Assembly (NCBI GenBank): GCA_029256845.1
Contig: JARIEI010000195.1
Location: 70-64,069, forward strand
Direction of reading: 5' to 3'
Length of the DNA stretch: 64,000 bases
From: Ruminococcus sp.
GTDB lineage: Bacteria; Bacillota; Clostridia; Lachnospirales; Lachnospiraceae
Part shown: piece by piece, positions 1 to 64,000 of the stretch
How the letters are laid out: each line of letters begins with the position of its first letter
Position numbering within the stretch: the first letter of the stretch is position 1
Made by a program: the position numbers and the translations under genes
The notes under the pieces: generated by a model
The model's database searches: none
What the model was told of the DNA's origin: nothing
What the model saw: only the letters and a program-made list of their open reading frames with translations

Positions 1-1
1 T

Positions 2-679
2 TTATCAGATGAGTCGGATGCATCTTTGAAGAAGACAGTTGTTGTTGATGTTTCTATGGACAAGTACATTATGATTATTGATCCAAACGAAAAGGTCTCA
101 CTTCCGGAAAAATATCAAAGTACGACTATGACACTAAATGGCACGGAATTTTCTATATGGAATAATGTAGAAGATCAAGACTATTATTTGATTTATGCGT
201 TAAATATGGATGGAAAACCAGGTTACTACCAGTATGATGCCATCGAAAATACTTATCAGCGTTGTAATCAAGATTTAAGTGTAAAGAAGGAAAATAAAAA
301 TGCTGGGATTTTAGCCAAAGCAGCTCAATATACCTCCGAACACATTTTAGAAGTCATTTGTGTTGTTACTGCCTTGGTTGTAATTTTATTACTTATCATC
401 ATTATTTTGATTGTTAAACTTGTGAAAAAAGGTACGCCAGAGGAGTTTTATGCAGAAGAAGAGGAAGAACTAGAAAACGATAGAGACTCTGGGCATGCGC
501 AAATTGAAGAGGACGAGGAGTACGAAGATATTTACGAAGAAGATGAGGATTTATCTGATTACGAAATGGAGTTTGATGATTATTATGATGAAGAGGAATT
601 TGAAGAGGAAGAAGTAGAAGAGCATTCCGCTGACGAGAAAGCCGAAGATGAATTTCTCATTGATTTTATTGAATTATAA
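2..679 (+). CDS. C-terminal part of a membrane protein: extracytoplasmic domain, one TM helix and an extremely acidic Glu/Asp/Tyr-rich tail. The 5' end lies outside the window.
   Basis: The frame is open from base 2 (LSDESDAS precedes the TTG at 26), so the ORF probably continues upstream. Hydrophobic helix VICVVTALVVILLLIIIILIV. The last ~85 aa are dominated by E/D/Y. No family recognised. Confidence 0.5.
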   Translation, partial: LSDESDASLKKTVVVDVSMDKYIMIIDPNEKVSLPEKYQSTTMTLNGTEFSIWNNVEDQDYYLIYALNMDGKPGYYQYDAIENTYQRCNQDLSVKKENKNAGILAKAAQYTSEHILEVICVVTALVVILLLIIIILIVKLVKKGTPEEFYAEEEEELENDRDSGHAQIEEDEEYEDIYEEDEDLSDYEMEFDDYYDEEEFEEEEVEEHSADEKAEDEFLIDFIEL

Positions 680-692
680 TATGTTTCTTATG

Positions 693-725
693 AAGGGTAT
701 TGCCATCGGCAATATCCTTTATTCA
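693..725 (+). terminator. Probable intrinsic terminator after the acidic-tail protein
   Basis: 12-bp stem aagggtattgcc (693-704) / ggcaatatcctt (708-719) with one G-U pair and a 3-nt loop. The following T-tract is short. Confidence 0.5.
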
Positions 726-818
726 AAGTTGTATTCAAAAATTATTTACTAGATTTACACACTTCTTTCACAAAACATAGTTAAGATAAGGCTATAAAAA
801 AACAAGGAAGGGATTTTT

Positions 819-2114
819 ATGGAAAATCAATATAATTATTATGATTCGAATGAGTCGCAAACAAATAATTCAGACTACGATAACTGTGGTAATAGTTCAA
901 GACAAAAAAAACACAGAAAGATTCCAAAAGTTATAATTATCATAGGAATGGCGGTTATTTTTGGTATTGTTGCAAGTGGTACATTTCTTTTGTCCAATAT
1001 GGTTGGAAGCAAATTGCTTGGAATAAACAAGACATCTAATCTAAAAACAACAGAGCAAGGAGATAATACTTCCTTGTCAAAATCAGTAAAAGCAGTTACG
1101 TCTGATGTATCAAGTATTGTAGAAAATGTGATGCCATCTGTAGTATCCATTACAAATTTAAGTGTGCAACAAGTAAAAGACTTCTTTTTTGGTACGTATG
1201 AACAAGAAGCTGAAAGTGCTGGAACAGGAATTATTGTTTCACAAAATGATGATGAACTTTTGATTGTCACGAATAACCACGTTGTTACAGGAAGTGAAAA
1301 ATTGACAGTTACATTTGCGGATAATAAAAGTGTTTCTGCAAATATTAAAGGGACAGATGTACCACATGATATTGCAGTAATTGCAGTTCCTTTAGATGAA
1401 TTAGAACAAGATACAAAAGATGCAATTGCCGTTGCTACGTTAGGTGATTCTACCAAATTAAAAATCGGAGAGCCGGCAATAGCTATAGGAAACGCATTTG
1501 GTCATGGACAGTCAGTTACAACAGGCGTAATAAGTGCAAAAGAACGTGAAATTAGTACGCAGGACCCGGCAACAGGACAGACAGTAAAAAGTAGTGTAAA
1601 ATTACTGCAGACAAGTGCGGCGATCAACCATGGAAATAGTGGAGGTCCACTTGTAAATGCTGCAGGTCAAGTTATTGGGATTAACTCCTCAAAGTTGGAA
1701 GGTTCTTCTGTAGAAGGAGTTGGATATGCAATTCCGATTAGTGATGTTTCAGAATTGATCAAAGATCTTATGAACCAGCAAACAAAAACGAAATTATCAG
1801 AAGAAGAAAGAGGATACATTGGAATATCAGGTGTGAATGTAACCGATGAGTATGCAGATTTGTTTAATATGCCTTACGGTGTCTTTATCAAAGAAGTTCA
1901 GGATAAAAGTGGCGCAAAAGAGGCAGGTATGAAAGAAGGAGAAGTTATTGTTAAATTAAATGCGTCAACCATTGACAGCATGGCTACTCTTCAAGAAGAA
2001 TTAAAATATCATGCCGCTGGAGAAAAAGTAAAGGTTACAGTTAAGACACCAGAGAGTGCCGGAAAATACAAAGAAAAAACTTACGAAGTTACTCTTGGAA
2101 AGAAACCAGAATAA
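819..2114 (+). CDS. htrA: HtrA/DegP-family membrane-anchored serine protease (trypsin-like S1C domain plus C-terminal PDZ)
   Basis: N-terminal TM helix (VIIIIGMAVIFGIVASGTFLL). Catalytic-triad contexts TNNHVV, HDIAVI and GNSGGPLVN. PDZ-like C-terminus (GVFIKEVQDKSGAKEAGMKEGEVIVKLN). Confidence 0.9.
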   Translation: MENQYNYYDSNESQTNNSDYDNCGNSSRQKKHRKIPKVIIIIGMAVIFGIVASGTFLLSNMVGSKLLGINKTSNLKTTEQGDNTSLSKSVKAVTSDVSSIVENVMPSVVSITNLSVQQVKDFFFGTYEQEAESAGTGIIVSQNDDELLIVTNNHVVTGSEKLTVTFADNKSVSANIKGTDVPHDIAVIAVPLDELEQDTKDAIAVATLGDSTKLKIGEPAIAIGNAFGHGQSVTTGVISAKEREISTQDPATGQTVKSSVKLLQTSAAINHGNSGGPLVNAAGQVIGINSSKLEGSSVEGVGYAIPISDVSELIKDLMNQQTKTKLSEEERGYIGISGVNVTDEYADLFNMPYGVFIKEVQDKSGAKEAGMKEGEVIVKLNASTIDSMATLQEELKYHAAGEKVKVTVKTPESAGKYKEKTYEVTLGKKPE

Positions 2115-2125
2115 AGAGAAAAGGG

Positions 2126-2168
2126 AAAGCGATAACGGAGCTTAGCTTTGTTATCGCTTTACTTTTAC
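2126..2168 (+). terminator. Intrinsic terminator after htrA
   Basis: Stem aaagcgataac (2126-2136) / gttatcgcttt (2150-2160), followed by a T-rich stretch acttttacttt. Confidence 0.6.
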
Positions 2169-2231
2169 TTTAAAATTATATATAATCAATAAGCAGCATT
2201 TTATTATAGTAGGATAGAATCAGGAGATGCA

Positions 2232-3383
2232 ATGAAGAAAAAAAAAGAAAGAAAAATTAAAACAGCATATTTTGATTATGAATTATTGTTAATCATTATT
2301 TTTCTTAGCTGCTTTGGACTTGTTATGCTTTATAGCACAAGTTCATATAGTGGATATGTAAAGTATGATAATGATATGCACTATTTTACAAAACAGTTGA
2401 TTTTTACGGTGGGATCTTTAGGAATTATGTGGTTCGTATCTCGCATTGATTACCATGCATATGGAGTATTTTCGAATGAAATATTTTGGGCAGCTATGTG
2501 TTTGATGCTTTTGGTTCAAACTCCATTAGGATATGAAAGTATGGGTGCAAGAAGGTGGATTCAACTTCCAGGAAATTTAAGATTTCAACCATCAGAGATA
2601 ACAAAGATTGCAGTCATTATTTTAGTTTCGTGCGAATTATGTAGAATTGGGAAAAAAATCAATACAAAAGAAGGAGTTTTGAAAATTTTATTATACGGTG
2701 GTATTGCAGCACTGGGTGTTCGTGTGTTTACTGAAAATCTAAGCACTGCGATTATTGTATTTTTAATTCCATGTGTCCTTTTATTTGTGGCACATCCTAA
2801 AATGAAACCATTTCTAAAAATAATTGCTTTTTGTGTTATTGCTGGAATATTAGGAATGGCTCTTTTATCCTACACAGTAAAAACTAGTGATAACTTTCGA
2901 CTAAATCGAGTATTAACATGGCTTGACCCTGAAAATAAAAATGCAGTTGGCGGGTTTCAAGTTTTGCAAGGATTGTATGCTATAGGATCAGGTGGATTTT
3001 GGGGAAAGGGACTTGGAAACAGCTCGCAAAAATTGGGGGTGATTCCAGAAGTTCAAAATGATATGATTCTGTCTGTAATATGTGAGGAACTTGGCGTTTT
3101 TGGTGTGATTGTCATTTTGTTTTTATTTGGAGCTTTGATTTATCGAATTATGTTTATCGCACAAAATGCACCAGATATGTTTGGATCACTTTTAGCAGTA
3201 GGTGTGATGACCCATATTTCTGTGCAGGTGATTTTAAATATAGCAGTTGTGACAAACATGATGCCAACTACAGGAATCACACTTCCATTCTTTAGTTATG
3301 GAGGCACTTCTATCATTTTTCTTATGATAGAAATGGGGATTGTTTTAGGGGTTTCCAAGAAAATAAAATTTGAAGATAAATAA
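2232..3383 (+). CDS. SEDS-family peptidoglycan glycosyltransferase (FtsW/RodA/SpoVE family)
   Basis: Multi-TM protein with SEDS signatures (RWIQLPGNLRFQPSEITK, QVLQGLYAIGSGGFWGKGLG, PEVQNDMILSVICEELG, TGITLPFFSYGGTS). It is a paralog of the ORF at 12925. Confidence 0.88.
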   Translation: MKKKKERKIKTAYFDYELLLIIIFLSCFGLVMLYSTSSYSGYVKYDNDMHYFTKQLIFTVGSLGIMWFVSRIDYHAYGVFSNEIFWAAMCLMLLVQTPLGYESMGARRWIQLPGNLRFQPSEITKIAVIILVSCELCRIGKKINTKEGVLKILLYGGIAALGVRVFTENLSTAIIVFLIPCVLLFVAHPKMKPFLKIIAFCVIAGILGMALLSYTVKTSDNFRLNRVLTWLDPENKNAVGGFQVLQGLYAIGSGGFWGKGLGNSSQKLGVIPEVQNDMILSVICEELGVFGVIVILFLFGALIYRIMFIAQNAPDMFGSLLAVGVMTHISVQVILNIAVVTNMMPTTGITLPFFSYGGTSIIFLMIEMGIVLGVSKKIKFEDK

Positions 3384-3487
3384 GAAAAACTCTTTTCATC
3401 AAAAATAAAGTGTGATATATTATAATGTAGTATTGAATACTAGATATAATAGAAGCGAATATAGATGAAACCATGGGAGGAAATGGT

Positions 3488-4327
3488 ATGAGTTATAAAA
3501 TAATTATGGATAGTTGTGGCGAACTGACAGATGAAATGAAACAAAGCGGACACTACAAGCAAGCATGCCTTACGATGGAAGTTGGAGGGGTGCATATTAG
3601 AGATGATGAATCATTTAACCAGGCGGATTTTTTGAAACGTGTAGCGGCTTGTTCCGATAGTCCTAAATCATCTTGCCCATCTCCAGAAGAATATATGGAA
3701 AGCTATCGTTGTAGCGCACAACGAATTTACGCAGTAACGCTTTCTTCTGAATTAAGTGGATCTTACAATAGTGCTGAACTTGGAAGAAAGTTATATGAAG
3801 AAGAGTATGGACAAAAAGAAATCTATGTATTTAATTCTCGTTCTGCGTCTGTAGGAGAGACTTTAATAGGACTTAAGATTCAGGAGTGTGAGGATGCTGG
3901 AATGAGCTTTCAAGAAGTGATTGATGCAGTGGAATCCTATATTTCATCACAACATACGTATTTTGTTTTAGAAACATTGGATACATTGAAAAAAAATGGG
4001 CGCCTCTCAGGGGTAAAAGCATTAGTTGCCAGCGCACTTAATATTAAACCAGTTATGGGATCCAAACCAGAAGGCACTATATGCCAATTAGGTCAGGCAA
4101 GAGGTATGAAGAAAGCAATTACAAAATTAATCGAACACGCGTTAGAAGATGCTGAACATACAAAAGAAAAAGTGCTAGGGATTTCACACTGTAATTGTCC
4201 AGAACGAGCAAAAGAAGTTCAAAAGATCTTGATGGAGAAAGCAACTTTTAAAAGCAGTGTTATTGTCGATACTGCGGGAATTAGCACGATGTACGCAAAT
4301 GATGGCGGGATTATAGTTGTAATATAA
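3488..4327 (+). CDS. DegV-family fatty-acid-binding protein
   Basis: MSYKIIMDSCGELTDE N-terminus, KSSCPSPEEY and SSELSGSYNSA motifs typical of DegV. GGGAGG lies just upstream of the ATG at 3488, so the ORF-track start at 3473 is probably too long. Confidence 0.85.
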   Translation: MSYKIIMDSCGELTDEMKQSGHYKQACLTMEVGGVHIRDDESFNQADFLKRVAACSDSPKSSCPSPEEYMESYRCSAQRIYAVTLSSELSGSYNSAELGRKLYEEEYGQKEIYVFNSRSASVGETLIGLKIQECEDAGMSFQEVIDAVESYISSQHTYFVLETLDTLKKNGRLSGVKALVASALNIKPVMGSKPEGTICQLGQARGMKKAITKLIEHALEDAEHTKEKVLGISHCNCPERAKEVQKILMEKATFKSSVIVDTAGISTMYANDGGIIVVI

Positions 4328-4346
4328 AAGAAAAAGGAGTATAAAG

Positions 4347-4583
4347 ATGAGTCAAGAGAAAGTAAATCGATACAAACAAGAAAAAGCTAACAGAAAACAG
4401 ATTATGAAAAAACAAAAAATGAAAAACTATTTTTTAAATGCATCTGCGGCATTGGTTGCAATTGTGCTTGTAGGATGGATTGGATTTTCAGCTTTTCATG
4501 TATATCAAAATGGGCAAGAACGTACGGTGGTGGAAGCAAATTATGAGGCGGTTGATACTTACCTAAATGGACTTGCACAGTAA
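4347..4583 (+). CDS. Small basic single-TM membrane protein (hypothetical)
   Basis: AAGGAG RBS upstream. Lys/Arg-rich N-terminus, then one TM helix (ASAALVAIVLVGWIGFSAF). No family recognised. Confidence 0.5.
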   Translation: MSQEKVNRYKQEKANRKQIMKKQKMKNYFLNASAALVAIVLVGWIGFSAFHVYQNGQERTVVEANYEAVDTYLNGLAQ

Positions 4584-4632
4584 TCTTTCCATACGATCAT
4601 AGAGAATATTTAAATTGAGTACGATACAAAGT

Positions 4633-4667
4633 GAACTCTGGAGTTTTAAACTCCGGAGTTTTTTTGT
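4633..4667 (+). terminator. Intrinsic terminator upstream of the dcw cluster
   Basis: aactctggagtt / aactccggagtt inverted repeat with one mismatch, followed by a T7 run (4659-4665). Confidence 0.7.
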
Positions 4668-4706
4668 TATGATGTGAAATTATCCAATACAATCCTAAAA
4701 AAGGGG

Positions 4707-4735
4707 TTGAAAAAGGGGGATGAGTGGGGTACAAT
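4707..4735 (+). promoter_or_regulatory. Candidate sigma-A promoter of the mraZ/dcw operon (Pmra)
   Basis: TTGAAA (4707-4712), 17-nt spacer, TACAAT (4730-4735), about 70 nt upstream of mraZ. Confidence 0.55.
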
Positions 4736-4767
4736 GGAGTTACGTGGTAAAAAGTGGTGGAAAGTGG
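4724..4767 (+). promoter_or_regulatory. Phased GTGG direct repeats: candidate MraZ operator
   Basis: GTGG at 4724, ATGG at 4734, GTGG at 4744, 4754 and 4764. The spacing is exactly 10 bp, and the last two boxes sit in AAAGTGG. The array overlaps and follows the -10 element. Confidence 0.5.
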
Positions 4768-4806
4768 AGCAAAAGGGAGTAGGAAACTCCAGAGAAAGGA
4801 TTCCAG

Positions 4807-5244
4807 ATGTTACTTGGAGAGTTCAATCATACGATAGATGAAAAAGGACGATTAATCATACCGGCTAAATTACGAGACGATCTAGGAGAGAGTTTCGTTA
4901 TTTGTAATGGTATGGAAGGGTGTCTTTTTGTATACTCCATGGAAGAATGGAATAACTTTGTTGCTGAATTGGAAACACTGCCGCGTATGAACAAGGATGC
5001 CAGAATATTTAAACGTTATTTTTTCGGAAGTGCGTCAGAAGGAAGCTTTGATAAGCAAGGGAGAGTTTTGGTACCACCTGCGCTAAGAAAAGCGGCAAAT
5101 CTGGAGAAAGATGTTGTTCTTGTCGGGGTACAAGATCGAGTTGAAATCTGGGATAAAGCACTTTGGGAAGAGAGAAGTATGGTAAGCGAAGAAGATTTAG
5201 ATGCCATCGCAGAACGCATGGAGGCAATTGGGATTCGCATTTAA
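4807..5244 (+). CDS. mraZ: Transcriptional regulator MraZ
   Basis: [23 protein letters not shown] plus a second SpoVT-AbrB-like half ([13 protein letters not shown]). First gene of the dcw cluster. Confidence 0.95.
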
Positions 5245-5270
5245 TACGCTTATGTAAAATGGAGGAATAT

Positions 5271-6206
5271 ATGGCATTTAAACACACAACAGTTTTATTA
5301 AATGAAACAGTAGAGGGGTTGAAAATTAATCCTGATGGAGTCTATGTGGATGCAACACTTGGTGGAGGTGGACATGCATATAAAGTTTGCAGTCAACTAA
5401 GTGAAAAAGGAAGTTTTATCGGTATAGATCAAGATGCAGCAGCCATTGAAGCTGCGAGTACTCGATTACAAGACTTTGGGGAGAAAGTAACAATTATTCG
5501 AAGTAATTATTGTGATATAAAGTCAAGACTTCACGAAATAGGTATTGAAAAAGTGGATGGGATTGTTCTAGATTTAGGAGTATCCTCCTATCAATTGGAT
5601 ACAGCTGAACGTGGGTTTTCCTATCGTAGTGATGCACCTCTTGATATGAGGATGGATCAAAGACAAAAAATGACAGCTAAAGATATTGTCAATGAATACA
5701 GTGAAGCAGATCTATACAGAGTTATTCGGGACTATGGGGAGGACCGATTTGCAAAAAATATTGCAAAACACATTGTGATTGAGAGAGCAAAACATCCAAT
5801 CGAGACAACAGGTCAGTTAAATGAAGTGATTAGTAGAGCAATACCAATGAAAATACAAAAGACTTCAGGGCATCCATCAAAGCGAACATTTCAAGCAATA
5901 CGTATTGAATTAAATCATGAATTAGATGTTTTAAAAGACACGTTGGATACAATGATTGAAATGTTAAATCCAGGGGGTAGGATATGCATTATTACATTTC
6001 ATTCTTTGGAAGATCGAATTGTAAAAAGCGCATTTCGTAAAAATGAAGATCCTTGTATTTGTCCAAATAATTTTCCTGTGTGTGTATGTGGTAGAATATC
6101 AAAAGGAAAAGTAATTACCAAAAAACCAATTCTTCCAAGTGAAGAAGAATTAGAAAACAATAGTCGCTCAAAAAGTGCGAAATTACGTATATTTGAACGT
6201 ATTTGA
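5271..6206 (+). CDS. rsmH: 16S rRNA (cytosine1402-N4)-methyltransferase RsmH (MraW)
   Basis: [33 protein letters not shown] and [10 protein letters not shown] motifs. GGAGG at 5261-5265 precedes the ATG at 5271. The ORF-track start at 5163 would overlap mraZ. Confidence 0.93.
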
Positions 6207-6305
6207 TGAGTGGACGGGGAAAGGGACCCGGTTAAAAAGAGTATAGAATATAAAGATCCATCAGGAGGGGAGACCTGATGGATCAAGTAAGAAAGGACAG
6301 TAAAA

Positions 6306-6842
6306 ATGGCCAAAGGCAACAAGGTTGTGAGATATAAAAACACACATAATGATTCCAGAGCAATGTATGTTTATGGAAATACAGTTCGTCAGCCAGAGCT
6401 ACTGCCAAAGAGAAAGAAGGTTGCACAACAACACAGGCGACCTGCTAAAATAAGCGCGCAAGTGCGTAAAAATCGCAATCGTGCAACTGCAATGAATAAA
6501 GCATACGTTTCGTTTTTAATTTTTGCAGCGGTATGTGTAGTGATTGCTTTTATGTTTTATTTAAAATTACAAGCAGACGTTATAAACGGAGCCGAAACAA
6601 TCACAGCAATGCAACGAGAGTTGGAGACGATTACGGAAAAAAATAATACAGATTATCATGAGGTCTATGAACAAGTTGATCTCCATGCAATCAAAACAAA
6701 AGCTATGACAGAACTGGGAATGGTATATGCGTCTGAAGGACATGTGGAAAAGTATGAATGTCCTGTCGGAAGTTTTATAAAACAATACAATGATATCCCA
6801 GAAGATGGAGTACTGGCACAGTCAAGACATACGGTAGACTAA
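6306..6842 (+). CDS. ftsL: FtsL-like cell-division membrane protein
   Basis: It occupies the ftsL slot between rsmH and the PBP genes. Basic N-terminus, single TM helix (YVSFLIFAAVCVVIAFMFY), then a coiled-coil-like segment. The assignment rests on position and architecture only. Confidence 0.6.
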   Translation: MAKGNKVVRYKNTHNDSRAMYVYGNTVRQPELLPKRKKVAQQHRRPAKISAQVRKNRNRATAMNKAYVSFLIFAAVCVVIAFMFYLKLQADVINGAETITAMQRELETITEKNNTDYHEVYEQVDLHAIKTKAMTELGMVYASEGHVEKYECPVGSFIKQYNDIPEDGVLAQSRHTVD

Positions 6843-6853
6843 GGTGTAGTAAT

Positions 6854-8713
6854 ATGAAAAAGAAAAAAATCAAAAATCAATTTCGTTTTTTAAAGAAAGA
6901 CTTTCCGAAAAAGATGCAGAAAAAGCTGGTAATGTTGTTCCTAACAATCATACTGGCTTTTGTTATTATAATCATACGAATTACGTATATTAACGTATTT
7001 AAAGGCGAAAAATATACGAGAATTGTCCTTAATCAGCAAGTTTATGGAAGTAGAGCAATCCCATATAAAAGGGGGGATATTGTGGACCGAAATGGAACAA
7101 AACTTGCTCTAAGTGAAAGGGTTTATAATGTTATTTTGGACGTTTTTGAGATGTGTAGCAAAGAAGAATATGTGGAACCAACGATTATGGCATTAAAAGA
7201 CATTTTTGAAATTGAGGAGGAAACAATCCGAGATGCCATTCGAGAAACTCCAAAGAGTCGATATACCATTTTAGCAAAAGGAGTGAATTACGAGAAAGCA
7301 AAGAAGTTAGAGGCACTTTTAAGTGATGAAAAAAAAGGAAAGAATGTAGTGGGCGTTTGGTTAGAAGAAGATTACAAGCGTGTTTATCCGTACAAAAGTC
7401 TTGCCAGCGATGCTATAGGTTTTACATATGGTGGGAACCAAGGCCAACAAGGAATTGAAAATTATTATAATGATGTATTAAATGGAACAGATGGAAGAGA
7501 ATATGGATATTTTAATTCGGCGTCGCTATCTGAACGAACCGTAAAAAAACCTAAAAATGGTTACACGGTTGTTTCAACAATTGATATTGCACTTCAAAGC
7601 ATCGTAGAAGAAAATATTAAGAAGTTTAATGAGGAGCACGCAGGGGAAAAAAGAAAAAATGAGCCTGGAAGTAAAAATACAGCTGTCATGATTATGAATC
7701 CACAAAATGGAGAAATTCTTGCACAAGCGTCCTATCCGAACTATGATCTGAATAAACCAGACGATCTGAGTTATAAATTTACAAAAGAACAACTAAGCGT
7801 AATGAAACCAGAAGAAATCTCAGAAGAATTAAATTTGTTGTGGAAGGATTTTAGCGTCAGTGGAGATTATGAACCAGGGTCTACGATGAAACCATTTACA
7901 ATTGCAGCTGGATTAGAAACAGGAAAGTTAACAGGCAACGAAACCTATTTTTGTGGAGGGGGGTTGCAAGTAGAAGACTTTTATATACGATGTCATTTGC
8001 GTGAAGGACACGGGATGCAAACAGTGGAACAAGCACTTGCAAATTCATGTAATGTTGCGTTAATGGAAATTGGCGCAAAAATAGGAGCGGATAATTTAAG
8101 CAGATACCAGCATATTTTCGGATTTGGAGAAAAAACAGGTATTGATCTTCCGAATGAAGTAGATACCAGTTCGCTTATTTACAAGGCAAATCAATTACAA
8201 GCGGTAGAACTTGCTACAAATTCATTTGGTCAAGGGATAAATGTTTCTATGATTCAAATGATTTCGGCGTATTGCTCTTTGATTAATGGTGGAAATTATT
8301 ACAAACCACATATTGTAAAAGAAATTCGTGATGAAAGTGGAAGAGTTGTGGAAGTGAAGTCGCCGACAATTTTAAAAAAGACTGTGTCAGAAGAGACATC
8401 GGCACAAGTAAAGAGTTATATGCGTTCCATGATTTTAAACACAAATGCAGGAAAAATGGGAGATGTAAAAGGATATGAATTAGGTGGAAAAACAGGGACG
8501 GCGGAGAAAATTCCGCGTGGAAATAATAAGTATGTTTTGTCATTTATTTGCTATGCTCCCCAAGAGAATCCAGAGATTGCAATGTATGTTGTTATCGACG
8601 AGCCAAATGTAGAATTTCAAGATGATAGTGCATATGTTATGAAACTAACACATAATATATTAGAACAGGCTCTTCCATATTTAAACATTACAAAAAGCGA
8701 AATAGAAGATTAG
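6854..8713 (+). CDS. Class B penicillin-binding protein (FtsI/PBP2B-like transpeptidase)
   Basis: N-terminal TM anchor and PBP dimerisation region. Canonical SxxK (GSTMKPF), SxN (NSCNVA) and KTG (GGKTGTAE) motifs. Confidence 0.9.
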   Translation: MKKKKIKNQFRFLKKDFPKKMQKKLVMLFLTIILAFVIIIIRITYINVFKGEKYTRIVLNQQVYGSRAIPYKRGDIVDRNGTKLALSERVYNVILDVFEMCSKEEYVEPTIMALKDIFEIEEETIRDAIRETPKSRYTILAKGVNYEKAKKLEALLSDEKKGKNVVGVWLEEDYKRVYPYKSLASDAIGFTYGGNQGQQGIENYYNDVLNGTDGREYGYFNSASLSERTVKKPKNGYTVVSTIDIALQSIVEENIKKFNEEHAGEKRKNEPGSKNTAVMIMNPQNGEILAQASYPNYDLNKPDDLSYKFTKEQLSVMKPEEISEELNLLWKDFSVSGDYEPGSTMKPFTIAAGLETGKLTGNETYFCGGGLQVEDFYIRCHLREGHGMQTVEQALANSCNVALMEIGAKIGADNLSRYQHIFGFGEKTGIDLPNEVDTSSLIYKANQLQAVELATNSFGQGINVSMIQMISAYCSLINGGNYYKPHIVKEIRDESGRVVEVKSPTILKKTVSEETSAQVKSYMRSMILNTNAGKMGDVKGYELGGKTGTAEKIPRGNNKYVLSFICYAPQENPEIAMYVVIDEPNVEFQDDSAYVMKLTHNILEQALPYLNITKSEIED

Positions 8714-8727
8714 AGGAAATCAGTCAT

Positions 8728-8778
8728 AACCTTACAAAAGTAAAAATATCTTATAAAGATAACTTTTGTAAGGTTTTT
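8728..8778 (+). terminator. Long perfect hairpin with a T-run between the two PBP genes (attenuator, partial terminator or processing element)
   Basis: 14-bp perfect stem aaccttacaaaagt (8728-8741) / acttttgtaaggtt (8762-8775), with extra pairing in the loop (tatctt/aagata). T5 at 8774-8778 ends 2 nt before the ATG at 8781. Confidence 0.5.
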
Positions 8779-8780
8779 AT

Positions 8781-10526
8781 ATGAAAAATAAAACATATAA
8801 TCGAAAAAAGATACTATTTGTATTTACACTTGCGTCTATAATTTTAGTTGCATTGATTGGAAGGCTTGTATATCTTATGGTGTTTGATGCCGCTTATTAT
8901 CAAGAAAAAGCAACCATGTTACACGAAAGAGAACGTTCTATTAAAGCAGCACGTGGAGAAATTGTAGATCGAAATGGAACGGTATTGGCTACAAACAAAA
9001 CAGTGTGCACAATTTCTGTGATTCATAATCAAGTTAAGGAGCCAGAAAAAGTGATACGATTATTGTCAAAAGAACTTGATTTAGAGGAAGAAAAAGTAAG
9101 AAAGCGAGTGGAGAAGGTTTCCTCTATGGAAAAGATTAAGACAAATGTAGAGAAAAAAATAGGGGACAAGATACGAAATTATAATTTGGCAGGAGTGAAG
9201 GTGGATGAAGATTACAAAAGATATTATCCATTTGATGAGATTGCCTCGAAAGTTCTTGGATTTACAGGTGGGGATAATCAGGGGATTATCGGATTGGAAG
9301 TTAAGTATGAAGAAGAATTAAAAGGGAAAAATGGTACAATTTTAACAGTTACCGATGCAAGAGGCGTAGAACTAGATGGGATGGCAGAGGATAGGATTGA
9401 ACCAGTTGCAGGAAATACATTACAAATTAGTTTAGATTATAACATCCAACAATTTTGCCAACAGGCAGCAGAAAAAGTAATGGAAGAAAAACAAGCAGAT
9501 AGTGTGTCTATTCTTTTGATGAATCCACAAAATGGAGAGATTTTATCTATGGTAAATGTTCCAGAATTTAATTTAAATGAGCCATATAAATTAAATACAA
9601 CAGAGGATATGGAAAGGATGTCAGAGGAAGCTAAACAAGATAAATTAAATCAAATGTGGAGAAATCCAAGTATTAATGACACGTATGAGCCTGGTTCTGT
9701 ATTTAAAATCGTAACCGCGGCAGCTTGCTTGGAGGAAGGCGTAGTAACATTGAAAGATACGTTTTCTTGCCCAGGTTACCGAATTGTAGAAGATCGAAAA
9801 ATAAGATGTCACAAAGTTGGTGGGCATGGACAAGAAACATTTAAAGAAGGAATTCAAAATTCATGTAATCCTGTGTTTATGGATATTGGATTGCGTCTAG
9901 GGGCAGAGCGTTTTTATGATTATTTTCAAACATTTGGACTTATGGAACGTACGAAAATCGATTTACCAGGTGAAGCAAATACAATTATGCACAAAAAAGA
10001 AAATATAGGATTAGTAGAACTTGCTACAATGTCGTTTGGGCAGTCGTTTCAGATCACACCCGTTCAAATGGCTGCCACTGTGAGCTCAATTATCAACGGG
10101 GGAAAAAGAGTAATTCCACATTTTGGTGTATCCGTCTATAACCATGATGGGAAAAGAATAAAAGATTTTAAATATAGGGAAGGAGAACAAATTGTCTCAA
10201 AAGAAACGTCGGATACTATGCGGATGTTGTTAGAAAGTGTTGTGTCAGAAGGTTCTGGAAAAAATGCATATATAGAGGGGTATTCCATTGGAGGAAAAAC
10301 TGCCACCTCACAAACACTGCCACGTAGTGCTCACAAGTATATTTCTTCTTTTTTAGGATTTGCACCTGCAGAAAATCCAAAAGTGTTAGGAATGGTGGTG
10401 ATTCGAGATCCAAAGGGTGTATATTACGGAGGAACAATTGCAGCCCCAGTTTTAAAAAATATATATGATAATGTGCTCCCATATCTTGGGATTCCGAAAA
10501 AAGAATTGAAAAACGGTGATCAATAA
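8781..10526 (+). CDS. Class B penicillin-binding protein (SpoVD/FtsI-like transpeptidase) with a KTA variant of the KTG box
   Basis: TM anchor. SxxK (GSVFKIV) and SxN (NSCNPV) are present, but the third box reads GGKTATSQ (K-T-A at 10296-10304). Second bPBP in tandem, the position of spoVD in Bacillus. Confidence 0.88.
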   Translation: MKNKTYNRKKILFVFTLASIILVALIGRLVYLMVFDAAYYQEKATMLHERERSIKAARGEIVDRNGTVLATNKTVCTISVIHNQVKEPEKVIRLLSKELDLEEEKVRKRVEKVSSMEKIKTNVEKKIGDKIRNYNLAGVKVDEDYKRYYPFDEIASKVLGFTGGDNQGIIGLEVKYEEELKGKNGTILTVTDARGVELDGMAEDRIEPVAGNTLQISLDYNIQQFCQQAAEKVMEEKQADSVSILLMNPQNGEILSMVNVPEFNLNEPYKLNTTEDMERMSEEAKQDKLNQMWRNPSINDTYEPGSVFKIVTAAACLEEGVVTLKDTFSCPGYRIVEDRKIRCHKVGGHGQETFKEGIQNSCNPVFMDIGLRLGAERFYDYFQTFGLMERTKIDLPGEANTIMHKKENIGLVELATMSFGQSFQITPVQMAATVSSIINGGKRVIPHFGVSVYNHDGKRIKDFKYREGEQIVSKETSDTMRMLLESVVSEGSGKNAYIEGYSIGGKTATSQTLPRSAHKYISSFLGFAPAENPKVLGMVVIRDPKGVYYGGTIAAPVLKNIYDNVLPYLGIPKKELKNGDQ

Positions 10527-10582
10527 GGTATACTTATTGCGTATTAGTATGCGAAAAACGAAAGAGATGATGAGGTGAAAAT

Positions 10583-11539
10583 ATGAACAGTAGCGTAGTA
10601 TTTCCGGTATTAATAGCTTTTGGCATTAGCCTATTATTAGGTCCAATCATAATACCATTTCTTAGAAAACTGAAGATGGGACAGACAGAAAGACAAGAAG
10701 GAGTAAAGTCACACTTGAAAAAAGCAGGGACACCTACGATGGGAGGCATTATTATTTTAACCAGCGTAATTATTACATCTTTGCTTTACGTAAAAGAGTA
10801 TCCAAGAATTATACCAGTACTGTTTCTAACAATTGGATTCGGCTTGATCGGATTTTTAGATGATTTTCTAAAAGTAGTTATGAAGCGTTCTGATGGTTTA
10901 TATCCAAAACAGAAGATGATTCTTCAGATTGTAGTTACAGCAATTTTTGCCTTTTATGTAATCAAAGTTGCTAAAATTCCATTGACAATGTTAATCCCAT
11001 TTTCAAAAGGACATTATTGGGATATTGGTTGGTTTGCTGTTCCACTTATGTTTATTGCCGTTATTGGTACAGTAAATGGCACCAATTTTACAGACGGGTT
11101 AGATGGTCTTGCATCTAGTGTTACGGTACTTGTTGCCACATTTTTCACAGTTGTAGCAATTGGGACAAAAAGCGGAATTGAGCCTATTACTTGTGCTGTT
11201 GTAGGAGCGTTGCTTGGATTTTTGTTGTTTAATGTATATCCAGCTAGTGTATTTATGGGGGATACAGGTTCTCTTGCACTTGGAGGATTTGTGATTGGAA
11301 CTGCTTATATGATGCAAATGCCATTATATGTTATTATTGTAGGACTTATTTATTTGATCGAAGTACTTTCCGTAATTCTTCAAGTTGCATTCTTCAAGAA
11401 AACAGGTGGGAAGCGTCTGTTTAAAATGGCGCCAATCCATCACCATTTTGAATTGTGTGGCTGGTCAGAGACAAGGGTTGTGACCGTATTTTCTATCATT
11501 ACAGCACTTCTTTGTCTAGTAGCACTTGCGGGGGTATAG
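10583..11539 (+). CDS. mraY: Phospho-N-acetylmuramoyl-pentapeptide transferase MraY
   Basis: Polytopic protein with LDDFLKV, NGTNFTDGLDGLA, MGDTGSLALGG and APIHHHFE motifs. Confidence 0.95.
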   Translation: MNSSVVFPVLIAFGISLLLGPIIIPFLRKLKMGQTERQEGVKSHLKKAGTPTMGGIIILTSVIITSLLYVKEYPRIIPVLFLTIGFGLIGFLDDFLKVVMKRSDGLYPKQKMILQIVVTAIFAFYVIKVAKIPLTMLIPFSKGHYWDIGWFAVPLMFIAVIGTVNGTNFTDGLDGLASSVTVLVATFFTVVAIGTKSGIEPITCAVVGALLGFLLFNVYPASVFMGDTGSLALGGFVIGTAYMMQMPLYVIIVGLIYLIEVLSVILQVAFFKKTGGKRLFKMAPIHHHFELCGWSETRVVTVFSIITALLCLVALAGV

Positions 11540-11543
11540 GAGT

Positions 11544-12911
11544 ATGGAGTTAGAGAACAAAAAAGTTCTTGTATTTGGAACTGGTAAAAGCGGGATTGCA
11601 GCAGCACAACTTTTGTTGGATCATAAGGCACAAGTAGTGGTGTATGATGGGAATAAGGAACTAGACCCAGAAAAGATCAAAGAAAAGATATTAGAAGGTA
11701 AGTCTTACGATCAGACACTTGCCATTGTATTAGGAGAAGTTAGTAGTGCACTATTGGAGGAAATTCAACTTATGGTAATTAGTCCGGGAGTGCCTACAGA
11801 TTTACCACTTGTAGAGCAATTTCGAGAAAAGAATATTCCAATTTGGGGAGAGATTGAATTAGCTTACTGTATTGGGAAAGGTGATGTACTTGCCATTACA
11901 GGAACGAATGGCAAGACAACAACGACAGCACTTCTTGGGGAAATTATGAAGAACTATAACGAAGAGACGTATGTTGTTGGAAATATAGGAAATCCATATA
12001 CGAGCATTGCAGGGCAGACTTCTGAACATTCCGTAATCGTAGCAGAAATGAGCAGTTTTCAGTTAGAGACGGTTCATATGTTTCATCCAAAGGTTAGTGC
12101 GATTTTAAATCTGTCGCCAGATCATTTAAATAGACATCATACAATGGAAGCATACATTGCAGCAAAAGAGAAGATTGCAATGAATCAAACAAAAGAAGAT
12201 ACCTGTGTACTAAATTATGAGGATGTAGTTACGCGAGAATTTGGTAAAACACAAAAGGCAAACGTATTGTATTTTAGCAGTCAAAGGGTATTAGAAACGG
12301 GTGTTTATCTAGATGAAAATCAGATTTTATACAATGATGGAACAGAACAGATAACCATTTGTCAGGTTGAGGAACTAAAACTTCTTGGAACACATAACTA
12401 TGAAAATGTAATGGCAGCTGTTGCAATGGCTATTTCTTATGGAGTGCCGCTTGAGATAATCCGAAGTTCTGTTATAGAGTTTCAAGGGGTTGCTCACAGA
12501 ATAGAGTTTGTTACAGAAAAAAATGGTGTTGCATATTATAACGATTCTAAGGGTACAAATCCAGATGCTGCAATCAAAGGGATTCAGGCAATGAACCGCC
12601 CGACACTTCTAATTGGGGGAGGATATGATAAAGATTCCTCATATGAAGAATGGATTTCCGCTTTTGATGGAAAAGTGAAAAAATTAGTACTGATTGGAGC
12701 AACGAAAGAGAAAATTGCACAGACAGCTGCAAGGCTTGGATTTACGGAAAGTGTCTTTGCAGATACATTTGAAGAGGCAGTCGAATATTGTATAAAAAAT
12801 GCAGTGCCAGGCGATGCAGTGCTTTTATCACCGGCATGTGCGAGCTGGGGAATGTTTAAAAATTATGAGGAACGTGGAGATAAATTTAAAGAGCTTGTAA
12901 AACAGATATAA
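11544..12911 (+). CDS. murD: UDP-N-acetylmuramoylalanine--D-glutamate ligase MurD
   Basis: KKVLVFGTGKSG N-terminal fold, GTNGKTTTT P-loop, and Mur-ligase middle and C-terminal domains. The ATG at 11544 lies 4 nt after the mraY stop. The TTG at 11526 is an alternative start. Confidence 0.92.
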   Translation: MELENKKVLVFGTGKSGIAAAQLLLDHKAQVVVYDGNKELDPEKIKEKILEGKSYDQTLAIVLGEVSSALLEEIQLMVISPGVPTDLPLVEQFREKNIPIWGEIELAYCIGKGDVLAITGTNGKTTTTALLGEIMKNYNEETYVVGNIGNPYTSIAGQTSEHSVIVAEMSSFQLETVHMFHPKVSAILNLSPDHLNRHHTMEAYIAAKEKIAMNQTKEDTCVLNYEDVVTREFGKTQKANVLYFSSQRVLETGVYLDENQILYNDGTEQITICQVEELKLLGTHNYENVMAAVAMAISYGVPLEIIRSSVIEFQGVAHRIEFVTEKNGVAYYNDSKGTNPDAAIKGIQAMNRPTLLIGGGYDKDSSYEEWISAFDGKVKKLVLIGATKEKIAQTAARLGFTESVFADTFEEAVEYCIKNAVPGDAVLLSPACASWGMFKNYEERGDKFKELVKQI

Positions 12912-12924
12912 GGGGCGAAATTTA

Positions 12925-14013
12925 TTGGAGCGTTCGAATAAAAAAAGAAAGTATGATTTAATCCTAGTAACAGTTGTATCGCTGTTGATTGTTGTAGGAC
13001 TGATTTTATTGTATAGTACAAGTGCGTATAATGGTCAGGTGAAATTTCAAGATTCTTTCTATTATCTTAAAAAGCAAGGATTTGCCACACTGCTTGGCAT
13101 CCTTACTATGGTAGTTGCGTCAGAAATGGATTATCATGTATTTTTGGCTTTTGCAAAGCCGGCATATTTGACGGCAATTGTTTTATCCGTAGCAGTTATA
13201 TTAGTCGGTGATGAGTACAACGGGTCCAAAAGATGGCTTTCTTTGGGCCCGCTTTCTTTTCAACCATCAGAATTTGCAAAAATTGCTGTCATTTTATTTT
13301 TGGCATATAACATTACCAAAAATATAAAAACAATAGGAAAATTCCGAACAATGTTTAAGGTAATACTTCCTATTTTACCAATTGTCGCACTTGTTGGTGC
13401 CAGTAATTTAAGCACTGCGATTATTATATTGGGAATAGCCGCAGTACTTATCTTCGTAGCTAGCCCCAAATACGCACAATTCATATGGATGGGAGTGGCT
13501 GGAATCGGATTTATGGGAATTTTTCTTGCATTGGAGAGTTACCGGTTAGAGCGAATCGCAATTTGGAGAAATCCAGAACAATACGAAAAAGGATATCAAA
13601 CATTGCAAGGACTTTATGCCATTGGTTCGGGTGGATTGTTTGGAAAAGGACTTGGAAAAAGCGTCCAAAAATTAGGTTTTTTACCAGAAGCACAAAACGA
13701 TATGATATTTTCGATCATTTGTGAAGAACTAGGACTTGTAGGAGCAGGACTTTTAATTCTCTTGTTTTTGCTTCTTATTTGGAGATTTTTTGTGATTGCA
13801 ATAAATGCAAAAGATCTGACGGGAGCGCTGATTGCATCGGGAGCAATGGCACATATGATGATTCAAGTGATTTTAAATATTGCAGTTGTTACAAATTCCA
13901 TTCCAAATACAGGAATTACACTTCCGTTTATTAGTTATGGAGGGACATCTGTTGTGTTTTTACTAATGGAAATGGGAATTGTGTTGAGTGTTTCAGCGCG
14001 TCAAGAAACTTAA
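12925..14013 (+). CDS. ftsW: SEDS-family protein FtsW/SpoVE (dcw-cluster copy)
   Basis: RWLSLGPLSFQPSEFAK, LQGLYAIGSGGLFGKGLG, PEAQNDMIFSIICEELG and TGITLPFISYGGTS. Located after murD. Confidence 0.9.
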   Translation: MERSNKKRKYDLILVTVVSLLIVVGLILLYSTSAYNGQVKFQDSFYYLKKQGFATLLGILTMVVASEMDYHVFLAFAKPAYLTAIVLSVAVILVGDEYNGSKRWLSLGPLSFQPSEFAKIAVILFLAYNITKNIKTIGKFRTMFKVILPILPIVALVGASNLSTAIIILGIAAVLIFVASPKYAQFIWMGVAGIGFMGIFLALESYRLERIAIWRNPEQYEKGYQTLQGLYAIGSGGLFGKGLGKSVQKLGFLPEAQNDMIFSIICEELGLVGAGLLILLFLLLIWRFFVIAINAKDLTGALIASGAMAHMMIQVILNIAVVTNSIPNTGITLPFISYGGTSVVFLLMEMGIVLSVSARQET

Positions 14014-14073
14014 GTTTTTAGGACACAAGAAAACTACTATAGAAAAGGAAAATATACCATAGGAGGAAAGTTC

Positions 14074-14946
14074 ATGGCAAAAAGAAGAAAGAAGAAAAAA
14101 ATCTTGTCAAAAGTTATTTTGATAGTTACCCTTTCAATCTTACTTCTGTTTATACTTTTATTGTTGCTTTTTCATGTAAGACAAATGGAAGTACAAGGAG
14201 TTGTTTACTCATCAAAAAGCGAAATTGTTCAATGGATTAAGAAAGATAAATTAAGTGCGAATGGAATCTATGTATGGTGGAAATGTAAATACTCCAAAGA
14301 ACCAAAACCTGCGGCAATCGATAAAATAGACGTAAAATTTAAAACGCCTTGGGCAATCTACATTAAGGTAAATGAAAAAAAGCCAATTGGGTATATTGAT
14401 GCAGGCAAAGAATATTTATATTTTACAAAAGGTGGGATTGCAATTTATAAAACAGAGCAAAAGATTGAGAATGTTTCTTATATTGAAGGGATGGAAGTAC
14501 AAGACACGAAAGTAAAAATGGGAAAGAAAATTCCGGTAACCGATGAAAAAGTGTTTCAAAGAATTGTAGAGGTCTCTGAACTTTTAGAAAAATTAAAATT
14601 AAAACCAGACAGGGTGGTATGTCGAGGGAGTGCGTTAAATCTCTATTTTTCCGGAGTAGAAGTATTGCTCGGGAAAAAAGATTACGATAGGAAGTTACCA
14701 CAACTTCCGCCTATTTTAAAAATCTTAAACGAAAAGTATGCGGGATTAGAAGGCACCCTGTATTTAGAACATTATGAAAATATAGAAAAAGGAATACGAT
14801 TTGTTCCCGTAAAGAAGGAAGAGCCACCAAAAGAAGAGGTTCCTGTGGAAGAAGACAATTCCGTTCAAGAGGAGCAAATACAAGACGAAGAACCATCAGA
14901 AAACACAGAAGTAATCGAATATACGACAGATTCAGAGGAAGAATAA
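14074..14946 (+). CDS. ftsQ: FtsQ/DivIB-like cell-division protein with an acidic C-terminal extension
   Basis: Basic N-terminus, one TM helix, and a POTRA-like start (RQMEVQGVVYSSKSEI). It sits between ftsW and ftsZ. The last ~45 aa are E/P/D-rich. Confidence 0.7.
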   Translation: MAKRRKKKKILSKVILIVTLSILLLFILLLLLFHVRQMEVQGVVYSSKSEIVQWIKKDKLSANGIYVWWKCKYSKEPKPAAIDKIDVKFKTPWAIYIKVNEKKPIGYIDAGKEYLYFTKGGIAIYKTEQKIENVSYIEGMEVQDTKVKMGKKIPVTDEKVFQRIVEVSELLEKLKLKPDRVVCRGSALNLYFSGVEVLLGKKDYDRKLPQLPPILKILNEKYAGLEGTLYLEHYENIEKGIRFVPVKKEEPPKEEVPVEEDNSVQEEQIQDEEPSENTEVIEYTTDSEEE

Positions 14947-15006
14947 ATGTTTCCTTCTTCAAAGAGATAAATTGGATAAAAAAAACATAAAATACACAAA
15001 AATCTA

Positions 15007-15035
15007 TTGATTATTTGCAGAAAAAACTTTATTAT
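15007..15035 (+). promoter_or_regulatory. Candidate sigma-A promoter upstream of ftsZ
   Basis: TTGATT (15007-15012), 17-nt spacer, TATTAT (15030-15035). Sequence match only, in an AT-rich context. Confidence 0.35.
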
Positions 15036-15113
15036 ATAAATATTGAATTATATCGTTCAATATCTATGGGATGTATTAAATAATATAATAAGATGACAAA
15101 GGAGGAAATATTC

Positions 15114-16283
15114 TTGTTAGAAATTAAAACCAATGAGTCAGAAGCAGCTGCAAGAATTATTGTGATCGGTGTCGGTGGTGGCGGTAATAACGCTGTAAAC
15201 CGTATGATCGATGAGCAGATTGCAGGCGTAGAGTTTATAGCTATCAATACAGATAAACAGGCACTTCAGCTATGTAAGGCACCTACATTGATGCAGATTG
15301 GTGAGAAGCTTACAAAGGGACTTGGCGCTGGAGCAAAGCCTGAAGTTGGAGAAAAGGCTGCTGAAGAAAGTGAAGAAGAAATTGCATCTGCTGTCAAAGG
15401 AGCAGATATGGTATTCGTTACCTGTGGTATGGGTGGCGGTACAGGAACAGGAGCAGCTCCTGTTGTAGCACGTATTGCAAAAGAGCAAGGATCATTGACT
15501 GTAGGTGTTGTTACAAAGCCATTCCGCTTTGAATCAAAAACACGTATGTCAAATGCTCTAGAAGGAATTGAAAAATTAAAAGAAAATGTGGATACACTGA
15601 TTGTGATTCCAAATGACAAATTATTGGAAGTAGTTGATCGTAGAACAACTATGCCAGAAGCATTAAAGAAAGCAGACGAAGTTTTGCAACAAGGTATTCA
15701 GGGAATTACAGATTTGATTAATGTACCATCCCTTATTAACCTAGACTTTGCAGATATCCAGACTGTTATGAAGGACAAAGGAATCGCACATATTGGTATC
15801 GGTTCAGGTCATGGAGATGATAAAGCGTTAGAGGCTGTTAAGCAAGCCGTTGCAAGCCCATTGCTTGAAACAACGATTCAGGGTGCATCTCATGTTATTA
15901 TTAATATTTCTGGTGATATCACCCTTATGGATGCATCTGACGCAGCAGAATATGTGCAAGAGTTAGCTGGAGAGAATGCTAATATTATCTTTGGTGCTAT
16001 GTATGATGATTCTGTATCTGATGAAGCTACAATTACAGTAATCGCAACAGGATTACATAATGTGGGTGGTAGTTCATCAAAATTAAAGGCTAGATTAGAA
16101 GGACAGCAGATGGTAGGTTCCATTCTTCCGAACCCTGATCTTGCAGGTAGAACACCTCTTACAAGACCAGTTACACCAAGATCTATGCCTACTGGAAATG
16201 CACCTTCATTTGATCAGACAAGAACACCAGTAAGCAAGGTAAAAGAGCAGTCTATTAAGATTCCAGATTTCTTCAAGAAATAA
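15114..16283 (+). CDS. ftsZ: Cell-division GTPase FtsZ
   Basis: [13 protein letters not shown] and [11 protein letters not shown] tubulin signatures. Disordered linker and C-terminal peptide (IKIPDFFKK). GGAGG at 15101-15105 lies 8 nt before the TTG at 15114, giving (M)LEIKTN, which aligns with the Bacillus MLEFETN N-terminus. The ATG at 15093 is the alternative start. Confidence 0.95.
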
Positions 16284-16298
16284 TTATATCGGAATGAC

Positions 16299-16330
16299 GA
16301 AGAGAGTACAAAGTGTACTCTCTTTTTTTG
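16299..16330 (+). terminator. Intrinsic terminator after ftsZ
   Basis: 10-bp stem agagagtaca / tgtactctct with a 3-nt loop, followed by a T7 run. Confidence 0.78.
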
Positions 16331-16394
16331 TCGAAAAAAAGACGTATTCGCCTGTCAGTATCTGACAAAAAATCTACAATCTTCTACTTATAAT
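16329..16394 (+). promoter_or_regulatory. Candidate Spo0A-dependent spoIIGA promoter region
   Basis: Perfect 0A-box heptamer TGTCGAA at 16329-16335. CTGACA (16362-16367) and TATAAT (16389-16394) are separated by an unusually long 21-nt spacer. Confidence 0.4.
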
Positions 16395-16449
16395 AAATAT
16401 TGTCTGAGTACAAAATCGATTTCGTTTCAGCAAGGAAAGAAGGGAAAAC

Positions 16450-17238
16450 ATGTGCTATGAACTTTACATAGACGTGTTATTTCTGGTGAATTTATTTTAC
16501 GATTTTCTTTTGCTCTTTACAGTAAAAAAAATTATGAAGTATCCGGTTTCCTGGCGTTGCACATTTTTAGGAGCGATCCTAGGTGCAGCATTGACATGCT
16601 TAGTGATAGCCTGTCCGCTAGAGGGAATCGTGAAACTTGTTTTATGTCATGTAGTAGTAAATGTCGTTATGGTTAAGGTTGGATTGAAAAGAAGGCGAGT
16701 AGATGAAATAGGAAAAGCAATAGCAGTTTTGTATGTGATATCCGTTTTCTATGGAGGAATCCTAGAGCTTTTTGCTCCTTATTTACATACTGAAATTATT
16801 TATTTTTTGATTGCAATCTTATGTATGATTTTCATCAGAAGCATGTGGAAAAGTTTTTTAAAAGAAAAACGTACACAAAGTACAAGGTGTACGGTCATTC
16901 TACAAGAAGGAAAAACACAAAAAAAAGTCACAGCACTTATTGATACAGGAAACACATTAACAGATCCAGTGTCTGGTGATCCAGTAACGGTGATCGGGAA
17001 AACATTAGCAAAGCAAATGTGGGAAGAAAAACAACAAAAAGAGGGGATTCGCTATATCCCGTTTTGCACAATAGAGAACAAAGGAATGATGCCTGTCTTT
17101 CGTGTTGAAAAAATGCGGGTAGAAGGAAAAGAAGAGATTTTGATTCGACATCCCCTATTAGGGGTTTGCGAAAGGCAAATGTCGGAAAGTGCAGAGTATC
17201 AAATAATCTTAAATCCCGATATAATAGGAGGTTTGTAG
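16450..17238 (+). CDS. spoIIGA: Sigma-E processing peptidase SpoIIGA
   Basis: N-terminal multi-TM domain. C-terminal aspartic-protease motif [18 protein letters not shown]. Located immediately upstream of sigE. Confidence 0.9.
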
Positions 17239-17239
17239 A

Positions 17240-17980
17240 ATGGTAGCAAAAACAACAACAGTAAAACATTCAAAATATAATCTATTGCCAGATATTAGAG
17301 CAATTTTTTTTACAAATAAAAACGAAGTTCATTACATTGGAGGATCGGAAATTTTGCCTCCGCCATTGGAACATGAAGAAGAGTTACAAGCAATTGAAGC
17401 ACTTGGAACCACAAATGATCAAGAAGCGAAAAAATTGTTAATCGAACATAATCTGCGCTTGGTAGTGTACATAGCAAAAAAGTTTGATAATACTGGAGTG
17501 GGAGTAGAAGATCTTATTTCGATTGGTACAATCGGATTGATTAAATCCATTAATACGTTTAATCCAGATAAAAAAATAAAATTAGCAACATATGCTTCTA
17601 GATGCATAGAAAATGAAATCTTAATGTATTTAAGAAGAACAAGCAAGACAAAGCTAGAAGTATCCATAGATGAGCCGTTAAATGTAGATTGGGATGGAAA
17701 TGAATTGTTATTGTCGGATATTCTTGGTACAGAAGAAGATACGATTTACAAAGATTTGGAAACAGAAGCAGAAAACAAACTGCTATTTCGGGCAATCAAT
17801 AAGCTATCAGGAAGAGAACGTATGATCGTAAAAATGCGCTATGGTATTGGAAGTCAAGATGGAGAGGAAAAAACCCAAAAAGAGGTTGCAGATATGCTTG
17901 GAATTTCACAATCCTATATCTCTAGATTAGAGAAAAAAATCATGAAAAGATTGAAGAAAGAAATTATACGTTTCTGGTAA
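17240..17980 (+). CDS. sigE: Sporulation sigma factor SigE (pro-sigma-E)
   Basis: Pro-sequence followed by [24 protein letters not shown]...[15 protein letters not shown]...[20 protein letters not shown] is near-identical in pattern to Bacillus and Clostridium SigE. Confidence 0.93.
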
Positions 17981-18041
17981 ATTGTATGTGTAATAATAGA
18001 TAATACGTGATATAATAAGAGAAAAAGGGTTGGTGAAGCTT

Positions 18042-19655
18042 ATGAAACTGACATTTATAGGAGCTGCCCATGAGGTGACAGGAAGTTGTCATCTTCTTCA
18101 AACGGACGGAAAGAATATTTTAATTGACTGTGGAATGGAACAAGGACCAGATCTTTATCAAAACCCAGGTCTTCCAATTTCAGAGTCGGATGTAGATTAC
18201 GTGCTCCTAACGCATGCACACATTGATCATTCTGGTTTGCTTCCGCTTCTTACCAAAAAAGGGTTCAAAGGCAGTATTTTTACTACATATGCTACAGCGG
18301 ATCTTTGCAATATCATGCTTCGTGATAGTGCACATATTCAAGAATTTGAAGCAGAGTGGAGAAATCGAAAGGGAAGACGTGCAGGACAGCCAGAATTTGA
18401 ACCACTGTATGTAATGCAAGATGCATTGGATGCCATTGAACATTTCGTACCTTGCCAGTATAACGAGCGAATTAAAGTATGTGACGGGTTAGAGATTCGC
18501 TTTACAGATGTGGGACACCTTTTAGGATCAGCAAGTATAGAAGTTTGGGCAACAGAAGGAGATGAGGAAAAAAAGATCGTCTTTTCAGGAGACGTAGGAA
18601 ATCTTGATCAGCCAATCATTAAAGATCCAACTTATACAAGTACAGCCGATTATGTTGTGGTAGAATCTACCTATGGCAACAGAGTACATTCAGCAGAAAA
18701 ACCAGATTATTTATCTGATTTTTCGAAGATTTTAAAAGAAACCTTTGACAAACAAGGAAATGTAGTGATTCCTTCTTTTGCAGTGGGTAGGACGCAAGAA
18801 CTCCTTTACTTTATCCGAGAAATCAAAGAAAAAAAACTGATTCCGGAATATCAAAATTTTGAAGTATATTTGGATAGTCCATTGGCGATCGAGGCTACAA
18901 AAGTTTTTTCGAAAAACGTCAGAGAATGTTTTGATGAAGAGGCTATGAAATTAGTTAATGAAGGAATTAATCCACTTGTTTTTGACGGACTTAAAATTTC
19001 TACCACGAGTGATGATTCTAAAATGATTAATTTTAATGAAAAGCCAAAAGTTATTATCTCAGCATCTGGAATGTGTGATGCAGGACGAATTCGACACCAT
19101 TTGAAACACAATTTGTGGAGAGAGGAATGTACAATTTTATTTGTTGGATATCAGGCCAATGGAACGTTAGGAAGACGATTAATAGAAGGAGAGAAAAACG
19201 TTAAACTATTTGGAGAACCAATAGAGGTAAAAGCTAGGATTGAGAGTCTTCACGGAGTGAGCGGTCATGCAGACAAGAATGGGCTATTAAAATGGTTGCA
19301 AGGATTCCAATTACCGGTTTCCAAAGTATTTGTTGTTCATGGAGAAGATGAAGTTACAGAGGAGTTTGCACAGACAGTAGAAGAGACATTTGGATATTCT
19401 GCATTCGCCCCTTACCCAAACGCACAGTACGATCTCATAAAAGGAGAGATTATAAGCGAAGGAATTAAGATTCCTGTGAAAGCGAAAAAACCATTTAAGA
19501 AGAAAGAGGATACTGCGTTTGATCGCCTTCTCATGGCTGGACATCGTTTGCTTGATGTTATTTCAAGAAACGAAGGACTTTCGAATAAAGATAAAGCAAA
19601 ATTTGAAAGCCAGATTCAAAATCTTGTTGATAAATGGGACACATGGAATGAATAA
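18042..19655 (+). CDS. MBL-fold beta-CASP metallo-hydrolase (RNA-metabolising nuclease family)
   Basis: HAHIDHSG metallo-beta-lactamase motif and beta-CASP-type middle region. C-terminal GVSGHAD and VHGE motifs. The start could also be TTG 18030 or GTG 18033. Confidence 0.85.
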   Translation: MKLTFIGAAHEVTGSCHLLQTDGKNILIDCGMEQGPDLYQNPGLPISESDVDYVLLTHAHIDHSGLLPLLTKKGFKGSIFTTYATADLCNIMLRDSAHIQEFEAEWRNRKGRRAGQPEFEPLYVMQDALDAIEHFVPCQYNERIKVCDGLEIRFTDVGHLLGSASIEVWATEGDEEKKIVFSGDVGNLDQPIIKDPTYTSTADYVVVESTYGNRVHSAEKPDYLSDFSKILKETFDKQGNVVIPSFAVGRTQELLYFIREIKEKKLIPEYQNFEVYLDSPLAIEATKVFSKNVRECFDEEAMKLVNEGINPLVFDGLKISTTSDDSKMINFNEKPKVIISASGMCDAGRIRHHLKHNLWREECTILFVGYQANGTLGRRLIEGEKNVKLFGEPIEVKARIESLHGVSGHADKNGLLKWLQGFQLPVSKVFVVHGEDEVTEEFAQTVEETFGYSAFAPYPNAQYDLIKGEIISEGIKIPVKAKKPFKKKEDTAFDRLLMAGHRLLDVISRNEGLSNKDKAKFESQIQNLVDKWDTWNE

Positions 19656-19767
19656 ACAAGATTGTCAAGGGCTAAAAGTTTAAAAATTTTTATGATATAA
19701 GAATATCTGATTGTAATATTGAGAACCATTCTAATAAAATAAATGATTATCCGGGAGGGTTCTTGAT

Positions 19768-20547
19768 ATGGTACAGAATAAAGTTGAACTATGTGGCGTA
19801 GATACAGCAAAGCTTCCACTCTTGAAAGAAGAAGAGAAGGAAGCTTTGTTTGTGCGAATCAGGCAAGGAGACGAAGAAGCAAGACAGGAGTATATTAAAG
19901 GAAATTTAAGACTCGTCTTAAGTGTGATCAAACGATTTTCATCTAGTAGCGAAAACGCCGATGATTTATTTCAGATTGGATGTGTAGGACTTATGAAGGC
20001 GGTCGATCATTTTGATCCAGATCGACTTGTAAAGTTTTCTACGTACGCAGTTCCCATGATTATCGGAGAAATTAGAAGATATTTAAGAGATAACAATTCT
20101 ATAAGAGTGAGTCGTTCTTTACGTGACACGGCGTACAAAGCAATATATGCAAAAGAAAACTATGTAAAGCAAAATTTAAAAGAGCCTACCGTGCAGGAAA
20201 TTGCAGAAGAAATAGGGATTGCAAAGGAAGAAATTGTTTACGCCTTAGATGCAATTCAAAGTCCAGTAAGCCTACATGAACCGATTTATAATGAGGGAGG
20301 CGATACGCTTTATATTATGGATCAAGTAAGCGATAAGAAAAACAAGGAGGAAAATTGGGTGGAAGAACTTTCTTTAGAAGCGGCAATGTCACACTTAAGT
20401 GAAAGAGAACGATATATCATTAGCTTGCGATTTTTTGAAGGGAAAACACAGATGGAGGTGGCAGAAAAAATACAAATTTCCCAGGCACAAGTAAGTAGAT
20501 TAGAAAAAAATGCATTGAAAGTGATGAAACAGTATCTTATGGGTTGA
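19768..20547 (+). CDS. sigG: Sporulation sigma factor SigG
   Basis: N-terminus NKVELCGVDTAKLPLLKEEE is characteristic of SigG. Sigma-70 regions 2-4 are present. Located downstream of sigE. Confidence 0.93.
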   Translation: MVQNKVELCGVDTAKLPLLKEEEKEALFVRIRQGDEEARQEYIKGNLRLVLSVIKRFSSSSENADDLFQIGCVGLMKAVDHFDPDRLVKFSTYAVPMIIGEIRRYLRDNNSIRVSRSLRDTAYKAIYAKENYVKQNLKEPTVQEIAEEIGIAKEEIVYALDAIQSPVSLHEPIYNEGGDTLYIMDQVSDKKNKEENWVEELSLEAAMSHLSERERYIISLRFFEGKTQMEVAEKIQISQAQVSRLEKNALKVMKQYLMG

Positions 20548-20625
20548 AATTTTTAAAAGTTCATACTATTATAGTCGTAGGCGAAAGAGAAAAGCTGATA
20601 TACAGACTACAGGGAGGAAGGATGC

Positions 20626-21300
20626 ATGTACAAGGCTTGCATATTTGATTTGGACGGAACACTAGTAGACACGCTGGATTCCTTATTATATTCTGTAAAT
20701 AAGACGATGGAAGCAATGCAGCTTCGTCAAATTACAAAAGAACAATGCAAGAGATTTGTAGGGAATGGATCAAAATATTTACTAGAGCGTACGCTAGAGG
20801 TAAGTGGTGACCCGAATAAAGAGAGACTTGCAGAGGCGCTTCAAAAGTATGAACACATTTTTCAGACAGGATGTACCTATCAAGTAGTGCCTTATCCGGG
20901 AATTCTAGAGATGGTCCAGACATTACAAGGGGCAGGTATGAGACTTGCAGTGTTGTCCAACAAGCCAGATCTTCAGGCTAAACATGTGGTAGAAACAATT
21001 TTTCCAGAAAGAAGCTTTGATTGTGTACATGGACAAAAGGAAGGGATTCCTCGCAAACCAGATCCAACAGCGGCGTGTATGATAGCGCAGACATTTCAGA
21101 TGTCTCCAGAAGAGATTTTATATATTGGAGATTCAGAAGTAGATGTTGCGACGGGAAAAGCTGCTCACATGCCGACAATCGCTGTATCTTGGGGATTTCG
21201 AGACAAAGAATGCCTAGAAGCAGCAGGGGCTGTCTGTATTTTAGATGAGCCGCAGGAGGTTATAAAGTTAGCCTGCAAGGAACAAGATGATGAGGTGTGA
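20626..21300 (+). CDS. HAD-superfamily hydrolase (phosphoglycolate phosphatase-like)
   Basis: CIFDLDGTLVDT motif I, LSNK motif II and GDSEVDV motif IV. Confidence 0.85.
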   Translation: MYKACIFDLDGTLVDTLDSLLYSVNKTMEAMQLRQITKEQCKRFVGNGSKYLLERTLEVSGDPNKERLAEALQKYEHIFQTGCTYQVVPYPGILEMVQTLQGAGMRLAVLSNKPDLQAKHVVETIFPERSFDCVHGQKEGIPRKPDPTAACMIAQTFQMSPEEILYIGDSEVDVATGKAAHMPTIAVSWGFRDKECLEAAGAVCILDEPQEVIKLACKEQDDEV

Positions 21301-21301
21301 A

Positions 21302-21568
21302 ATGATGAATGAATACAATGAAGAATGTTTACTTACATTTTTAAAAGAGCAATCCAGATTATTTGATGAGCCAGTTGCGGAGACGATTGAAGAGGCAGAG
21401 GCATTTTTAGAGGACTGCATGGCAGTAGTTGTTAATTCTATAAAAGAGGTAAGAGAATACTTTGAGGAAAGTGGAGTTGATGTTGACACCATGTCTGAAG
21501 AAGAATTGGAAGATGCATCCGAAGTATTTGCGCTCCCAAGTGGACAATACCTAATTGTGGAAGGATAA
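21302..21568 (+). CDS. Small acidic hypothetical protein
   Basis: The ATG at 21302 lies right after the HAD stop, preceded by GAGGTG. The protein is E/D-rich with no TM helix. No family recognised. Confidence 0.45.
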   Translation: MMNEYNEECLLTFLKEQSRLFDEPVAETIEEAEAFLEDCMAVVVNSIKEVREYFEESGVDVDTMSEEELEDASEVFALPSGQYLIVEG

Positions 21569-21584
21569 TACACATAACAAATAC

Positions 21585-21616
21585 GCCGCAGCAATTATTT
21601 TACTGCGGCTTTTTTT
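21585..21616. terminator. Terminator between convergent genes
   Basis: gccgcag / ctgcggc stem followed by T7 on the + strand. It overlaps the 3' end of the minus-strand ORF. Confidence 0.65.
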
Positions 21617-22029
21617 ATGGCTTGATTTATTGTATCAAGTATGACTTTGGAAGTGTAGGGGGTATCTTCTGAAAGAGAAATATCTTCAAGAGATTGTTTT
21701 TCATAGATTTGTTCAGCAATATCTTCGATCGCAGGCTGAATTAGAGGAAACATAGTTGTTACACTTTCATTTAAATTTGTGAAGCGGATAGAATTAATAC
21801 GAGATTCATCAACCGCAACCTCCACCTCTAAGTCTGTATTGTTTAACGTGACTGAGGCGGTATATACACCGGGAACATAATTCTTTTTTGTGTTCGTGGA
21901 GGAGGATTTTTTACCTGGCAAAAACATGATCACAGCAAGGATGATCAGCAGCAAGGTAAGAAGTGTAAAAATTGCAGTATAGATGAGTTCTTTCATGTGA
22001 AGAACAATAATTTTTGTTTTAGCATTCAT
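21595..22029 (-). CDS. Membrane-anchored hypothetical protein (possible FMN-binding-like extracytoplasmic domain)
   Basis: On the minus strand, AGGAG lies 8 nt before the ATG at 22029 (MNAKTKII). One TM helix (IFTLLTLLLIILAVIMFL), then a ~95-aa soluble domain. The family assignment is tentative. Confidence 0.5.
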   Translation of the reverse strand: MNAKTKIIVLHMKELIYTAIFTLLTLLLIILAVIMFLPGKKSSSTNTKKNYVPGVYTASVTLNNTDLEVEVAVDESRINSIRFTNLNESVTTMFPLIQPAIEDIAEQIYEKQSLEDISLSEDTPYTSKVILDTINQAIKKAAVK

Positions 22030-22105
22030 AGCAGATTCTCCTATCACATTTTTTATAATTGTATGCGATCATTGGATAAAATATGCTTGTATAGGAGGGA
22101 AAAAG

Positions 22106-22684
22106 ATGTATATTATAACGGGACTTGGAAATCCAGACAGACAGTATGAAGGGACAAGACATAATGCGGGATTTGATGTCATTGATAGAATTGCAGAGAA
22201 ATATAATATAGCAGTAGATACAAAAAAACATCGTGCATTGATAGGAAAAGGAATAATAGAAGGCCAGAAAGTTATTTTGGCCAAACCGCAAACTTATATG
22301 AATCTTAGCGGGGAAAGCATCAAAAGTTTAATGGACTATTACAAAATTGAGCCGGAAAGTGAGCTAATAGTGATTTATGATGATATTAGTTTGGGTGTAG
22401 GGCAACTTAGAATCCGCGCCAAGGGAAGCGCAGGAGGACATAATGGAATTAAGAATATCATTGCACATCTAGGTAGAGAGGTGTTTCCACGAATAAAAGT
22501 AGGAGTTGGAGAAAAACCTTCGAAGATGGATTTGGCGGACTATGTGCTTGGACACTTCTCGAAAGAAGAAAAAAAAGAAATGGAAGCTGGCTATGATAAG
22601 GCAATAAACGCGGTAGAGATGATGGTACAAGGAGATATTCAAAAAGCGATGAATGAATACAATCGTAAAAAGAAAGAAGAGTAG
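22106..22684 (+). CDS. pth: Peptidyl-tRNA hydrolase
   Basis: GLGNPDRQYEGTRHNAGF, YMNLSGES and GGHNGIKNI motifs. Confidence 0.95.
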   Translation: MYIITGLGNPDRQYEGTRHNAGFDVIDRIAEKYNIAVDTKKHRALIGKGIIEGQKVILAKPQTYMNLSGESIKSLMDYYKIEPESELIVIYDDISLGVGQLRIRAKGSAGGHNGIKNIIAHLGREVFPRIKVGVGEKPSKMDLADYVLGHFSKEEKKEMEAGYDKAINAVEMMVQGDIQKAMNEYNRKKKEE

Positions 22685-22689
22685 AGATT

Positions 22690-25600
22690 ATGCAAGCATT
22701 TTTTGCACCACTGCTAGAACTGGCAGACTATCAGGAAATCTATAAAAGCAGACAGAAGAAAAAAGGAATCCTTCAAATTTCAGGATGTGTAAATTCGCAA
22801 AAAACACACCTATCGTATGCATTAGGAGAAAATATAAAGTACAAGGTGCTTGTATATTCAAGTGTAGAAAAAGCGAAAAGTGCTTACGAAGAGTATAAAT
22901 TTTTAGAAGAGGAGTCCTATTTTTATCCAGCAAAAGATCTTTTGTTTTATCACGCAGATTTAAAAGGAAAATATTTGGAAAAACAAAGGATGGAAGTAAT
23001 AAAGAGCATATTAGAAGCAAAGAAATCAATGACCATTCTTACAACCATTGACGCATTTATGGATGGGATGTCTAGTCGAGATAAAATCGAAGAACAGAAA
23101 ATATCTATTACATCTGCAAGTGTTTTGGATTTTCAAAAGCTCCAAACGCAATTATCGTTCCTTGGATATGAAAGAGAAATCGAAGTAGACAGCCCAGGTC
23201 AGTATGCGGTCAGAGGAGGGATATTAGACGTATATCCCTTAACGCAAGAGTATCCGATTCGAATTGAATTGTGGGGAGATGAAGTAGATTCCATTCGAAC
23301 ATTTGACGTCCAAAGTCAGCGTTCTATAGAAAACTTAGAGACACTTACGATTTACCCGACTTCCGAAATTTCAAAAGATGGGGAAGGCGTTTCTTTTTTA
23401 GATTTTTTTCATGTTGAAGATACAATTCTATTTTTAGATGAACCAGAGCGTTTGGTGGAACGTTTAAAAGAAGTAGAAGAAGAGTTTTTAATTAGTAAGA
23501 AAAACAGAGAGGAAACCGCTCTTTTTGAAGAGCAGAAAGAAATGAGTGTATTTTCTGCTAAAGAGCTTATTCATAAAATTAATCAATATTTTGGAATTGG
23601 ATTTACTACGTTGGAAAGCAAATGTGGCAGTTTTAATATGCGCGAATCTTATGCTTTACAAACCAAAGGAGTGAATCCATATAATAATAGTTTTGAAATG
23701 CTCACGAGAGATTTGAAACGACTAAAGCGAAGTGGTTACCGGGTTATTCTTCTTTCTGGATCAAGAACACGAGCTAGAAGACTTGCAGAAGATCTTAGAG
23801 ATTATGATCTCAATAGTTTTTATAGCGAAGATTTCAATAGAGAAGTTCAACCAACAGAAATCATGGTCTCTTACGGACATGTGGAAAATGGTTATGAATA
23901 TCCCCTTCTGAAATTTATGGTGATTTCGGAAACAGATATTTTTGGACGAAAAAAAAAGAAAAAACGTCATAAAACCTATGAAGGACAAAAAATTCAGAAT
24001 TTTACAGAACTAAAAATCGGAGATTATGTTGTTCACGAAAATCACGGACTTGGTGTTTATCAAGGAATTGAAAAAATCGAGGTTGATAAAGTTACCAAAG
24101 ACTATATGAAGATTTCATATGCAGGAGGAAGTTCTTTATATATCCTTGCAACACAATTAGATCTGATTCAAAAATATGCAGGGGCCGACGCAAAAAAACC
24201 GAAATTAAATACGCTGGGTACTACGCAATGGTCAAAGACGAAAAGTCAAGTGCGTGGTGCAGTTAGAGAAATCGCGAAAGATCTTGTAGAATTATATGCC
24301 ACAAGGCAGCAGTCCGAAGGATATGAATATGGACCAGATACAGTTTGGCAAACAGAATTTGAAGAAATGTTTCCGTTTGAAGAAACAGAGGATCAGATGC
24401 AAGCAATTTCTGATACGAAACGGGATATGGAAAGTAAGAAAATTATGGATCGTCTCGTATGTGGAGATGTAGGGTATGGAAAAACGGAGATTGCAATTAG
24501 GGCAGCATTTAAAGCGGTGCAAGAAAGCAAACAAGTGGTTTATTTAGTTCCTACCACTATTTTAGCACAGCAGCATTACAATACCTTTGTGCAAAGAATG
24601 AAAGAGTTTCCGGTTAAGATTGACTTGTTGTGTCGTTTTCGTACGGCAACAGAACAAAAGAAAACAATCGAAGATCTTAAGAAAGGTCTTGTAGATATTG
24701 TAATTGGTACGCATAGGGTGTTGTCAAAAGATGTAGAATTTAAAGATTTGGGCCTACTCATCATTGACGAAGAACAACGTTTTGGAGTGGCACATAAAGA
24801 AAAAATCAAGAAGTTGAAAGAAAACGTAGATGTTCTTACTTTGACTGCAACACCAATCCCGAGAACACTTCATATGAGTTTGATTGGAATTCGAGATATG
24901 AGTGTCTTAGAAGAAGCGCCTATGGATCGCATGCCCATTCAGACCTATGTGATGGAATACAATGATGAAATGGTAAGAGAAGCCATTGAAAGAGAATTGT
25001 CAAGAGATGGACAGGTGTACTATGTTTATAATCAAGTTCAAGATATTGCAGACGTGGCAGGAAGAATACAACAACTCGTGCCAAACGCAGTGGTGGCATT
25101 TGCCCATGGGCAAATGAAAGAACGAGAATTGGAAGACATTATGTGTGACTTCATTAATGGGGACATTGATGTGTTAGTGTCTACCACAATTATTGAGACC
25201 GGACTTGATATTGCCAATGCAAATACCATGATCATTCATGATGCAGATAAACTTGGATTGTCCCAGTTGTATCAACTTCGCGGGCGAGTAGGTCGTTCCA
25301 ATCGAATGGCATATGCATTTTTACTTTACAGAAGAGATAAGTTGTTAAAGGAGATTGCAGAGAAACGATTGTCTGCAATTCGAGAATTTACAGATCTTGG
25401 CTCAGGATTTAAAATTGCAATGCGAGATTTGGAAATACGAGGAGCGGGAAGCTTATTGGGAGAACGGCAGCATGGCCATATGGAAGCAGTAGGGTATGAT
25501 TTGTATTGTAAGATGCTTAATGAGGCAGTAAAACAGTTAAAAGGAGAATTGGACGAAGATCTTTATACAACAACCATTGATCTAAACGTGGATGCATATA

Positions 25601-26031
25601 TTCCAGATGGCTACATTCCAAATGAATATCAGAAATTGGATATATATAAACGAATTGCGAGCATTGAAAATGAGGAAGAAATGGATGATATGATTGAAGA
25701 GTTGATTGATCGTTTCGGAGATATTCCAAAGAAAGTACAACAACTTCTTACAATTTCAGGATTGAAAGCACTTGCACATTCCGCATATGTGACAGCTGTA
25801 GAACAAAAAGGAGAGGATTTTAAATTTGTGATGTACGAGGAAGCAAAAGTGCATGCACAAAAAATACCAGGACTTTTAAAAGCACACAATGGAAATTTAG
25901 TGTTTAAAGCTGAAAATCCGCCTTATTTTTACTATCATAAAAAGAATCGAAATAGCAAAGAGAAACATCCAGATGTTCTTGAAACAGTGAAAAAGTTATT
26001 AATTGATATAAAAAGCTTGTTAGATTCGTAA
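22690..26031 (+). CDS. mfd: Transcription-repair coupling factor Mfd
   Basis: 1113 aa with a UvrB-homology N-terminus. Contains a CarD-like RNAP-interacting domain (GDYVVHENHGLGVY) and superfamily-2 helicase motifs (GDVGYGKTEIA, DEEQRFGV). Conserved pth-mfd linkage. Confidence 0.95.
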   Translation: MQAFFAPLLELADYQEIYKSRQKKKGILQISGCVNSQKTHLSYALGENIKYKVLVYSSVEKAKSAYEEYKFLEEESYFYPAKDLLFYHADLKGKYLEKQRMEVIKSILEAKKSMTILTTIDAFMDGMSSRDKIEEQKISITSASVLDFQKLQTQLSFLGYEREIEVDSPGQYAVRGGILDVYPLTQEYPIRIELWGDEVDSIRTFDVQSQRSIENLETLTIYPTSEISKDGEGVSFLDFFHVEDTILFLDEPERLVERLKEVEEEFLISKKNREETALFEEQKEMSVFSAKELIHKINQYFGIGFTTLESKCGSFNMRESYALQTKGVNPYNNSFEMLTRDLKRLKRSGYRVILLSGSRTRARRLAEDLRDYDLNSFYSEDFNREVQPTEIMVSYGHVENGYEYPLLKFMVISETDIFGRKKKKKRHKTYEGQKIQNFTELKIGDYVVHENHGLGVYQGIEKIEVDKVTKDYMKISYAGGSSLYILATQLDLIQKYAGADAKKPKLNTLGTTQWSKTKSQVRGAVREIAKDLVELYATRQQSEGYEYGPDTVWQTEFEEMFPFEETEDQMQAISDTKRDMESKKIMDRLVCGDVGYGKTEIAIRAAFKAVQESKQVVYLVPTTILAQQHYNTFVQRMKEFPVKIDLLCRFRTATEQKKTIEDLKKGLVDIVIGTHRVLSKDVEFKDLGLLIIDEEQRFGVAHKEKIKKLKENVDVLTLTATPIPRTLHMSLIGIRDMSVLEEAPMDRMPIQTYVMEYNDEMVREAIERELSRDGQVYYVYNQVQDIADVAGRIQQLVPNAVVAFAHGQMKERELEDIMCDFINGDIDVLVSTTIIETGLDIANANTMIIHDADKLGLSQLYQLRGRVGRSNRMAYAFLLYRRDKLLKEIAEKRLSAIREFTDLGSGFKIAMRDLEIRGAGSLLGERQHGHMEAVGYDLYCKMLNEAVKQLKGELDEDLYTTTIDLNVDAYIPDGYIPNEYQKLDIYKRIASIENEEEMDDMIEELIDRFGDIPKKVQQLLTISGLKALAHSAYVTAVEQKGEDFKFVMYEEAKVHAQKIPGLLKAHNGNLVFKAENPPYFYYHKKNRNSKEKHPDVLETVKKLLIDIKSLLDS

Positions 26032-26080
26032 AAAAAGGCTATACTTTAATTTGTTAAAAATGAATACTTAGGAGGCATTT

Positions 26081-27115
26081 ATGATCGATTTAAAAAAGAA
26101 ACTACTCGTTCTAGTTACAGCAAGTGCTCTTGCAGTTACTTCTTTGACAGGATGTGGTAATTCTGTAAATAATGAGGAAACAGTGTCCACCATTGGGAAA
26201 GAAAAGATTCCATTTGGCGTTGCAAATTTTTATGCAAGGATGCAGCAGGCACAGTATGAGACTTATTACGCAAGTATGATGGGAACTACCCCAGAGGAAA
26301 TGTGGAAGCAGCCAGTGGACAAAGATAAGACATATGAAGAAACGGTAAAAGAAGGGATTATGGATAATCTCGAAACAATCTATCTTGTTGATCAGCATGC
26401 AAAAGATTATAAAGTAGAACTAACCAAAGAAGAAGAAAAGGAAATCCAAAAAGCAGTGGATGATTTCGTGGCGTCAAATGAGGAAAATACAAGAAAGGCA
26501 ATTTCGGGTTCCAAAGAGTACGTGAAAGAACTTCTTGAAAAACTGACACTACAGAATAAAATAACAACTCAAATGTCAGCAGATGTTGATCAAAATGTAT
26601 CCGATGAAGAAGCTGCGCAAAAAGCAATGGATTATGTGTTTTTATCTTTTAAAAAGACAGCGGAAGATGGAAGCATGGTAGATATGGCTTCAGAAGAAAA
26701 GGATAAATTAAAAGAAAAGGCACAGAATATCAAGACGGCAATAACGAAAGGGCAATCCTTTGAAGAAGCTGCACAAGCACAAGAAGTCGAGACGAAAAAA
26801 GTAACATTTGATAAGCAAACAACAGCTGTTGATGCAGAATTCATCAAAGTTGCAGATACATTACAAGAAAATCAAGTTTCAGATGTAGTGGAAACGCAAG
26901 CAGGACTTTATCTTGGACAAATCACTAGTTTGTTAGATCGTGAAGCTACCGATGCAAAAAAAGAAACAATTATAAATGAAAGAAAAGCAGCAAAGTATCA
27001 GGAGTTAGTCGATGCTTGGAAAAAGGAAACAAAAATAGACAGAAATAAAAAAGTTTGGAAGAAGATTGATTTTTCTAAGACAGGTGTAACAATGAAACAA
27101 AAATCAGAACAATAA
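26081..27115 (+). CDS. PrsA/SurA-like foldase lipoprotein
   Basis: Signal peptide with lipobox LTGC. Lys/Glu-rich chaperone-like region. A degenerate parvulin-like segment lies near the C-terminus. The location downstream of mfd is typical of Firmicutes. Confidence 0.65.
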   Translation: MIDLKKKLLVLVTASALAVTSLTGCGNSVNNEETVSTIGKEKIPFGVANFYARMQQAQYETYYASMMGTTPEEMWKQPVDKDKTYEETVKEGIMDNLETIYLVDQHAKDYKVELTKEEEKEIQKAVDDFVASNEENTRKAISGSKEYVKELLEKLTLQNKITTQMSADVDQNVSDEEAAQKAMDYVFLSFKKTAEDGSMVDMASEEKDKLKEKAQNIKTAITKGQSFEEAAQAQEVETKKVTFDKQTTAVDAEFIKVADTLQENQVSDVVETQAGLYLGQITSLLDREATDAKKETIINERKAAKYQELVDAWKKETKIDRNKKVWKKIDFSKTGVTMKQKSEQ

Positions 27116-27120
27116 ACAAA

Positions 27121-27164
27121 AAAGACTGCTTAAGAAGTAAAAATACTTTTTGGCAGCCTTTTTT
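27121..27164 (+). terminator. Possible intrinsic terminator after the PrsA-like gene
   Basis: aaagactgc / gcagccttt stem with one mismatch and a structured loop, followed by T6. Confidence 0.45.
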
Positions 27165-27178
27165 AAAGGAGAGAGTAT

Positions 27179-28096
27179 ATGGGATACGATTATGGAAAAA
27201 TATGGATTGCAGGTGCACGAGGACGTGTAGGTACAATGATACACAATATGCTTGATATGCGTGATGTGGAACTTTTCGAAACAGGACATGACGATTTAGA
27301 CATTACAGATGCAGTTGCAGTGAATCGCTTTGGAAGTAGTAACCGTCCAAACACCATTATCAATTGCGCAGGCATGACAGATGTACGATTATGTGAAGAA
27401 AATAGAGAAGAAGCATATAAAGTAAATGCATTAGGTGCAAGAAATTTAAGTGCAATCGCAAGGAAAATTGATGCAAGAATTATCCAAATTTCAACAGATG
27501 ATATTTTTTGTGATAGCACAAAGACAAGCTTTCACGAATTTGATACACCAAATCCGAAAACAGTGTATGGAAAATCAAAACTTGCAGGAGAAAATTTTGT
27601 AAAAGAGTTGGCGCCAAAGCACCTGATTATCCGAAGTTCCTGGGTATATGGAAAAGAAGGAGATAACTTTGTAAACCATATCATAGAGTGTGCTAAAAGC
27701 GGACAACCAATAGAAGCTGCAATTGACGATTTTGCATGCCCGACAAGTGCAAAGGAACTATCCAAAGTTATTTTGAGACTGATTCAAGCAGAGCAAGAAG
27801 GAATATATCATGCAGTATGTGAAGGATATTGTAGTCGATACGAATTAGCTGAGGAAATTTTAAAGCTTCTTGGTAAAGAAGAGATTCCTCTAGTTCCTAA
27901 AATGAGAAGAGACATGCTACAGGGAAGGGAAAGTTTTGAACATATGAATCCATCAAATCCATCTGCGTTTGTTAAGATGACAGCGGAAGAATGTGGAAGT
28001 CGATATACAATTCTTGATAATATGATGCTTCGTATGTGTGGAATAGAGTGTCCAATTTCGTGGAAAGATGCGTTAAAAGAATATATTTGTCAATAG
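27179..28096 (+). CDS. RmlD-like NAD(P)-dependent sugar-nucleotide reductase (dTDP-4-dehydrorhamnose reductase family)
   Basis: IWIAGARGRVGTMI glycine-rich N-terminus, INCAGMTDV, and the SDR YxxxK box YGKSKLAGE. Isolated gene, ~25 kb from rmlA and rmlB. Confidence 0.72.
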   Translation: MGYDYGKIWIAGARGRVGTMIHNMLDMRDVELFETGHDDLDITDAVAVNRFGSSNRPNTIINCAGMTDVRLCEENREEAYKVNALGARNLSAIARKIDARIIQISTDDIFCDSTKTSFHEFDTPNPKTVYGKSKLAGENFVKELAPKHLIIRSSWVYGKEGDNFVNHIIECAKSGQPIEAAIDDFACPTSAKELSKVILRLIQAEQEGIYHAVCEGYCSRYELAEEILKLLGKEEIPLVPKMRRDMLQGRESFEHMNPSNPSAFVKMTAEECGSRYTILDNMMLRMCGIECPISWKDALKEYICQ

Positions 28097-28114
28097 TTAG
28101 AAAGAAGGAATTGA

Positions 28115-29389
28115 ATGAAAAACAAAGAAAAGAAAAAAATAGGATTGACCACATGGATTTTTCTTAGTTTACTTTTGGGATCGATAGCGGGCATTATTCT
28201 TCATTACTGGGTTCCCACAGGTTATGTAAGAGATGAAGTGATTATTAATGGAGTGTTTTATGTAATCGGTAACGGGTTTCTACGTGCCATGCAGATGTTA
28301 GTTGTTCCACTTGTATTTTGCTCTTTGGTTTGTGGAAGTATGGCCATTGGAGACACAAAAACATTGGGAAAGGTAGGAGTAAAGACTGTATTATTCTACC
28401 TGTTTACTACGGCAGTGGCTATTTCATTAGCACTTTCAATTGGTAAACTTATTCATCCAGGAGTTGGATTGGATATATCCAATATAGAACGAGCAGAAAC
28501 TACAATAGCGGAAACAACAGGATTTGCGGATACATTGCTAAATATTATTCCTAAAAATCCAATTCAAGGGTTAGCAGAAGGAAATATGCTTCAGATTATT
28601 TTCTTTGCAATTTTCATAGGAATTTTGCTTGCAAAACGTGGAGAGAGGGCTACAACAATTGCACAGTTCTTTTCAGAATTTAATGATCTTATGATGGATA
28701 TGACAATGGCGGTAATGAAGGCTGCGCCATTTGGAGTATTTTGCCTCATTGCAAAAACATTTGCTGGAATTGGATTTGATGCATTTTTGCCAATGTTGAA
28801 ATATATGTTTGCAGTATTTTTGGCATTGCTTTTGCAAGGATTTGGAGTATATCAGATTTTACTAAAAGTTTTTACTGGGTTAAATCCAATCAAATTTGTG
28901 AAGAAATTTCTTCCGGTTATGGGATTTGCGTTTTCTACAGCAACATCTAATGCAACTATTCCACTTTCTATTGATACGCTTGATAAAAAGATGGGAGTTT
29001 CTAGAAAGATTTCATCCTTTACCATTCCGCTTGGAGCAACAATCAATATGGATGGAACAGCAATTATGCAAGGAGTTGCAGTTATGTTTGTATCTCAAGC
29101 ATTTGGAATTCATTTAACTGCTGTGGATTATTTGACAGTTATTGCAACAGCAACGCTTGCATCAATTGGCACGGCGGGCGTTCCAGGGGTAGGTCTTATT
29201 ACACTTTCTATGGTATTTAATTCAGTGGGACTTCCAGTAGAGGGAATTGCACTAATCATGGGAATTGACCGTATCTTGGATATGACAAGGACTGCGGTAA
29301 ATATTACGGGAGATGCTGTATGTACTACGATTGTAGCACACCAAAATAAAATGTTAAAAAGAGATGTCTTTAATCGAATGGATCTATAA
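28115..29389 (+). CDS. Dicarboxylate/amino acid:cation symporter (DAACS family)
   Basis: Polytopic protein with SSNATIPL-like (TSNATIPLS) and GATINMDGTA motifs typical of the GltP/SstT family. Confidence 0.9.
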   Translation: MKNKEKKKIGLTTWIFLSLLLGSIAGIILHYWVPTGYVRDEVIINGVFYVIGNGFLRAMQMLVVPLVFCSLVCGSMAIGDTKTLGKVGVKTVLFYLFTTAVAISLALSIGKLIHPGVGLDISNIERAETTIAETTGFADTLLNIIPKNPIQGLAEGNMLQIIFFAIFIGILLAKRGERATTIAQFFSEFNDLMMDMTMAVMKAAPFGVFCLIAKTFAGIGFDAFLPMLKYMFAVFLALLLQGFGVYQILLKVFTGLNPIKFVKKFLPVMGFAFSTATSNATIPLSIDTLDKKMGVSRKISSFTIPLGATINMDGTAIMQGVAVMFVSQAFGIHLTAVDYLTVIATATLASIGTAGVPGVGLITLSMVFNSVGLPVEGIALIMGIDRILDMTRTAVNITGDAVCTTIVAHQNKMLKRDVFNRMDL

Positions 29390-29390
29390 A

Positions 29391-29434
29391 AAAATCCTGG
29401 ATTTTCGTTACGAGAAAATCCAGGATATTTTTTA
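29391..29434. terminator. Bidirectional intrinsic terminator between convergent genes
   Basis: 13-bp stem atcctggattttc / gaaaatccaggat, flanked by an A-run upstream and a T-run downstream. Confidence 0.78.
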
Positions 29435-29917
29435 TATATATTCTAAACGTTCAAAATATTGCATAAGGATGTTGGCACAATTTTCAACGCCAAGTTCAGA
29501 TGTGTCAAGGATCATATGATAATCATTAATATCACCCCATGTGTTGCCAGTATGTTCATAATAATAAGTAGAACGTTCTTCATCAGTTGTTTCAACTTTT
29601 TCTTTTGCTTGTTCGTATGTAAGAGATTCTAAGTCCATGATTCGTTGGATACGATCCTCTTTTGAAGCGCAAACAAAAATATTTAGTACATTCATCTTGT
29701 CTTTTAAAATATGAGAAGCACATCGTCCAAGAATAATACATGGTTTTTCAGCAAGTTTACGAATTACTTCAGCTTCTGATTCGTACAGATGGTCATCGAG
29801 TTTTTGCTCAATATAGGCTTTATCATATACCGGGATATCCAGTTTTTCGGAAAGCTCATTTGCAATCACGCTGGCACCGGTGCCGAAACGACGGCTCATT
29901 GTAATTACTAATTTCAT
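29432..29917 (-). CDS. Cytidylate-kinase-like family (P-loop NTPase) protein
   Basis: MKLVITMSRRFGTGAS N-terminus typical of the cytidylate kinase-like family. AAGGAGG RBS precedes the ATG at 29917 on the minus strand. Confidence 0.7.
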   Translation of the reverse strand: MKLVITMSRRFGTGASVIANELSEKLDIPVYDKAYIEQKLDDHLYESEAEVIRKLAEKPCIILGRCASHILKDKMNVLNIFVCASKEDRIQRIMDLESLTYEQAKEKVETTDEERSTYYYEHTGNTWGDINDYHMILDTSELGVENCANILMQYFERLEYI

Positions 29918-30150
29918 TGTAGAAGTCCTCCTTTGTATGTACATAAAATATGTAGTTTCTATTATAGCACTGTATTTAGAAAAAGGGTATGGTAGATTTT
30001 ATAAAAGTACCTTTAATACGATGAGAAATGTCAAATTTATGAGAAAGAACAACGGAAATATACTTGTTGTAGTTGAATAGAGAATATGTTATTATAGTCA
30101 AATGGTATAAAGTTTTATATTCTTATGGAGAGTTAATGAAGGAGAAGTCC

Positions 30151-31272
30151 ATGGAGAAAAAAAGATGCATTTTTCATATTCCAAATTATTTAGACACGTC
30201 TGTAAAATCTGGATCACAGTTAAGGCCACATGAAATGATAAACGGATTCAAGGAGAATGGATATATTGTCGATTGTGTGATGGGATATGGAAATGAGAGA
30301 AAAAAACAAATAAAAGAAATAAAAGAAAATATAAAAAATGGGATCAAATATGATTTTTTATATTCAGAAAGCAGTACAATGCCGACGTTATTAACGGAAA
30401 AAAATCATTTTCCGAAATATCCGCTTTTGGATTTTTCATTCATGAAATATTGTAAAAAGAAAAAAATAAAAATTGCACTGTTTTATCGAGATATACAGTG
30501 GAAGTATGAAGCATATAAAGATGAAGTTTCTTTTTTAAAAAGAATGATAACATATCCTTTGTATAGGTATGATTTATATAAATATAAACATTATGTTGAC
30601 ATTTTCTATCTCCCGACAGAACGTGTGAAAACATATTTAAGTGACTATCCAGAACTAATAAAAAAATCAGATGTACTGATGCCGGGGAGTAAAAAATCAA
30701 AAATCACTCCTTCGTGTAGAAGTGTAGAAGAGATAAAAACCGAACTCCGTCTTTTTTATGTTGGTGGAATATACGGGATATATGATTTGAAAATTTTTTT
30801 TAAAGTTGTTTCCAAAATGAAGCATATAAAAGCAATTATATGTTGTAGAGAAGATGAGTGGAAACGTGTGGAGGCTTTGTATAAAAAATATATGAATGAT
30901 AATATAAAAGTTATTCATAAATCAGGAGAAGAATTAGAAAAGTACTATTTATGGGCAGATATATGTAGCGTTTATGCGGGGGAAGGAACATATTTTTCCG
31001 TTGCTATGCCAATAAAAACATTTGAATATCTAGGACATTTAAAACCGATGATTGGTGTGAAAGGAACTTGTTCGGGTGATTATATTGAAAGGATGAATCT
31101 TGGGTGGAATGTACCTTATAATGAAAATGCATTAGAAGAGTGTCTAAGATCACTTTTAAAGAATCCAGTAGAAATAATAAATAAGCGAACGGTATTAGAA
31201 AAACAATTAATAAAAAACACTTGGAAACAAAGGTGCCATAAAGTAATACACGATTTAGTGGAGGAAAGATAA
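30151..31272 (+). CDS. Putative glycosyltransferase (GT-B-like), first gene of glycan module A
   Basis: GGAG lies 6 nt before the ATG at 30151. N-terminal CIFHIPNYLD...SGSQLRPHEMINGF. The size and operon context fit a glycosyltransferase. I saw no definitive catalytic motif. Confidence 0.5.
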   Translation: MEKKRCIFHIPNYLDTSVKSGSQLRPHEMINGFKENGYIVDCVMGYGNERKKQIKEIKENIKNGIKYDFLYSESSTMPTLLTEKNHFPKYPLLDFSFMKYCKKKKIKIALFYRDIQWKYEAYKDEVSFLKRMITYPLYRYDLYKYKHYVDIFYLPTERVKTYLSDYPELIKKSDVLMPGSKKSKITPSCRSVEEIKTELRLFYVGGIYGIYDLKIFFKVVSKMKHIKAIICCREDEWKRVEALYKKYMNDNIKVIHKSGEELEKYYLWADICSVYAGEGTYFSVAMPIKTFEYLGHLKPMIGVKGTCSGDYIERMNLGWNVPYNENALEECLRSLLKNPVEIINKRTVLEKQLIKNTWKQRCHKVIHDLVEER

Positions 31273-31273
31273 G

Positions 31274-32383
31274 ATGAAAATTTTATTTATATCTGCCGGA
31301 AATAGTTCGCATACAGCGAAATGGGTAAACGCACTTAGTAAGAATGGACACGAAATTCATCTAATCTTTAATGCAGACCATGCTCCAAAAACAGTTGAAA
31401 TTTCTCCATCAGTTCAGATTCATGCTCTAAAGCATACGGGGTTTAAAGGATATTACTTAAATGCTCGTGAGTTAAAAAAAATAGTAGAACAATTAAGACC
31501 AGATGTTATAAATGTACATTACGCAAGCGGGTATGGAACTTTAGTTCGAATTGCAAAACTTCAACATGTTTTACTTTCCGTGTGGGGAAGTGATGTTTAT
31601 CAGTTTCCGTATGAAAGTAAATTGAAAAAAGCAATATTAACAAAAAATTTGAATTATGTTGATGAAATAGCTTCTACAAGCTATGCTATGAGAGAACAGA
31701 CAAAAAAATTTTTAAAAAAGAAAAAAGAGATAGAAATCACACCTTTTGGTGTAGACATGAATGTTTTCAAACACATTCCAAAGATTGAAAAAAATAGTTT
31801 TACTTTTGGCATTGTTAAATTATTAACCCCTATATATGGAGTGGATATAGTGATATCCGCATTTGAACTGTTTTGTAGCAAGATATCTGAAAAAGAAAAA
31901 AAACATGTGTATTTAGAAATATATGGAGATGGGGAAAGTAAAACACAATTAGAAACATTTGCAAGAGATACAACAGTGTCAAAGCAGATTAAATTCAAAG
32001 GATATATTGTTAATTCAAAAGTTCCAGAAGCTTTAAATAAAATGGATGTATGTCTTCTAGGTAGCATTCAAGAAAGTTTTGGGGTTTCAGTTATTGAAGC
32101 AATGTCTTGTGGGATTCCTGTTATCGCAACAGATACAGAGGGATTTAAAGAAGTTCTTCCAAGTGGTAAGGCGGGATATATTGTTCCAGTTGGAGATGCA
32201 AGTAGCATGGCAGAGAAAATGCTTACCTTATATAGAAATCCTGAGTTGAGACTTGAAATGGGAAATAATGGAATAGAATGTGTGAGAAAAAAATACGATT
32301 GGGAAAAAAATGTAAAGAGGATGGAAGAGATTTACAATGAAATGATAAAAAAAGGAGAGACTTATGGAGAAAATAAAAAATAA
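31274..32383 (+). CDS. Glycosyltransferase family 4 (GT-B, retaining)
   Basis: MKILFISAGNS N-terminus. C-terminal E-x7-E region ESFGVSVIEAMSCGIPVIATDTEGFKEV. Confidence 0.88.
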   Translation: MKILFISAGNSSHTAKWVNALSKNGHEIHLIFNADHAPKTVEISPSVQIHALKHTGFKGYYLNARELKKIVEQLRPDVINVHYASGYGTLVRIAKLQHVLLSVWGSDVYQFPYESKLKKAILTKNLNYVDEIASTSYAMREQTKKFLKKKKEIEITPFGVDMNVFKHIPKIEKNSFTFGIVKLLTPIYGVDIVISAFELFCSKISEKEKKHVYLEIYGDGESKTQLETFARDTTVSKQIKFKGYIVNSKVPEALNKMDVCLLGSIQESFGVSVIEAMSCGIPVIATDTEGFKEVLPSGKAGYIVPVGDASSMAEKMLTLYRNPELRLEMGNNGIECVRKKYDWEKNVKRMEEIYNEMIKKGETYGENKK

Positions 32384-33461
32384 AATAATTGATTATAGTT
32401 CGAAACATCCATTTTTGCTTATTAGTTGGACATGTGTTGCAATGTTGTTGATTATGTTTTCAGTTAAGCTTATAAGTGATTTTGTACAAAAAGATAAGTA
32501 TGATAATGAAACAAAAGTCAAATTTTCCAATGAAGCATTTGAAAAAGAAATTCAAGAAATTTTTCACAAACAAGAAATTTTTCAAAAAGATTTAAACATG
32601 ATATCAGATATAAAAATAGAAAATAATTTGGAATTAAACGATATTGAAGATATTACAAAGTTAAAAAATTTGGAATCTATTTCAATTGTTAATTGTCAGG
32701 TAAGTGATATATCACCATTGACAAAATTAGATCAATTAAAGAAAATAGACCTCTCTCGGAACAGAATTGAAAGTATTGAGGGATTCGAAAATCTTCTGAA
32801 TCTAAGGGAGTTATCAATTTCAGGAAATAATATTAGTGATATTAGTCCTTTATTCAATTTGTATGGTCTAGAGATTCTTAATCTTTCAAAAAATAATATT
32901 AGTAAAATAGATCCTGAAATTGGTAATATGAAATCATTACAAAAATTGGACGTTTCAGGGAATAGATTGATCGACATTAATAATTTAAGTAATTTACAAA
33001 ACATAGTTGAGATTAATGCTAGTAGAAATAAATTGACAAGAACACCTGAACTAGGAAGTTTAGAAGAACTTACATTTTTATATTTATCTGGAAACTCCTT
33101 TGAAGAACTTAATAAAATGGGGGAATTTTTAAAACTCCAGAGATTAGATGTATCGGAAAACTTCCTGAGTGATCTAACTGTATTAGAAAGTTGCCCAAAT
33201 TTAGAAGAACTTAGTATTCGAAATAATGAATATACAAACTTAAATGGAATAGATACAGCAAAACATCTAATTGAAATTGATATCAGGGGGACTAAAATTG
33301 AAGATTTAAGTATTTTGAAAGAGTTAGATAATTTTGGCGAGATTTATCTTAATGATAATTTTGATCGAAGTAAGATAGATTTTATGATTGGCAAATTCAG
33401 AAATGCAGATCCAATATCAAAAAAATATCTATTGTCAAGACAACATGAATTGAAGGATTAG
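32364..33461 (+). CDS. N-terminally membrane-anchored leucine-rich-repeat (internalin-like LRR) protein
   Basis: One TM helix (FLLISWTCVAMLLIMFSV). About eleven 22-residue LxxLxxLxLSxNxIxDIxxL repeats follow, from ~32660 to ~33360. No LPXTG motif or other wall-binding domain. Confidence 0.85.
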   Translation: MEKIKNKIIDYSSKHPFLLISWTCVAMLLIMFSVKLISDFVQKDKYDNETKVKFSNEAFEKEIQEIFHKQEIFQKDLNMISDIKIENNLELNDIEDITKLKNLESISIVNCQVSDISPLTKLDQLKKIDLSRNRIESIEGFENLLNLRELSISGNNISDISPLFNLYGLEILNLSKNNISKIDPEIGNMKSLQKLDVSGNRLIDINNLSNLQNIVEINASRNKLTRTPELGSLEELTFLYLSGNSFEELNKMGEFLKLQRLDVSENFLSDLTVLESCPNLEELSIRNNEYTNLNGIDTAKHLIEIDIRGTKIEDLSILKELDNFGEIYLNDNFDRSKIDFMIGKFRNADPISKKYLLSRQHELKD

Positions 33462-33464
33462 GTT

Positions 33465-34856
33465 ATGAAAGAATTATTGATTTTATTTATAATAATAACA
33501 ACATTCATTGTTTCCACAGCTCTGTTTTATAAAGCGGCTGGGACATTAAATCCAGGAAAACTAAATATTATGTCGGCAGCATACTATATTTTTATGTTAC
33601 AATTTTTTGTGGGTGCTGCACTTATTGCTTTTGGGTTTGATGAACATTACACTTTGGCCTACCTAATTGATTATAAACATAGTCTTAATGTGACGTTAAC
33701 TGTCATTATGATTGTTTCTGTGGCATTTCCATTTTGTGTTTTGGTTTATCAAAAATTCATGAAAATTAAAATGAAACAATCGTATAATGAGTTTTTAAAC
33801 CAAAGTACAGAGTGCTCTAATGATAAAAGAATTTTTAAAATAATTGGGAGTATGTGCGTGGTGTGTAGCATTTTCTTGTTTGCGATACTAATCAAAATAG
33901 GATATATACCATTGTTAAAAATAGTTCATCATGAAAATGACTTTTTGTTTTCAACAGAACGAGTTAGAAATTCTGCATTATACATTGTAGAACCGCATCT
34001 TTCTAATTTGATATTGTTTACAATTTTACCACTAACCGCATATATCTGTTTTGCATATGCAATTTCTACAAAAGCACATAAGTGGGTTCTTTTGAGTACC
34101 ACGATGTTTTTATTGTCAGTAATAATTAAGACATACAAATTTGAAAAAACACCGTTACTTTTTCACCTTTTGATATATATTTTAATATATATCTATATTA
34201 AAGGTGGGATAAAAATTATCTACATGGGGGCAATGGGGGTAATTGGAACAGGTTTACTGACGTTTTCTTACATGAGTGTTGGATTTCAAGGAGCGTTTTT
34301 AGATATCTATAATGGACCATTGGGGAGAACATTATTTACTGAAGTTGGTACATTATCTTATTGCTTTGATTTATTTCCACGTATATTTAATTTTTTAGAT
34401 GGAAGAAGTTTTTCGCCAACTGTTTTAAAAATGTTGGGAATGAATCCTGATCTACATCTTCGAAGTGCGAAATTAATAATGGATTATTATGGTTCTGAAA
34501 AAGTTTTTAATGGTACAGCTGGAGTTATGAACACTTTGTTTGTGGGAGAAGCATATTCAAATTGGGGATATGCAGGAGTAGCGGTATCTATCCTTTGGGT
34601 GGCTTTGATCTTTACGCTAGTAATTGTAGCGATGTTGAAAATGAAAAAACAGCCGATTACAGTTACAATGTCCGCTGTTTTGACCATTCGATTTGTTACT
34701 ATTATGCATGGTGGATTTTGTGATTTTGTGTATAGTTTTGACATAATAGTGACGATAACAGTACTTCTATTGTTGCATTTTCTATTAGAGTCGAAAGGTA
34801 GAGAATATAGAGTTACAAATATATTAAAAAGGTTTTATAAAAGAAAAGGTAAGTAA
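33465..34856 (+). CDS. Wzy-like polysaccharide polymerase (polytopic membrane protein)
   Basis: 463 aa with more than 10 predicted TM helices, located between the LRR gene and the Wzx flippase. Wzy proteins lack strong motifs, so the call rests on topology and context. Confidence 0.5.
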   Translation: MKELLILFIIITTFIVSTALFYKAAGTLNPGKLNIMSAAYYIFMLQFFVGAALIAFGFDEHYTLAYLIDYKHSLNVTLTVIMIVSVAFPFCVLVYQKFMKIKMKQSYNEFLNQSTECSNDKRIFKIIGSMCVVCSIFLFAILIKIGYIPLLKIVHHENDFLFSTERVRNSALYIVEPHLSNLILFTILPLTAYICFAYAISTKAHKWVLLSTTMFLLSVIIKTYKFEKTPLLFHLLIYILIYIYIKGGIKIIYMGAMGVIGTGLLTFSYMSVGFQGAFLDIYNGPLGRTLFTEVGTLSYCFDLFPRIFNFLDGRSFSPTVLKMLGMNPDLHLRSAKLIMDYYGSEKVFNGTAGVMNTLFVGEAYSNWGYAGVAVSILWVALIFTLVIVAMLKMKKQPITVTMSAVLTIRFVTIMHGGFCDFVYSFDIIVTITVLLLLHFLLESKGREYRVTNILKRFYKRKGK

Positions 34857-34857
34857 A

Positions 34858-36126
34858 TTGAATATAAGAAGTAAAATTAAGGATTTAATTAAAGGTGGAT
34901 TTTTTCACATATTTTTTGGAAGTACACTTGTAAAAATGATAGCATTCATTTCTAGTATTGTGATTGTGCGTTTAGTTACAAAAGATGAATATGCATATTT
35001 GACGTTTGCAGATAATCTATATAATTATGCAATATCTTTTGCAGGATTAGGAATGGCGTCAGCGGTGCTGAAGTATTGTGCTTCTGCTAAAAGCAGAGAA
35101 GAAGATAAGGCATATTTTCTTTTTGCATTGAAATATGGAACTTTATTCGAAGGAATTTTATCATTACTCATAGTCGCATATGTTACCTTTGCGCAAATTC
35201 CCTTTCCTGAGGCTAAAAGTGTTACATACATATTGATTCTTTATCCAGTATTAAATAATATTTTAAATACTGTTATGGGATATTTAAGAGCACATGGTGA
35301 AAATGAAGTATATGCGAAGACAGCAGTGATACAGACTGTTATAGTATTTGTGGCAAGTGTTGTTTTTGTACTCATAATAGGAATTAACGGAATTGCATTT
35401 GCAAGATACTTGTCAATGGCAATTGCAATTGCATTCACAATTTCTATTCTTAAGAAATATTTATCTAGTGTGAAGAAAACAAGGTTGTCCAATATAGCAA
35501 TTAAAGGATTTATGGTAATGTCTTTGTCATTGATGGTTTCTAACTTATTTTCTTTGATTATGCCAATTAATGAAATGACATTAATTAATGAACTGTTAAG
35601 AGATGAAGTGGTTACTGCAAATTATAAAATCGCAATCATGATTCCAAGTCAACTGTCATTTATAACACAATCAATAATTGTTTATTATTTTACAATTGTT
35701 GCAAAGATGAATGATGGAAAAGAAATATGGAAGTTATCAAAGAAAGTGGGATTTTTTTCGGCTATTATAATTATTATAATTTCTATAGTTGGAGCTATAT
35801 TTAGCCCATGGATTATACGTTTGGTTTATGGAAATCGATATGAAGATGCGATTCCACTTATGATGGTATTTTGGGTAGTGTACGCCTTGAATGCAGCATT
35901 GAGAATGGTGCCTATGAATTTTCTACCCGCTATAGGTGTAGCAAGATTCAATGCAATTATGGCAGTTGTTTCATGTGTGATACATTTTGGAATATGCTAT
36001 ATCTCGATAGTAAATTTTGGAATATGGGGCGCAGGAATATCTACAGGAATTGTATATATAGTGTCGGGAAGTTTGTATTGGATTTACTATAGATATAAAT
36101 GCAAAATTATTAGTGTAAAAAAATAA
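34858..36126 (+). CDS. wzx: Wzx-type oligosaccharide flippase (MOP/PST superfamily)
   Basis: TTG start. The N-terminus FFGSTLVKMIAFISSIVIVRLVTKDEYAYLTFA is typical of polysaccharide-biosynthesis flippases. About 12 TM helices. Confidence 0.8.
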   Translation: MNIRSKIKDLIKGGFFHIFFGSTLVKMIAFISSIVIVRLVTKDEYAYLTFADNLYNYAISFAGLGMASAVLKYCASAKSREEDKAYFLFALKYGTLFEGILSLLIVAYVTFAQIPFPEAKSVTYILILYPVLNNILNTVMGYLRAHGENEVYAKTAVIQTVIVFVASVVFVLIIGINGIAFARYLSMAIAIAFTISILKKYLSSVKKTRLSNIAIKGFMVMSLSLMVSNLFSLIMPINEMTLINELLRDEVVTANYKIAIMIPSQLSFITQSIIVYYFTIVAKMNDGKEIWKLSKKVGFFSAIIIIIISIVGAIFSPWIIRLVYGNRYEDAIPLMMVFWVVYALNAALRMVPMNFLPAIGVARFNAIMAVVSCVIHFGICYISIVNFGIWGAGISTGIVYIVSGSLYWIYYRYKCKIISVKK

Positions 36127-36244
36127 AGTTGTCACATGTTAAAAATATATTCGGCTGTATGTGTAACTTATAGATTGTTTGATACAGTCATCAAAATTAA
36201 AATTTTTGATTAGCATGTACAAGGAAGAATGGAGATGAAAGAGG

Positions 36245-37744
36245 ATGGGATTTACAACACAATTTTTTTTGTTTGTATTTGCACCAATATGTTTCAGTAC
36301 ATATTATGCAGTGATTTTTTTAGAGCGAGTGCGATGCTTATCTGCATACATGAAAAAGATGCGTACAAAGGATATTGTGCTCATAATTTTTAGTTGCGGT
36401 TTTTATGCATGGTCATGTTTCGATAATATTTTTAAGTTAATAATTTACATTATGGTTATTTACCAATTTGCAAGAATACTTCAAAAAAGTAGAATGTGCA
36501 AATTTTATGTGAAAGTAGAACAAGAAAGGGCATCTACAAATAGTAAAAGAATTTATCTTTCAACAATAATTCTTTTTGGAGTAATGTCGCTAGTAGTGTT
36601 CTATCTTGTTTATTATAAGTATACATCAGCCATAGTGTATGTGTGGAATTTTTTGTTTGGAGATAGCTTGGTGGCTCATAATCTTGTAGCACCACTCGCA
36701 TTATCATTTATTACGTTTTCTGCAATTTCATATTTATGCGATGTTTATCGTCAAGATGCAACAGCGGGTTCTTTTGTTGATTGTGCATTATACATTTTAT
36801 TTTTTCCCAAGATTGTATCAGGTCCAATTATACTATGGAAAAACTTTCAAAAGCAAATTGAAGATCGTAAAATATCTTTAAATTTGATTGTTCAAGGGAT
36901 TAATAGGATTATGATAGGTTTTGCAAAGAAAGTGATTTTAGCAGATAGTTTTGGGAACTGTATTATATCAATGGGTACAAGTAATGTGGATCAAATTACA
37001 GCTGCAGGAGCGTTAATTTTATATATGTTGCAAATTTATTATGATTTTTCGGGGTATTCTGATATTGCAATTGGACTTTCTAACTTATTTGGATTTCATT
37101 GTGAAGCTAATTTTAATTTTCCCTATCGTTCAAAATCAATTACAGAATTTTGGAGAAGATGGCATATTTCTTTGGGAACATGGTTTAAAGAATATGTTTA
37201 CATTCCTTTAGGAGGAAATCGTGTGAGTTTAAAAGTTACATTAAGAAATTTGTTTATTGTTTTTATGCTAACAGGGCTTTGGCATGGATGTGGAAAAACA
37301 TATTTTCTTTGGGGGATAATTAATGCCTTTTTTATAATATTAGAACGTATTGTAGTGGATAAAAGGATTTATAAGATAATACCAAATTATATCAAATATA
37401 TTTGTACAATGTTGATTGTAATGTGTTTTTGGCAACTATTCCGTTTTGGTGATGTAATGGAAGTAGTGAATTGGTTTAAAATAATATTAGGTACCTTTAC
37501 ATTCGATAAAATTTATTATTCGTGGAAGTATTTTTTTGATTTTCAAATGGTGTGTTTTACAGTAATCGGAATTTTGGGCGCTACTATTTTGGGAAATGCT
37601 AGAATACAGAGTTTTTATTATCGAATAGCAGAAACAAAAATAGGATATATAGCACAAGAGATAATATTGATTGCATTGTTCCTACTTGCAATTCTCTTTA
37701 TGGTTAATTCCACATATAGTCCGTTTATTTACTTTCAATATTAG
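36245..37744 (+). CDS. MBOAT-family membrane O-acyltransferase (AlgI/DltB-like)
   Basis: Polytopic protein with the signature FWRRWHISLGTWFKEYVYIPLGGNR (catalytic His region) and YYDFSGYSDIAIG. Confidence 0.9.
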   Translation: MGFTTQFFLFVFAPICFSTYYAVIFLERVRCLSAYMKKMRTKDIVLIIFSCGFYAWSCFDNIFKLIIYIMVIYQFARILQKSRMCKFYVKVEQERASTNSKRIYLSTIILFGVMSLVVFYLVYYKYTSAIVYVWNFLFGDSLVAHNLVAPLALSFITFSAISYLCDVYRQDATAGSFVDCALYILFFPKIVSGPIILWKNFQKQIEDRKISLNLIVQGINRIMIGFAKKVILADSFGNCIISMGTSNVDQITAAGALILYMLQIYYDFSGYSDIAIGLSNLFGFHCEANFNFPYRSKSITEFWRRWHISLGTWFKEYVYIPLGGNRVSLKVTLRNLFIVFMLTGLWHGCGKTYFLWGIINAFFIILERIVVDKRIYKIIPNYIKYICTMLIVMCFWQLFRFGDVMEVVNWFKIILGTFTFDKIYYSWKYFFDFQMVCFTVIGILGATILGNARIQSFYYRIAETKIGYIAQEIILIALFLLAILFMVNSTYSPFIYFQY

Positions 37745-37754
37745 GAGAAAATCA

Positions 37755-39155
37755 ATGAAAATATTAAAGAAAATGACAATCGTATTCTTTTTAGCAATAA
37801 TATTATTGCCAATATTAAAATTTAATTTTGAGGAAAATTCTGTTTCAAAAATTGACAATCGCATGCTTACAAAAAATCCATTTTCAAAGGATAGTTTAAA
37901 GGGAGATATGACACAAAATATTGAAAATTATATCTCTGATAGAATCGGATATCGCGATCTTATGATTACAGAATATACGATTTTAAACGATAAAGTATTC
38001 AATAAAATGGTTCATCCGATTTACAGTAATGGAAAGAATGGATATGTATTTGGTGAAGGGGTCACAACAACTCAAGAGTTTGATGACTATCATATTGTAT
38101 TTGCGGGAATGATAAAAAAAATTCAAACATATTGTGCTGAAAGAAAAATTCCGTTCTTGTTTGTGTTTAACCCAGCAAAACCAGCTGTATACCCGGATTA
38201 TATTGCAGAAGGTATTAATTATAATCGAGATTGGGTTGATTTGTTTTTTCAGGAGTTAGATAATCTAGGTGTTTGTTATTTGGATAATACCATAACTCTA
38301 AAGAACCTTGCAAATGAGGGAGTACAAGTTTTTAACAAAAAGTATGACGCAAACCACTGGAATTCTCTAGGAGCATTTTATGGAACACAAAAGATGTTAG
38401 AAAGAATGCAAGAAGACAATCCATCGGTACATGTGAATAGCTTAAGTGAATTTCGAATTTCAGAAGAACATAAGGATACATTACTGGTTTCAAAGTATCC
38501 AATTGATGAGATGGTACCCGTTTTAAGTATGGATATGGAGTATGTGAATAAAAAAGATGTATATGACAGTATTAACATTGATTCAAATTATTCGAATTTT
38601 GCATATTTAGTAAATGATAAACGCGCAAATGATAATTCACCTAAAACACTTGTCTTTCAAGGTAGTTATATGAATGAATATGGATATCCTTATCTGGCAA
38701 ATGCATTGGAAGAATATATCTTTGTACATAATTACCAGAATGTGATAGACTTTCCATATTATTACAATTTGTTTCGCCCAGATTATGTTATTTTTGAGGT
38801 AACCGAATACACTTTATCTAATTCATTTTTTGATTATGGGAAAATGAAAGAGATTGATTTTAATCCTACAATTGAAAATGCAAAACAAGGTGCAAAGGAT
38901 TTTTTAGAAATTAATATACCCAAAGATCAATTGCAAATAGAGACCCAAAAGGAAATTACAACAATAAGATGGAATTGTGAACAAAAAGAGAATAAAAGAT
39001 ATGTTTGGCTTATCTTGGAAGATGAATATGATATGGTTGCAACTGAAGATGGGTTTCAGGTATCTATAGATACAAAAGAATATGAGAAGTATCAGGGGGA
39101 AATTATGTTTGTTACAAAAGAAAATAATGAGATATACCATTATAAATTAAAATAA
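37755..39155 (+). CDS. AlgX/AlgJ/DHHW-like extracytoplasmic partner of the MBOAT acyltransferase
   Basis: AGGAG RBS precedes the ATG at 37755. N-terminal anchor (MTIVFFLAIILLPIL). D-x-H-W motif in KKYDANHWNSLGAFYG. Located immediately downstream of the MBOAT gene. Confidence 0.6.
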   Translation: MKILKKMTIVFFLAIILLPILKFNFEENSVSKIDNRMLTKNPFSKDSLKGDMTQNIENYISDRIGYRDLMITEYTILNDKVFNKMVHPIYSNGKNGYVFGEGVTTTQEFDDYHIVFAGMIKKIQTYCAERKIPFLFVFNPAKPAVYPDYIAEGINYNRDWVDLFFQELDNLGVCYLDNTITLKNLANEGVQVFNKKYDANHWNSLGAFYGTQKMLERMQEDNPSVHVNSLSEFRISEEHKDTLLVSKYPIDEMVPVLSMDMEYVNKKDVYDSINIDSNYSNFAYLVNDKRANDNSPKTLVFQGSYMNEYGYPYLANALEEYIFVHNYQNVIDFPYYYNLFRPDYVIFEVTEYTLSNSFFDYGKMKEIDFNPTIENAKQGAKDFLEINIPKDQLQIETQKEITTIRWNCEQKENKRYVWLILEDEYDMVATEDGFQVSIDTKEYEKYQGEIMFVTKENNEIYHYKLK

Positions 39156-39165
39156 GATGTTTAGT

Positions 39166-39208
39166 GTAAGCGCTTAGCGTTTGGGGAGTCCAAGCACTAA
39201 GCGCTTAC
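39166..39208. repeat. Perfect 12-bp inverted repeat / hairpin at the end of module A
   Basis: gtaagcgcttag (39166-39177) and ctaagcgcttac (39197-39208), with partial extra pairing in the loop. There is no clear T-tract, so terminator function is uncertain. Confidence 0.5.
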
Positions 39209-39321
39209 TGCTTAATCTTAAAAATAATTAATGAAGGATAGATTGAAAGTTTTTGCTTAGAGCAAAATAATTTACGAATTACATTACATTTAACGTTTAA
39301 GGATGAGTTAGAGGAAAATAG

Positions 39322-39537
39322 TTATTTTGTATATTATACCCGGAACTGTCGCTGCGTAAGACAGAAGATAATTTAAGGATTAGCGAATCCACACTGAAAA
39401 ATTGGATGAAAGCAGCAAAAGATCACGAAGGATCAGTTCCTACGCGTGCTTCGGGTAATTATGCCAGCGATGAAGCTAAAGAGATTGAGCGTAGAAAATC
39501 TTTTGGAATACTTGAGAAAGACGTTATCGAATGCTGA
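39322..39537 (+). pseudogene. Remnant of an IS3-family transposase OrfA (HTH and leucine-zipper region), truncated and degenerate
   Basis: My translation of this frame reads ...RISESTLKNWMKAAKDHEGSVPTRASGNYASDEAKEIERRKSFGILEKDVIEC*. This resembles IS3/IS150-group OrfA proteins (xSxSTLxxWxK ... GNYASDEAKEIxRLxxE...ILKKA). There is no start codon, no OrfB and no terminal inverted repeats. Confidence 0.5.
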
Positions 39538-39587
39538 CAGTACAGATGGTATCATGGAGTTGCAGGAGAAAATGTTAACAATGCTTA

Positions 39588-39615
39588 TTGAATATTTTGT
39601 CGAATGTGTTATAAT
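39588..39615 (+). promoter_or_regulatory. Candidate strong sigma-A promoter with extended -10, driving glycan module B
   Basis: TTGAAT (39588-39593), 16-nt spacer, TGtTATAAT (39607-39615). The spacer contains TGTCGAA (39598-39604). Confidence 0.5.
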
Positions 39616-39680
39616 GATTTTTAACTATGTAGATATTTTAAATTGGTGATTTCTGTCAACTTGTGTGGAAAGGGGAATAT

Positions 39681-41132
39681 ATGAAGAAAAAGGTAAAGTC
39701 AACAAAAAAAATAGTACATAATAGAGTGGGAAAGCTAATTGCATTGATTCAGTTATTGCTTTCCTTTATTTGCGTGTTAATGATTGGTATCAGTGGCTTG
39801 CTACCGATGAAATATATGATTTTGATTATTCTTGCAGCAGTTCTATTGTTTGAGATTCCTTTTTGGCTTCAACACAGAAAAGGAAAGTTAAGTGCTGTAG
39901 GAATTATAATCAGTGTATTGATTTGTGCTGGATCAATAGCTGGAATATATGCAATATCAAAAGTTACAGGACTTATGAGCACTGTTGGTGGAGCGGAATA
40001 TAAAACAGATAATATGGTAGTGGTTGTAAGAAAAGATGATCCTGCGAAGAATATACAGGATGCATCAGAGTATAGATTTGGTGTTCAGAACGCAGTGGAT
40101 AAAGAAAACACATTGAAAATGTGCAAAGAAATAGAAAAGCAGATTGATAAATCATTAAATACAAAAGAGTATCCAGGAGTTGTAGAAGAAGCAGAGGCGC
40201 TTTTGAGTGGAGAACTGGATGCGGTCATTTATAATAGTGCGTTTGTAAGTCTGATTGAAGGAAACATCGAGGGATATTCAGACCAAGTAAAAGTAATTTA
40301 CCAGTATGGAATTAAAACGAAGCTTGAACCTGTAGAAAACAAGTCTGTTGAAAAGGCATTTAATATATATATTAGTGGTATTGATGTGGAAGGGGCTGTA
40401 TCTACAACAAGTCGTAGTGACGTGAATATTATTATGACAGTAAATCCAGATACACATAAAATTCTTCTCACAACCACTCCAAGAGATTATTATGTCCCAA
40501 TTCCTGATATATCAGGGGGTATGCCAGATAAGTTGACACATGCAGGACTATATGGGGTAGATGCTTCCATGCGTACATTAGAAGCAATATATGACATTGA
40601 TCTTTCTTATTATGCAAGAGTAAATTTCACCTCATTAATAAAGATTGTAGATGCGCTTGGTGGTGTTGACGTATATTCCGATTATGCATTCACCGCAGAT
40701 GCAGGTGGATATTCATTCCAAGAAGGAATGAACCATATGAATGGGGAACAGGCGCTGGCATTCTCAAGGGAGAGATATAGTTTTTCAGATGGTGATAATC
40801 AGCGAGGAAAAAATCAAGAGGCGGTTATTACCGCAATTTTAAATAAAGCAATGTCGCCCGCAATCCTAAAAAATGCTGGACAAATTATTTCAGACGTAGG
40901 TGATAGTGTAGAGACAAATATGACACAGAAAGAAATGTCTAAGTTCATCAGTATGCAATTATCAAGTGGTGCTTCATGGGATATTCAGTCTACATCAACA
41001 CAGGGAATTCTAGCAGGAGAATACCAGCCATGTTTCTCTAGTGGAAGTCAACCATTATCGGTAATGTATCCAGATGAAAATTCAATAGCTGAGAATTCTA
41101 ATTGGATGAAACAGATATTAGAAGGAAAATGA
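39681..41132 (+). CDS. LytR-CpsA-Psr (LCP) family glycopolymer-to-peptidoglycan ligase, copy 1
   Basis: Basic N-terminus, 3 TM helices and an accessory domain. LCP core motifs TTPRDYYV, DKLTHAGLYG, FSRERYSFSDGDNQRGKNQ. Confidence 0.9.
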   Translation: MKKKVKSTKKIVHNRVGKLIALIQLLLSFICVLMIGISGLLPMKYMILIILAAVLLFEIPFWLQHRKGKLSAVGIIISVLICAGSIAGIYAISKVTGLMSTVGGAEYKTDNMVVVVRKDDPAKNIQDASEYRFGVQNAVDKENTLKMCKEIEKQIDKSLNTKEYPGVVEEAEALLSGELDAVIYNSAFVSLIEGNIEGYSDQVKVIYQYGIKTKLEPVENKSVEKAFNIYISGIDVEGAVSTTSRSDVNIIMTVNPDTHKILLTTTPRDYYVPIPDISGGMPDKLTHAGLYGVDASMRTLEAIYDIDLSYYARVNFTSLIKIVDALGGVDVYSDYAFTADAGGYSFQEGMNHMNGEQALAFSRERYSFSDGDNQRGKNQEAVITAILNKAMSPAILKNAGQIISDVGDSVETNMTQKEMSKFISMQLSSGASWDIQSTSTQGILAGEYQPCFSSGSQPLSVMYPDENSIAENSNWMKQILEGK

Positions 41133-41159
41133 TACAAATAAGGAAGAGAGAACAAGGTT

Positions 41160-42401
41160 ATGAATGAAAAAACAAATAAAATTATTACTTTTAGTCCACC
41201 AGATATTACTGAGATCGAAATCAATGAAGTTATTGATACTTTGAAATCAGGATGGATTACAACAGGCCCTAAAACAAAAAAATTAGAAAATCTTCTTGCG
41301 GAATTTGTCGGTGCGAATAAATTAGCATGCCTAAATAGTCAGACAGCAGCAGGTGAAATGGCACTACGGCTTCTTGGGATTGGAGAAGGCGATGAAGTTA
41401 TAACATGTGCGTATACTTATACGGCTACTGCTTCGGTTATAGACCATGTAGGAGCTAAAATTATCATGGTGGATTGTCAAAAAGATTCTTTGGAGATGGA
41501 CTATGAAGCATTAGAAAGAGCAATTACTCCAAAAACAAAAGCGATTATTCCTATTGACATAGCAGGAATACCATGCAATTATGATCGTATTTTCGAGATT
41601 GTCGAGAAGAAAAGAAATTTGTTTACAGCAAAATCACATACCACATTAGGAAAGAAAATTCAGAGCACATTGGGGCGTGTATGCGTTATATGTGATGCTG
41701 CTCATGCTCTTGGAGCTTCGTATAAAGGAATTATGGTCGGAGCAGTGGCTGATTTTACCAATTATTCATTTCATGCTGTAAAGAACTTTACAACAGCAGA
41801 GGGTGGAGCAATTACATGGAAATCAATACCAGGAATTGATGACGAGGAAATTTATCATCAAATTCAATTATACTCTTTGCATGGACAAAGCAAAGATGCG
41901 CTTGCAAAAACACAGCTTGGTGCGTGGGAATATGACATAAAAGGACCATGGTATAAATGTAATATGACAGATATCATGGCTGCAATGGGACTTGGGCAAT
42001 TGTCTCGTTATAAAGGAATTCTTGCTAGAAGAAAAGAGATTATAGAAAAATATGATGCGGCTTTTAAACCATTAGGTATAGAAGTATTACCACATTATAC
42101 AAATGAGCATATTTCGTCAGGGCATCTTTATATTACACGTGTTCCACGAATAACACCAGAAGAACGTAATGATATTATTATTAAAATGGCTGAAAATGGT
42201 GTTGCAACAAATGTTCATTATAAGCCACTACCTATGCACACGGCTTATAAAAATTTGGGATTTGATATAAAAAATTATCCGAATGCTTATGAAAGATTTG
42301 CTAATGAGATTACACTTCCACTTCATACTTGTCTTAGCGATGAAGATGTGGAGTATGTAATACAAACATATAGTAAAATTGTTAAGGAGTATATGAAGTG
42401 A
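41160..42401 (+). CDS. DegT/DnrJ/EryC1/StrS-family PLP-dependent sugar aminotransferase (EpsN-like)
   Basis: ITFSPPDITEIEINEV...SGWITTGPK N-terminus. Catalytic-lysine context SFHAVKNFTTAEGG. Confidence 0.9.
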   Translation: MNEKTNKIITFSPPDITEIEINEVIDTLKSGWITTGPKTKKLENLLAEFVGANKLACLNSQTAAGEMALRLLGIGEGDEVITCAYTYTATASVIDHVGAKIIMVDCQKDSLEMDYEALERAITPKTKAIIPIDIAGIPCNYDRIFEIVEKKRNLFTAKSHTTLGKKIQSTLGRVCVICDAAHALGASYKGIMVGAVADFTNYSFHAVKNFTTAEGGAITWKSIPGIDDEEIYHQIQLYSLHGQSKDALAKTQLGAWEYDIKGPWYKCNMTDIMAAMGLGQLSRYKGILARRKEIIEKYDAAFKPLGIEVLPHYTNEHISSGHLYITRVPRITPEERNDIIIKMAENGVATNVHYKPLPMHTAYKNLGFDIKNYPNAYERFANEITLPLHTCLSDEDVEYVIQTYSKIVKEYMK

Positions 42402-43174
42402 ATAAAGAAATAGTGGATGGTTTAGTATCAATTATAATGCCGTCATGGAATACAGCACAGTTTATTAGTGAAAGCATTCAGTCTGTTTTAAATCAGACAT
42501 ATAAGCATTGGGAATTGATAATTGTTGATGATTGTTCTACAGATCATACAGATGACATTGTTAAACGATTTGATGATGATAGGATCAGATATTTAAAAAA
42601 TGAAAAAAATAGTGGAGCAGCTATAACAAGAAATAGAGCAATATATGAATCTAAAGGTGAATGGATTGCTTTCTTGGATTCTGATGATTTATGGCTGCCT
42701 GAAAAACTTGAAAAGCAGATTACTTTCATGAAAAAACATAATTATAAATTTTCTTATCACGAATATGTAAAGATTGATGAAGAATCTAAACCGTTAAATA
42801 TATATGTTTCAGGTCCCGAAGTAATAACGAAACATAAGATGTATAATTACGGATATCCAGGTTGTCTTACATTTATGTATAGTGCGAAAGAGTATGGTGT
42901 GATACAAATAAAGGATATAAAGAAAAATAATGATTATGCAATTCTATTGAAATTATGCAAAAAGCAAAATTGTTATTTATTAAAAGAAAATCTTGCTGAA
43001 TATAGAATTAGAAAAGTTTCTATTTCACATGATAAATTAAAGAAAAAATTAAAAAGTCATTATGATCTTTTTCATTATTGTGATGATAAATCTGCACTAG
43101 TTGCTTTGTGGTATGCTATATGGAATCTTTTTTACGGTGTGTTAAAGAAAATAAGATATGAAAAAAAAATATAG
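42398..43174 (+). CDS. Glycosyltransferase family 2
   Basis: VSIIMPSWNTAQFISESIQSVLNQTY, IVDDCSTD and FLDSDD (DxD) motifs. The start overlaps the upstream stop. Confidence 0.9.
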   Translation: MNKEIVDGLVSIIMPSWNTAQFISESIQSVLNQTYKHWELIIVDDCSTDHTDDIVKRFDDDRIRYLKNEKNSGAAITRNRAIYESKGEWIAFLDSDDLWLPEKLEKQITFMKKHNYKFSYHEYVKIDEESKPLNIYVSGPEVITKHKMYNYGYPGCLTFMYSAKEYGVIQIKDIKKNNDYAILLKLCKKQNCYLLKENLAEYRIRKVSISHDKLKKKLKSHYDLFHYCDDKSALVALWYAIWNLFYGVLKKIRYEKKI

Positions 43175-43230
43175 TATGAGCTATACTCATTTGGAAAGGA
43201 ATTACATGATTGTAGTTATGGTGGAACAAA

Positions 43231-44040
43231 ATGGGGAATATTGAAGTTTTGATTGTAACAATGAATAGAAAATCAACAGAATTTGTTGAGAAAATGAATA
43301 TACCTGAGAACATCGACATTATTGTTGCAAATCAAGCTGATGCATTCAATTATTCTGAACAATATATAAAGAGTAGTAGAATACGTTTCATAACACATAA
43401 TACGAAGGGAGTAGGGATTAATCGAAATATAGCGTTATTAAATTCGGTTGATGACATTTTAGTTTTTGCTGATGATGATATAAAATATTGCGAGGGGGCT
43501 TTTGAAGAGATTCAAACGGCTTTTAAAAAATATCCTGATGCAGATGGATTCGTGTTCAACGTAAATACAATAGGTCAGGATATGGGGCGAAGAGAGAATA
43601 AAAAAATAAAACGTGTTCGTACGTTTAATTTTCTAAATTATGGAGCGGTACGTCTAGTGATAAAGAAAGAATCCTTAAAGAAAAATGCAATTTATTTTTC
43701 TGAAATGTTTGGCGGTGGCGCTAAATATGGTTCAGGTGAAGATACATTGTTTATTCGAGAGTGTTTGAAAAATAATCTAAAACTTTATACATATCCGTTT
43801 ATTTTAGCTGATGTGTATCAAGAGAAGTCTAGCTGGTTTGAAGGGTATAATGATAAATATTTTTATGATAAGGGAGCACTTATGAAAGCATGTTTTAGAA
43901 TGACATACCCTATGTTGATTGTTGTATACGCATTGAAGTCAGCAAAATGTACAGATAAAAATTTTTGGAATATATTGCAGGTAATGAACAATGGAGCAAG
44001 GGATTTTAAAATATGTAGACGAGGGGAGTTTCTTAAATGA
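43231..44040 (+). CDS. GT-A fold (family 2-like) glycosyltransferase
   Basis: IEVLIVTMNR N-terminus, FADDDI DxD motif and GSGEDTLF motif. Confidence 0.65.
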   Translation: MGNIEVLIVTMNRKSTEFVEKMNIPENIDIIVANQADAFNYSEQYIKSSRIRFITHNTKGVGINRNIALLNSVDDILVFADDDIKYCEGAFEEIQTAFKKYPDADGFVFNVNTIGQDMGRRENKKIKRVRTFNFLNYGAVRLVIKKESLKKNAIYFSEMFGGGAKYGSGEDTLFIRECLKNNLKLYTYPFILADVYQEKSSWFEGYNDKYFYDKGALMKACFRMTYPMLIVVYALKSAKCTDKNFWNILQVMNNGARDFKICRRGEFLK

Positions 44041-45482
44041 CTGATAATTTAAAAAAAGTATATGACAAAAGCCTAGAGTTTATAAAAAATGACTCTATTC
44101 TAATAGATGTGATTGTATTGTTTATTGTCAGGGTGCTTTATTCATTTGTTACATTCAAGTTATTAAATCACACATCATATTTTCCAAACGTTAGTTATGG
44201 TGTGAATTTGAAAAGCTACCTATCGCTTACTAGTAAAGATATAATTCCACTAATTATCTATACTGCAGTGATGTTTTTTATGCTTACAAGAAAATATAAA
44301 ATTTATTTTATCAAGATATTTGTGAGTATTATGTTTTGCTTGTATTATTTGCCTGTTAATGCATCATATTCACTTAATCAGGTCACGTATGGATACATGT
44401 TTCTTACAACAATATATGCAGTATTGATAATATATTTACTTTCTATTGAGTGGGAGAGTATAAGAGTATTTTCGTATCTGAAGAATAAATTTTCCGCTAA
44501 TAATGAAAAAAATATTTGCTGTGAGAACACAACTGTAAACACGAAGAAATACTTAAGTGTGTTCTTTGGTGTGTTATGCATTACATATATTGTATTTAAA
44601 ATATTTTATAACGGATTTACATTTAATATATCCATTTCACATGACGTAGTATATGCAATTAGAGCACAGTATGCCGCCTTTTTGGATAATATATCAGGTA
44701 CATGGTTTGCGTATGTTATTTCATTATTAACCAATTTAATAAGTTTTATTACTCCGATATATTTATTATATTCATTAGTTAACAATAGCGTTATAGGAGT
44801 TATTATTTCGATTGTAACTATTTTATCACAGTATTCCATTGAGGCTGGAAAAGGTTTATTATTTATGGTTCCAATCATAGTTTTTATTTTTATATTAAAT
44901 AAACTTCATTTGCTAGATTTTGGATCAAGATTGATATATTTAGGAATGTTAATTTTGATTGTTGTATCTTTTTGTGTTGTCTTAGTAAAAGATAGTAGCT
45001 TTATTTACACATATATTATAAGAAGAGAAATGTATTTGCCAGCAAGACTAAATGGACTATATTATGATTTTTTTTCCTCACATAGGAAAATCCATTGGAG
45101 TCAAAATACATTTATCTTGCAGAACATTTTAAATAACGTGTATGCTGAAGGACCGTTGGATATAATAAATAGAATTTATTTTAGGGGAAATGTTGTTTCA
45201 CCCAACACTGGTATGTTTGCAGAAGCATACATGCATTTCGGAATAATAGGTGTTTTGGTATACCCAATTTTATTAAATCTATTGGTTCGCGGATGTTCAT
45301 TAACTTATGCAAAAATAGGAAAAAGTATTTCAATGTTTGTTGCAGTGAAGTTGACAATTTCACTAACAAATGTGCCAATGGTGCGAACAGATTTTGTTTT
45401 GTCGGCTATTTTAGCAACGTTTTTAATATATTTAGTTTGTTATGTTTTGCAAAAAAAGAGAGGAAATTTTAATAAAAAATGA
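44037..45482 (+). CDS. Second Wzy-like polysaccharide polymerase / O-antigen-ligase-like polytopic membrane protein
   Basis: 481 aa with more than 10 TM helices, translationally coupled to GT genes on both sides (4-nt overlaps). The call rests on topology and context only. Confidence 0.5.
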   Translation: MTDNLKKVYDKSLEFIKNDSILIDVIVLFIVRVLYSFVTFKLLNHTSYFPNVSYGVNLKSYLSLTSKDIIPLIIYTAVMFFMLTRKYKIYFIKIFVSIMFCLYYLPVNASYSLNQVTYGYMFLTTIYAVLIIYLLSIEWESIRVFSYLKNKFSANNEKNICCENTTVNTKKYLSVFFGVLCITYIVFKIFYNGFTFNISISHDVVYAIRAQYAAFLDNISGTWFAYVISLLTNLISFITPIYLLYSLVNNSVIGVIISIVTILSQYSIEAGKGLLFMVPIIVFIFILNKLHLLDFGSRLIYLGMLILIVVSFCVVLVKDSSFIYTYIIRREMYLPARLNGLYYDFFSSHRKIHWSQNTFILQNILNNVYAEGPLDIINRIYFRGNVVSPNTGMFAEAYMHFGIIGVLVYPILLNLLVRGCSLTYAKIGKSISMFVAVKLTISLTNVPMVRTDFVLSAILATFLIYLVCYVLQKKRGNFNKK

Positions 45483-46480
45483 AAAAAAACAAGGTGACGA
45501 TTATATGTTTTGTGTATAATCATGAGAAATTTATAGCAGAGACTTTAAATGGCTTTTTGAGTCAAGAGACCAATTTTGAATTTAATGTTATAGTTCATGA
45601 TGATGCTTCTACAGATAAGAGTGCAGATATTATAAGGAAGTATGAGAAACTTTATCCAGATAAAATAGATGGAATATACCAAAAAGAAAATCAATATTCT
45701 AAAAATGTTGATATGGACGTGAAATATATTATACCTATGGTAAACTCAGAATATATCGCATATTGTGAAGGAGATGATTATTGGGAAGATACGTTAAAGC
45801 TCCAAAAACAAGTAAATGCTTTAGACAATAACTTGGATTGCGAGATGTGTGTTCATAAGGTTGCAGAAGTAGATATAAATGGGAATAAAAATGGACAGTA
45901 TTATCCAAATTATGAAATAAAAGAAGGAATAATTAAGACTGATCAGTTTTTAGAGATGTGTGAGTCGTATAGTTTTCACACAAGCAGCTACATGCTAAGG
46001 ACTAATAGTTGGGTGAAATTTAAAATAGAAGATATTTCGTTCAAAAATATTGCAAGTGTTGGTGATGAAATTATGCTTTTGTATTTTGGACACTTAGGTA
46101 ATGTGTATTACATAAATGAGTCTATGTCTTGCTATCGTAGAGGGGTTGAAGGAAGTTGGAGTAGTAGGATAGGTAATGCAAATAATGATGTGTATGTAAA
46201 TCACCTTGTTGACATGGAAAAGGTGATATCAGAATTTGATAAATATTCAAATTATAAATATCACAATATATGTTGTAAAAGAAATGGAATATATATGTTT
46301 AAGGAAGCTATTATTTCAAAAAAATACAATAAATTATTAAATAGTGAAAATAAAGAGATATTTGATACTCTATCAAAAAATAAAAGGCTGTTTATTAAGA
46401 TGGGGAGAATTTTTCCGGGATTAATTAAAAATATTTATAGATATCGAGTTGTACATTTGAATAAAAGACATTCTAGATAG
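45479..46480 (+). CDS. Glycosyltransferase family 2
   Basis: VTIICFVYNHEKFIAETLNGFLSQ, VHDDASTDKS and CEGDDYW (DxD) motifs. Confidence 0.88.
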   Translation: MKKNKVTIICFVYNHEKFIAETLNGFLSQETNFEFNVIVHDDASTDKSADIIRKYEKLYPDKIDGIYQKENQYSKNVDMDVKYIIPMVNSEYIAYCEGDDYWEDTLKLQKQVNALDNNLDCEMCVHKVAEVDINGNKNGQYYPNYEIKEGIIKTDQFLEMCESYSFHTSSYMLRTNSWVKFKIEDISFKNIASVGDEIMLLYFGHLGNVYYINESMSCYRRGVEGSWSSRIGNANNDVYVNHLVDMEKVISEFDKYSNYKYHNICCKRNGIYMFKEAIISKKYNKLLNSENKEIFDTLSKNKRLFIKMGRIFPGLIKNIYRYRVVHLNKRHSR

Positions 46481-46492
46481 AAGAGGAATATA

Positions 46493-47959
46493 ATGGAATC
46501 AAAGAGTAATACTAGTAAAGAAAGCGTTGCGTCAAATTTAATATGGAGACTTGCTGAAAGATTCGGGGCACAGTTTATCCAGTTTATAGTATCAATTGTC
46601 TTGGCAAGATTGCTGGCACCTGAGGCATACGGAACAATTGCATTAGTAGTAGTTATTGCACAGATATCACAGGTTTTTGTAGACAGTGGTTTAGGGAATG
46701 CACTTATTCAAAAAAAAGAAGTAGACGATTTAGATTATGCATCTGTTTTCTATTTTAATGTGGTATGGTGTCTTATAATATATGCAATAATTTTTGTGAT
46801 AGCACCATATATGGCTTCATTTTATGATGACACCTCGTTAACACCAATTATAAGGGTATTATGTTTAACAGTTGTTATATCAGGGTTGAAAAATGTTCAA
46901 CAGGCATATGTCTCAAGGAACATGATGTTTAAAAAATTCTTTTTCGCAACCCTTGGTGGAACAATATTATCAGCAGTAGTAGGTATAATTCTAGCGGTAT
47001 TGGGAAAAGGAGTGTGGGCTTTAGTTGCTCAAAAAATTGTGAATATCGCAACAGATACACTTGTTCTATGGTTTACTGTAAAATGGAGACCGAAGTTAAT
47101 GTTTTCATTCGTACGATTAAGAACACTGATTTCATATGGGTGGAAATTGCTTGTTTCTGCATTGTTAGATGCTATTTATGGAAACTTAAGGCAGTTGCTA
47201 ATCGGTAAAATGTATTCAAAGAGCGATCTTGCATATTACAATCAAGGAGATCAATTTCCTAATATTTTAGTGACAAATATAAATTCTTCAATTGATAGTG
47301 TACTTTTACCAACTATGTCAAAAGAGCAGGACAACAAAGAAAATGTAAAAAATATGACACGTAGAGCAATTAAAGTAAGTACATATGTAATGGCACCATT
47401 GATGTTTGGATTGTTTATAACAGCTAAAAATGTCATTATAATTGTTTTATCTGATAAGTGGATTAAATGTGTCCCATTTTTACAGATTTTTTGTGTTTCA
47501 TATTTATTTTATCCAATTCATACATCAAATTTAAATGCTATAAAAGCGATGGGGCGAAGTGATTTATTTTTGAGGTTAGAGATTGTAAAAAAAATGGTTG
47601 GATTATTTTTATTAGTTGTATCGATGAAGTATGGAGTTATGGCAATTGCGCTGAGCTCCCTTGTTGCGACATTTACAGGCATTATAATAAATTCATGGCC
47701 AAATAAAAAGCTTTTAAATTATTATTATTTGGATCAGTTAAAAGATATGGGATCTAGTTTATTATTAGCAAGTATTATGGCTATTGGCGTATATTTTATA
47801 GGTAAAATCAAATTAAATATTCTTTTAGTATTAATAATTCAAGTAATATCAGGTGGTGTTATATATATTATGTTATCTGTTATTTGCAAAAATGAATCGT
47901 TTATATATTTATTAGACATAATGAAAAATTTTCTAAAAAAAAGCAATAGGAACAAATAA
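46493..47959 (+). CDS. wzx: Second Wzx-type flippase (polysaccharide biosynthesis protein, MOP superfamily)
   Basis: NLIWRLAERFGAQFIQFIVSIVLARLLAPEAYG and GLGNALIQKK are typical of PST flippases. About 12-14 TM helices. Confidence 0.88.
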   Translation: MESKSNTSKESVASNLIWRLAERFGAQFIQFIVSIVLARLLAPEAYGTIALVVVIAQISQVFVDSGLGNALIQKKEVDDLDYASVFYFNVVWCLIIYAIIFVIAPYMASFYDDTSLTPIIRVLCLTVVISGLKNVQQAYVSRNMMFKKFFFATLGGTILSAVVGIILAVLGKGVWALVAQKIVNIATDTLVLWFTVKWRPKLMFSFVRLRTLISYGWKLLVSALLDAIYGNLRQLLIGKMYSKSDLAYYNQGDQFPNILVTNINSSIDSVLLPTMSKEQDNKENVKNMTRRAIKVSTYVMAPLMFGLFITAKNVIIIVLSDKWIKCVPFLQIFCVSYLFYPIHTSNLNAIKAMGRSDLFLRLEIVKKMVGLFLLVVSMKYGVMAIALSSLVATFTGIIINSWPNKKLLNYYYLDQLKDMGSSLLLASIMAIGVYFIGKIKLNILLVLIIQVISGGVIYIMLSVICKNESFIYLLDIMKNFLKKSNRNK

Positions 47960-48023
47960 CCTGAACATATCGTTTATTTAAATTGAACTTAAAAATTAAT
48001 AAACTTATAAGGGGAGAAAGATT

Positions 48024-49292
48024 ATGAAAAAGATATTAATGCTTGGAACAAGCAGTGGTTCTGTAGAAATGATAGAGTATGCCAAAAGTATTGGAGTGTA
48101 TACAGTTGTTACAGATTATCTTGAGCCAGAAGAATCAAATGCCAAACTTATTGCTGACGAAAGTTGGATGATAAGCACTGCGGATTTAGACAAACTAGCA
48201 GAGAAATGTGTTGAAGAAGGTATAACAGGTGTACTTAGTGGTGTAAGTGATTTTAATGTCACACAGGCAGTTAAACTTTCAGAAAGAATACAGACCCCAT
48301 TTTATTGTGATAGTACTGTATGGGCATATAGTAGAAATAAAGCTGCATTTAAAGAAAAATGTCGTAAATACGGGGTTCCAACTGCAAAGCAGTATTTTGT
48401 TTCAGATATTCCTACAGATGAAGAAATAGATAACATAGATTTTCCAGTTGTTGTTAAACCAATAGATGCCAGTGCCAATAGAGGATTTAGTTATTGTTAC
48501 AATAAACAACAATTTATAAAAGGATATGAAAAGGCCAAGGAAATATCTGTTAGTGGAAACATAGTTGTAGAAAAATTGTTAAAAGGTAAAGAATATACAG
48601 CGTTTTATGCTCTTGCAGATGGAGAAGCTCGTTTGGTTAATTTTTGGACAATGCTATCGCAATCAGGCATGCCAGAAAATTGTTATTCTGTAAATATGTC
48701 TGTGTCTGACGTTTTAAATCAATATAATAAAGATGTAGATTTCAAAGTAAAAAGATTATTAAAAGAGTTGGGCTATAGAGATGGTATAGTTTGGATTGAG
48801 TTTATGGCTGATGAAGATAATAGCCTTAACGCACTTGAAATTGGACATCGATTATCAGGAGAAATGCTTTGGTTGCCATTAAGTAATGTTCGAGATTTTA
48901 ATGCTATGAAATGGCTTGTTGATTATGTAGTTAATGGCAAAAACGAAATATCTAATTTACCTTGCGATCAAGCGGACAATAGTATTCGGTGTGCTTGTTC
49001 TTATATTTTATGGACAAAACAAGCAGGGATTGTTAAATCCGTAAATGGATTTGACGATTTATTGAATATCAGAGGAAGAAATGTAAATATTATTGCAAAG
49101 ATAGGAAAACATATCGATATATACAGATATGGAGCCATTGTAACATTTTACTCAGACGATATAGAACAAATGATAGCAGATATAAAGTATATTGACAGTA
49201 AGGTTAAAATATTAGATCAGGATGGAAATGATATGTTAATACATTTTGATGATTTTGAAAAAATAAGAAAAATATATAAGCATACAGTCTAG
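48024..49292 (+). CDS. ATP-grasp domain protein (carboxylate-amine ligase-like), copy 1
   Basis: KKILMLGTSSGSVEMIEYAKSIG pre-ATP-grasp Rossmann-like N-terminus. Central FPVVVKPIDASANRGF and VVEKLLKG segments typical of the ATP-grasp fold. Confidence 0.8.
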   Translation: MKKILMLGTSSGSVEMIEYAKSIGVYTVVTDYLEPEESNAKLIADESWMISTADLDKLAEKCVEEGITGVLSGVSDFNVTQAVKLSERIQTPFYCDSTVWAYSRNKAAFKEKCRKYGVPTAKQYFVSDIPTDEEIDNIDFPVVVKPIDASANRGFSYCYNKQQFIKGYEKAKEISVSGNIVVEKLLKGKEYTAFYALADGEARLVNFWTMLSQSGMPENCYSVNMSVSDVLNQYNKDVDFKVKRLLKELGYRDGIVWIEFMADEDNSLNALEIGHRLSGEMLWLPLSNVRDFNAMKWLVDYVVNGKNEISNLPCDQADNSIRCACSYILWTKQAGIVKSVNGFDDLLNIRGRNVNIIAKIGKHIDIYRYGAIVTFYSDDIEQMIADIKYIDSKVKILDQDGNDMLIHFDDFEKIRKIYKHTV

Positions 49293-49319
49293 TATAATTT
49301 TAATGAGGAGCAGAATGAT

Positions 49320-50702
49320 ATGAAATTAAACCATTCAAAATCAATGAATACTTTAGACGTTTTGATGATTGCATTTGGAGCAATGATTGGATGGGGATGG
49401 GTTGTTTCTTCTGGTGAATGGATAAAACAAGCTGGAGTATTGGGGACTGCATTAGGATTTATAATTGGTGGTATAATGATATATTTTGTGGGCCTTGTAT
49501 ACTCTGAGTTAACAACAGCACTTCCTAAAGAAGGTGTATTTGGATTTTGTAATCGTGCATATGGTCATTATCTTGCAGGAATATGTATGTGGATACTTAT
49601 ATTAAGTTATGTTGGTGTCGTTTGTTTTGAGGCGTGTTCATTTGCGACTGTAATACAGTATTTGGTACCTGGGTTTATGAGTGGATACTTATATTCGGTA
49701 GCTGGATTCGAAATATATGCATCGTGGTTATTGGTGTCGATAATAACTTGCGTCCTAATTATTGTTATAAATATTAGAGGGATAAAAACGGCAGCAGCAA
49801 TACAAACTATTCTAACAGTTATAATAGCAGGAGTAGGTGTGTTACTTATAGCATCGTCTGTATTAAGTGGAGATGTGTCAAATTTGCAGAATCAAGTTTT
49901 TGCGGAAGGCACGCATCATGATATTATTAAAAATACATTAGCTATTGCTGTGGTCGCCCCTTTTTTCTTGTTTGGATTTGACGTGATTCCTCAAGCAGCC
50001 GAAGAAATTAATGTGCCATTAAAAAAACTTGGAAAAATTCTTGTACTATCTATTATTTTAGCCGTTACATTCTATACACTAGTTGTATTTTCAATTGGAT
50101 ACGTAATGAATAGTTCACAAATTGAAATAGAAAATAAGACTACTGGTTTGGTTGCGGCTAAAGCAATGTCTATTGCTTTTAATAGTCATAATATGTCGAA
50201 AGTTTTAATACTGGGCGGAGTGTGTGGAATATTGACAAGCTGGAATTCATTTTTAATTGGTGGAAGCAGAGCAATATATTCACTTTCAAAATCAGGATTG
50301 TTTCCACGTAGGTTTTCCAAAATACATCCGAAATATCACACGCCTCAAAATGCTATTTTACTTATTGGTGTGTTATCTATTTTTTCAACATTTTTTGGAC
50401 GAGTGATGTTAACATGGGTTGCAAATGTGGCTAGTTTTGCTTGCTGTATAGCATATTTTATTGTGTCCATATCGTATATTGCGTTGCGGATTAAGGAACC
50501 TAATATGACCAGACCGTTTAAAATAAAATATGGAGTTCTAGTCGGTGTCATTGCAAGTATTTTGTCGATGATATTATGCTTATTATATATAATACCGGGA
50601 ACAGGATGTACATTAAATTCTCAAGAATGGAAAATTATTATTGTTTGGGCAACTATTGGCGTTGGGCTTGTGTTATTAAAGAAGACAGGAGTGATGAAAT
50701 GA
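49320..50702 (+). CDS. APC-superfamily amino acid permease
   Basis: About 12 TM helices. The N-terminal LDVLMIAFGAMIGWGWVV...GGIMIYFVGLVYSELTTALPKEG matches the amino-acid permease signature region. Confidence 0.88.
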   Translation: MKLNHSKSMNTLDVLMIAFGAMIGWGWVVSSGEWIKQAGVLGTALGFIIGGIMIYFVGLVYSELTTALPKEGVFGFCNRAYGHYLAGICMWILILSYVGVVCFEACSFATVIQYLVPGFMSGYLYSVAGFEIYASWLLVSIITCVLIIVINIRGIKTAAAIQTILTVIIAGVGVLLIASSVLSGDVSNLQNQVFAEGTHHDIIKNTLAIAVVAPFFLFGFDVIPQAAEEINVPLKKLGKILVLSIILAVTFYTLVVFSIGYVMNSSQIEIENKTTGLVAAKAMSIAFNSHNMSKVLILGGVCGILTSWNSFLIGGSRAIYSLSKSGLFPRRFSKIHPKYHTPQNAILLIGVLSIFSTFFGRVMLTWVANVASFACCIAYFIVSISYIALRIKEPNMTRPFKIKYGVLVGVIASILSMILCLLYIIPGTGCTLNSQEWKIIIVWATIGVGLVLLKKTGVMK

Positions 50703-50718
50703 AAAGGGAGAGATTATT

Positions 50719-51933
50719 GTGAAAAAAATTTTGTTACTTGGAGGATCAGAACAACAAATTGTTGCTATTGAAACAGCAAAAAAATTGGGGTTTTATACAA
50801 TATTGTGTGATTATCTTGTAGATAATCCAGGACAATATGTTGCTGATAAATTTTATCTTGCTAGTACAACAGACAAGGAATTAATTTTAAAAATTGCTAT
50901 TGAAGAAAAAATAGATGGTATAGTTGCGTATGCATCGGATCCGGCTGCCCCCACAGCAGCATATGTTGCAGAGGTGCTGAAATTGTCTGGAAATCCATAT
51001 GAATCAGTTGAAATATTATGTAATAAAGATAAGTTCAGAAAGTTCCTTTCAGAAAACAAATTTAGTACACCAGTTTCCAGAGGATATGAAGATGAAAAGA
51101 AGGCAATTTTTGATATTCAGAATAATTTTTACGAATTCCCGATTATTATAAAACCTGTCGATTCATCTGGAAGTAAAGGAATTACTGTTTTATACGATAA
51201 AAAAGATGTAAAATGTGCAATAGATTATGCTTTTAAGTTCTCAAGAGCTAAAAGAATTATTGTGGAGGAATTTATTGAAAATAAACATGAATACCTTGTT
51301 GGTGGAGATATTTTCATTAAAGATGGAAAAGTTGTATTATGGGGATTATTAAATTGTCATAGAGACTATGAGGTTAATGATTTAGTTCCTGTAGGCAAGA
51401 GTTATCCGTTAAAGTTAAATGAAAACGACAAAGACAATATTAAAGGTACCCTTCAAAACTTAGTGACGTTGCTTGGTTTAAAGTCAGGCGCAATGAATGT
51501 AGAATTAATTATAGATAAAAATGATACAATACGATTAATTGATGTTGGGCCAAGAAATGGAGGAAATATGATTCCGGATTTACTTGGATATATATTTAAC
51601 ATTGATGTCGTGGAACTTACAATCTTATCTGCCATGGGCATGGAGTATAATATTGATATTACAGAGAAAGAAGACAGTTTTTATGCCACTCACAATTTAC
51701 ATTCTGAGCAAAGCGGATATTTTGCAGGTGTAGAGTTTTCACAAGAAATCAACAGATATATATTTAGGAAAAATATTTATAAGAAAAAGAATGATCCGGT
51801 AGAATATTTTGATCATGCAGCAAAAGCGTTAGGAATTATTTTTATGAAGTTTGATACCATCGAAGAAATGGATTACATTCTCAATAACATCAATAATCAT
51901 ATTCATATAAAACTTAAAAAGGAAGTGATATAA
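50719..51933 (+). CDS. ATP-grasp domain protein, copy 2
   Basis: GTG start. KKILLLGGSEQQIVAIETAKKLG N-terminus, then FPIIIKPVDSSGSKGITV and IVEEFIEN ATP-grasp segments. Divergent from copy 1. Confidence 0.83.
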   Translation: MKKILLLGGSEQQIVAIETAKKLGFYTILCDYLVDNPGQYVADKFYLASTTDKELILKIAIEEKIDGIVAYASDPAAPTAAYVAEVLKLSGNPYESVEILCNKDKFRKFLSENKFSTPVSRGYEDEKKAIFDIQNNFYEFPIIIKPVDSSGSKGITVLYDKKDVKCAIDYAFKFSRAKRIIVEEFIENKHEYLVGGDIFIKDGKVVLWGLLNCHRDYEVNDLVPVGKSYPLKLNENDKDNIKGTLQNLVTLLGLKSGAMNVELIIDKNDTIRLIDVGPRNGGNMIPDLLGYIFNIDVVELTILSAMGMEYNIDITEKEDSFYATHNLHSEQSGYFAGVEFSQEINRYIFRKNIYKKKNDPVEYFDHAAKALGIIFMKFDTIEEMDYILNNINNHIHIKLKKEVI

Positions 51934-53052
51934 TTGAATAGGAAAATTTTAGTAACACAATCGTCTATGCCGAAATATGAGGAATATATAGAAGAAATTA
52001 AAGATTTATGGGAATCTCATTGGCTTACAAACATGGGAGACAAGCATCAGACACTTCAAAAAGAATTACTAAGCTATCTTGATGTAAATAATGTTGAGTT
52101 ATTTACAAATGGACACATGGCATTGGAATTGTCGTTACAGGCTTTAGATTTTAAAGTGGGTGATGAAGTTATTACAACACCATTTACCTTTGCTTCTACA
52201 ACACAGGCTATTGTCCGAAATGGTTTAATACCTGTCTTTTGTGATATTAATCCAATTGATTTTACAATAGATGTAACCAAAATAGAAAAATTGATTACAG
52301 AGAAAACAGTTGCAATAATGCCTGTGCATGTTTACGGAAATGTATGCAACGTTGAAGAAATAGAGCGTATATCTCAAAAGTATGGCTTAAGAGTAATTTA
52401 TGACGCAGCACATGTATTTGGTGTTAAATATAAAAATAAAGGTATTGGCTCGTTTGGTGATGTTTCTTGTTTTAGTTTTCATGCAACGAAGGTTTTCAAT
52501 ACAATTGAAGGTGGTTGTGCAAGTTTTTCTGATGAAAAAATTGGCAAACGTTTATATGAACTTAAAAATTTTGGTATTAAGAATCAAGATGAGGTAGAAT
52601 GTGTTGGAGCTAATGCCAAAATGAATGAGTTTTGTGCAGCTATGGGATTATGTAACCTTAGGCATTTGGATGCAGAAATTTTCAAAAGAGCGAAAGTAGT
52701 TGAATGTTATAGAAAAAATCTTTGTGGTATAGAAGGAATAACATTAAATCCCATACAAAAAAATGTTGTCCCTAACTATGCATATTTTCCTATTATTGTC
52801 GATGAAAAAATATTTGGTCATACGCGTGATGAGATTATGGATGAATTAGCAAGATATGACATAGGAGCACGAAAATATTTTTATCCACTTACAAGTTCAT
52901 TTCAATGCTATAATGGAGCATATGACACAAATGAAACTCCAGTAGCATTGTATATGAGTACACATGTGTTAACGTTACCATTATATGCCGATTTAGAACT
53001 AAAAATTGTTGATAAGATATGTAACATTATCTCAAATATGAATAATAAATAA
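51934..53052 (+). CDS. DegT/DnrJ/EryC1/StrS-family sugar aminotransferase (NDP-keto-deoxyhexose transaminase-like)
   Basis: TTG start abutting the upstream stop. Catalytic-lysine context SFHATKVFNTIEGG. Located immediately upstream of rmlA and rmlB. Confidence 0.88.
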   Translation: MNRKILVTQSSMPKYEEYIEEIKDLWESHWLTNMGDKHQTLQKELLSYLDVNNVELFTNGHMALELSLQALDFKVGDEVITTPFTFASTTQAIVRNGLIPVFCDINPIDFTIDVTKIEKLITEKTVAIMPVHVYGNVCNVEEIERISQKYGLRVIYDAAHVFGVKYKNKGIGSFGDVSCFSFHATKVFNTIEGGCASFSDEKIGKRLYELKNFGIKNQDEVECVGANAKMNEFCAAMGLCNLRHLDAEIFKRAKVVECYRKNLCGIEGITLNPIQKNVVPNYAYFPIIVDEKIFGHTRDEIMDELARYDIGARKYFYPLTSSFQCYNGAYDTNETPVALYMSTHVLTLPLYADLELKIVDKICNIISNMNNK

Positions 53053-53067
53053 TAGTGAGGACAAGTT

Positions 53068-53952
53068 ATGAAAGGAATTATTTTAGCAGGTGGATCTGGA
53101 ACGCGATTATATCCATTAACTCGGGTTACATCAAAACAATTATTGCCTATTTATGACAAACCAATGATTTATTACCCATTGTCAACTCTTATGCTAGCAG
53201 GGATACGTGAAATTTTAATTATTTCAACACCTGATGATATTTCAAGATTTGAGGCGTTATTAGGTGACGGGAGTCAGTTCGGAATTAGTTTGTCGTATGC
53301 AGTTCAGCCGAGTCCAGATGGTTTAGCCCAGGCATTTATAATTGGACAGGAATTTATTGGTGATGATGCGTGTGCGTTAGTTCTTGGAGATAATATTTTT
53401 TATGGTGGATGGTTTAGAAAAAATTTACAAGAAGCTGTTGTAAATGCTGAAAATGGAAATGCTACTATTTTTGGATATTATGTAAAGGATCCAGAGAGGT
53501 TTGGTATTGTAGAATTTGATAAAAATAAAAATGTAATTTCGGTTGAAGAGAAACCTGAATATCCTAAATCTAATTATTGTATTACTGGATTATATTTTTA
53601 CCCATCAGGTGTTGCAAAGATGGCGATAAATGTCAAACCGTCTAAACGTGGCGAGTTAGAAATTACAACATTAAATGATATGTATTTAAAAGATAACAAG
53701 CTTAAAGTGCAGATATTAGGACGAGGATTTGCGTGGTTAGATACAGGAACTATGGATAGCCTTATGGAAGCATCTTTATTTGTTCAAACAGTGCAAAATA
53801 GACAAGGAGTTGTTATTTCTGCACCTGAAGAAATTGCGTATCATGAGGAATGGATTAATAAAGAAAAGTTATTAGAATCAGCAGAAATGTATGGTAAATC
53901 ACCATACGGTGAACATTTAAGAAAAGTAGCAGAGGATAGATTATTTTTTTAG
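53068..53952 (+). CDS. rmlA: Glucose-1-phosphate thymidylyltransferase RmlA
   Basis: [25 protein letters not shown] and AWLDTGT motifs. Confidence 0.95.
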
Positions 53953-53963
53953 GGAGTGTTGAT

Positions 53964-54983
53964 ATGAATATTATTGTAACAGGTGGAGCTGGATTTATAG
54001 GTAGTAATTTTATATTTTATATGTTAAAAAAACATCCAGAGTACAGAATTATATGTTTGGACAAACTTACTTATGCTGGAAATTTGTCTACGCTTTCTTC
54101 TGTAATGGATAACCCACAATTTCGATTTGTAAAGTTAGATATATGTGATAGGAATGCAGTATATAATTTATTTGAAGAAGAAAAACCGGATATTATTGTA
54201 AATTTCGCAGCAGAAAGTCACGTTGATCGTTCAATTGAAGAACCAGAAATTTTTTTGAATACAAATATTATAGGAACAGCAGTATTGATGGATGCTTGTA
54301 GAAAATATGGTATACAAAGGTTTCATCAAGTTAGCACGGATGAGGTCTATGGCGATTTGCCTTTAGATAGACCAGATTTGTTTTTTACAGAAGAAACTCC
54401 AATCCATACAAGTAGTCCATATAGTAGTTCGAAAGCATCTGCTGACTTATTAGTGCTTGCATATCATAGGACATATGGATTGCCTGTTTCGATAAGTAGA
54501 TGTTCAAATAATTACGGACCATATCAATTTCCAGAAAAACTTATTCCTCTTATAATTGCAAATTGTCTTAACAATAAGCCACTTCCAGTGTATGGTGAGG
54601 GATTGAATGTTAGGGATTGGTTATATGTAGACGACCACTGTAAAGCCATTGATTTGATTATTCATAAAGGCAAAGTTGGTGAAGTTTATAATGTTGGTGG
54701 ACATAATGAAATGAAAAATATAGATATTGTAAGAATTATGTGTAAAGCTCTTGGAAAATCAGAAAACTTGATTACATATGTAGCAGATAGAAAAGGACAT
54801 GATATGCGTTATGCGATTGATCCGACAAAGATTCATGATGAACTTGGGTGGTTGCCAGAAACTAAGTTTGAAGATGGAATTCAAAAGACAATTCAATGGT
54901 ATTTAGAGAATAAACAATGGTGGGAAACCATTATAAGCGGTGAATATCAGAATTATTATGAAAGTATGTATGGGAATCGTTAG
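53964..54983 (+). CDS. rmlB: dTDP-glucose 4,6-dehydratase RmlB
   Basis: IIVTGGAGFIGSNF, STDEVYGD and YSSSKASAD (YxxxK) motifs. Confidence 0.95.
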   Translation: MNIIVTGGAGFIGSNFIFYMLKKHPEYRIICLDKLTYAGNLSTLSSVMDNPQFRFVKLDICDRNAVYNLFEEEKPDIIVNFAAESHVDRSIEEPEIFLNTNIIGTAVLMDACRKYGIQRFHQVSTDEVYGDLPLDRPDLFFTEETPIHTSSPYSSSKASADLLVLAYHRTYGLPVSISRCSNNYGPYQFPEKLIPLIIANCLNNKPLPVYGEGLNVRDWLYVDDHCKAIDLIIHKGKVGEVYNVGGHNEMKNIDIVRIMCKALGKSENLITYVADRKGHDMRYAIDPTKIHDELGWLPETKFEDGIQKTIQWYLENKQWWETIISGEYQNYYESMYGNR

Positions 54984-54998
54984 TAAGGAGGACTCGTA

Positions 54999-56255
54999 AT
55001 GAAAGAATTTTCTGATTTAAAAATTGCGGTAGCTGGAACTGGATATGTGGGTTTGTCTATCGCAACGTTACTTGCGCAACATCATCAAGTTATTGCTGTA
55101 GATATAGTACCAGAAAAAGTCGATTTAATTAATAATAGAAAGTCACCTATTCAGGATGAATACATTGAAAAGTATTTGACAGAAAAAAAATTGAATTTAA
55201 CTGCCACACTTGATGGTGAAACCGCATACAAAGATGCGGATTTTGTTGTGATTGCAGCTCCTACAAATTATGATAGTAAAAAGAATTTCTTTGACACATC
55301 AGCTGTTGAATCAGTCATTCAAATGGTTATAAAATGTAATCCGGATGCAGTTATGGTTATAAAGTCTACGATCCCAGTTGGCTTTACTGCTCATGTGAGA
55401 GAAAAATATTGCAGTAATAATATTATTTTTAGTCCGGAATTTCTAAGAGAGTCAAAAGCATTATATGATAATTTGTATCCGTCAAGAATTATTGTGGGAA
55501 CAGACACAGATAATGTTCAGTTGGTAAATGTAGCAAATACATTTGCTACATTATTACAAGAAGGTGCAATTAAAGAGAATATAGATACTTTAATTATGGG
55601 GTTCACAGAGGCAGAAGCAGTCAAACTATTCTCAAATACATATCTAGCACTTCGGGTGTCATATTTTAATGAACTTGATACTTATGCAGAATTAAAAGGG
55701 TTAAACACGCAGCAGATTATTAATGGGGTTTGTTTAGATCCGCGTATAGGTTCTCATTATAATAATCCATCTTTTGGTTATGGAGGGTATTGTCTTCCTA
55801 AGGATACAAAACAGCTACTTGCAAATTATGAAGATGTACCTCAGAATATGATGTCCGCGATTGTAGAGTCAAATCGAACAAGAAAAGATTTTATTGCAGA
55901 TAGAGTTTTGGCTATGGCGGGGTATTATGATTATTTTAATAGTGGTGAATTTTCGATAGATCACGAAAAAGAATGTGTTATAGGTGTATATCGTTTGACT
56001 ATGAAATCACATTCGGATAACTTCCGTCAATCATCTATTCAAGGAGTTATGAAACGAATCAAGGCTAAAGGAGCTACAGTTATTGTATATGAACCTACAC
56101 TTGAGGATGGTTCTACATTTTTTGGATCTAAAGTTGTAAATAATATAGATGAATTTAAAAAAATGAGCCAAGCAATCATTGCGAACAGATATGATTCAAT
56201 TCTTGATAGTGTAAGAGAAAAGGTATATACAAGAGATATATTTAAAAGAGATTAG
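54999..56255 (+). CDS. ugd: UDP-glucose 6-dehydrogenase
   Basis: [15 protein letters not shown]-binding fold. Catalytic-Cys context [11 protein letters not shown]. The ~418-aa HasB-type length fits. Confidence 0.9.
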
Positions 56256-56292
56256 AGATAACATCTTTAAATGAAATTAAGTACTAAGAGGA

Positions 56293-59145
56293 ATGAGAAA
56301 AATTATGAAAAAAAAGATTGTACTGTTAAGTATGATGTTTATGATATGTTTGTTCTCTTTTTGGAATCAAATAACATTCGCATCAGATGAAACTACAGTA
56401 GAGCATCATAAAGAAGAAACAATAGACGACTATGAAAGTGGAGTTACGGAAGAACAAGAAAAAAAAGAATATGACATTTTAATGTGGTCAGAAGATGCAA
56501 AAACAACATTGCTCAGATTATTGACAAATTTACATAAGAATATTAATAAAGAGCACCCAGAGTTTGCACTTTGTGAAAATCCACAGTGGAATACTGAACT
56601 TACAAATAACTCTATTGAAAAACTAAAATATCAGTTTGAAAATTATATTTCAAAAGGTGGGTTTGAAGAAAATGCATATGAAAATGTATTTCCATATGAA
56701 AATCAAGAAATGATAGTGATGGGGGCTGATAATAAAGGCAATACATCTGATCAGTTATATGTATTTTTAGAAAATCTGTTGTCAGGTAATTATGAAAATA
56801 AAGATACAGTTAAAATCATAAAAGACTTTTTGGAAATAGAAGAAATAGGAGCAGCATATAATGTATTTTCTGTAGAAAACAAATATGGTGTGCATGAATT
56901 AATTTCGTATAAAAAAAGAATAATTAATAGAGACGAAACAATAGAACAAGAATTGTATAATTATATTACAACAGAGTTATTAAATAATAAGGAGAATATT
57001 CAAACTTTATTGCAAAATCCAGTAGAAAGCACTGATACAGAAAATAGTGAAAGTAATGTGGAAGATCCAAGTGTGTCAGAAAAGCAAGATAATGATATAA
57101 ATGGTCAAGAAGAATACACCCACTCACCTGAAGAATCAGAAATAGTAATAGAGCAAGGAAAATCCCATTGGATTACAGATGGATATGGGAAAAAATATTG
57201 TTATGCAGATGGAAGTTTTGCCAAAGGGTATACTTTAATTGATGGATATTATTATTTTTTCAATCAAAATGGATATATGCAAGTAGGTCATGTGGTGGTA
57301 GATGGTCAAGCGTATCAATTTTGGCATGAAGCAGGATATGGTCGATCAAAAGGCTGGGTAAATTATCCAGATGGGAAAAAGGCATACTGCCTGGGCGACG
57401 GAAAACTTGCGATAGGGTACACCAAAATAGAAAATAAATATTACTATTTTGGAAATGATGGATGTATGCAAACGGGACATGTAGTTGCAGATGGTCAGGC
57501 ATATCAGTTTTGGCATGAAGCAGGATATGGCCGACCAAAAGGTTGGGTAAATTATCCGGATGGAAAAAAAGCATATTGTTTAGGTGATGGAAAACTTGCG
57601 ATGGGGTACACCAAAATAGAAAATAGATATTACTATTTTGGAAATGATGGATGTATGCAAGTAGGACATGTAATTGCAGATGGTCAGGCATATCAATTTT
57701 GGCATGAGGCGGGATATGGTCGACCAAAAGGCTGGATAGATTACTCAGATGGGAAAAAAGCATATTGTGAAGGAAACGGAAAACTTGCAATAGGTGGCCG
57801 AATAATAGATGGAACATACTACAGATTTAATAAAGAAGGCTATTTGATGACAAACAATAAGTGGATCACAGATGGTACTGGGAAAAAATATGTGTATGAG
57901 GATGGAAGTTTAGCTACTGGATACATGATAATAGATGGACAGTATTATTATTTTAACCAGAATGGATATATGCAAGTAGGTCATGTGGTAGTAGATGGTC
58001 AGGCATATCAATTTTGGCATGAGGCAGGCTATGGACGACCAAAGGGGTGGATAAATTACCCAGACGGAAAAAAGGCATACTGTCTAGGGAATGGAAAACT
58101 TGCGATGGGATATACCAAAATAGAAAATAAATATTATTATTTTGGCAATGATGGATGTATGCAAGTAGGACATGTGGTAGTAGATGGTCAGGCATATCAA
58201 TTTTGGTATGAAGAAGGCTATGGACGACCAGCAGGTTGGATAAATTATCCTGGCGGAAAAAAGGCTTACTGTATGGGAAATGGAATACTTGCTAAAGGGT
58301 ATACTAAGATAGAAAACAAATTTTACTATTTTGGAAATGATGGATGTATGCAAGTAGGTCATGTGGTAGCAGATGGTCAGGCATATCAATTTTGGTGTGA
58401 AGCAGGCTATGGACGACCAGTAGGATGGATAAATTATCCAGATGGAAAAAAAGCGTATTGTTTAGGCAATGGGAAATTAGCAATAGGCCAACTGAAAATA
58501 GGAAAGAGTATTTATTATTTTGATAGTGAAGGTTATCTGATTAAAACGGAAAAAAGAGGAATAGATGTATCAGAATTTCAGGGCAAGATAGATTGGAGAG
58601 CTGTGAAAAAATCAGGTATTGAATTTGCCTTTATCCGTGTAGGTGGAAGATATGGTCTTAGTGGTAAGTTTTATGAGGACAAGCAATATCATAATAATAT
58701 GAAAGGTGCCGCTCAAAATGATATAGATACAGGAATATATTTTTTTACACAAGCAATTAATGAAGCAGAAGCTATACAAGAAGCAAGATTTGCATGTAGC
58801 CGTTTAAAAGGATATGATATTAAATTTCCTGTTGTAATTGACACAGAATCTTTAGAAGGATGCAGACATAATAATTTAACGGTACAACAAAGAACAAATG
58901 TTGTTAAAGCATTTTGTGAAGAGGTTATTCGACAAGGATATAAGCCGATGATTTATTCAGGACTATACTGGTTACAAGATAATTTAGACATGAGTCAATT
59001 AACCAAATATGATGTCTGGGTAGCACAATACAACTTAACATGTGATTATAAAGGAAAATATAGCTGTTGGCAGTACACCTCTAAGGGCTCTGTACCAGGA
59101 ATTAAGGGAAATGTAGATATGAATATATGGTATTATAACAAATAA
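56293..59145 (+). CDS. Secreted cell-wall-binding-repeat protein with a C-terminal GH25 muramidase (lysozyme) domain
   Basis: Signal peptide (MKKKIVLLSMMFMICLFSFWNQITFA; the start may be the ATG at 56305). A ~270-aa unique N-terminal region. About 460 aa of CW_binding_1-type aromatic/Gly repeats (GYxxIDGxYYYFxxxGxM). GH25 start GIDVSEFQGKIDW at ~58558. Confidence 0.88.
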   Translation: MRKIMKKKIVLLSMMFMICLFSFWNQITFASDETTVEHHKEETIDDYESGVTEEQEKKEYDILMWSEDAKTTLLRLLTNLHKNINKEHPEFALCENPQWNTELTNNSIEKLKYQFENYISKGGFEENAYENVFPYENQEMIVMGADNKGNTSDQLYVFLENLLSGNYENKDTVKIIKDFLEIEEIGAAYNVFSVENKYGVHELISYKKRIINRDETIEQELYNYITTELLNNKENIQTLLQNPVESTDTENSESNVEDPSVSEKQDNDINGQEEYTHSPEESEIVIEQGKSHWITDGYGKKYCYADGSFAKGYTLIDGYYYFFNQNGYMQVGHVVVDGQAYQFWHEAGYGRSKGWVNYPDGKKAYCLGDGKLAIGYTKIENKYYYFGNDGCMQTGHVVADGQAYQFWHEAGYGRPKGWVNYPDGKKAYCLGDGKLAMGYTKIENRYYYFGNDGCMQVGHVIADGQAYQFWHEAGYGRPKGWIDYSDGKKAYCEGNGKLAIGGRIIDGTYYRFNKEGYLMTNNKWITDGTGKKYVYEDGSLATGYMIIDGQYYYFNQNGYMQVGHVVVDGQAYQFWHEAGYGRPKGWINYPDGKKAYCLGNGKLAMGYTKIENKYYYFGNDGCMQVGHVVVDGQAYQFWYEEGYGRPAGWINYPGGKKAYCMGNGILAKGYTKIENKFYYFGNDGCMQVGHVVADGQAYQFWCEAGYGRPVGWINYPDGKKAYCLGNGKLAIGQLKIGKSIYYFDSEGYLIKTEKRGIDVSEFQGKIDWRAVKKSGIEFAFIRVGGRYGLSGKFYEDKQYHNNMKGAAQNDIDTGIYFFTQAINEAEAIQEARFACSRLKGYDIKFPVVIDTESLEGCRHNNLTVQQRTNVVKAFCEEVIRQGYKPMIYSGLYWLQDNLDMSQLTKYDVWVAQYNLTCDYKGKYSCWQYTSKGSVPGIKGNVDMNIWYYNK
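57169..58554 (+). repeat. Nested in-frame tandem repeats: 189-bp (63-aa) units arranged in two ~693-bp higher-order blocks
   Basis: GW(V/I)NYPDGKKAYC units start at 57352, 57541 and 57730, and again at 58045, 58234 and 58423, each exactly 189 bp apart. WITDG-initiated blocks start at 57169 and 57862, 693 bp apart. Confidence 0.9.
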
Positions 59146-59286
59146 AATAGAAATATCTTTAGTTTACTATATGTTAGATTGAAGAGTTCGAAAGTATATA
59201 GGTGAAAAATACAAGTGCAGACACATAAAATCATAGTGCTGAAATAAAAGAAAAGAAAAATGACCCTACAAGGGAGGAGAAAAACA

Positions 59287-59970
59287 GTGGTAATAAAAAA
59301 ATGGAACGATCTTCCTGATTTCTTAAAAAATGAAGAAGTCAGAGAATATTATGATTTGTTAAGAAAAAGAAAAATCAGCTTGGTATTTAAAAGGATATTT
59401 GATGTGATTATGTCTTTTGTTTTATTGGTTTTACTTTCTCCAGTGTTTTGTGTTTTAGCATTTCTTATAAAAAAAGATTCCAAAGGTCCTGTCTTTTATA
59501 GACAAGTTAGAGTTACACAATATGGACGTGAATTTCGTATTTTTAAGTTTAGGACTATGGTCAACAACGCAGATAAAATAGGAGCCCATGTTACTTCTAA
59601 TAATGACTGCAGAATAACAAAAATTGGAAAGAAGATCAGAAGTTGTCGCTTGGATGAGATACCGCAACTGATTAACGTATTTCTTGGAGACATGTCTTTT
59701 GTGGGAACTAGGCCTGAAGCGGTGAAATATGTAAAAGAATATACACCAGAAATGATGGCTACGCTTCTTCTACCAGCGGGTATTACATCTGATGCAAGCA
59801 TAACGTATAAAGACGAAGCGGAATTGTTAGAAAACGCAGAAGATGCAGACAAAGTGTATGTTGAAAAAATATTGCCAGAAAAAATGAAATATAATTTACA
59901 GAGTATCAGACAATTCAATTTGATATATGAAATTAGGATTATGTTTAAAACGATACTGGCGGTGTTGTAA
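59287..59970 (+). CDS. Small monotopic phosphoglycosyl transferase (bacterial sugar transferase; PglC/WbaP C-terminal type)
   Basis: GGGAGGAG lies 7 nt before the GTG at 59287; the ATG at 59260 is an alternative start. [18 protein letters not shown] re-entrant helix. GPVFYRQVRV...FKFRTM and DEIPQLINVFLGDMSFVGTRPE motifs. Confidence 0.88.
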   Translation: MVIKKWNDLPDFLKNEEVREYYDLLRKRKISLVFKRIFDVIMSFVLLVLLSPVFCVLAFLIKKDSKGPVFYRQVRVTQYGREFRIFKFRTMVNNADKIGAHVTSNNDCRITKIGKKIRSCRLDEIPQLINVFLGDMSFVGTRPEAVKYVKEYTPEMMATLLLPAGITSDASITYKDEAELLENAEDADKVYVEKILPEKMKYNLQSIRQFNLIYEIRIMFKTILAVL

Positions 59971-59984
59971 CTGAATATAGAAAA

Positions 59985-60040
59985 AGAGCAACAAGGTTTC
60001 TGGGTGTTAAGATGCATCAGAAACCTTGTTACTCTTTTTT
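59985..60040 (+). terminator. Strong intrinsic terminator after the PGT gene
   Basis: 18-bp stem agagcaacaaggtttctg / cagaaaccttgttactct with one mismatch, followed by T6 (60035-60040). Confidence 0.85.
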
Positions 60041-60078
60041 ACAATATTTTTAATATCATATTAAGAAAATATTATTTT

Positions 60079-60107
60079 GTTGCGAAAAGATGTTAAAAGT
60101 GTTACTA
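60079..60107 (+). promoter_or_regulatory. Candidate sigma-A promoter for module C
   Basis: TTGCGA (60079-60084), 17-nt spacer, TGtTACTAT (60099-60107). Sequence match only. Confidence 0.3.
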
Positions 60108-60153
60108 TTGTTCTGAGTTAAGTCTAAATTTATATTGATTAAATAAAACAAAG

Positions 60154-61656
60154 GTGGATATTATAGTGAAAAAAAAACAGAAGAAGAGAAAAAAAATGAA
60201 GAAGATGGGGGTATTGATTTGCCTGATTCAGGGTATTTTAACCTTGATATTTAGCATAGCTCTTCTTCGATTAAATTTATTACCAATAGTGTACTCTTTA
60301 TTGATTATTCTTGCTTTAGCTGTGCTTTGGTTTTTACCATTTATGAATCAAATGACTTATAAACGATATGGAACAGCTGGAAAGATAATGAGTGTATGTA
60401 TATCGATTTTGCTATTCCTGGGTGGAAGTTATCTCTTCAAAACACAAGGAATGGTAGCTAATATTAGTGGGAATGATAAGAAAATAGATAAGATGGTTGT
60501 TGTAGTATTAAAGGATGATCCTGCTGAAGATATAAAAGATACATCTGACTATGTATTTGGTGTTCAATATGCACTAAAAAAAGAAGATGTCAAAAAAGCA
60601 CAAGAAGAGATAAGTTCAAAATTAAAAAAAGAATTGACAGTGAAAGAATATAATAATTTAAATGAACAGGCTGCCGGATTGTTAAATGGAGAAGTTCAGG
60701 CAATTATATACAATGATGCATATACGTCCATGTTGGAGGAGTCATATGCAGGATTTGGGGATAAGACAAAAGTTGTTTATACCTATGAATTAGTTAGTAA
60801 ATTAGATATTCAGAGTTCAAACAAAATTAATTCTGAATTATTGAAGAAACCATTTACAGTCTATTTAAGTGGGATAGATGTAGACGGATCAATTGAGACA
60901 ACAGGAAGAAGTGATGTTAATGTTTTGGCGGTTGTTAATCCAAACACACATCAAGTTCTACTTGTTACAACACCACGAGATTATTATATAGAATTACCAG
61001 GGATTTCTATGGGTATGTGTGATAAATTGACACATGCGGGTATATATGGTGTCGATGCATCTATGGCTGCTTTGTCTGAGTTATATGATGTTCCGGTTGA
61101 TTTTTATGCTAGAGTTAATTTTACATCCTTACCTAAAATAGTGGATGCATTAGGAGGAATTGATGTATATTCAGAAAGTGAATTTGAGTCGACTCCAGGA
61201 GCAGCAATTAAACTTTATGCAAAGGAAGGGATAAATCATTTAAATGGTATACAAGCACTTACTTTTGCTAGAGAGCGAGAAAATTTACCTGGAGGAGATT
61301 ATCAACGCGGAAGAAATCATGAGGCTGTAATTACTGCTATGATAAAAAAAGCAATTTCACCAGCAATATTAGTTGGAGCATCAGAAATTATAGATAGTGT
61401 GAGTGAAGGAGTAGATACGAATATGTCTATGGAGCAAATACAAGGATTGATTAAAAATCAGATTGCTCATCCTGTCGCGTGGAAAATAAAATCTATGGCA
61501 GCAACAGGAACAGATTCGGAGGAAGATGTTTTTTCAATGCCAGGTGTTTATCCATTTGTGTGTATCCCAGATATAGATTCGGTGGAAGAGATAAAAGATA
61601 CAATTAACCGAGTTATAGACGGAGAAAAACTAGAAGATGTAGAGACCGTTAAATAG
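60154..61656 (+). CDS. LytR-CpsA-Psr (LCP) family ligase, copy 2 (paralog of 39681..41132)
   Basis: Same architecture and collinear motifs as copy 1 (VVVVLKDDPAEDIKD, TTPRDYYI, DKLTHAGIYG, FARERENLPGGDYQRGRNH). The true start may be the GTG at 60166, 9 nt after AAGGTGG. Confidence 0.9.
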   Translation: MDIIVKKKQKKRKKMKKMGVLICLIQGILTLIFSIALLRLNLLPIVYSLLIILALAVLWFLPFMNQMTYKRYGTAGKIMSVCISILLFLGGSYLFKTQGMVANISGNDKKIDKMVVVVLKDDPAEDIKDTSDYVFGVQYALKKEDVKKAQEEISSKLKKELTVKEYNNLNEQAAGLLNGEVQAIIYNDAYTSMLEESYAGFGDKTKVVYTYELVSKLDIQSSNKINSELLKKPFTVYLSGIDVDGSIETTGRSDVNVLAVVNPNTHQVLLVTTPRDYYIELPGISMGMCDKLTHAGIYGVDASMAALSELYDVPVDFYARVNFTSLPKIVDALGGIDVYSESEFESTPGAAIKLYAKEGINHLNGIQALTFARERENLPGGDYQRGRNHEAVITAMIKKAISPAILVGASEIIDSVSEGVDTNMSMEQIQGLIKNQIAHPVAWKIKSMAATGTDSEEDVFSMPGVYPFVCIPDIDSVEEIKDTINRVIDGEKLEDVETVK

Positions 61657-61720
61657 ATGTTTTAGACAATTTTTTTGATTTGAGTTGTTTAAAATAGAAT
61701 AAGTTAGAGAGGAAACAAAA

Positions 61721-62854
61721 ATGCAATTTAGAGATTTAAAAAAGCAGTACCGTGTACTTAAACAAGAGATTGACGCAGCAATGCTTAATGTTGTCGAGGC
61801 AGCTAATTTTATTAGCGGGCAGCAAGTGGATGTTTTGGAAGAAGAGCTTGCAAAATATGTTGGCGTGAAGCATTGTATTACATGTGGGAATGGTACAGAT
61901 GCATTGTCAATGATGATGATGGCATGGGATATTAAGAAGGGAGATGCTGTCTTTGTACCCGATTTCACCTTTTTTGCTTCTGGAGAAATTGTTTCATTTG
62001 GAGGGGCAACACCAGTTTTTTATGATGTGGATGAGGCTACATTTAATGCGGATGTTGAGTCTTTAGAAAATGCAATTCTCGAAGTGAAAAAAGAAGGTAA
62101 ATTGGTTCCTAAAGTAATTATAGCGGTAGATTTATTTGGACAGCCAGCAGACTATGATAGATTAGAAGCAGTTGCAAAGAAATACAATTTACTTCTTTTG
62201 GAAGATGGTGCACAAGGATTTGGAGGGAGAATTGGAACAAGAAGAGCATGTAGTTTTGGAGATGCTGCTACGACGTCGTTCTTTCCGGCGAAACCACTAG
62301 GATGTTATGGGGATGGTGGAGCAATTTTTACCAATGATGACAAGATTGCTGAGTATTTAAAATCAATACGAGTTCATGGGAAAGGAACCTTTAAATACGA
62401 TAATGTACGTATTGGATGGAATTCAAGGCTAGATACAATACAAGCTGCTATATTGCTTGTAAAACTAAATGCATTTAAGAATTTTGAATTAGAGGCTGTA
62501 AATAAATTTGCATCTCAATACACAAATTTATTGAAAAATGTCGTAAAAACGCCGATAGTAGCACAAAATATGTATTCTAGTTGGGCTCAATATACTATAC
62601 AACTTTCTTCATTGGAGGAAAGAAATGGTTTGCAAGAGTATTTAAAAGAACAAGGAATTCCAACTATGGTGTATTATCCGAAGGCTATGCATAATCAAAC
62701 AGCATTTCTAGAATGCAAAAGATATGTAGACTGTCCCAAAACAGAGCGTTTATGCAATGTGGTTCTTGCACTTCCTATGCATCCTTATATGGAGAATGAG
62801 TATGTCGAAGTATCAAATGCAATTAAAGAATATTTGCATTTGCGTCATATGTAG
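61721..62854 (+). CDS. DegT-family aminotransferase, WbpE/FdtB-like (NDP-3-keto-sugar transaminase type)
   Basis: FRDLKKQYRVLKQEIDAAM N-terminus, GNGTDAL, SFFPAKPLGCYGDGGAIFTNDD lysine region, and NSRLDTIQAAIL. Confidence 0.9.
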   Translation: MQFRDLKKQYRVLKQEIDAAMLNVVEAANFISGQQVDVLEEELAKYVGVKHCITCGNGTDALSMMMMAWDIKKGDAVFVPDFTFFASGEIVSFGGATPVFYDVDEATFNADVESLENAILEVKKEGKLVPKVIIAVDLFGQPADYDRLEAVAKKYNLLLLEDGAQGFGGRIGTRRACSFGDAATTSFFPAKPLGCYGDGGAIFTNDDKIAEYLKSIRVHGKGTFKYDNVRIGWNSRLDTIQAAILLVKLNAFKNFELEAVNKFASQYTNLLKNVVKTPIVAQNMYSSWAQYTIQLSSLEERNGLQEYLKEQGIPTMVYYPKAMHNQTAFLECKRYVDCPKTERLCNVVLALPMHPYMENEYVEVSNAIKEYLHLRHM

Positions 62855-62947
62855 ATGAGTCATTCAGCTCTAATAACTTGCATTTAAGAGTTATTAGTGG
62901 TAGTATATATTTGTTTTTTTTAGACAATGAATTAAAGGCAGGGGCCA

Positions 62948-64000
62948 ATGAAAATGAAAATTTTATTAATTAACCATTATGCAGGATCACCAAGCATGGG
63001 AATGGAGTTCCGACCATATTATTTTGCAAAAGAGTGGATAAAAAAAGGTCATCACGTTGATATTATATCTGCAAATTATTCTCACCTACGCCGAGTAAAT
63101 CCGAGTGTTAAAAAGGATTTTCAAAGAGAAAACATAGATGGTATAAATTATTATTGGATTAAAACAAATAATTATGATAAAAATGGTGTAAAGCGATCTC
63201 TTACAATGTTTGAATTCATTACGAAGTTATGGATTCATTCAAAATGGATTGTGGATAATCTAAAACCAGATGTAGTAATATGTTCGTCAACATATCCTTT
63301 AGACACATATGTTGGACAACGGATTAGAAAAATCTCTAAAAAACCAGTAAAACTGATTCATGAAGTACATGATATGTGGCCAATTAGTCCAATAGAAATT
63401 GGTGGAATGTCGCCTAAAAATCCATTTATTATGCTAATGCAAAGGGGAGAGGACTCTTTCTGCAAACACTCAGACAAAGTTGTTTCATTGCTTCCAGCTG
63501 CAAAAGAATATTTTATTAAGCATGGTATGGATTCAAATAAGTTTAGACACATATCAAATGGTATTGTTTTAGAGGAATGGGAACATTATGAAAAGATTCC
63601 CTTTGCAATGTCGGAGAGGTTGAAAGCTGAGAAAGAAAAAGGAAAATTTGTACTATGCTTTTTTGGTAGTATTCACAAAACATATAATTTAGATATATTA
63701 ATTAGAGCAGTCAAGAAAATTCGTCAACCAATACTGGTATGCTTTATAGGATCTGGTTTAGATAAATGCGAACTTCAAAAAATGACAAAAGGATTTGAAG
63801 ATAAATTTATTTTTTTCGATCCAATATCTAAAACTTCAATACCAGATTTGTTTAATTATATTGATGCAACATTTGTTGGCGCTAAAAGTCAAAAAATATT
63901 TAGGTTTGGAATATGCATGAATAAATTGTTTGATGCAATGATGGGTGGAAAACCAATATTATACATGGTCGACGCACCTAATAATTATGTTAATCAGTAT
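62948..64000 (+). CDS. Glycosyltransferase family 4 (WbuB-like); the 3' end lies outside the window
   Basis: It is absent from the ORF track because no stop falls inside the window. I translated 62948 to 64000 by hand and found it open: MKMKILLINHYAGSPSMGMEFRPYYFAKEWIKKGHHVDII...HEVHDMWPISPIEIGGMS. This is typical of the WbuB/WcaI-type GT4 N-terminal domain. Confidence 0.8.
   Translation, partial: MKMKILLINHYAGSPSMGMEFRPYYFAKEWIKKGHHVDIISANYSHLRRVNPSVKKDFQRENIDGINYYWIKTNNYDKNGVKRSLTMFEFITKLWIHSKWIVDNLKPDVVICSSTYPLDTYVGQRIRKISKKPVKLIHEVHDMWPISPIEIGGMSPKNPFIMLMQRGEDSFCKHSDKVVSLLPAAKEYFIKHGMDSNKFRHISNGIVLEEWEHYEKIPFAMSERLKAEKEKGKFVLCFFGSIHKTYNLDILIRAVKKIRQPILVCFIGSGLDKCELQKMTKGFEDKFIFFDPISKTSIPDLFNYIDATFVGAKSQKIFRFGICMNKLFDAMMGGKPILYMVDAPNNYVNQY

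Follow-up and report, generated by a model that had tools for sequence, protein, structure and literature searches.

Why would a gene for an amino-acid permease lie between two ATP-grasp ligase genes in the middle of a glycan-assembly operon? This arrangement occurs in a 64,000-nucleotide stretch of a Ruminococcus sp. contig (JARIEI010000195.1; hereafter the window). The reading that we favor, with moderate confidence, is a nucleotide-sugar decoration cassette that would amide-link an imported acid and an amino acid to an amino sugar. Based on Pfam and NCBIfam profiles, the block at 48024-56255 consists of the following genes, in order:

48024..49292, + strand: ATP-grasp ligase A, 422 aa (PF13535, ATP-grasp_4, 2.9e-11, above the Pfam cutoff)
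49320..50702, + strand: APC-superfamily permease, 460 aa (PF13520, AA_permease_2, 1.7e-40, 139.7 bits, residues 10-445)
50719..51933, + strand: ATP-grasp ligase B, 404 aa (PF13535, 2.1e-12, above the Pfam cutoff)
51934..53052, + strand: DegT/DnrJ/EryC1 aminotransferase, DegT2 (Pfam 2e-97, 327 bits, whole length)
53068..53952, + strand: RmlA, glucose-1-phosphate thymidylyltransferase (TIGR01207, 460 bits, cutoff 360.65)
53964..54983, + strand: RmlB, dTDP-glucose 4,6-dehydratase (TIGR01181, 500.9 bits, cutoff 365.1)
54999..56255, + strand: Ugd-type nucleotide-sugar dehydrogenase (three UDPG_MGDP_dh domains; TIGR03026, 304.7 bits, cutoff 189.8)

These open reading frames coincide exactly with those of the initial annotation, and its placement of rmlA, rmlB, and ugd directly after the DegT gene is confirmed by the equivalog and family scores. 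RmlA and RmlB both exceed their NCBIfam equivalog cutoffs; Ugd, which scores 571.5 against PRK15057 (under its NCBIfam cutoff of 757), is predicted to supply UDP-GlcA. The annotation also held that rmlC is missing from the window, and a tblastn search using two RmlC proteins of related loci, both verified by Pfam, returned nothing better than E = 0.56. An RmlD-like gene that it did not mention is present at 27179-28096. Intergenic gaps within the block measure 0-64 nt, a purine-rich Shine-Dalgarno-like sequence precedes every start (including GTG and TTG starts), and no intergenic terminator-like sites above chance level were found in the block.

Together, RmlA and RmlB yield dTDP-4-keto-6-deoxyglucose, the established chemistry of these equivalog families. 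The best NCBIfam model for DegT2 is DesI (256.5 bits, under the cutoff of 650), and its PDB neighbors are mixed, including the C-4 enzymes DesI (2PO3) and perosamine synthases as well as the C-3 enzyme QdtB. The probable reaction of DegT2 is transamination of dTDP-4-keto-6-deoxyglucose at C-4, a predicted position that its score under the DesI cutoff leaves tentative. In other loci, ligase B is found together with DegT2 orthologues of 56-77% identity.

The genes on either side of the block belong to the assembly and export of a glycan:

39663..46480, + strand: upstream part of the operon (Pfam profiles and hydrophobic-segment count)
46493..47959, + strand: Wzx-type flippase of the same operon (Polysacc_synt_3, 6.6e-96)
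56293..59145, + strand: GH25 muramidase with choline-binding repeats, 950 aa (Glyco_hydro_25, 1.3e-37; Choline_bind_3, 7.1e-27)
59260..59970, + strand: small phosphoglycosyl transferase, Bac_transf (PF02397, 4.2e-56)

The upstream part encodes an LCP ligase (39663), DegT1 (41160), a GT2 (42398), a GT2-like protein (43231), a Wzy-like protein (44037) with 10 transmembrane segments by hydrophobic-segment count, and another GT2 (45479), and it is collinear with the related locus L008 at 84-93% protein identity. Orthologues of the flippase (53-72% identity) adjoin the cassette in many loci. The phosphoglycosyl transferase, a candidate priming enzyme, is encoded about 10 kb downstream of ligase A, with eight genes between them. 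The muramidase gene lies between ugd and this transferase gene, and a role as reader of the decorated glycan is possible, if speculative. Further DegT genes at 41160 (the second) and 61721 (the third), as well as LCP ligase genes at 39663 and 60154 and the phosphoglycosyl transferase gene at 59260, are not mentioned in the initial annotation.

To what, then, are the two ligases related? They are only 26% identical to each other, so that the description of the second as divergent was correct. In Foldseek, the AF2 models (pLDDT 93.7 for A and 86.9 for B) each gave over 600 matches to ATP-grasp proteins in the PDB (E<=0.001; TM 0.7-0.8), and the three-domain ATP-grasp fold is present in both. The best Foldseek match of ligase A in the PDB is the L-amino-acid ligase 3VOT (6.8e-27), and ligase B matches 4DIM, 3VOT, YwfE/BacD, and RizA. 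By sequence, ligase B matches 4DIM (6.7e-24) and 3VOT (8.7e-19), and ligase A matches 7R8P (1.8e-6), the L-Asp-L-Met ligase LdmS (PMC9486568). The NCBIfam models for LdmS and DdaF are also matched by the ligases, at scores far under the cutoffs. Both proteins retain the ATP-grasp signature residues, namely the Lys of the 'VKP' strand, the hinge Glu, and the E/D-x-G/N-x-R motif. K145, E183, E272, and R276 of ligase A (motif 'ALEMGYR') are invariant among 22 homologues, as are K145, E183, D275, and R279 of ligase B (motif 'IDVGPR') among its own homologues. The family of ligase A comprises 341 clusters of 50% identity at E<=1e-30, and ligase B has over 7700 homologues, among which the highest identity is about 65%. 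The C-terminal domain 2 of L-amino-acid ligases (PF18603) was not reported for either protein at E<=0.001 but is recorded for several homologues of A and B (P0021, P0044, P0130, and P0136) and in fused relatives. Models of central-metabolism ATP-grasp enzymes (PurD, PurK, PurT, CarB, AccC, Ddl, GshAB, and cyanophycin synthetase) gave 18-81 bits, against NCBIfam cutoffs of 218-1027. The profile and structure searches proposed with the initial annotation therefore leave both ligases under every central-metabolism cutoff and closest to the L-amino-acid ligases in sequence and fold.

To see how far the gene set recurs, 57 species-representative genomes with a homologue of ligase A were surveyed, with locus genes called by a crude ORF finder and BLAST labels. 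Polysaccharide-locus markers are present in 53 of them, ligase B in 40, and DegT in 38. The gene directly downstream of A encodes a secondary transporter in 34 genomes, belonging to the BCCT (26), APC (5), or SSF (3) family, and ligase B has a DegT gene no more than 3 kb away in 29 of 39 cases; ligase A is genomically coupled to the transporter and ligase B to DegT. Gene order varies: GraspB-GraspA-BCCT-DegT2 was found 8 times and DegT2-GraspB-U320-GraspA followed by BCCT or APC 9 times, while two contigs (L005 and L006) follow the gene order of the window except that a BCCT transporter replaces APC. This variability suggests that selection has kept the genes together as a set, rather than that a single ancestral operon was inherited. 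In M. gnavus, ligase B is accompanied by GNAT and DegT but by neither A nor a transporter. Chance is a very poor explanation of the arrangement, as the same families occur together in dozens of unrelated genomes. The test of co-occurrence proposed with the initial annotation thus has a positive outcome, but the layout, described there as unusual, is not rare. The module is common in gut Firmicutes and Bacteroidota, Mediterraneibacter faecis among them, and what sets this lineage apart is no more than its precise gene order. We conclude that this putative decoration module, so far uncharacterized, is widespread among gut anaerobes.

The survey also bears on a reading in which one or both enzymes act as genuine L-amino-acid ligases and join imported to endogenous amino acids in a soluble di- or tripeptide. 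This peptide would be either a metabolite in its own right or be attached to the glycan later by another enzyme, and the permease could import a precursor or export the product. The nearest characterized relatives (BL00235, YwfE/BacD, RizA, and LdmS) all ligate free amino acids, and relatives with tandem double ATP-grasp fusions, along with loci containing four ATP-grasp domains, suggest peptide building. Yet the gene set is nearly confined to Wzx/GT/DegT loci (53/57), and in some lineages the ligase is fused to a phosphoglycosyl transferase. Moreover, the window contains no transferase for a preformed peptide (for example, of the FemAB type, found only in L013 and L042), and transporters of the APC, BCCT, and SSF families generally serve uptake or antiport. 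We consider a free-dipeptide pathway quite improbable.

The initial annotation had left the decorated sugar as an amino-deoxyhexose and/or a uronic acid. If the latter, A would activate the C-6 carboxylate of GlcA, as a nucleotide sugar or lipid-linked intermediate, and couple it to the imported amino acid or amine, leaving B alone to acylate the DegT2 amino sugar. The ugd gene closes the block, is kept in the close relative L008, and is also found near A in L010, L016, and L048. O-antigens are known to contain uronic acids amidated with amino acids. The model for this reading is Cj1438C of Campylobacter jejuni, and amidation of capsule GlcA by an ATP-grasp enzyme is experimentally established (PMC11800379). 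However, Ugd occurs near A in just 6 of the 57 loci, versus 38 for DegT, and the TupA-like ATP-grasp family of Cj1438C (PMC11800379) is absent among the Pfam matches of both window ligases. A-type relatives are fused to phosphoglycosyl transferases, GNAT acetyltransferases, an ornithine-cyclodeaminase-family enzyme (A::OCD), or a second ATP-grasp. In 10/57 loci, a small phosphoglycosyl transferase of the same family as the one at 59260 adjoins ligase A, and P0367 and P0508 are fusions of the two. Genomic context was examined for two of the A-type fusions; in one of these, a transferase fusion, the next gene encodes an APC permease and the locus also contains dehydratase and DegT genes. This is the logic of amino-sugar acylation seen in PglB2 (below), and the GNAT::A fusions would make sense if ligation through the carboxylate leaves the alpha-amine free. 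Thus, the amino-sugar part of the earlier proposal is strengthened and the uronic-acid branch weakened; we regard GlcA as an unlikely target of A. Decoration of a DegT-made amino sugar by the ATP-grasp ligases is supported by their likeness to L-amino-acid ligases, by the glycan context of the surveyed loci, and by the frequency of DegT.

Is the permease part of this system? It has 12 hydrophobic segments, and its nearest solved structure is GkApcT (5OQT). None of the substrate-defined equivalogs (BcaP, ethanolamine, GABA, CycA, and others) was reached, the best scores being 173 bits for TIGR00909 (cutoff 557) and 149 for BcaP (cutoff 690). All three close homologues sampled (58-60% identity) are encoded at the first or second gene after an A-type ATP-grasp in Wzx/DegT loci, and homologues belonging to the same module occur in Mediterraneibacter faecis and two other lineages. 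Among 92 permeases of the subfamily, drawn from the window, genome loci, ENA/Logan contigs, and a metagenome scan, about two-thirds reside in a catabolic-looking operon that also encodes a class-III aminotransferase and an Fe-alcohol dehydrogenase, indicating that the subfamily is not exclusive to glycan decoration. As most metagenome members belong to this non-glycan operon, the permease could be a nutrient transporter like any other, which landed between glycan genes by chance and has no functional link to them. We find such hitch-hiking highly implausible, since the slot after A holds a transporter in 34/57 genomes from three families, an association that was strong when tested, and since the glycan-linked permeases form the deep branches of the subfamily in neighbor-joining trees, which carry no support values. 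In addition, gaps of 27 and 16 nt flank the permease gene, with their own Shine-Dalgarno sequences, pointing to co-transcription with its neighbors. The proposal of a dedicated substrate importer gains support from the non-orthologous replacement among APC, BCCT, and SSF families, and we propose that the permease imports the substrate of ligase A. Judging from genes near related permeases and ligases, the cargo may be an ornithine/lysine-like or omega-amino acid, and the commoner BCCT variants may carry an acid resembling betaine or carnitine. The cargo could thus fall outside the standard proteinogenic set, and it is probably no abundant cytoplasmic metabolite, which would account for the need for an importer.

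In the decoration cassette that we favor, RmlA and RmlB would provide dTDP-4-keto-6-deoxyglucose, which DegT2 would transaminate, most likely at C-4, to a dTDP-4-amino-4,6-dideoxyhexose. Ligase B would then convert the carboxylate of an intracellular amino acid to an acyl-phosphate and couple it to the sugar amine. Ligase A would likewise activate a second acid, supplied by the adjacent permease. The acceptor would be either the amine left free on the first residue, in which case the side chain would be dipeptidyl, or another amino sugar within the repeat unit. This division of labor, with B acting on the first acid and A on the second, is suggested by neighborhood statistics. The GT2 enzymes of the operon would place the decorated sugar in a repeat unit also holding Ugd-derived GlcA, after which Wzx would flip it, the Wzy-like protein polymerize it, and an LCP enzyme attach the glycan to the wall. 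Since the operon contains no acetyltransferase, a free amine would be kept beside GlcA, and the product would be a zwitterionic glycan.

Parts of this scheme have counterparts in known systems. The L-amino-acid ligases (BL00235/3VOT, YwfE-BacD, RizA, and LdmS/7R8P), the best sequence and fold neighbors of A and B, share with them the three-domain ATP-grasp architecture and the catalytic K, E, and (E or D)-x-G-x-R. However, identity is just 14-21%, and these enzymes couple two free amino acids in loci for secondary metabolites or amino-acid metabolism, whereas the context of A and B predicts a nucleotide-sugar amine as acceptor. In the lic locus of Streptococcus pneumoniae and Haemophilus influenzae, the choline permease LicB is encoded with LicA, LicC, and LicD, so that there too an importer lies beside enzymes attaching an imported, non-synthesized compound to a surface glycan. 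Its product, in contrast, is phosphodiester-linked phosphocholine made via CDP-choline by other protein families, without an ATP-grasp enzyme or amide bond. Gram-negative O-antigens contain Qui4N or Qui3N with N-acetyl-glycyl, -alanyl, -seryl, or -aspartyl groups, and Proteus and Providencia have lysine or carboxyethyl-lysine amides of GalA. Such N-aminoacyl amino sugars and GalA amides are the kind of product predicted for the window and are known as structures; our literature search found no ligase assigned to these O-antigen sugars and no such structure from Clostridia.

The C-terminal amidoligase of Cj1438 in Campylobacter jejuni has been experimentally proven to form serinol and ethanolamine amides of GlcA in the HS:2 capsule (PMC11800379). 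Like the window ligases, it is an ATP-grasp enzyme within a polysaccharide locus and makes an amide-linked decoration (predicted in the window). However, it belongs to the TupA-like subfamily, activates the sugar carboxylate, and uses cell-made phosphorylated amino-alcohols without an importer, whereas the window ligases resemble L-amino-acid ligases and are associated with DegT rather than Ugd. In Neisseria, PglB2 is an ATP-grasp/phosphoglycosyl transferase fusion that yields a 4-N-glyceroyl trideoxyhexose (glyceramido-acetamido-trideoxyhexose, GATDH), its ATP-grasp domain replacing an acetyltransferase and placing a non-acetyl acyl group on the 4-amine of a nucleotide sugar (PMC11130364). 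The same fused architecture occurs in relatives of ligase A (42% identity) encoded after a 4,6-dehydratase and DegT, a likeness of architecture and context. While PglB2 is a fusion acting on a UDP-HexNAc-based sugar, with neither a transporter partner nor a second ligase, ligase A of the window is a stand-alone protein serving a predicted dTDP-6-deoxyhexose-based sugar, and its operon has both.

The initial annotation described an amino-acid permease between two ATP-grasp ligases in a glycan operon. Pfam and NCBIfam searches confirm the cassette genes at the coordinates it named; RmlA and RmlB each exceed their NCBIfam equivalog cutoffs. Operon and flanking genes are as follows.

39663: LCP protein
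41160: DegT-family aminotransferase (DegT1)
between DegT1 and Wzx: three GT2-type genes and, at 44037, a Wzy-like protein with 10 transmembrane segments
46493: Wzx
48024-49292, + strand: ATP-grasp ligase A (422 aa)
49320-50702, + strand: APC amino-acid permease
50719-51933, + strand: ATP-grasp ligase B (404 aa)
51934-53052, + strand: DegT-family aminotransferase (DegT2)
between DegT2 and ugd, + strand: RmlA and RmlB
54999-56255, + strand: UDP-glucose-dehydrogenase-family enzyme (Ugd), last gene of the block
56293-59145: choline-binding-repeat GH25 muramidase
59260: small phosphoglycosyl transferase (PGT)
downstream of the PGT: second LCP protein, then third DegT (61721)

The cassette forms the distal portion of a Wzx/Wzy-type operon. 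Its genes are separated by gaps of 0-64 nt, and a Shine-Dalgarno-like sequence precedes each start. A promoter and terminator scan of 39300-59290 returned counts equal to those in shuffled sequence and no signal on the operon boundaries. The reported absence of rmlC from the window was borne out by tblastn with two verified RmlC proteins (best E = 0.56). An RmlD-like reductase is encoded at 27179-28096, about 26 kb from rmlA and rmlB, and is followed by a sodium:dicarboxylate-symporter-family transporter (28115-29389). Convergent with the latter is a Cytidylate_kin2-like gene (29432-29944, - strand), whose family also precedes the permease in the catabolic-looking operons described below.

At least three glycan loci adjoin one another in the window, the further ones spanning 30073-39155 and 59260-62854. 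The upstream locus encodes a GT4 enzyme, a leucine-rich-repeat protein (32364-33461) that is unusual in such a setting, an 8-TM Wzy-like protein, a second Wzx, and an MBOAT plus AlgX-like SGNH pair (36245-39155), a pairing typical of polymer O-acylation. The downstream locus opens with the PGT, LCP and third DegT genes. Between ugd and this candidate priming transferase, a single 950-aa protein combines choline-binding (cell-wall-binding) repeats with the GH25 muramidase domain; speculatively, its repeats could act as a reader of the glycan if the latter bears a cationic side chain.

The two ligases are divergent, as had been claimed (26% identity). Both score below all NCBIfam cutoffs for purine, pyrimidine, biotin-carboxylase, Ddl, glutathione and cyanophycin families (18-81 bits against cutoffs of 218-1027), and a central-metabolism function was rejected on these scores. 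In sequence searches of the PDB, the best match of both is 4DIM, a structural-genomics protein. Ligase B also matches the L-amino-acid ligase (LAL) BL00235 (3VOT; E = 8.7e-19), and ligase A matches 7R8P, the L-Asp-L-Met ligase LdmS of S. aureus (PMC9486568). AlphaFold models are confident for both proteins (pLDDT 93.7 for A and 86.9 for B). With Foldseek, ligase B retrieves 4DIM, 3VOT, YwfE/BacD and RizA. For ligase A, 3VOT ranks first, and since biotin carboxylases follow closely, trailing by no more than about two orders of magnitude in E-value, the fold alone cannot assign A to the LAL class. Within both the A and the B family, the catalytic Lys, Glu and (E/D)-x-G-x-R positions show no variation.

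A profile of ligase A, scanned over one genome per GTDB species, recovered 57 loci, which were labelled with a simple ORF finder and BLAST against the window proteins; retrieval relied on motif patterns, and the counts describe a non-exhaustive set. The loci derive from Oscillospiraceae/Ruminococcaceae, Lachnospiraceae, Erysipelotrichaceae, Bacteroidales, Collinsella, a Kiritimatiellia MAG and a spirochaete MAG, all of them gut- or rumen-type anaerobes. In 53 of the 57, one or more genes for Wzx, DegT, ligase B or a PGT are encoded in the same orientation no more than 8 kb away. Partners comprise ligase B (40 loci), DegT (38), Wzx (32), PGT (10) and Ugd (only 6). A secondary transporter lies immediately 3' of ligase A in 34 loci, and three further loci run out at a contig edge. 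The transporters belong to the BCCT (26), APC (5) and SSF (3) families, the BCCT and SSF labels being confirmed by Pfam; of the 26 BCCT genes, 21 encode full-length proteins, 4 are short ORFs that fall in the same BLAST cluster, and 1 was assigned from a weak Pfam match. Eight loci have the order GraspB-GraspA-BCCT-DegT2 and nine have DegT2-GraspB-U320-GraspA followed by BCCT or APC, U320 being a gene between the ligases. The window order, A-APC-B-DegT2, was found only in the window and its close relative L008, the locus of Oscillospiraceae MAG088; two Logan contigs have the same order with a BCCT gene filling the permease slot. Mediterraneibacter faecis carries the cassette, and M. gnavus carries ligase B. 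Other cultivable carriers are, for example, Holdemanella hominis L34, Lachnospiraceae AC2029 and Bacteroides stercorirosoris DSM 26884. The gene set is conserved, its order varies, and its transporter is exchanged for non-orthologous ones; taken together, these features are classical evidence for functional coupling.

Several other proteins recur in these loci. A soluble protein of about 310-350 aa lies between B and A in 17 of the 57 (e.g., L011:7000-7971, L050:3297-4247 and L065:2760-3695), with 20+ other examples. It is absent from the window and has no Pfam or NCBIfam match. Profile-profile comparison shows a shortened protein of the PLP fold, distantly related to DegT (hhalign probability 90.5%, 280 columns), in which a Lys lines up with the Schiff-base Lys of DegT. 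A 410-aa protein 3' of ligase B (L050:2041-3273; also L074 and L080) has no family match; it contains an 'SCGIDS' motif recalling PP-loop ATP pyrophosphatases and a Cys-rich C-terminus. Immediately 5' of ligase A, a protein of about 295 aa (L012:6994-7890, L050:7009-7896, L154:8210-9109; also L021 and L057) combines an HTH_3 domain with a segment weakly resembling nucleotidyl transferases and may regulate the locus. L017 (9293-9904) and five other Ruminococcaceae loci belong to a ligase A sub-clade without the transporter; the gene after the ligase there codes for a protein of about 200 aa that has a single membrane anchor at its N-terminus and matches no family. A gene of about 405 aa 3' of BCCT was rejected as a module member, being an EpsG/Wzy-type polymerase.

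The best 120 homologues of the permease share 57-62% identity with it, except for that of MAG088 (91%) and two longer proteins (53-55%). All three homologue contexts that were sampled contain the same module: Wzx-DegT-B-U311-A-APC in M. faecis (U311 again lying between the ligases), Wzx-DegT-B-A-APC in a second lineage, and Wzx-GNAT-PylC-like grasp-A-like-OCD-APC-DegT in a third, where OCD denotes the ornithine-cyclodeaminase family. Scanning metagenomes with a profile of the permease brought in 80 more loci, giving 92 permeases in total: 24 in glycan loci, 63 in another conserved operon and 5 placed in neither group. Within glycan loci, 19 of the 24 share the strand of ligase A and lie no more than 5 kb from it, typically directly downstream; others stand behind a more divergent ATP-grasp or OCD-family gene. 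Chance insertion of the permease was rejected, given a transporter in the slot after ligase A in 34 of the 57 loci.

The second, non-glycan operon (in L070-L149, e.g., L128:5081-10637 and L100:6021-10762; permeases at 54-57% identity) runs from an HTH-cupin regulator through a class-III aminotransferase, a cytidylate-kinase-like (Cytidylate_kin2-like) protein and the permease to an Fe-alcohol dehydrogenase. The aminotransferase exceeds the ArgD-subfamily cutoff (425 bits vs 410); in some loci an ornithine-cyclodeaminase/mu-crystallin-family enzyme takes its slot, and some contigs encode permease::Fe-alcohol dehydrogenase fusions of 882-894 aa. The operon has the look of a catabolic pathway, acting on the same solute or one resembling it. 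In a neighbour-joining tree drawn without support values, its permeases group in a single derived clade, and the deep branches are those of glycan loci, the window included.

All APC, BCCT and SSF equivalog models score far under cutoff, and no transporter model names the cargo. Indirect clues come from relatives, in which the enzymes neighbouring the permease or ligase A have a chemistry typical of di-amino or omega-amino acids: an ArgD/RocD-like aminotransferase, an OCD-family enzyme (which P0454 carries as a fusion with an A-type ligase), a LysA-like PLP decarboxylase (L137), a PylC-like ATP-grasp (L069, L154), and an octopine-dehydrogenase-family enzyme between a U320-like gene and an A-like ligase (L155:8218-9315). 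The last recalls the carboxyethyl-lysine ('opine') substituents that occur in Proteus and Providencia O-antigens. The top, sub-threshold models for the BCCT transporters are carnitine/gamma-butyrobetaine and glycine-betaine; their aromatic box, inspected as a sign of quaternary-amine binding, is conserved in its 'WT..YW' core and varies at the Trp positions after it. These candidate cargoes all combine a carboxylate with a cationic nitrogen, and we hypothesize that ATP-grasp coupling via the carboxylate could leave a positive charge on the glycan.

As acceptor we favour a sugar amine over the carboxylate of GlcA, because DegT is the most consistent partner, because ligase B of M. gnavus adjoins GNAT and DegT genes with neither A nor a transporter, and because A-type ligases adjoin small PGTs in 10 loci and are fused to one in P0367 and P0508. 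These fusions follow a PglF-like dehydratase and a DegT, precede an APC permease, and share the domain architecture of Neisseria PglB2, an ATP-grasp/PGT protein producing the 4-N-glyceroyl sugar GATDH (PMC11130364). A Bacteroidales-type capsule locus with a NusG/UpxY-like gene (L152:4488-10381; L153) encodes a DegT, an Asp_aminotransf-family (PF12897) enzyme, a 647-aa PGT::ATP-grasp fusion and an APC permease; this fusion is a PglB2-like enzyme with its own importer. GNAT::A fusions (P0371, P0466) are consistent with acetylation of the alpha-amine that ligation through the carboxylate would leave free. That ligase A instead forms a GlcA amide in the window locus deserves some weight, as ugd closes the block. 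Cj1438C, which acts on GlcA and is the one glycan amidoligase with experimental proof in the literature searched, belongs to a TupA-like subfamily, and A and B match no TupA-like family.

In the most likely mechanism, with a sugar amine as acceptor, RmlA and RmlB, both of well-defined families, would supply dTDP-4-keto-6-deoxyglucose, which DegT2, judging from its context, would convert to a dTDP-4-amino-4,6-dideoxyhexose. Gene context further suggests that ligase B would attach a first amino acid, for which the importer is not required, and that ligase A would add the imported acid, joining it to this first amino acid or to a different amino sugar. Building and anchoring the polymer would then fall to the GT2 enzymes, Wzx, the Wzy-like protein and LCP, again of well-defined families. 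A zwitterionic product is plausible because the operon has no acetyltransferase and GlcA is present. Tandem double ATP-grasp proteins also exist, and L150 has four consecutive ATP-grasp domains (L150:4563-11514 and L151; order Wzx-DegT-B-[A::OCD fusion]-ATPgrasp_ST-ATPgrasp_ST-RmlA-RmlB). Such arrangements suggest that short peptide chains can be built, and in L150 and L151 they suggest a glycan-borne oligopeptide made without ribosome or NRPS.

MAG088 is the genome closest to the window (85-87% nucleotide identity). Positions 42231-57180 are collinear with it except for 51180-51942 (vs L008:8984-9819), which has no blastn match there and corresponds to the C-terminal two-thirds of ligase B. 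The two B proteins share about 88% identity over residues 1-118 and about 35% over residues 120-404. From these alignments, it looks as if the part of the ligase that governs catalysis and specificity has been replaced, in a mosaic or allelic fashion, which may be a route to glycan (serotype) diversification.

A broader scenario, which we consider unlikely as a whole, is that gut anaerobes scavenge a cationic acid they do not make (ornithine/lysine-type or omega-amino via APC, betaine- or carnitine-type via BCCT) and amide-link it by ATP-grasp enzymes to an amino sugar. The surface polysaccharide would thereby become zwitterionic, its charge and antigenicity set by diet- or microbiota-derived metabolites, and a change of transporter family or of ligase allele, such as distinguishes the window from MAG088, would re-programme the decoration. 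Choline-binding-repeat proteins of the locus may dock on the cationic side chain.

In gut commensals, the capsule and wall glycans influence both susceptibility to phages and the immune response of the host, and zwitterionic polysaccharides in particular are immunomodulatory. The cassette occurs commonly in Clostridia and Bacteroidales of the gut and rumen, and if decoration depends on an imported metabolite, surface chemistry would be linked to the nutritional environment. It is also a source of ATP-grasp ligases with predicted nucleotide-sugar acceptors, which would extend the LAL class and provide enzymes for N-aminoacyl sugars.

We found no characterization of this ligase-importer cassette in the open-access full-text literature searched; ATP-grasp genes are mentioned there in Bacteroides and Vibrio capsule loci, and those mentions include no functional data. 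N-aminoacyl amino sugars are themselves long known from O-antigens, and in lic systems a scavenged glycan decoration, choline, is served by an operon-encoded importer, to our knowledge the sole well-known parallel to decoration with an imported metabolite. Such sugars, lic-type scavenging and ATP-grasp amide decoration of glycans (PglB2, Cj1438C) are already known. What appears to be new is the pairing of LAL-type ligases with a DegT enzyme, the tie between a second ligase and a dedicated secondary transporter exchangeable among three families, and the breadth of the cassette among gut anaerobes.
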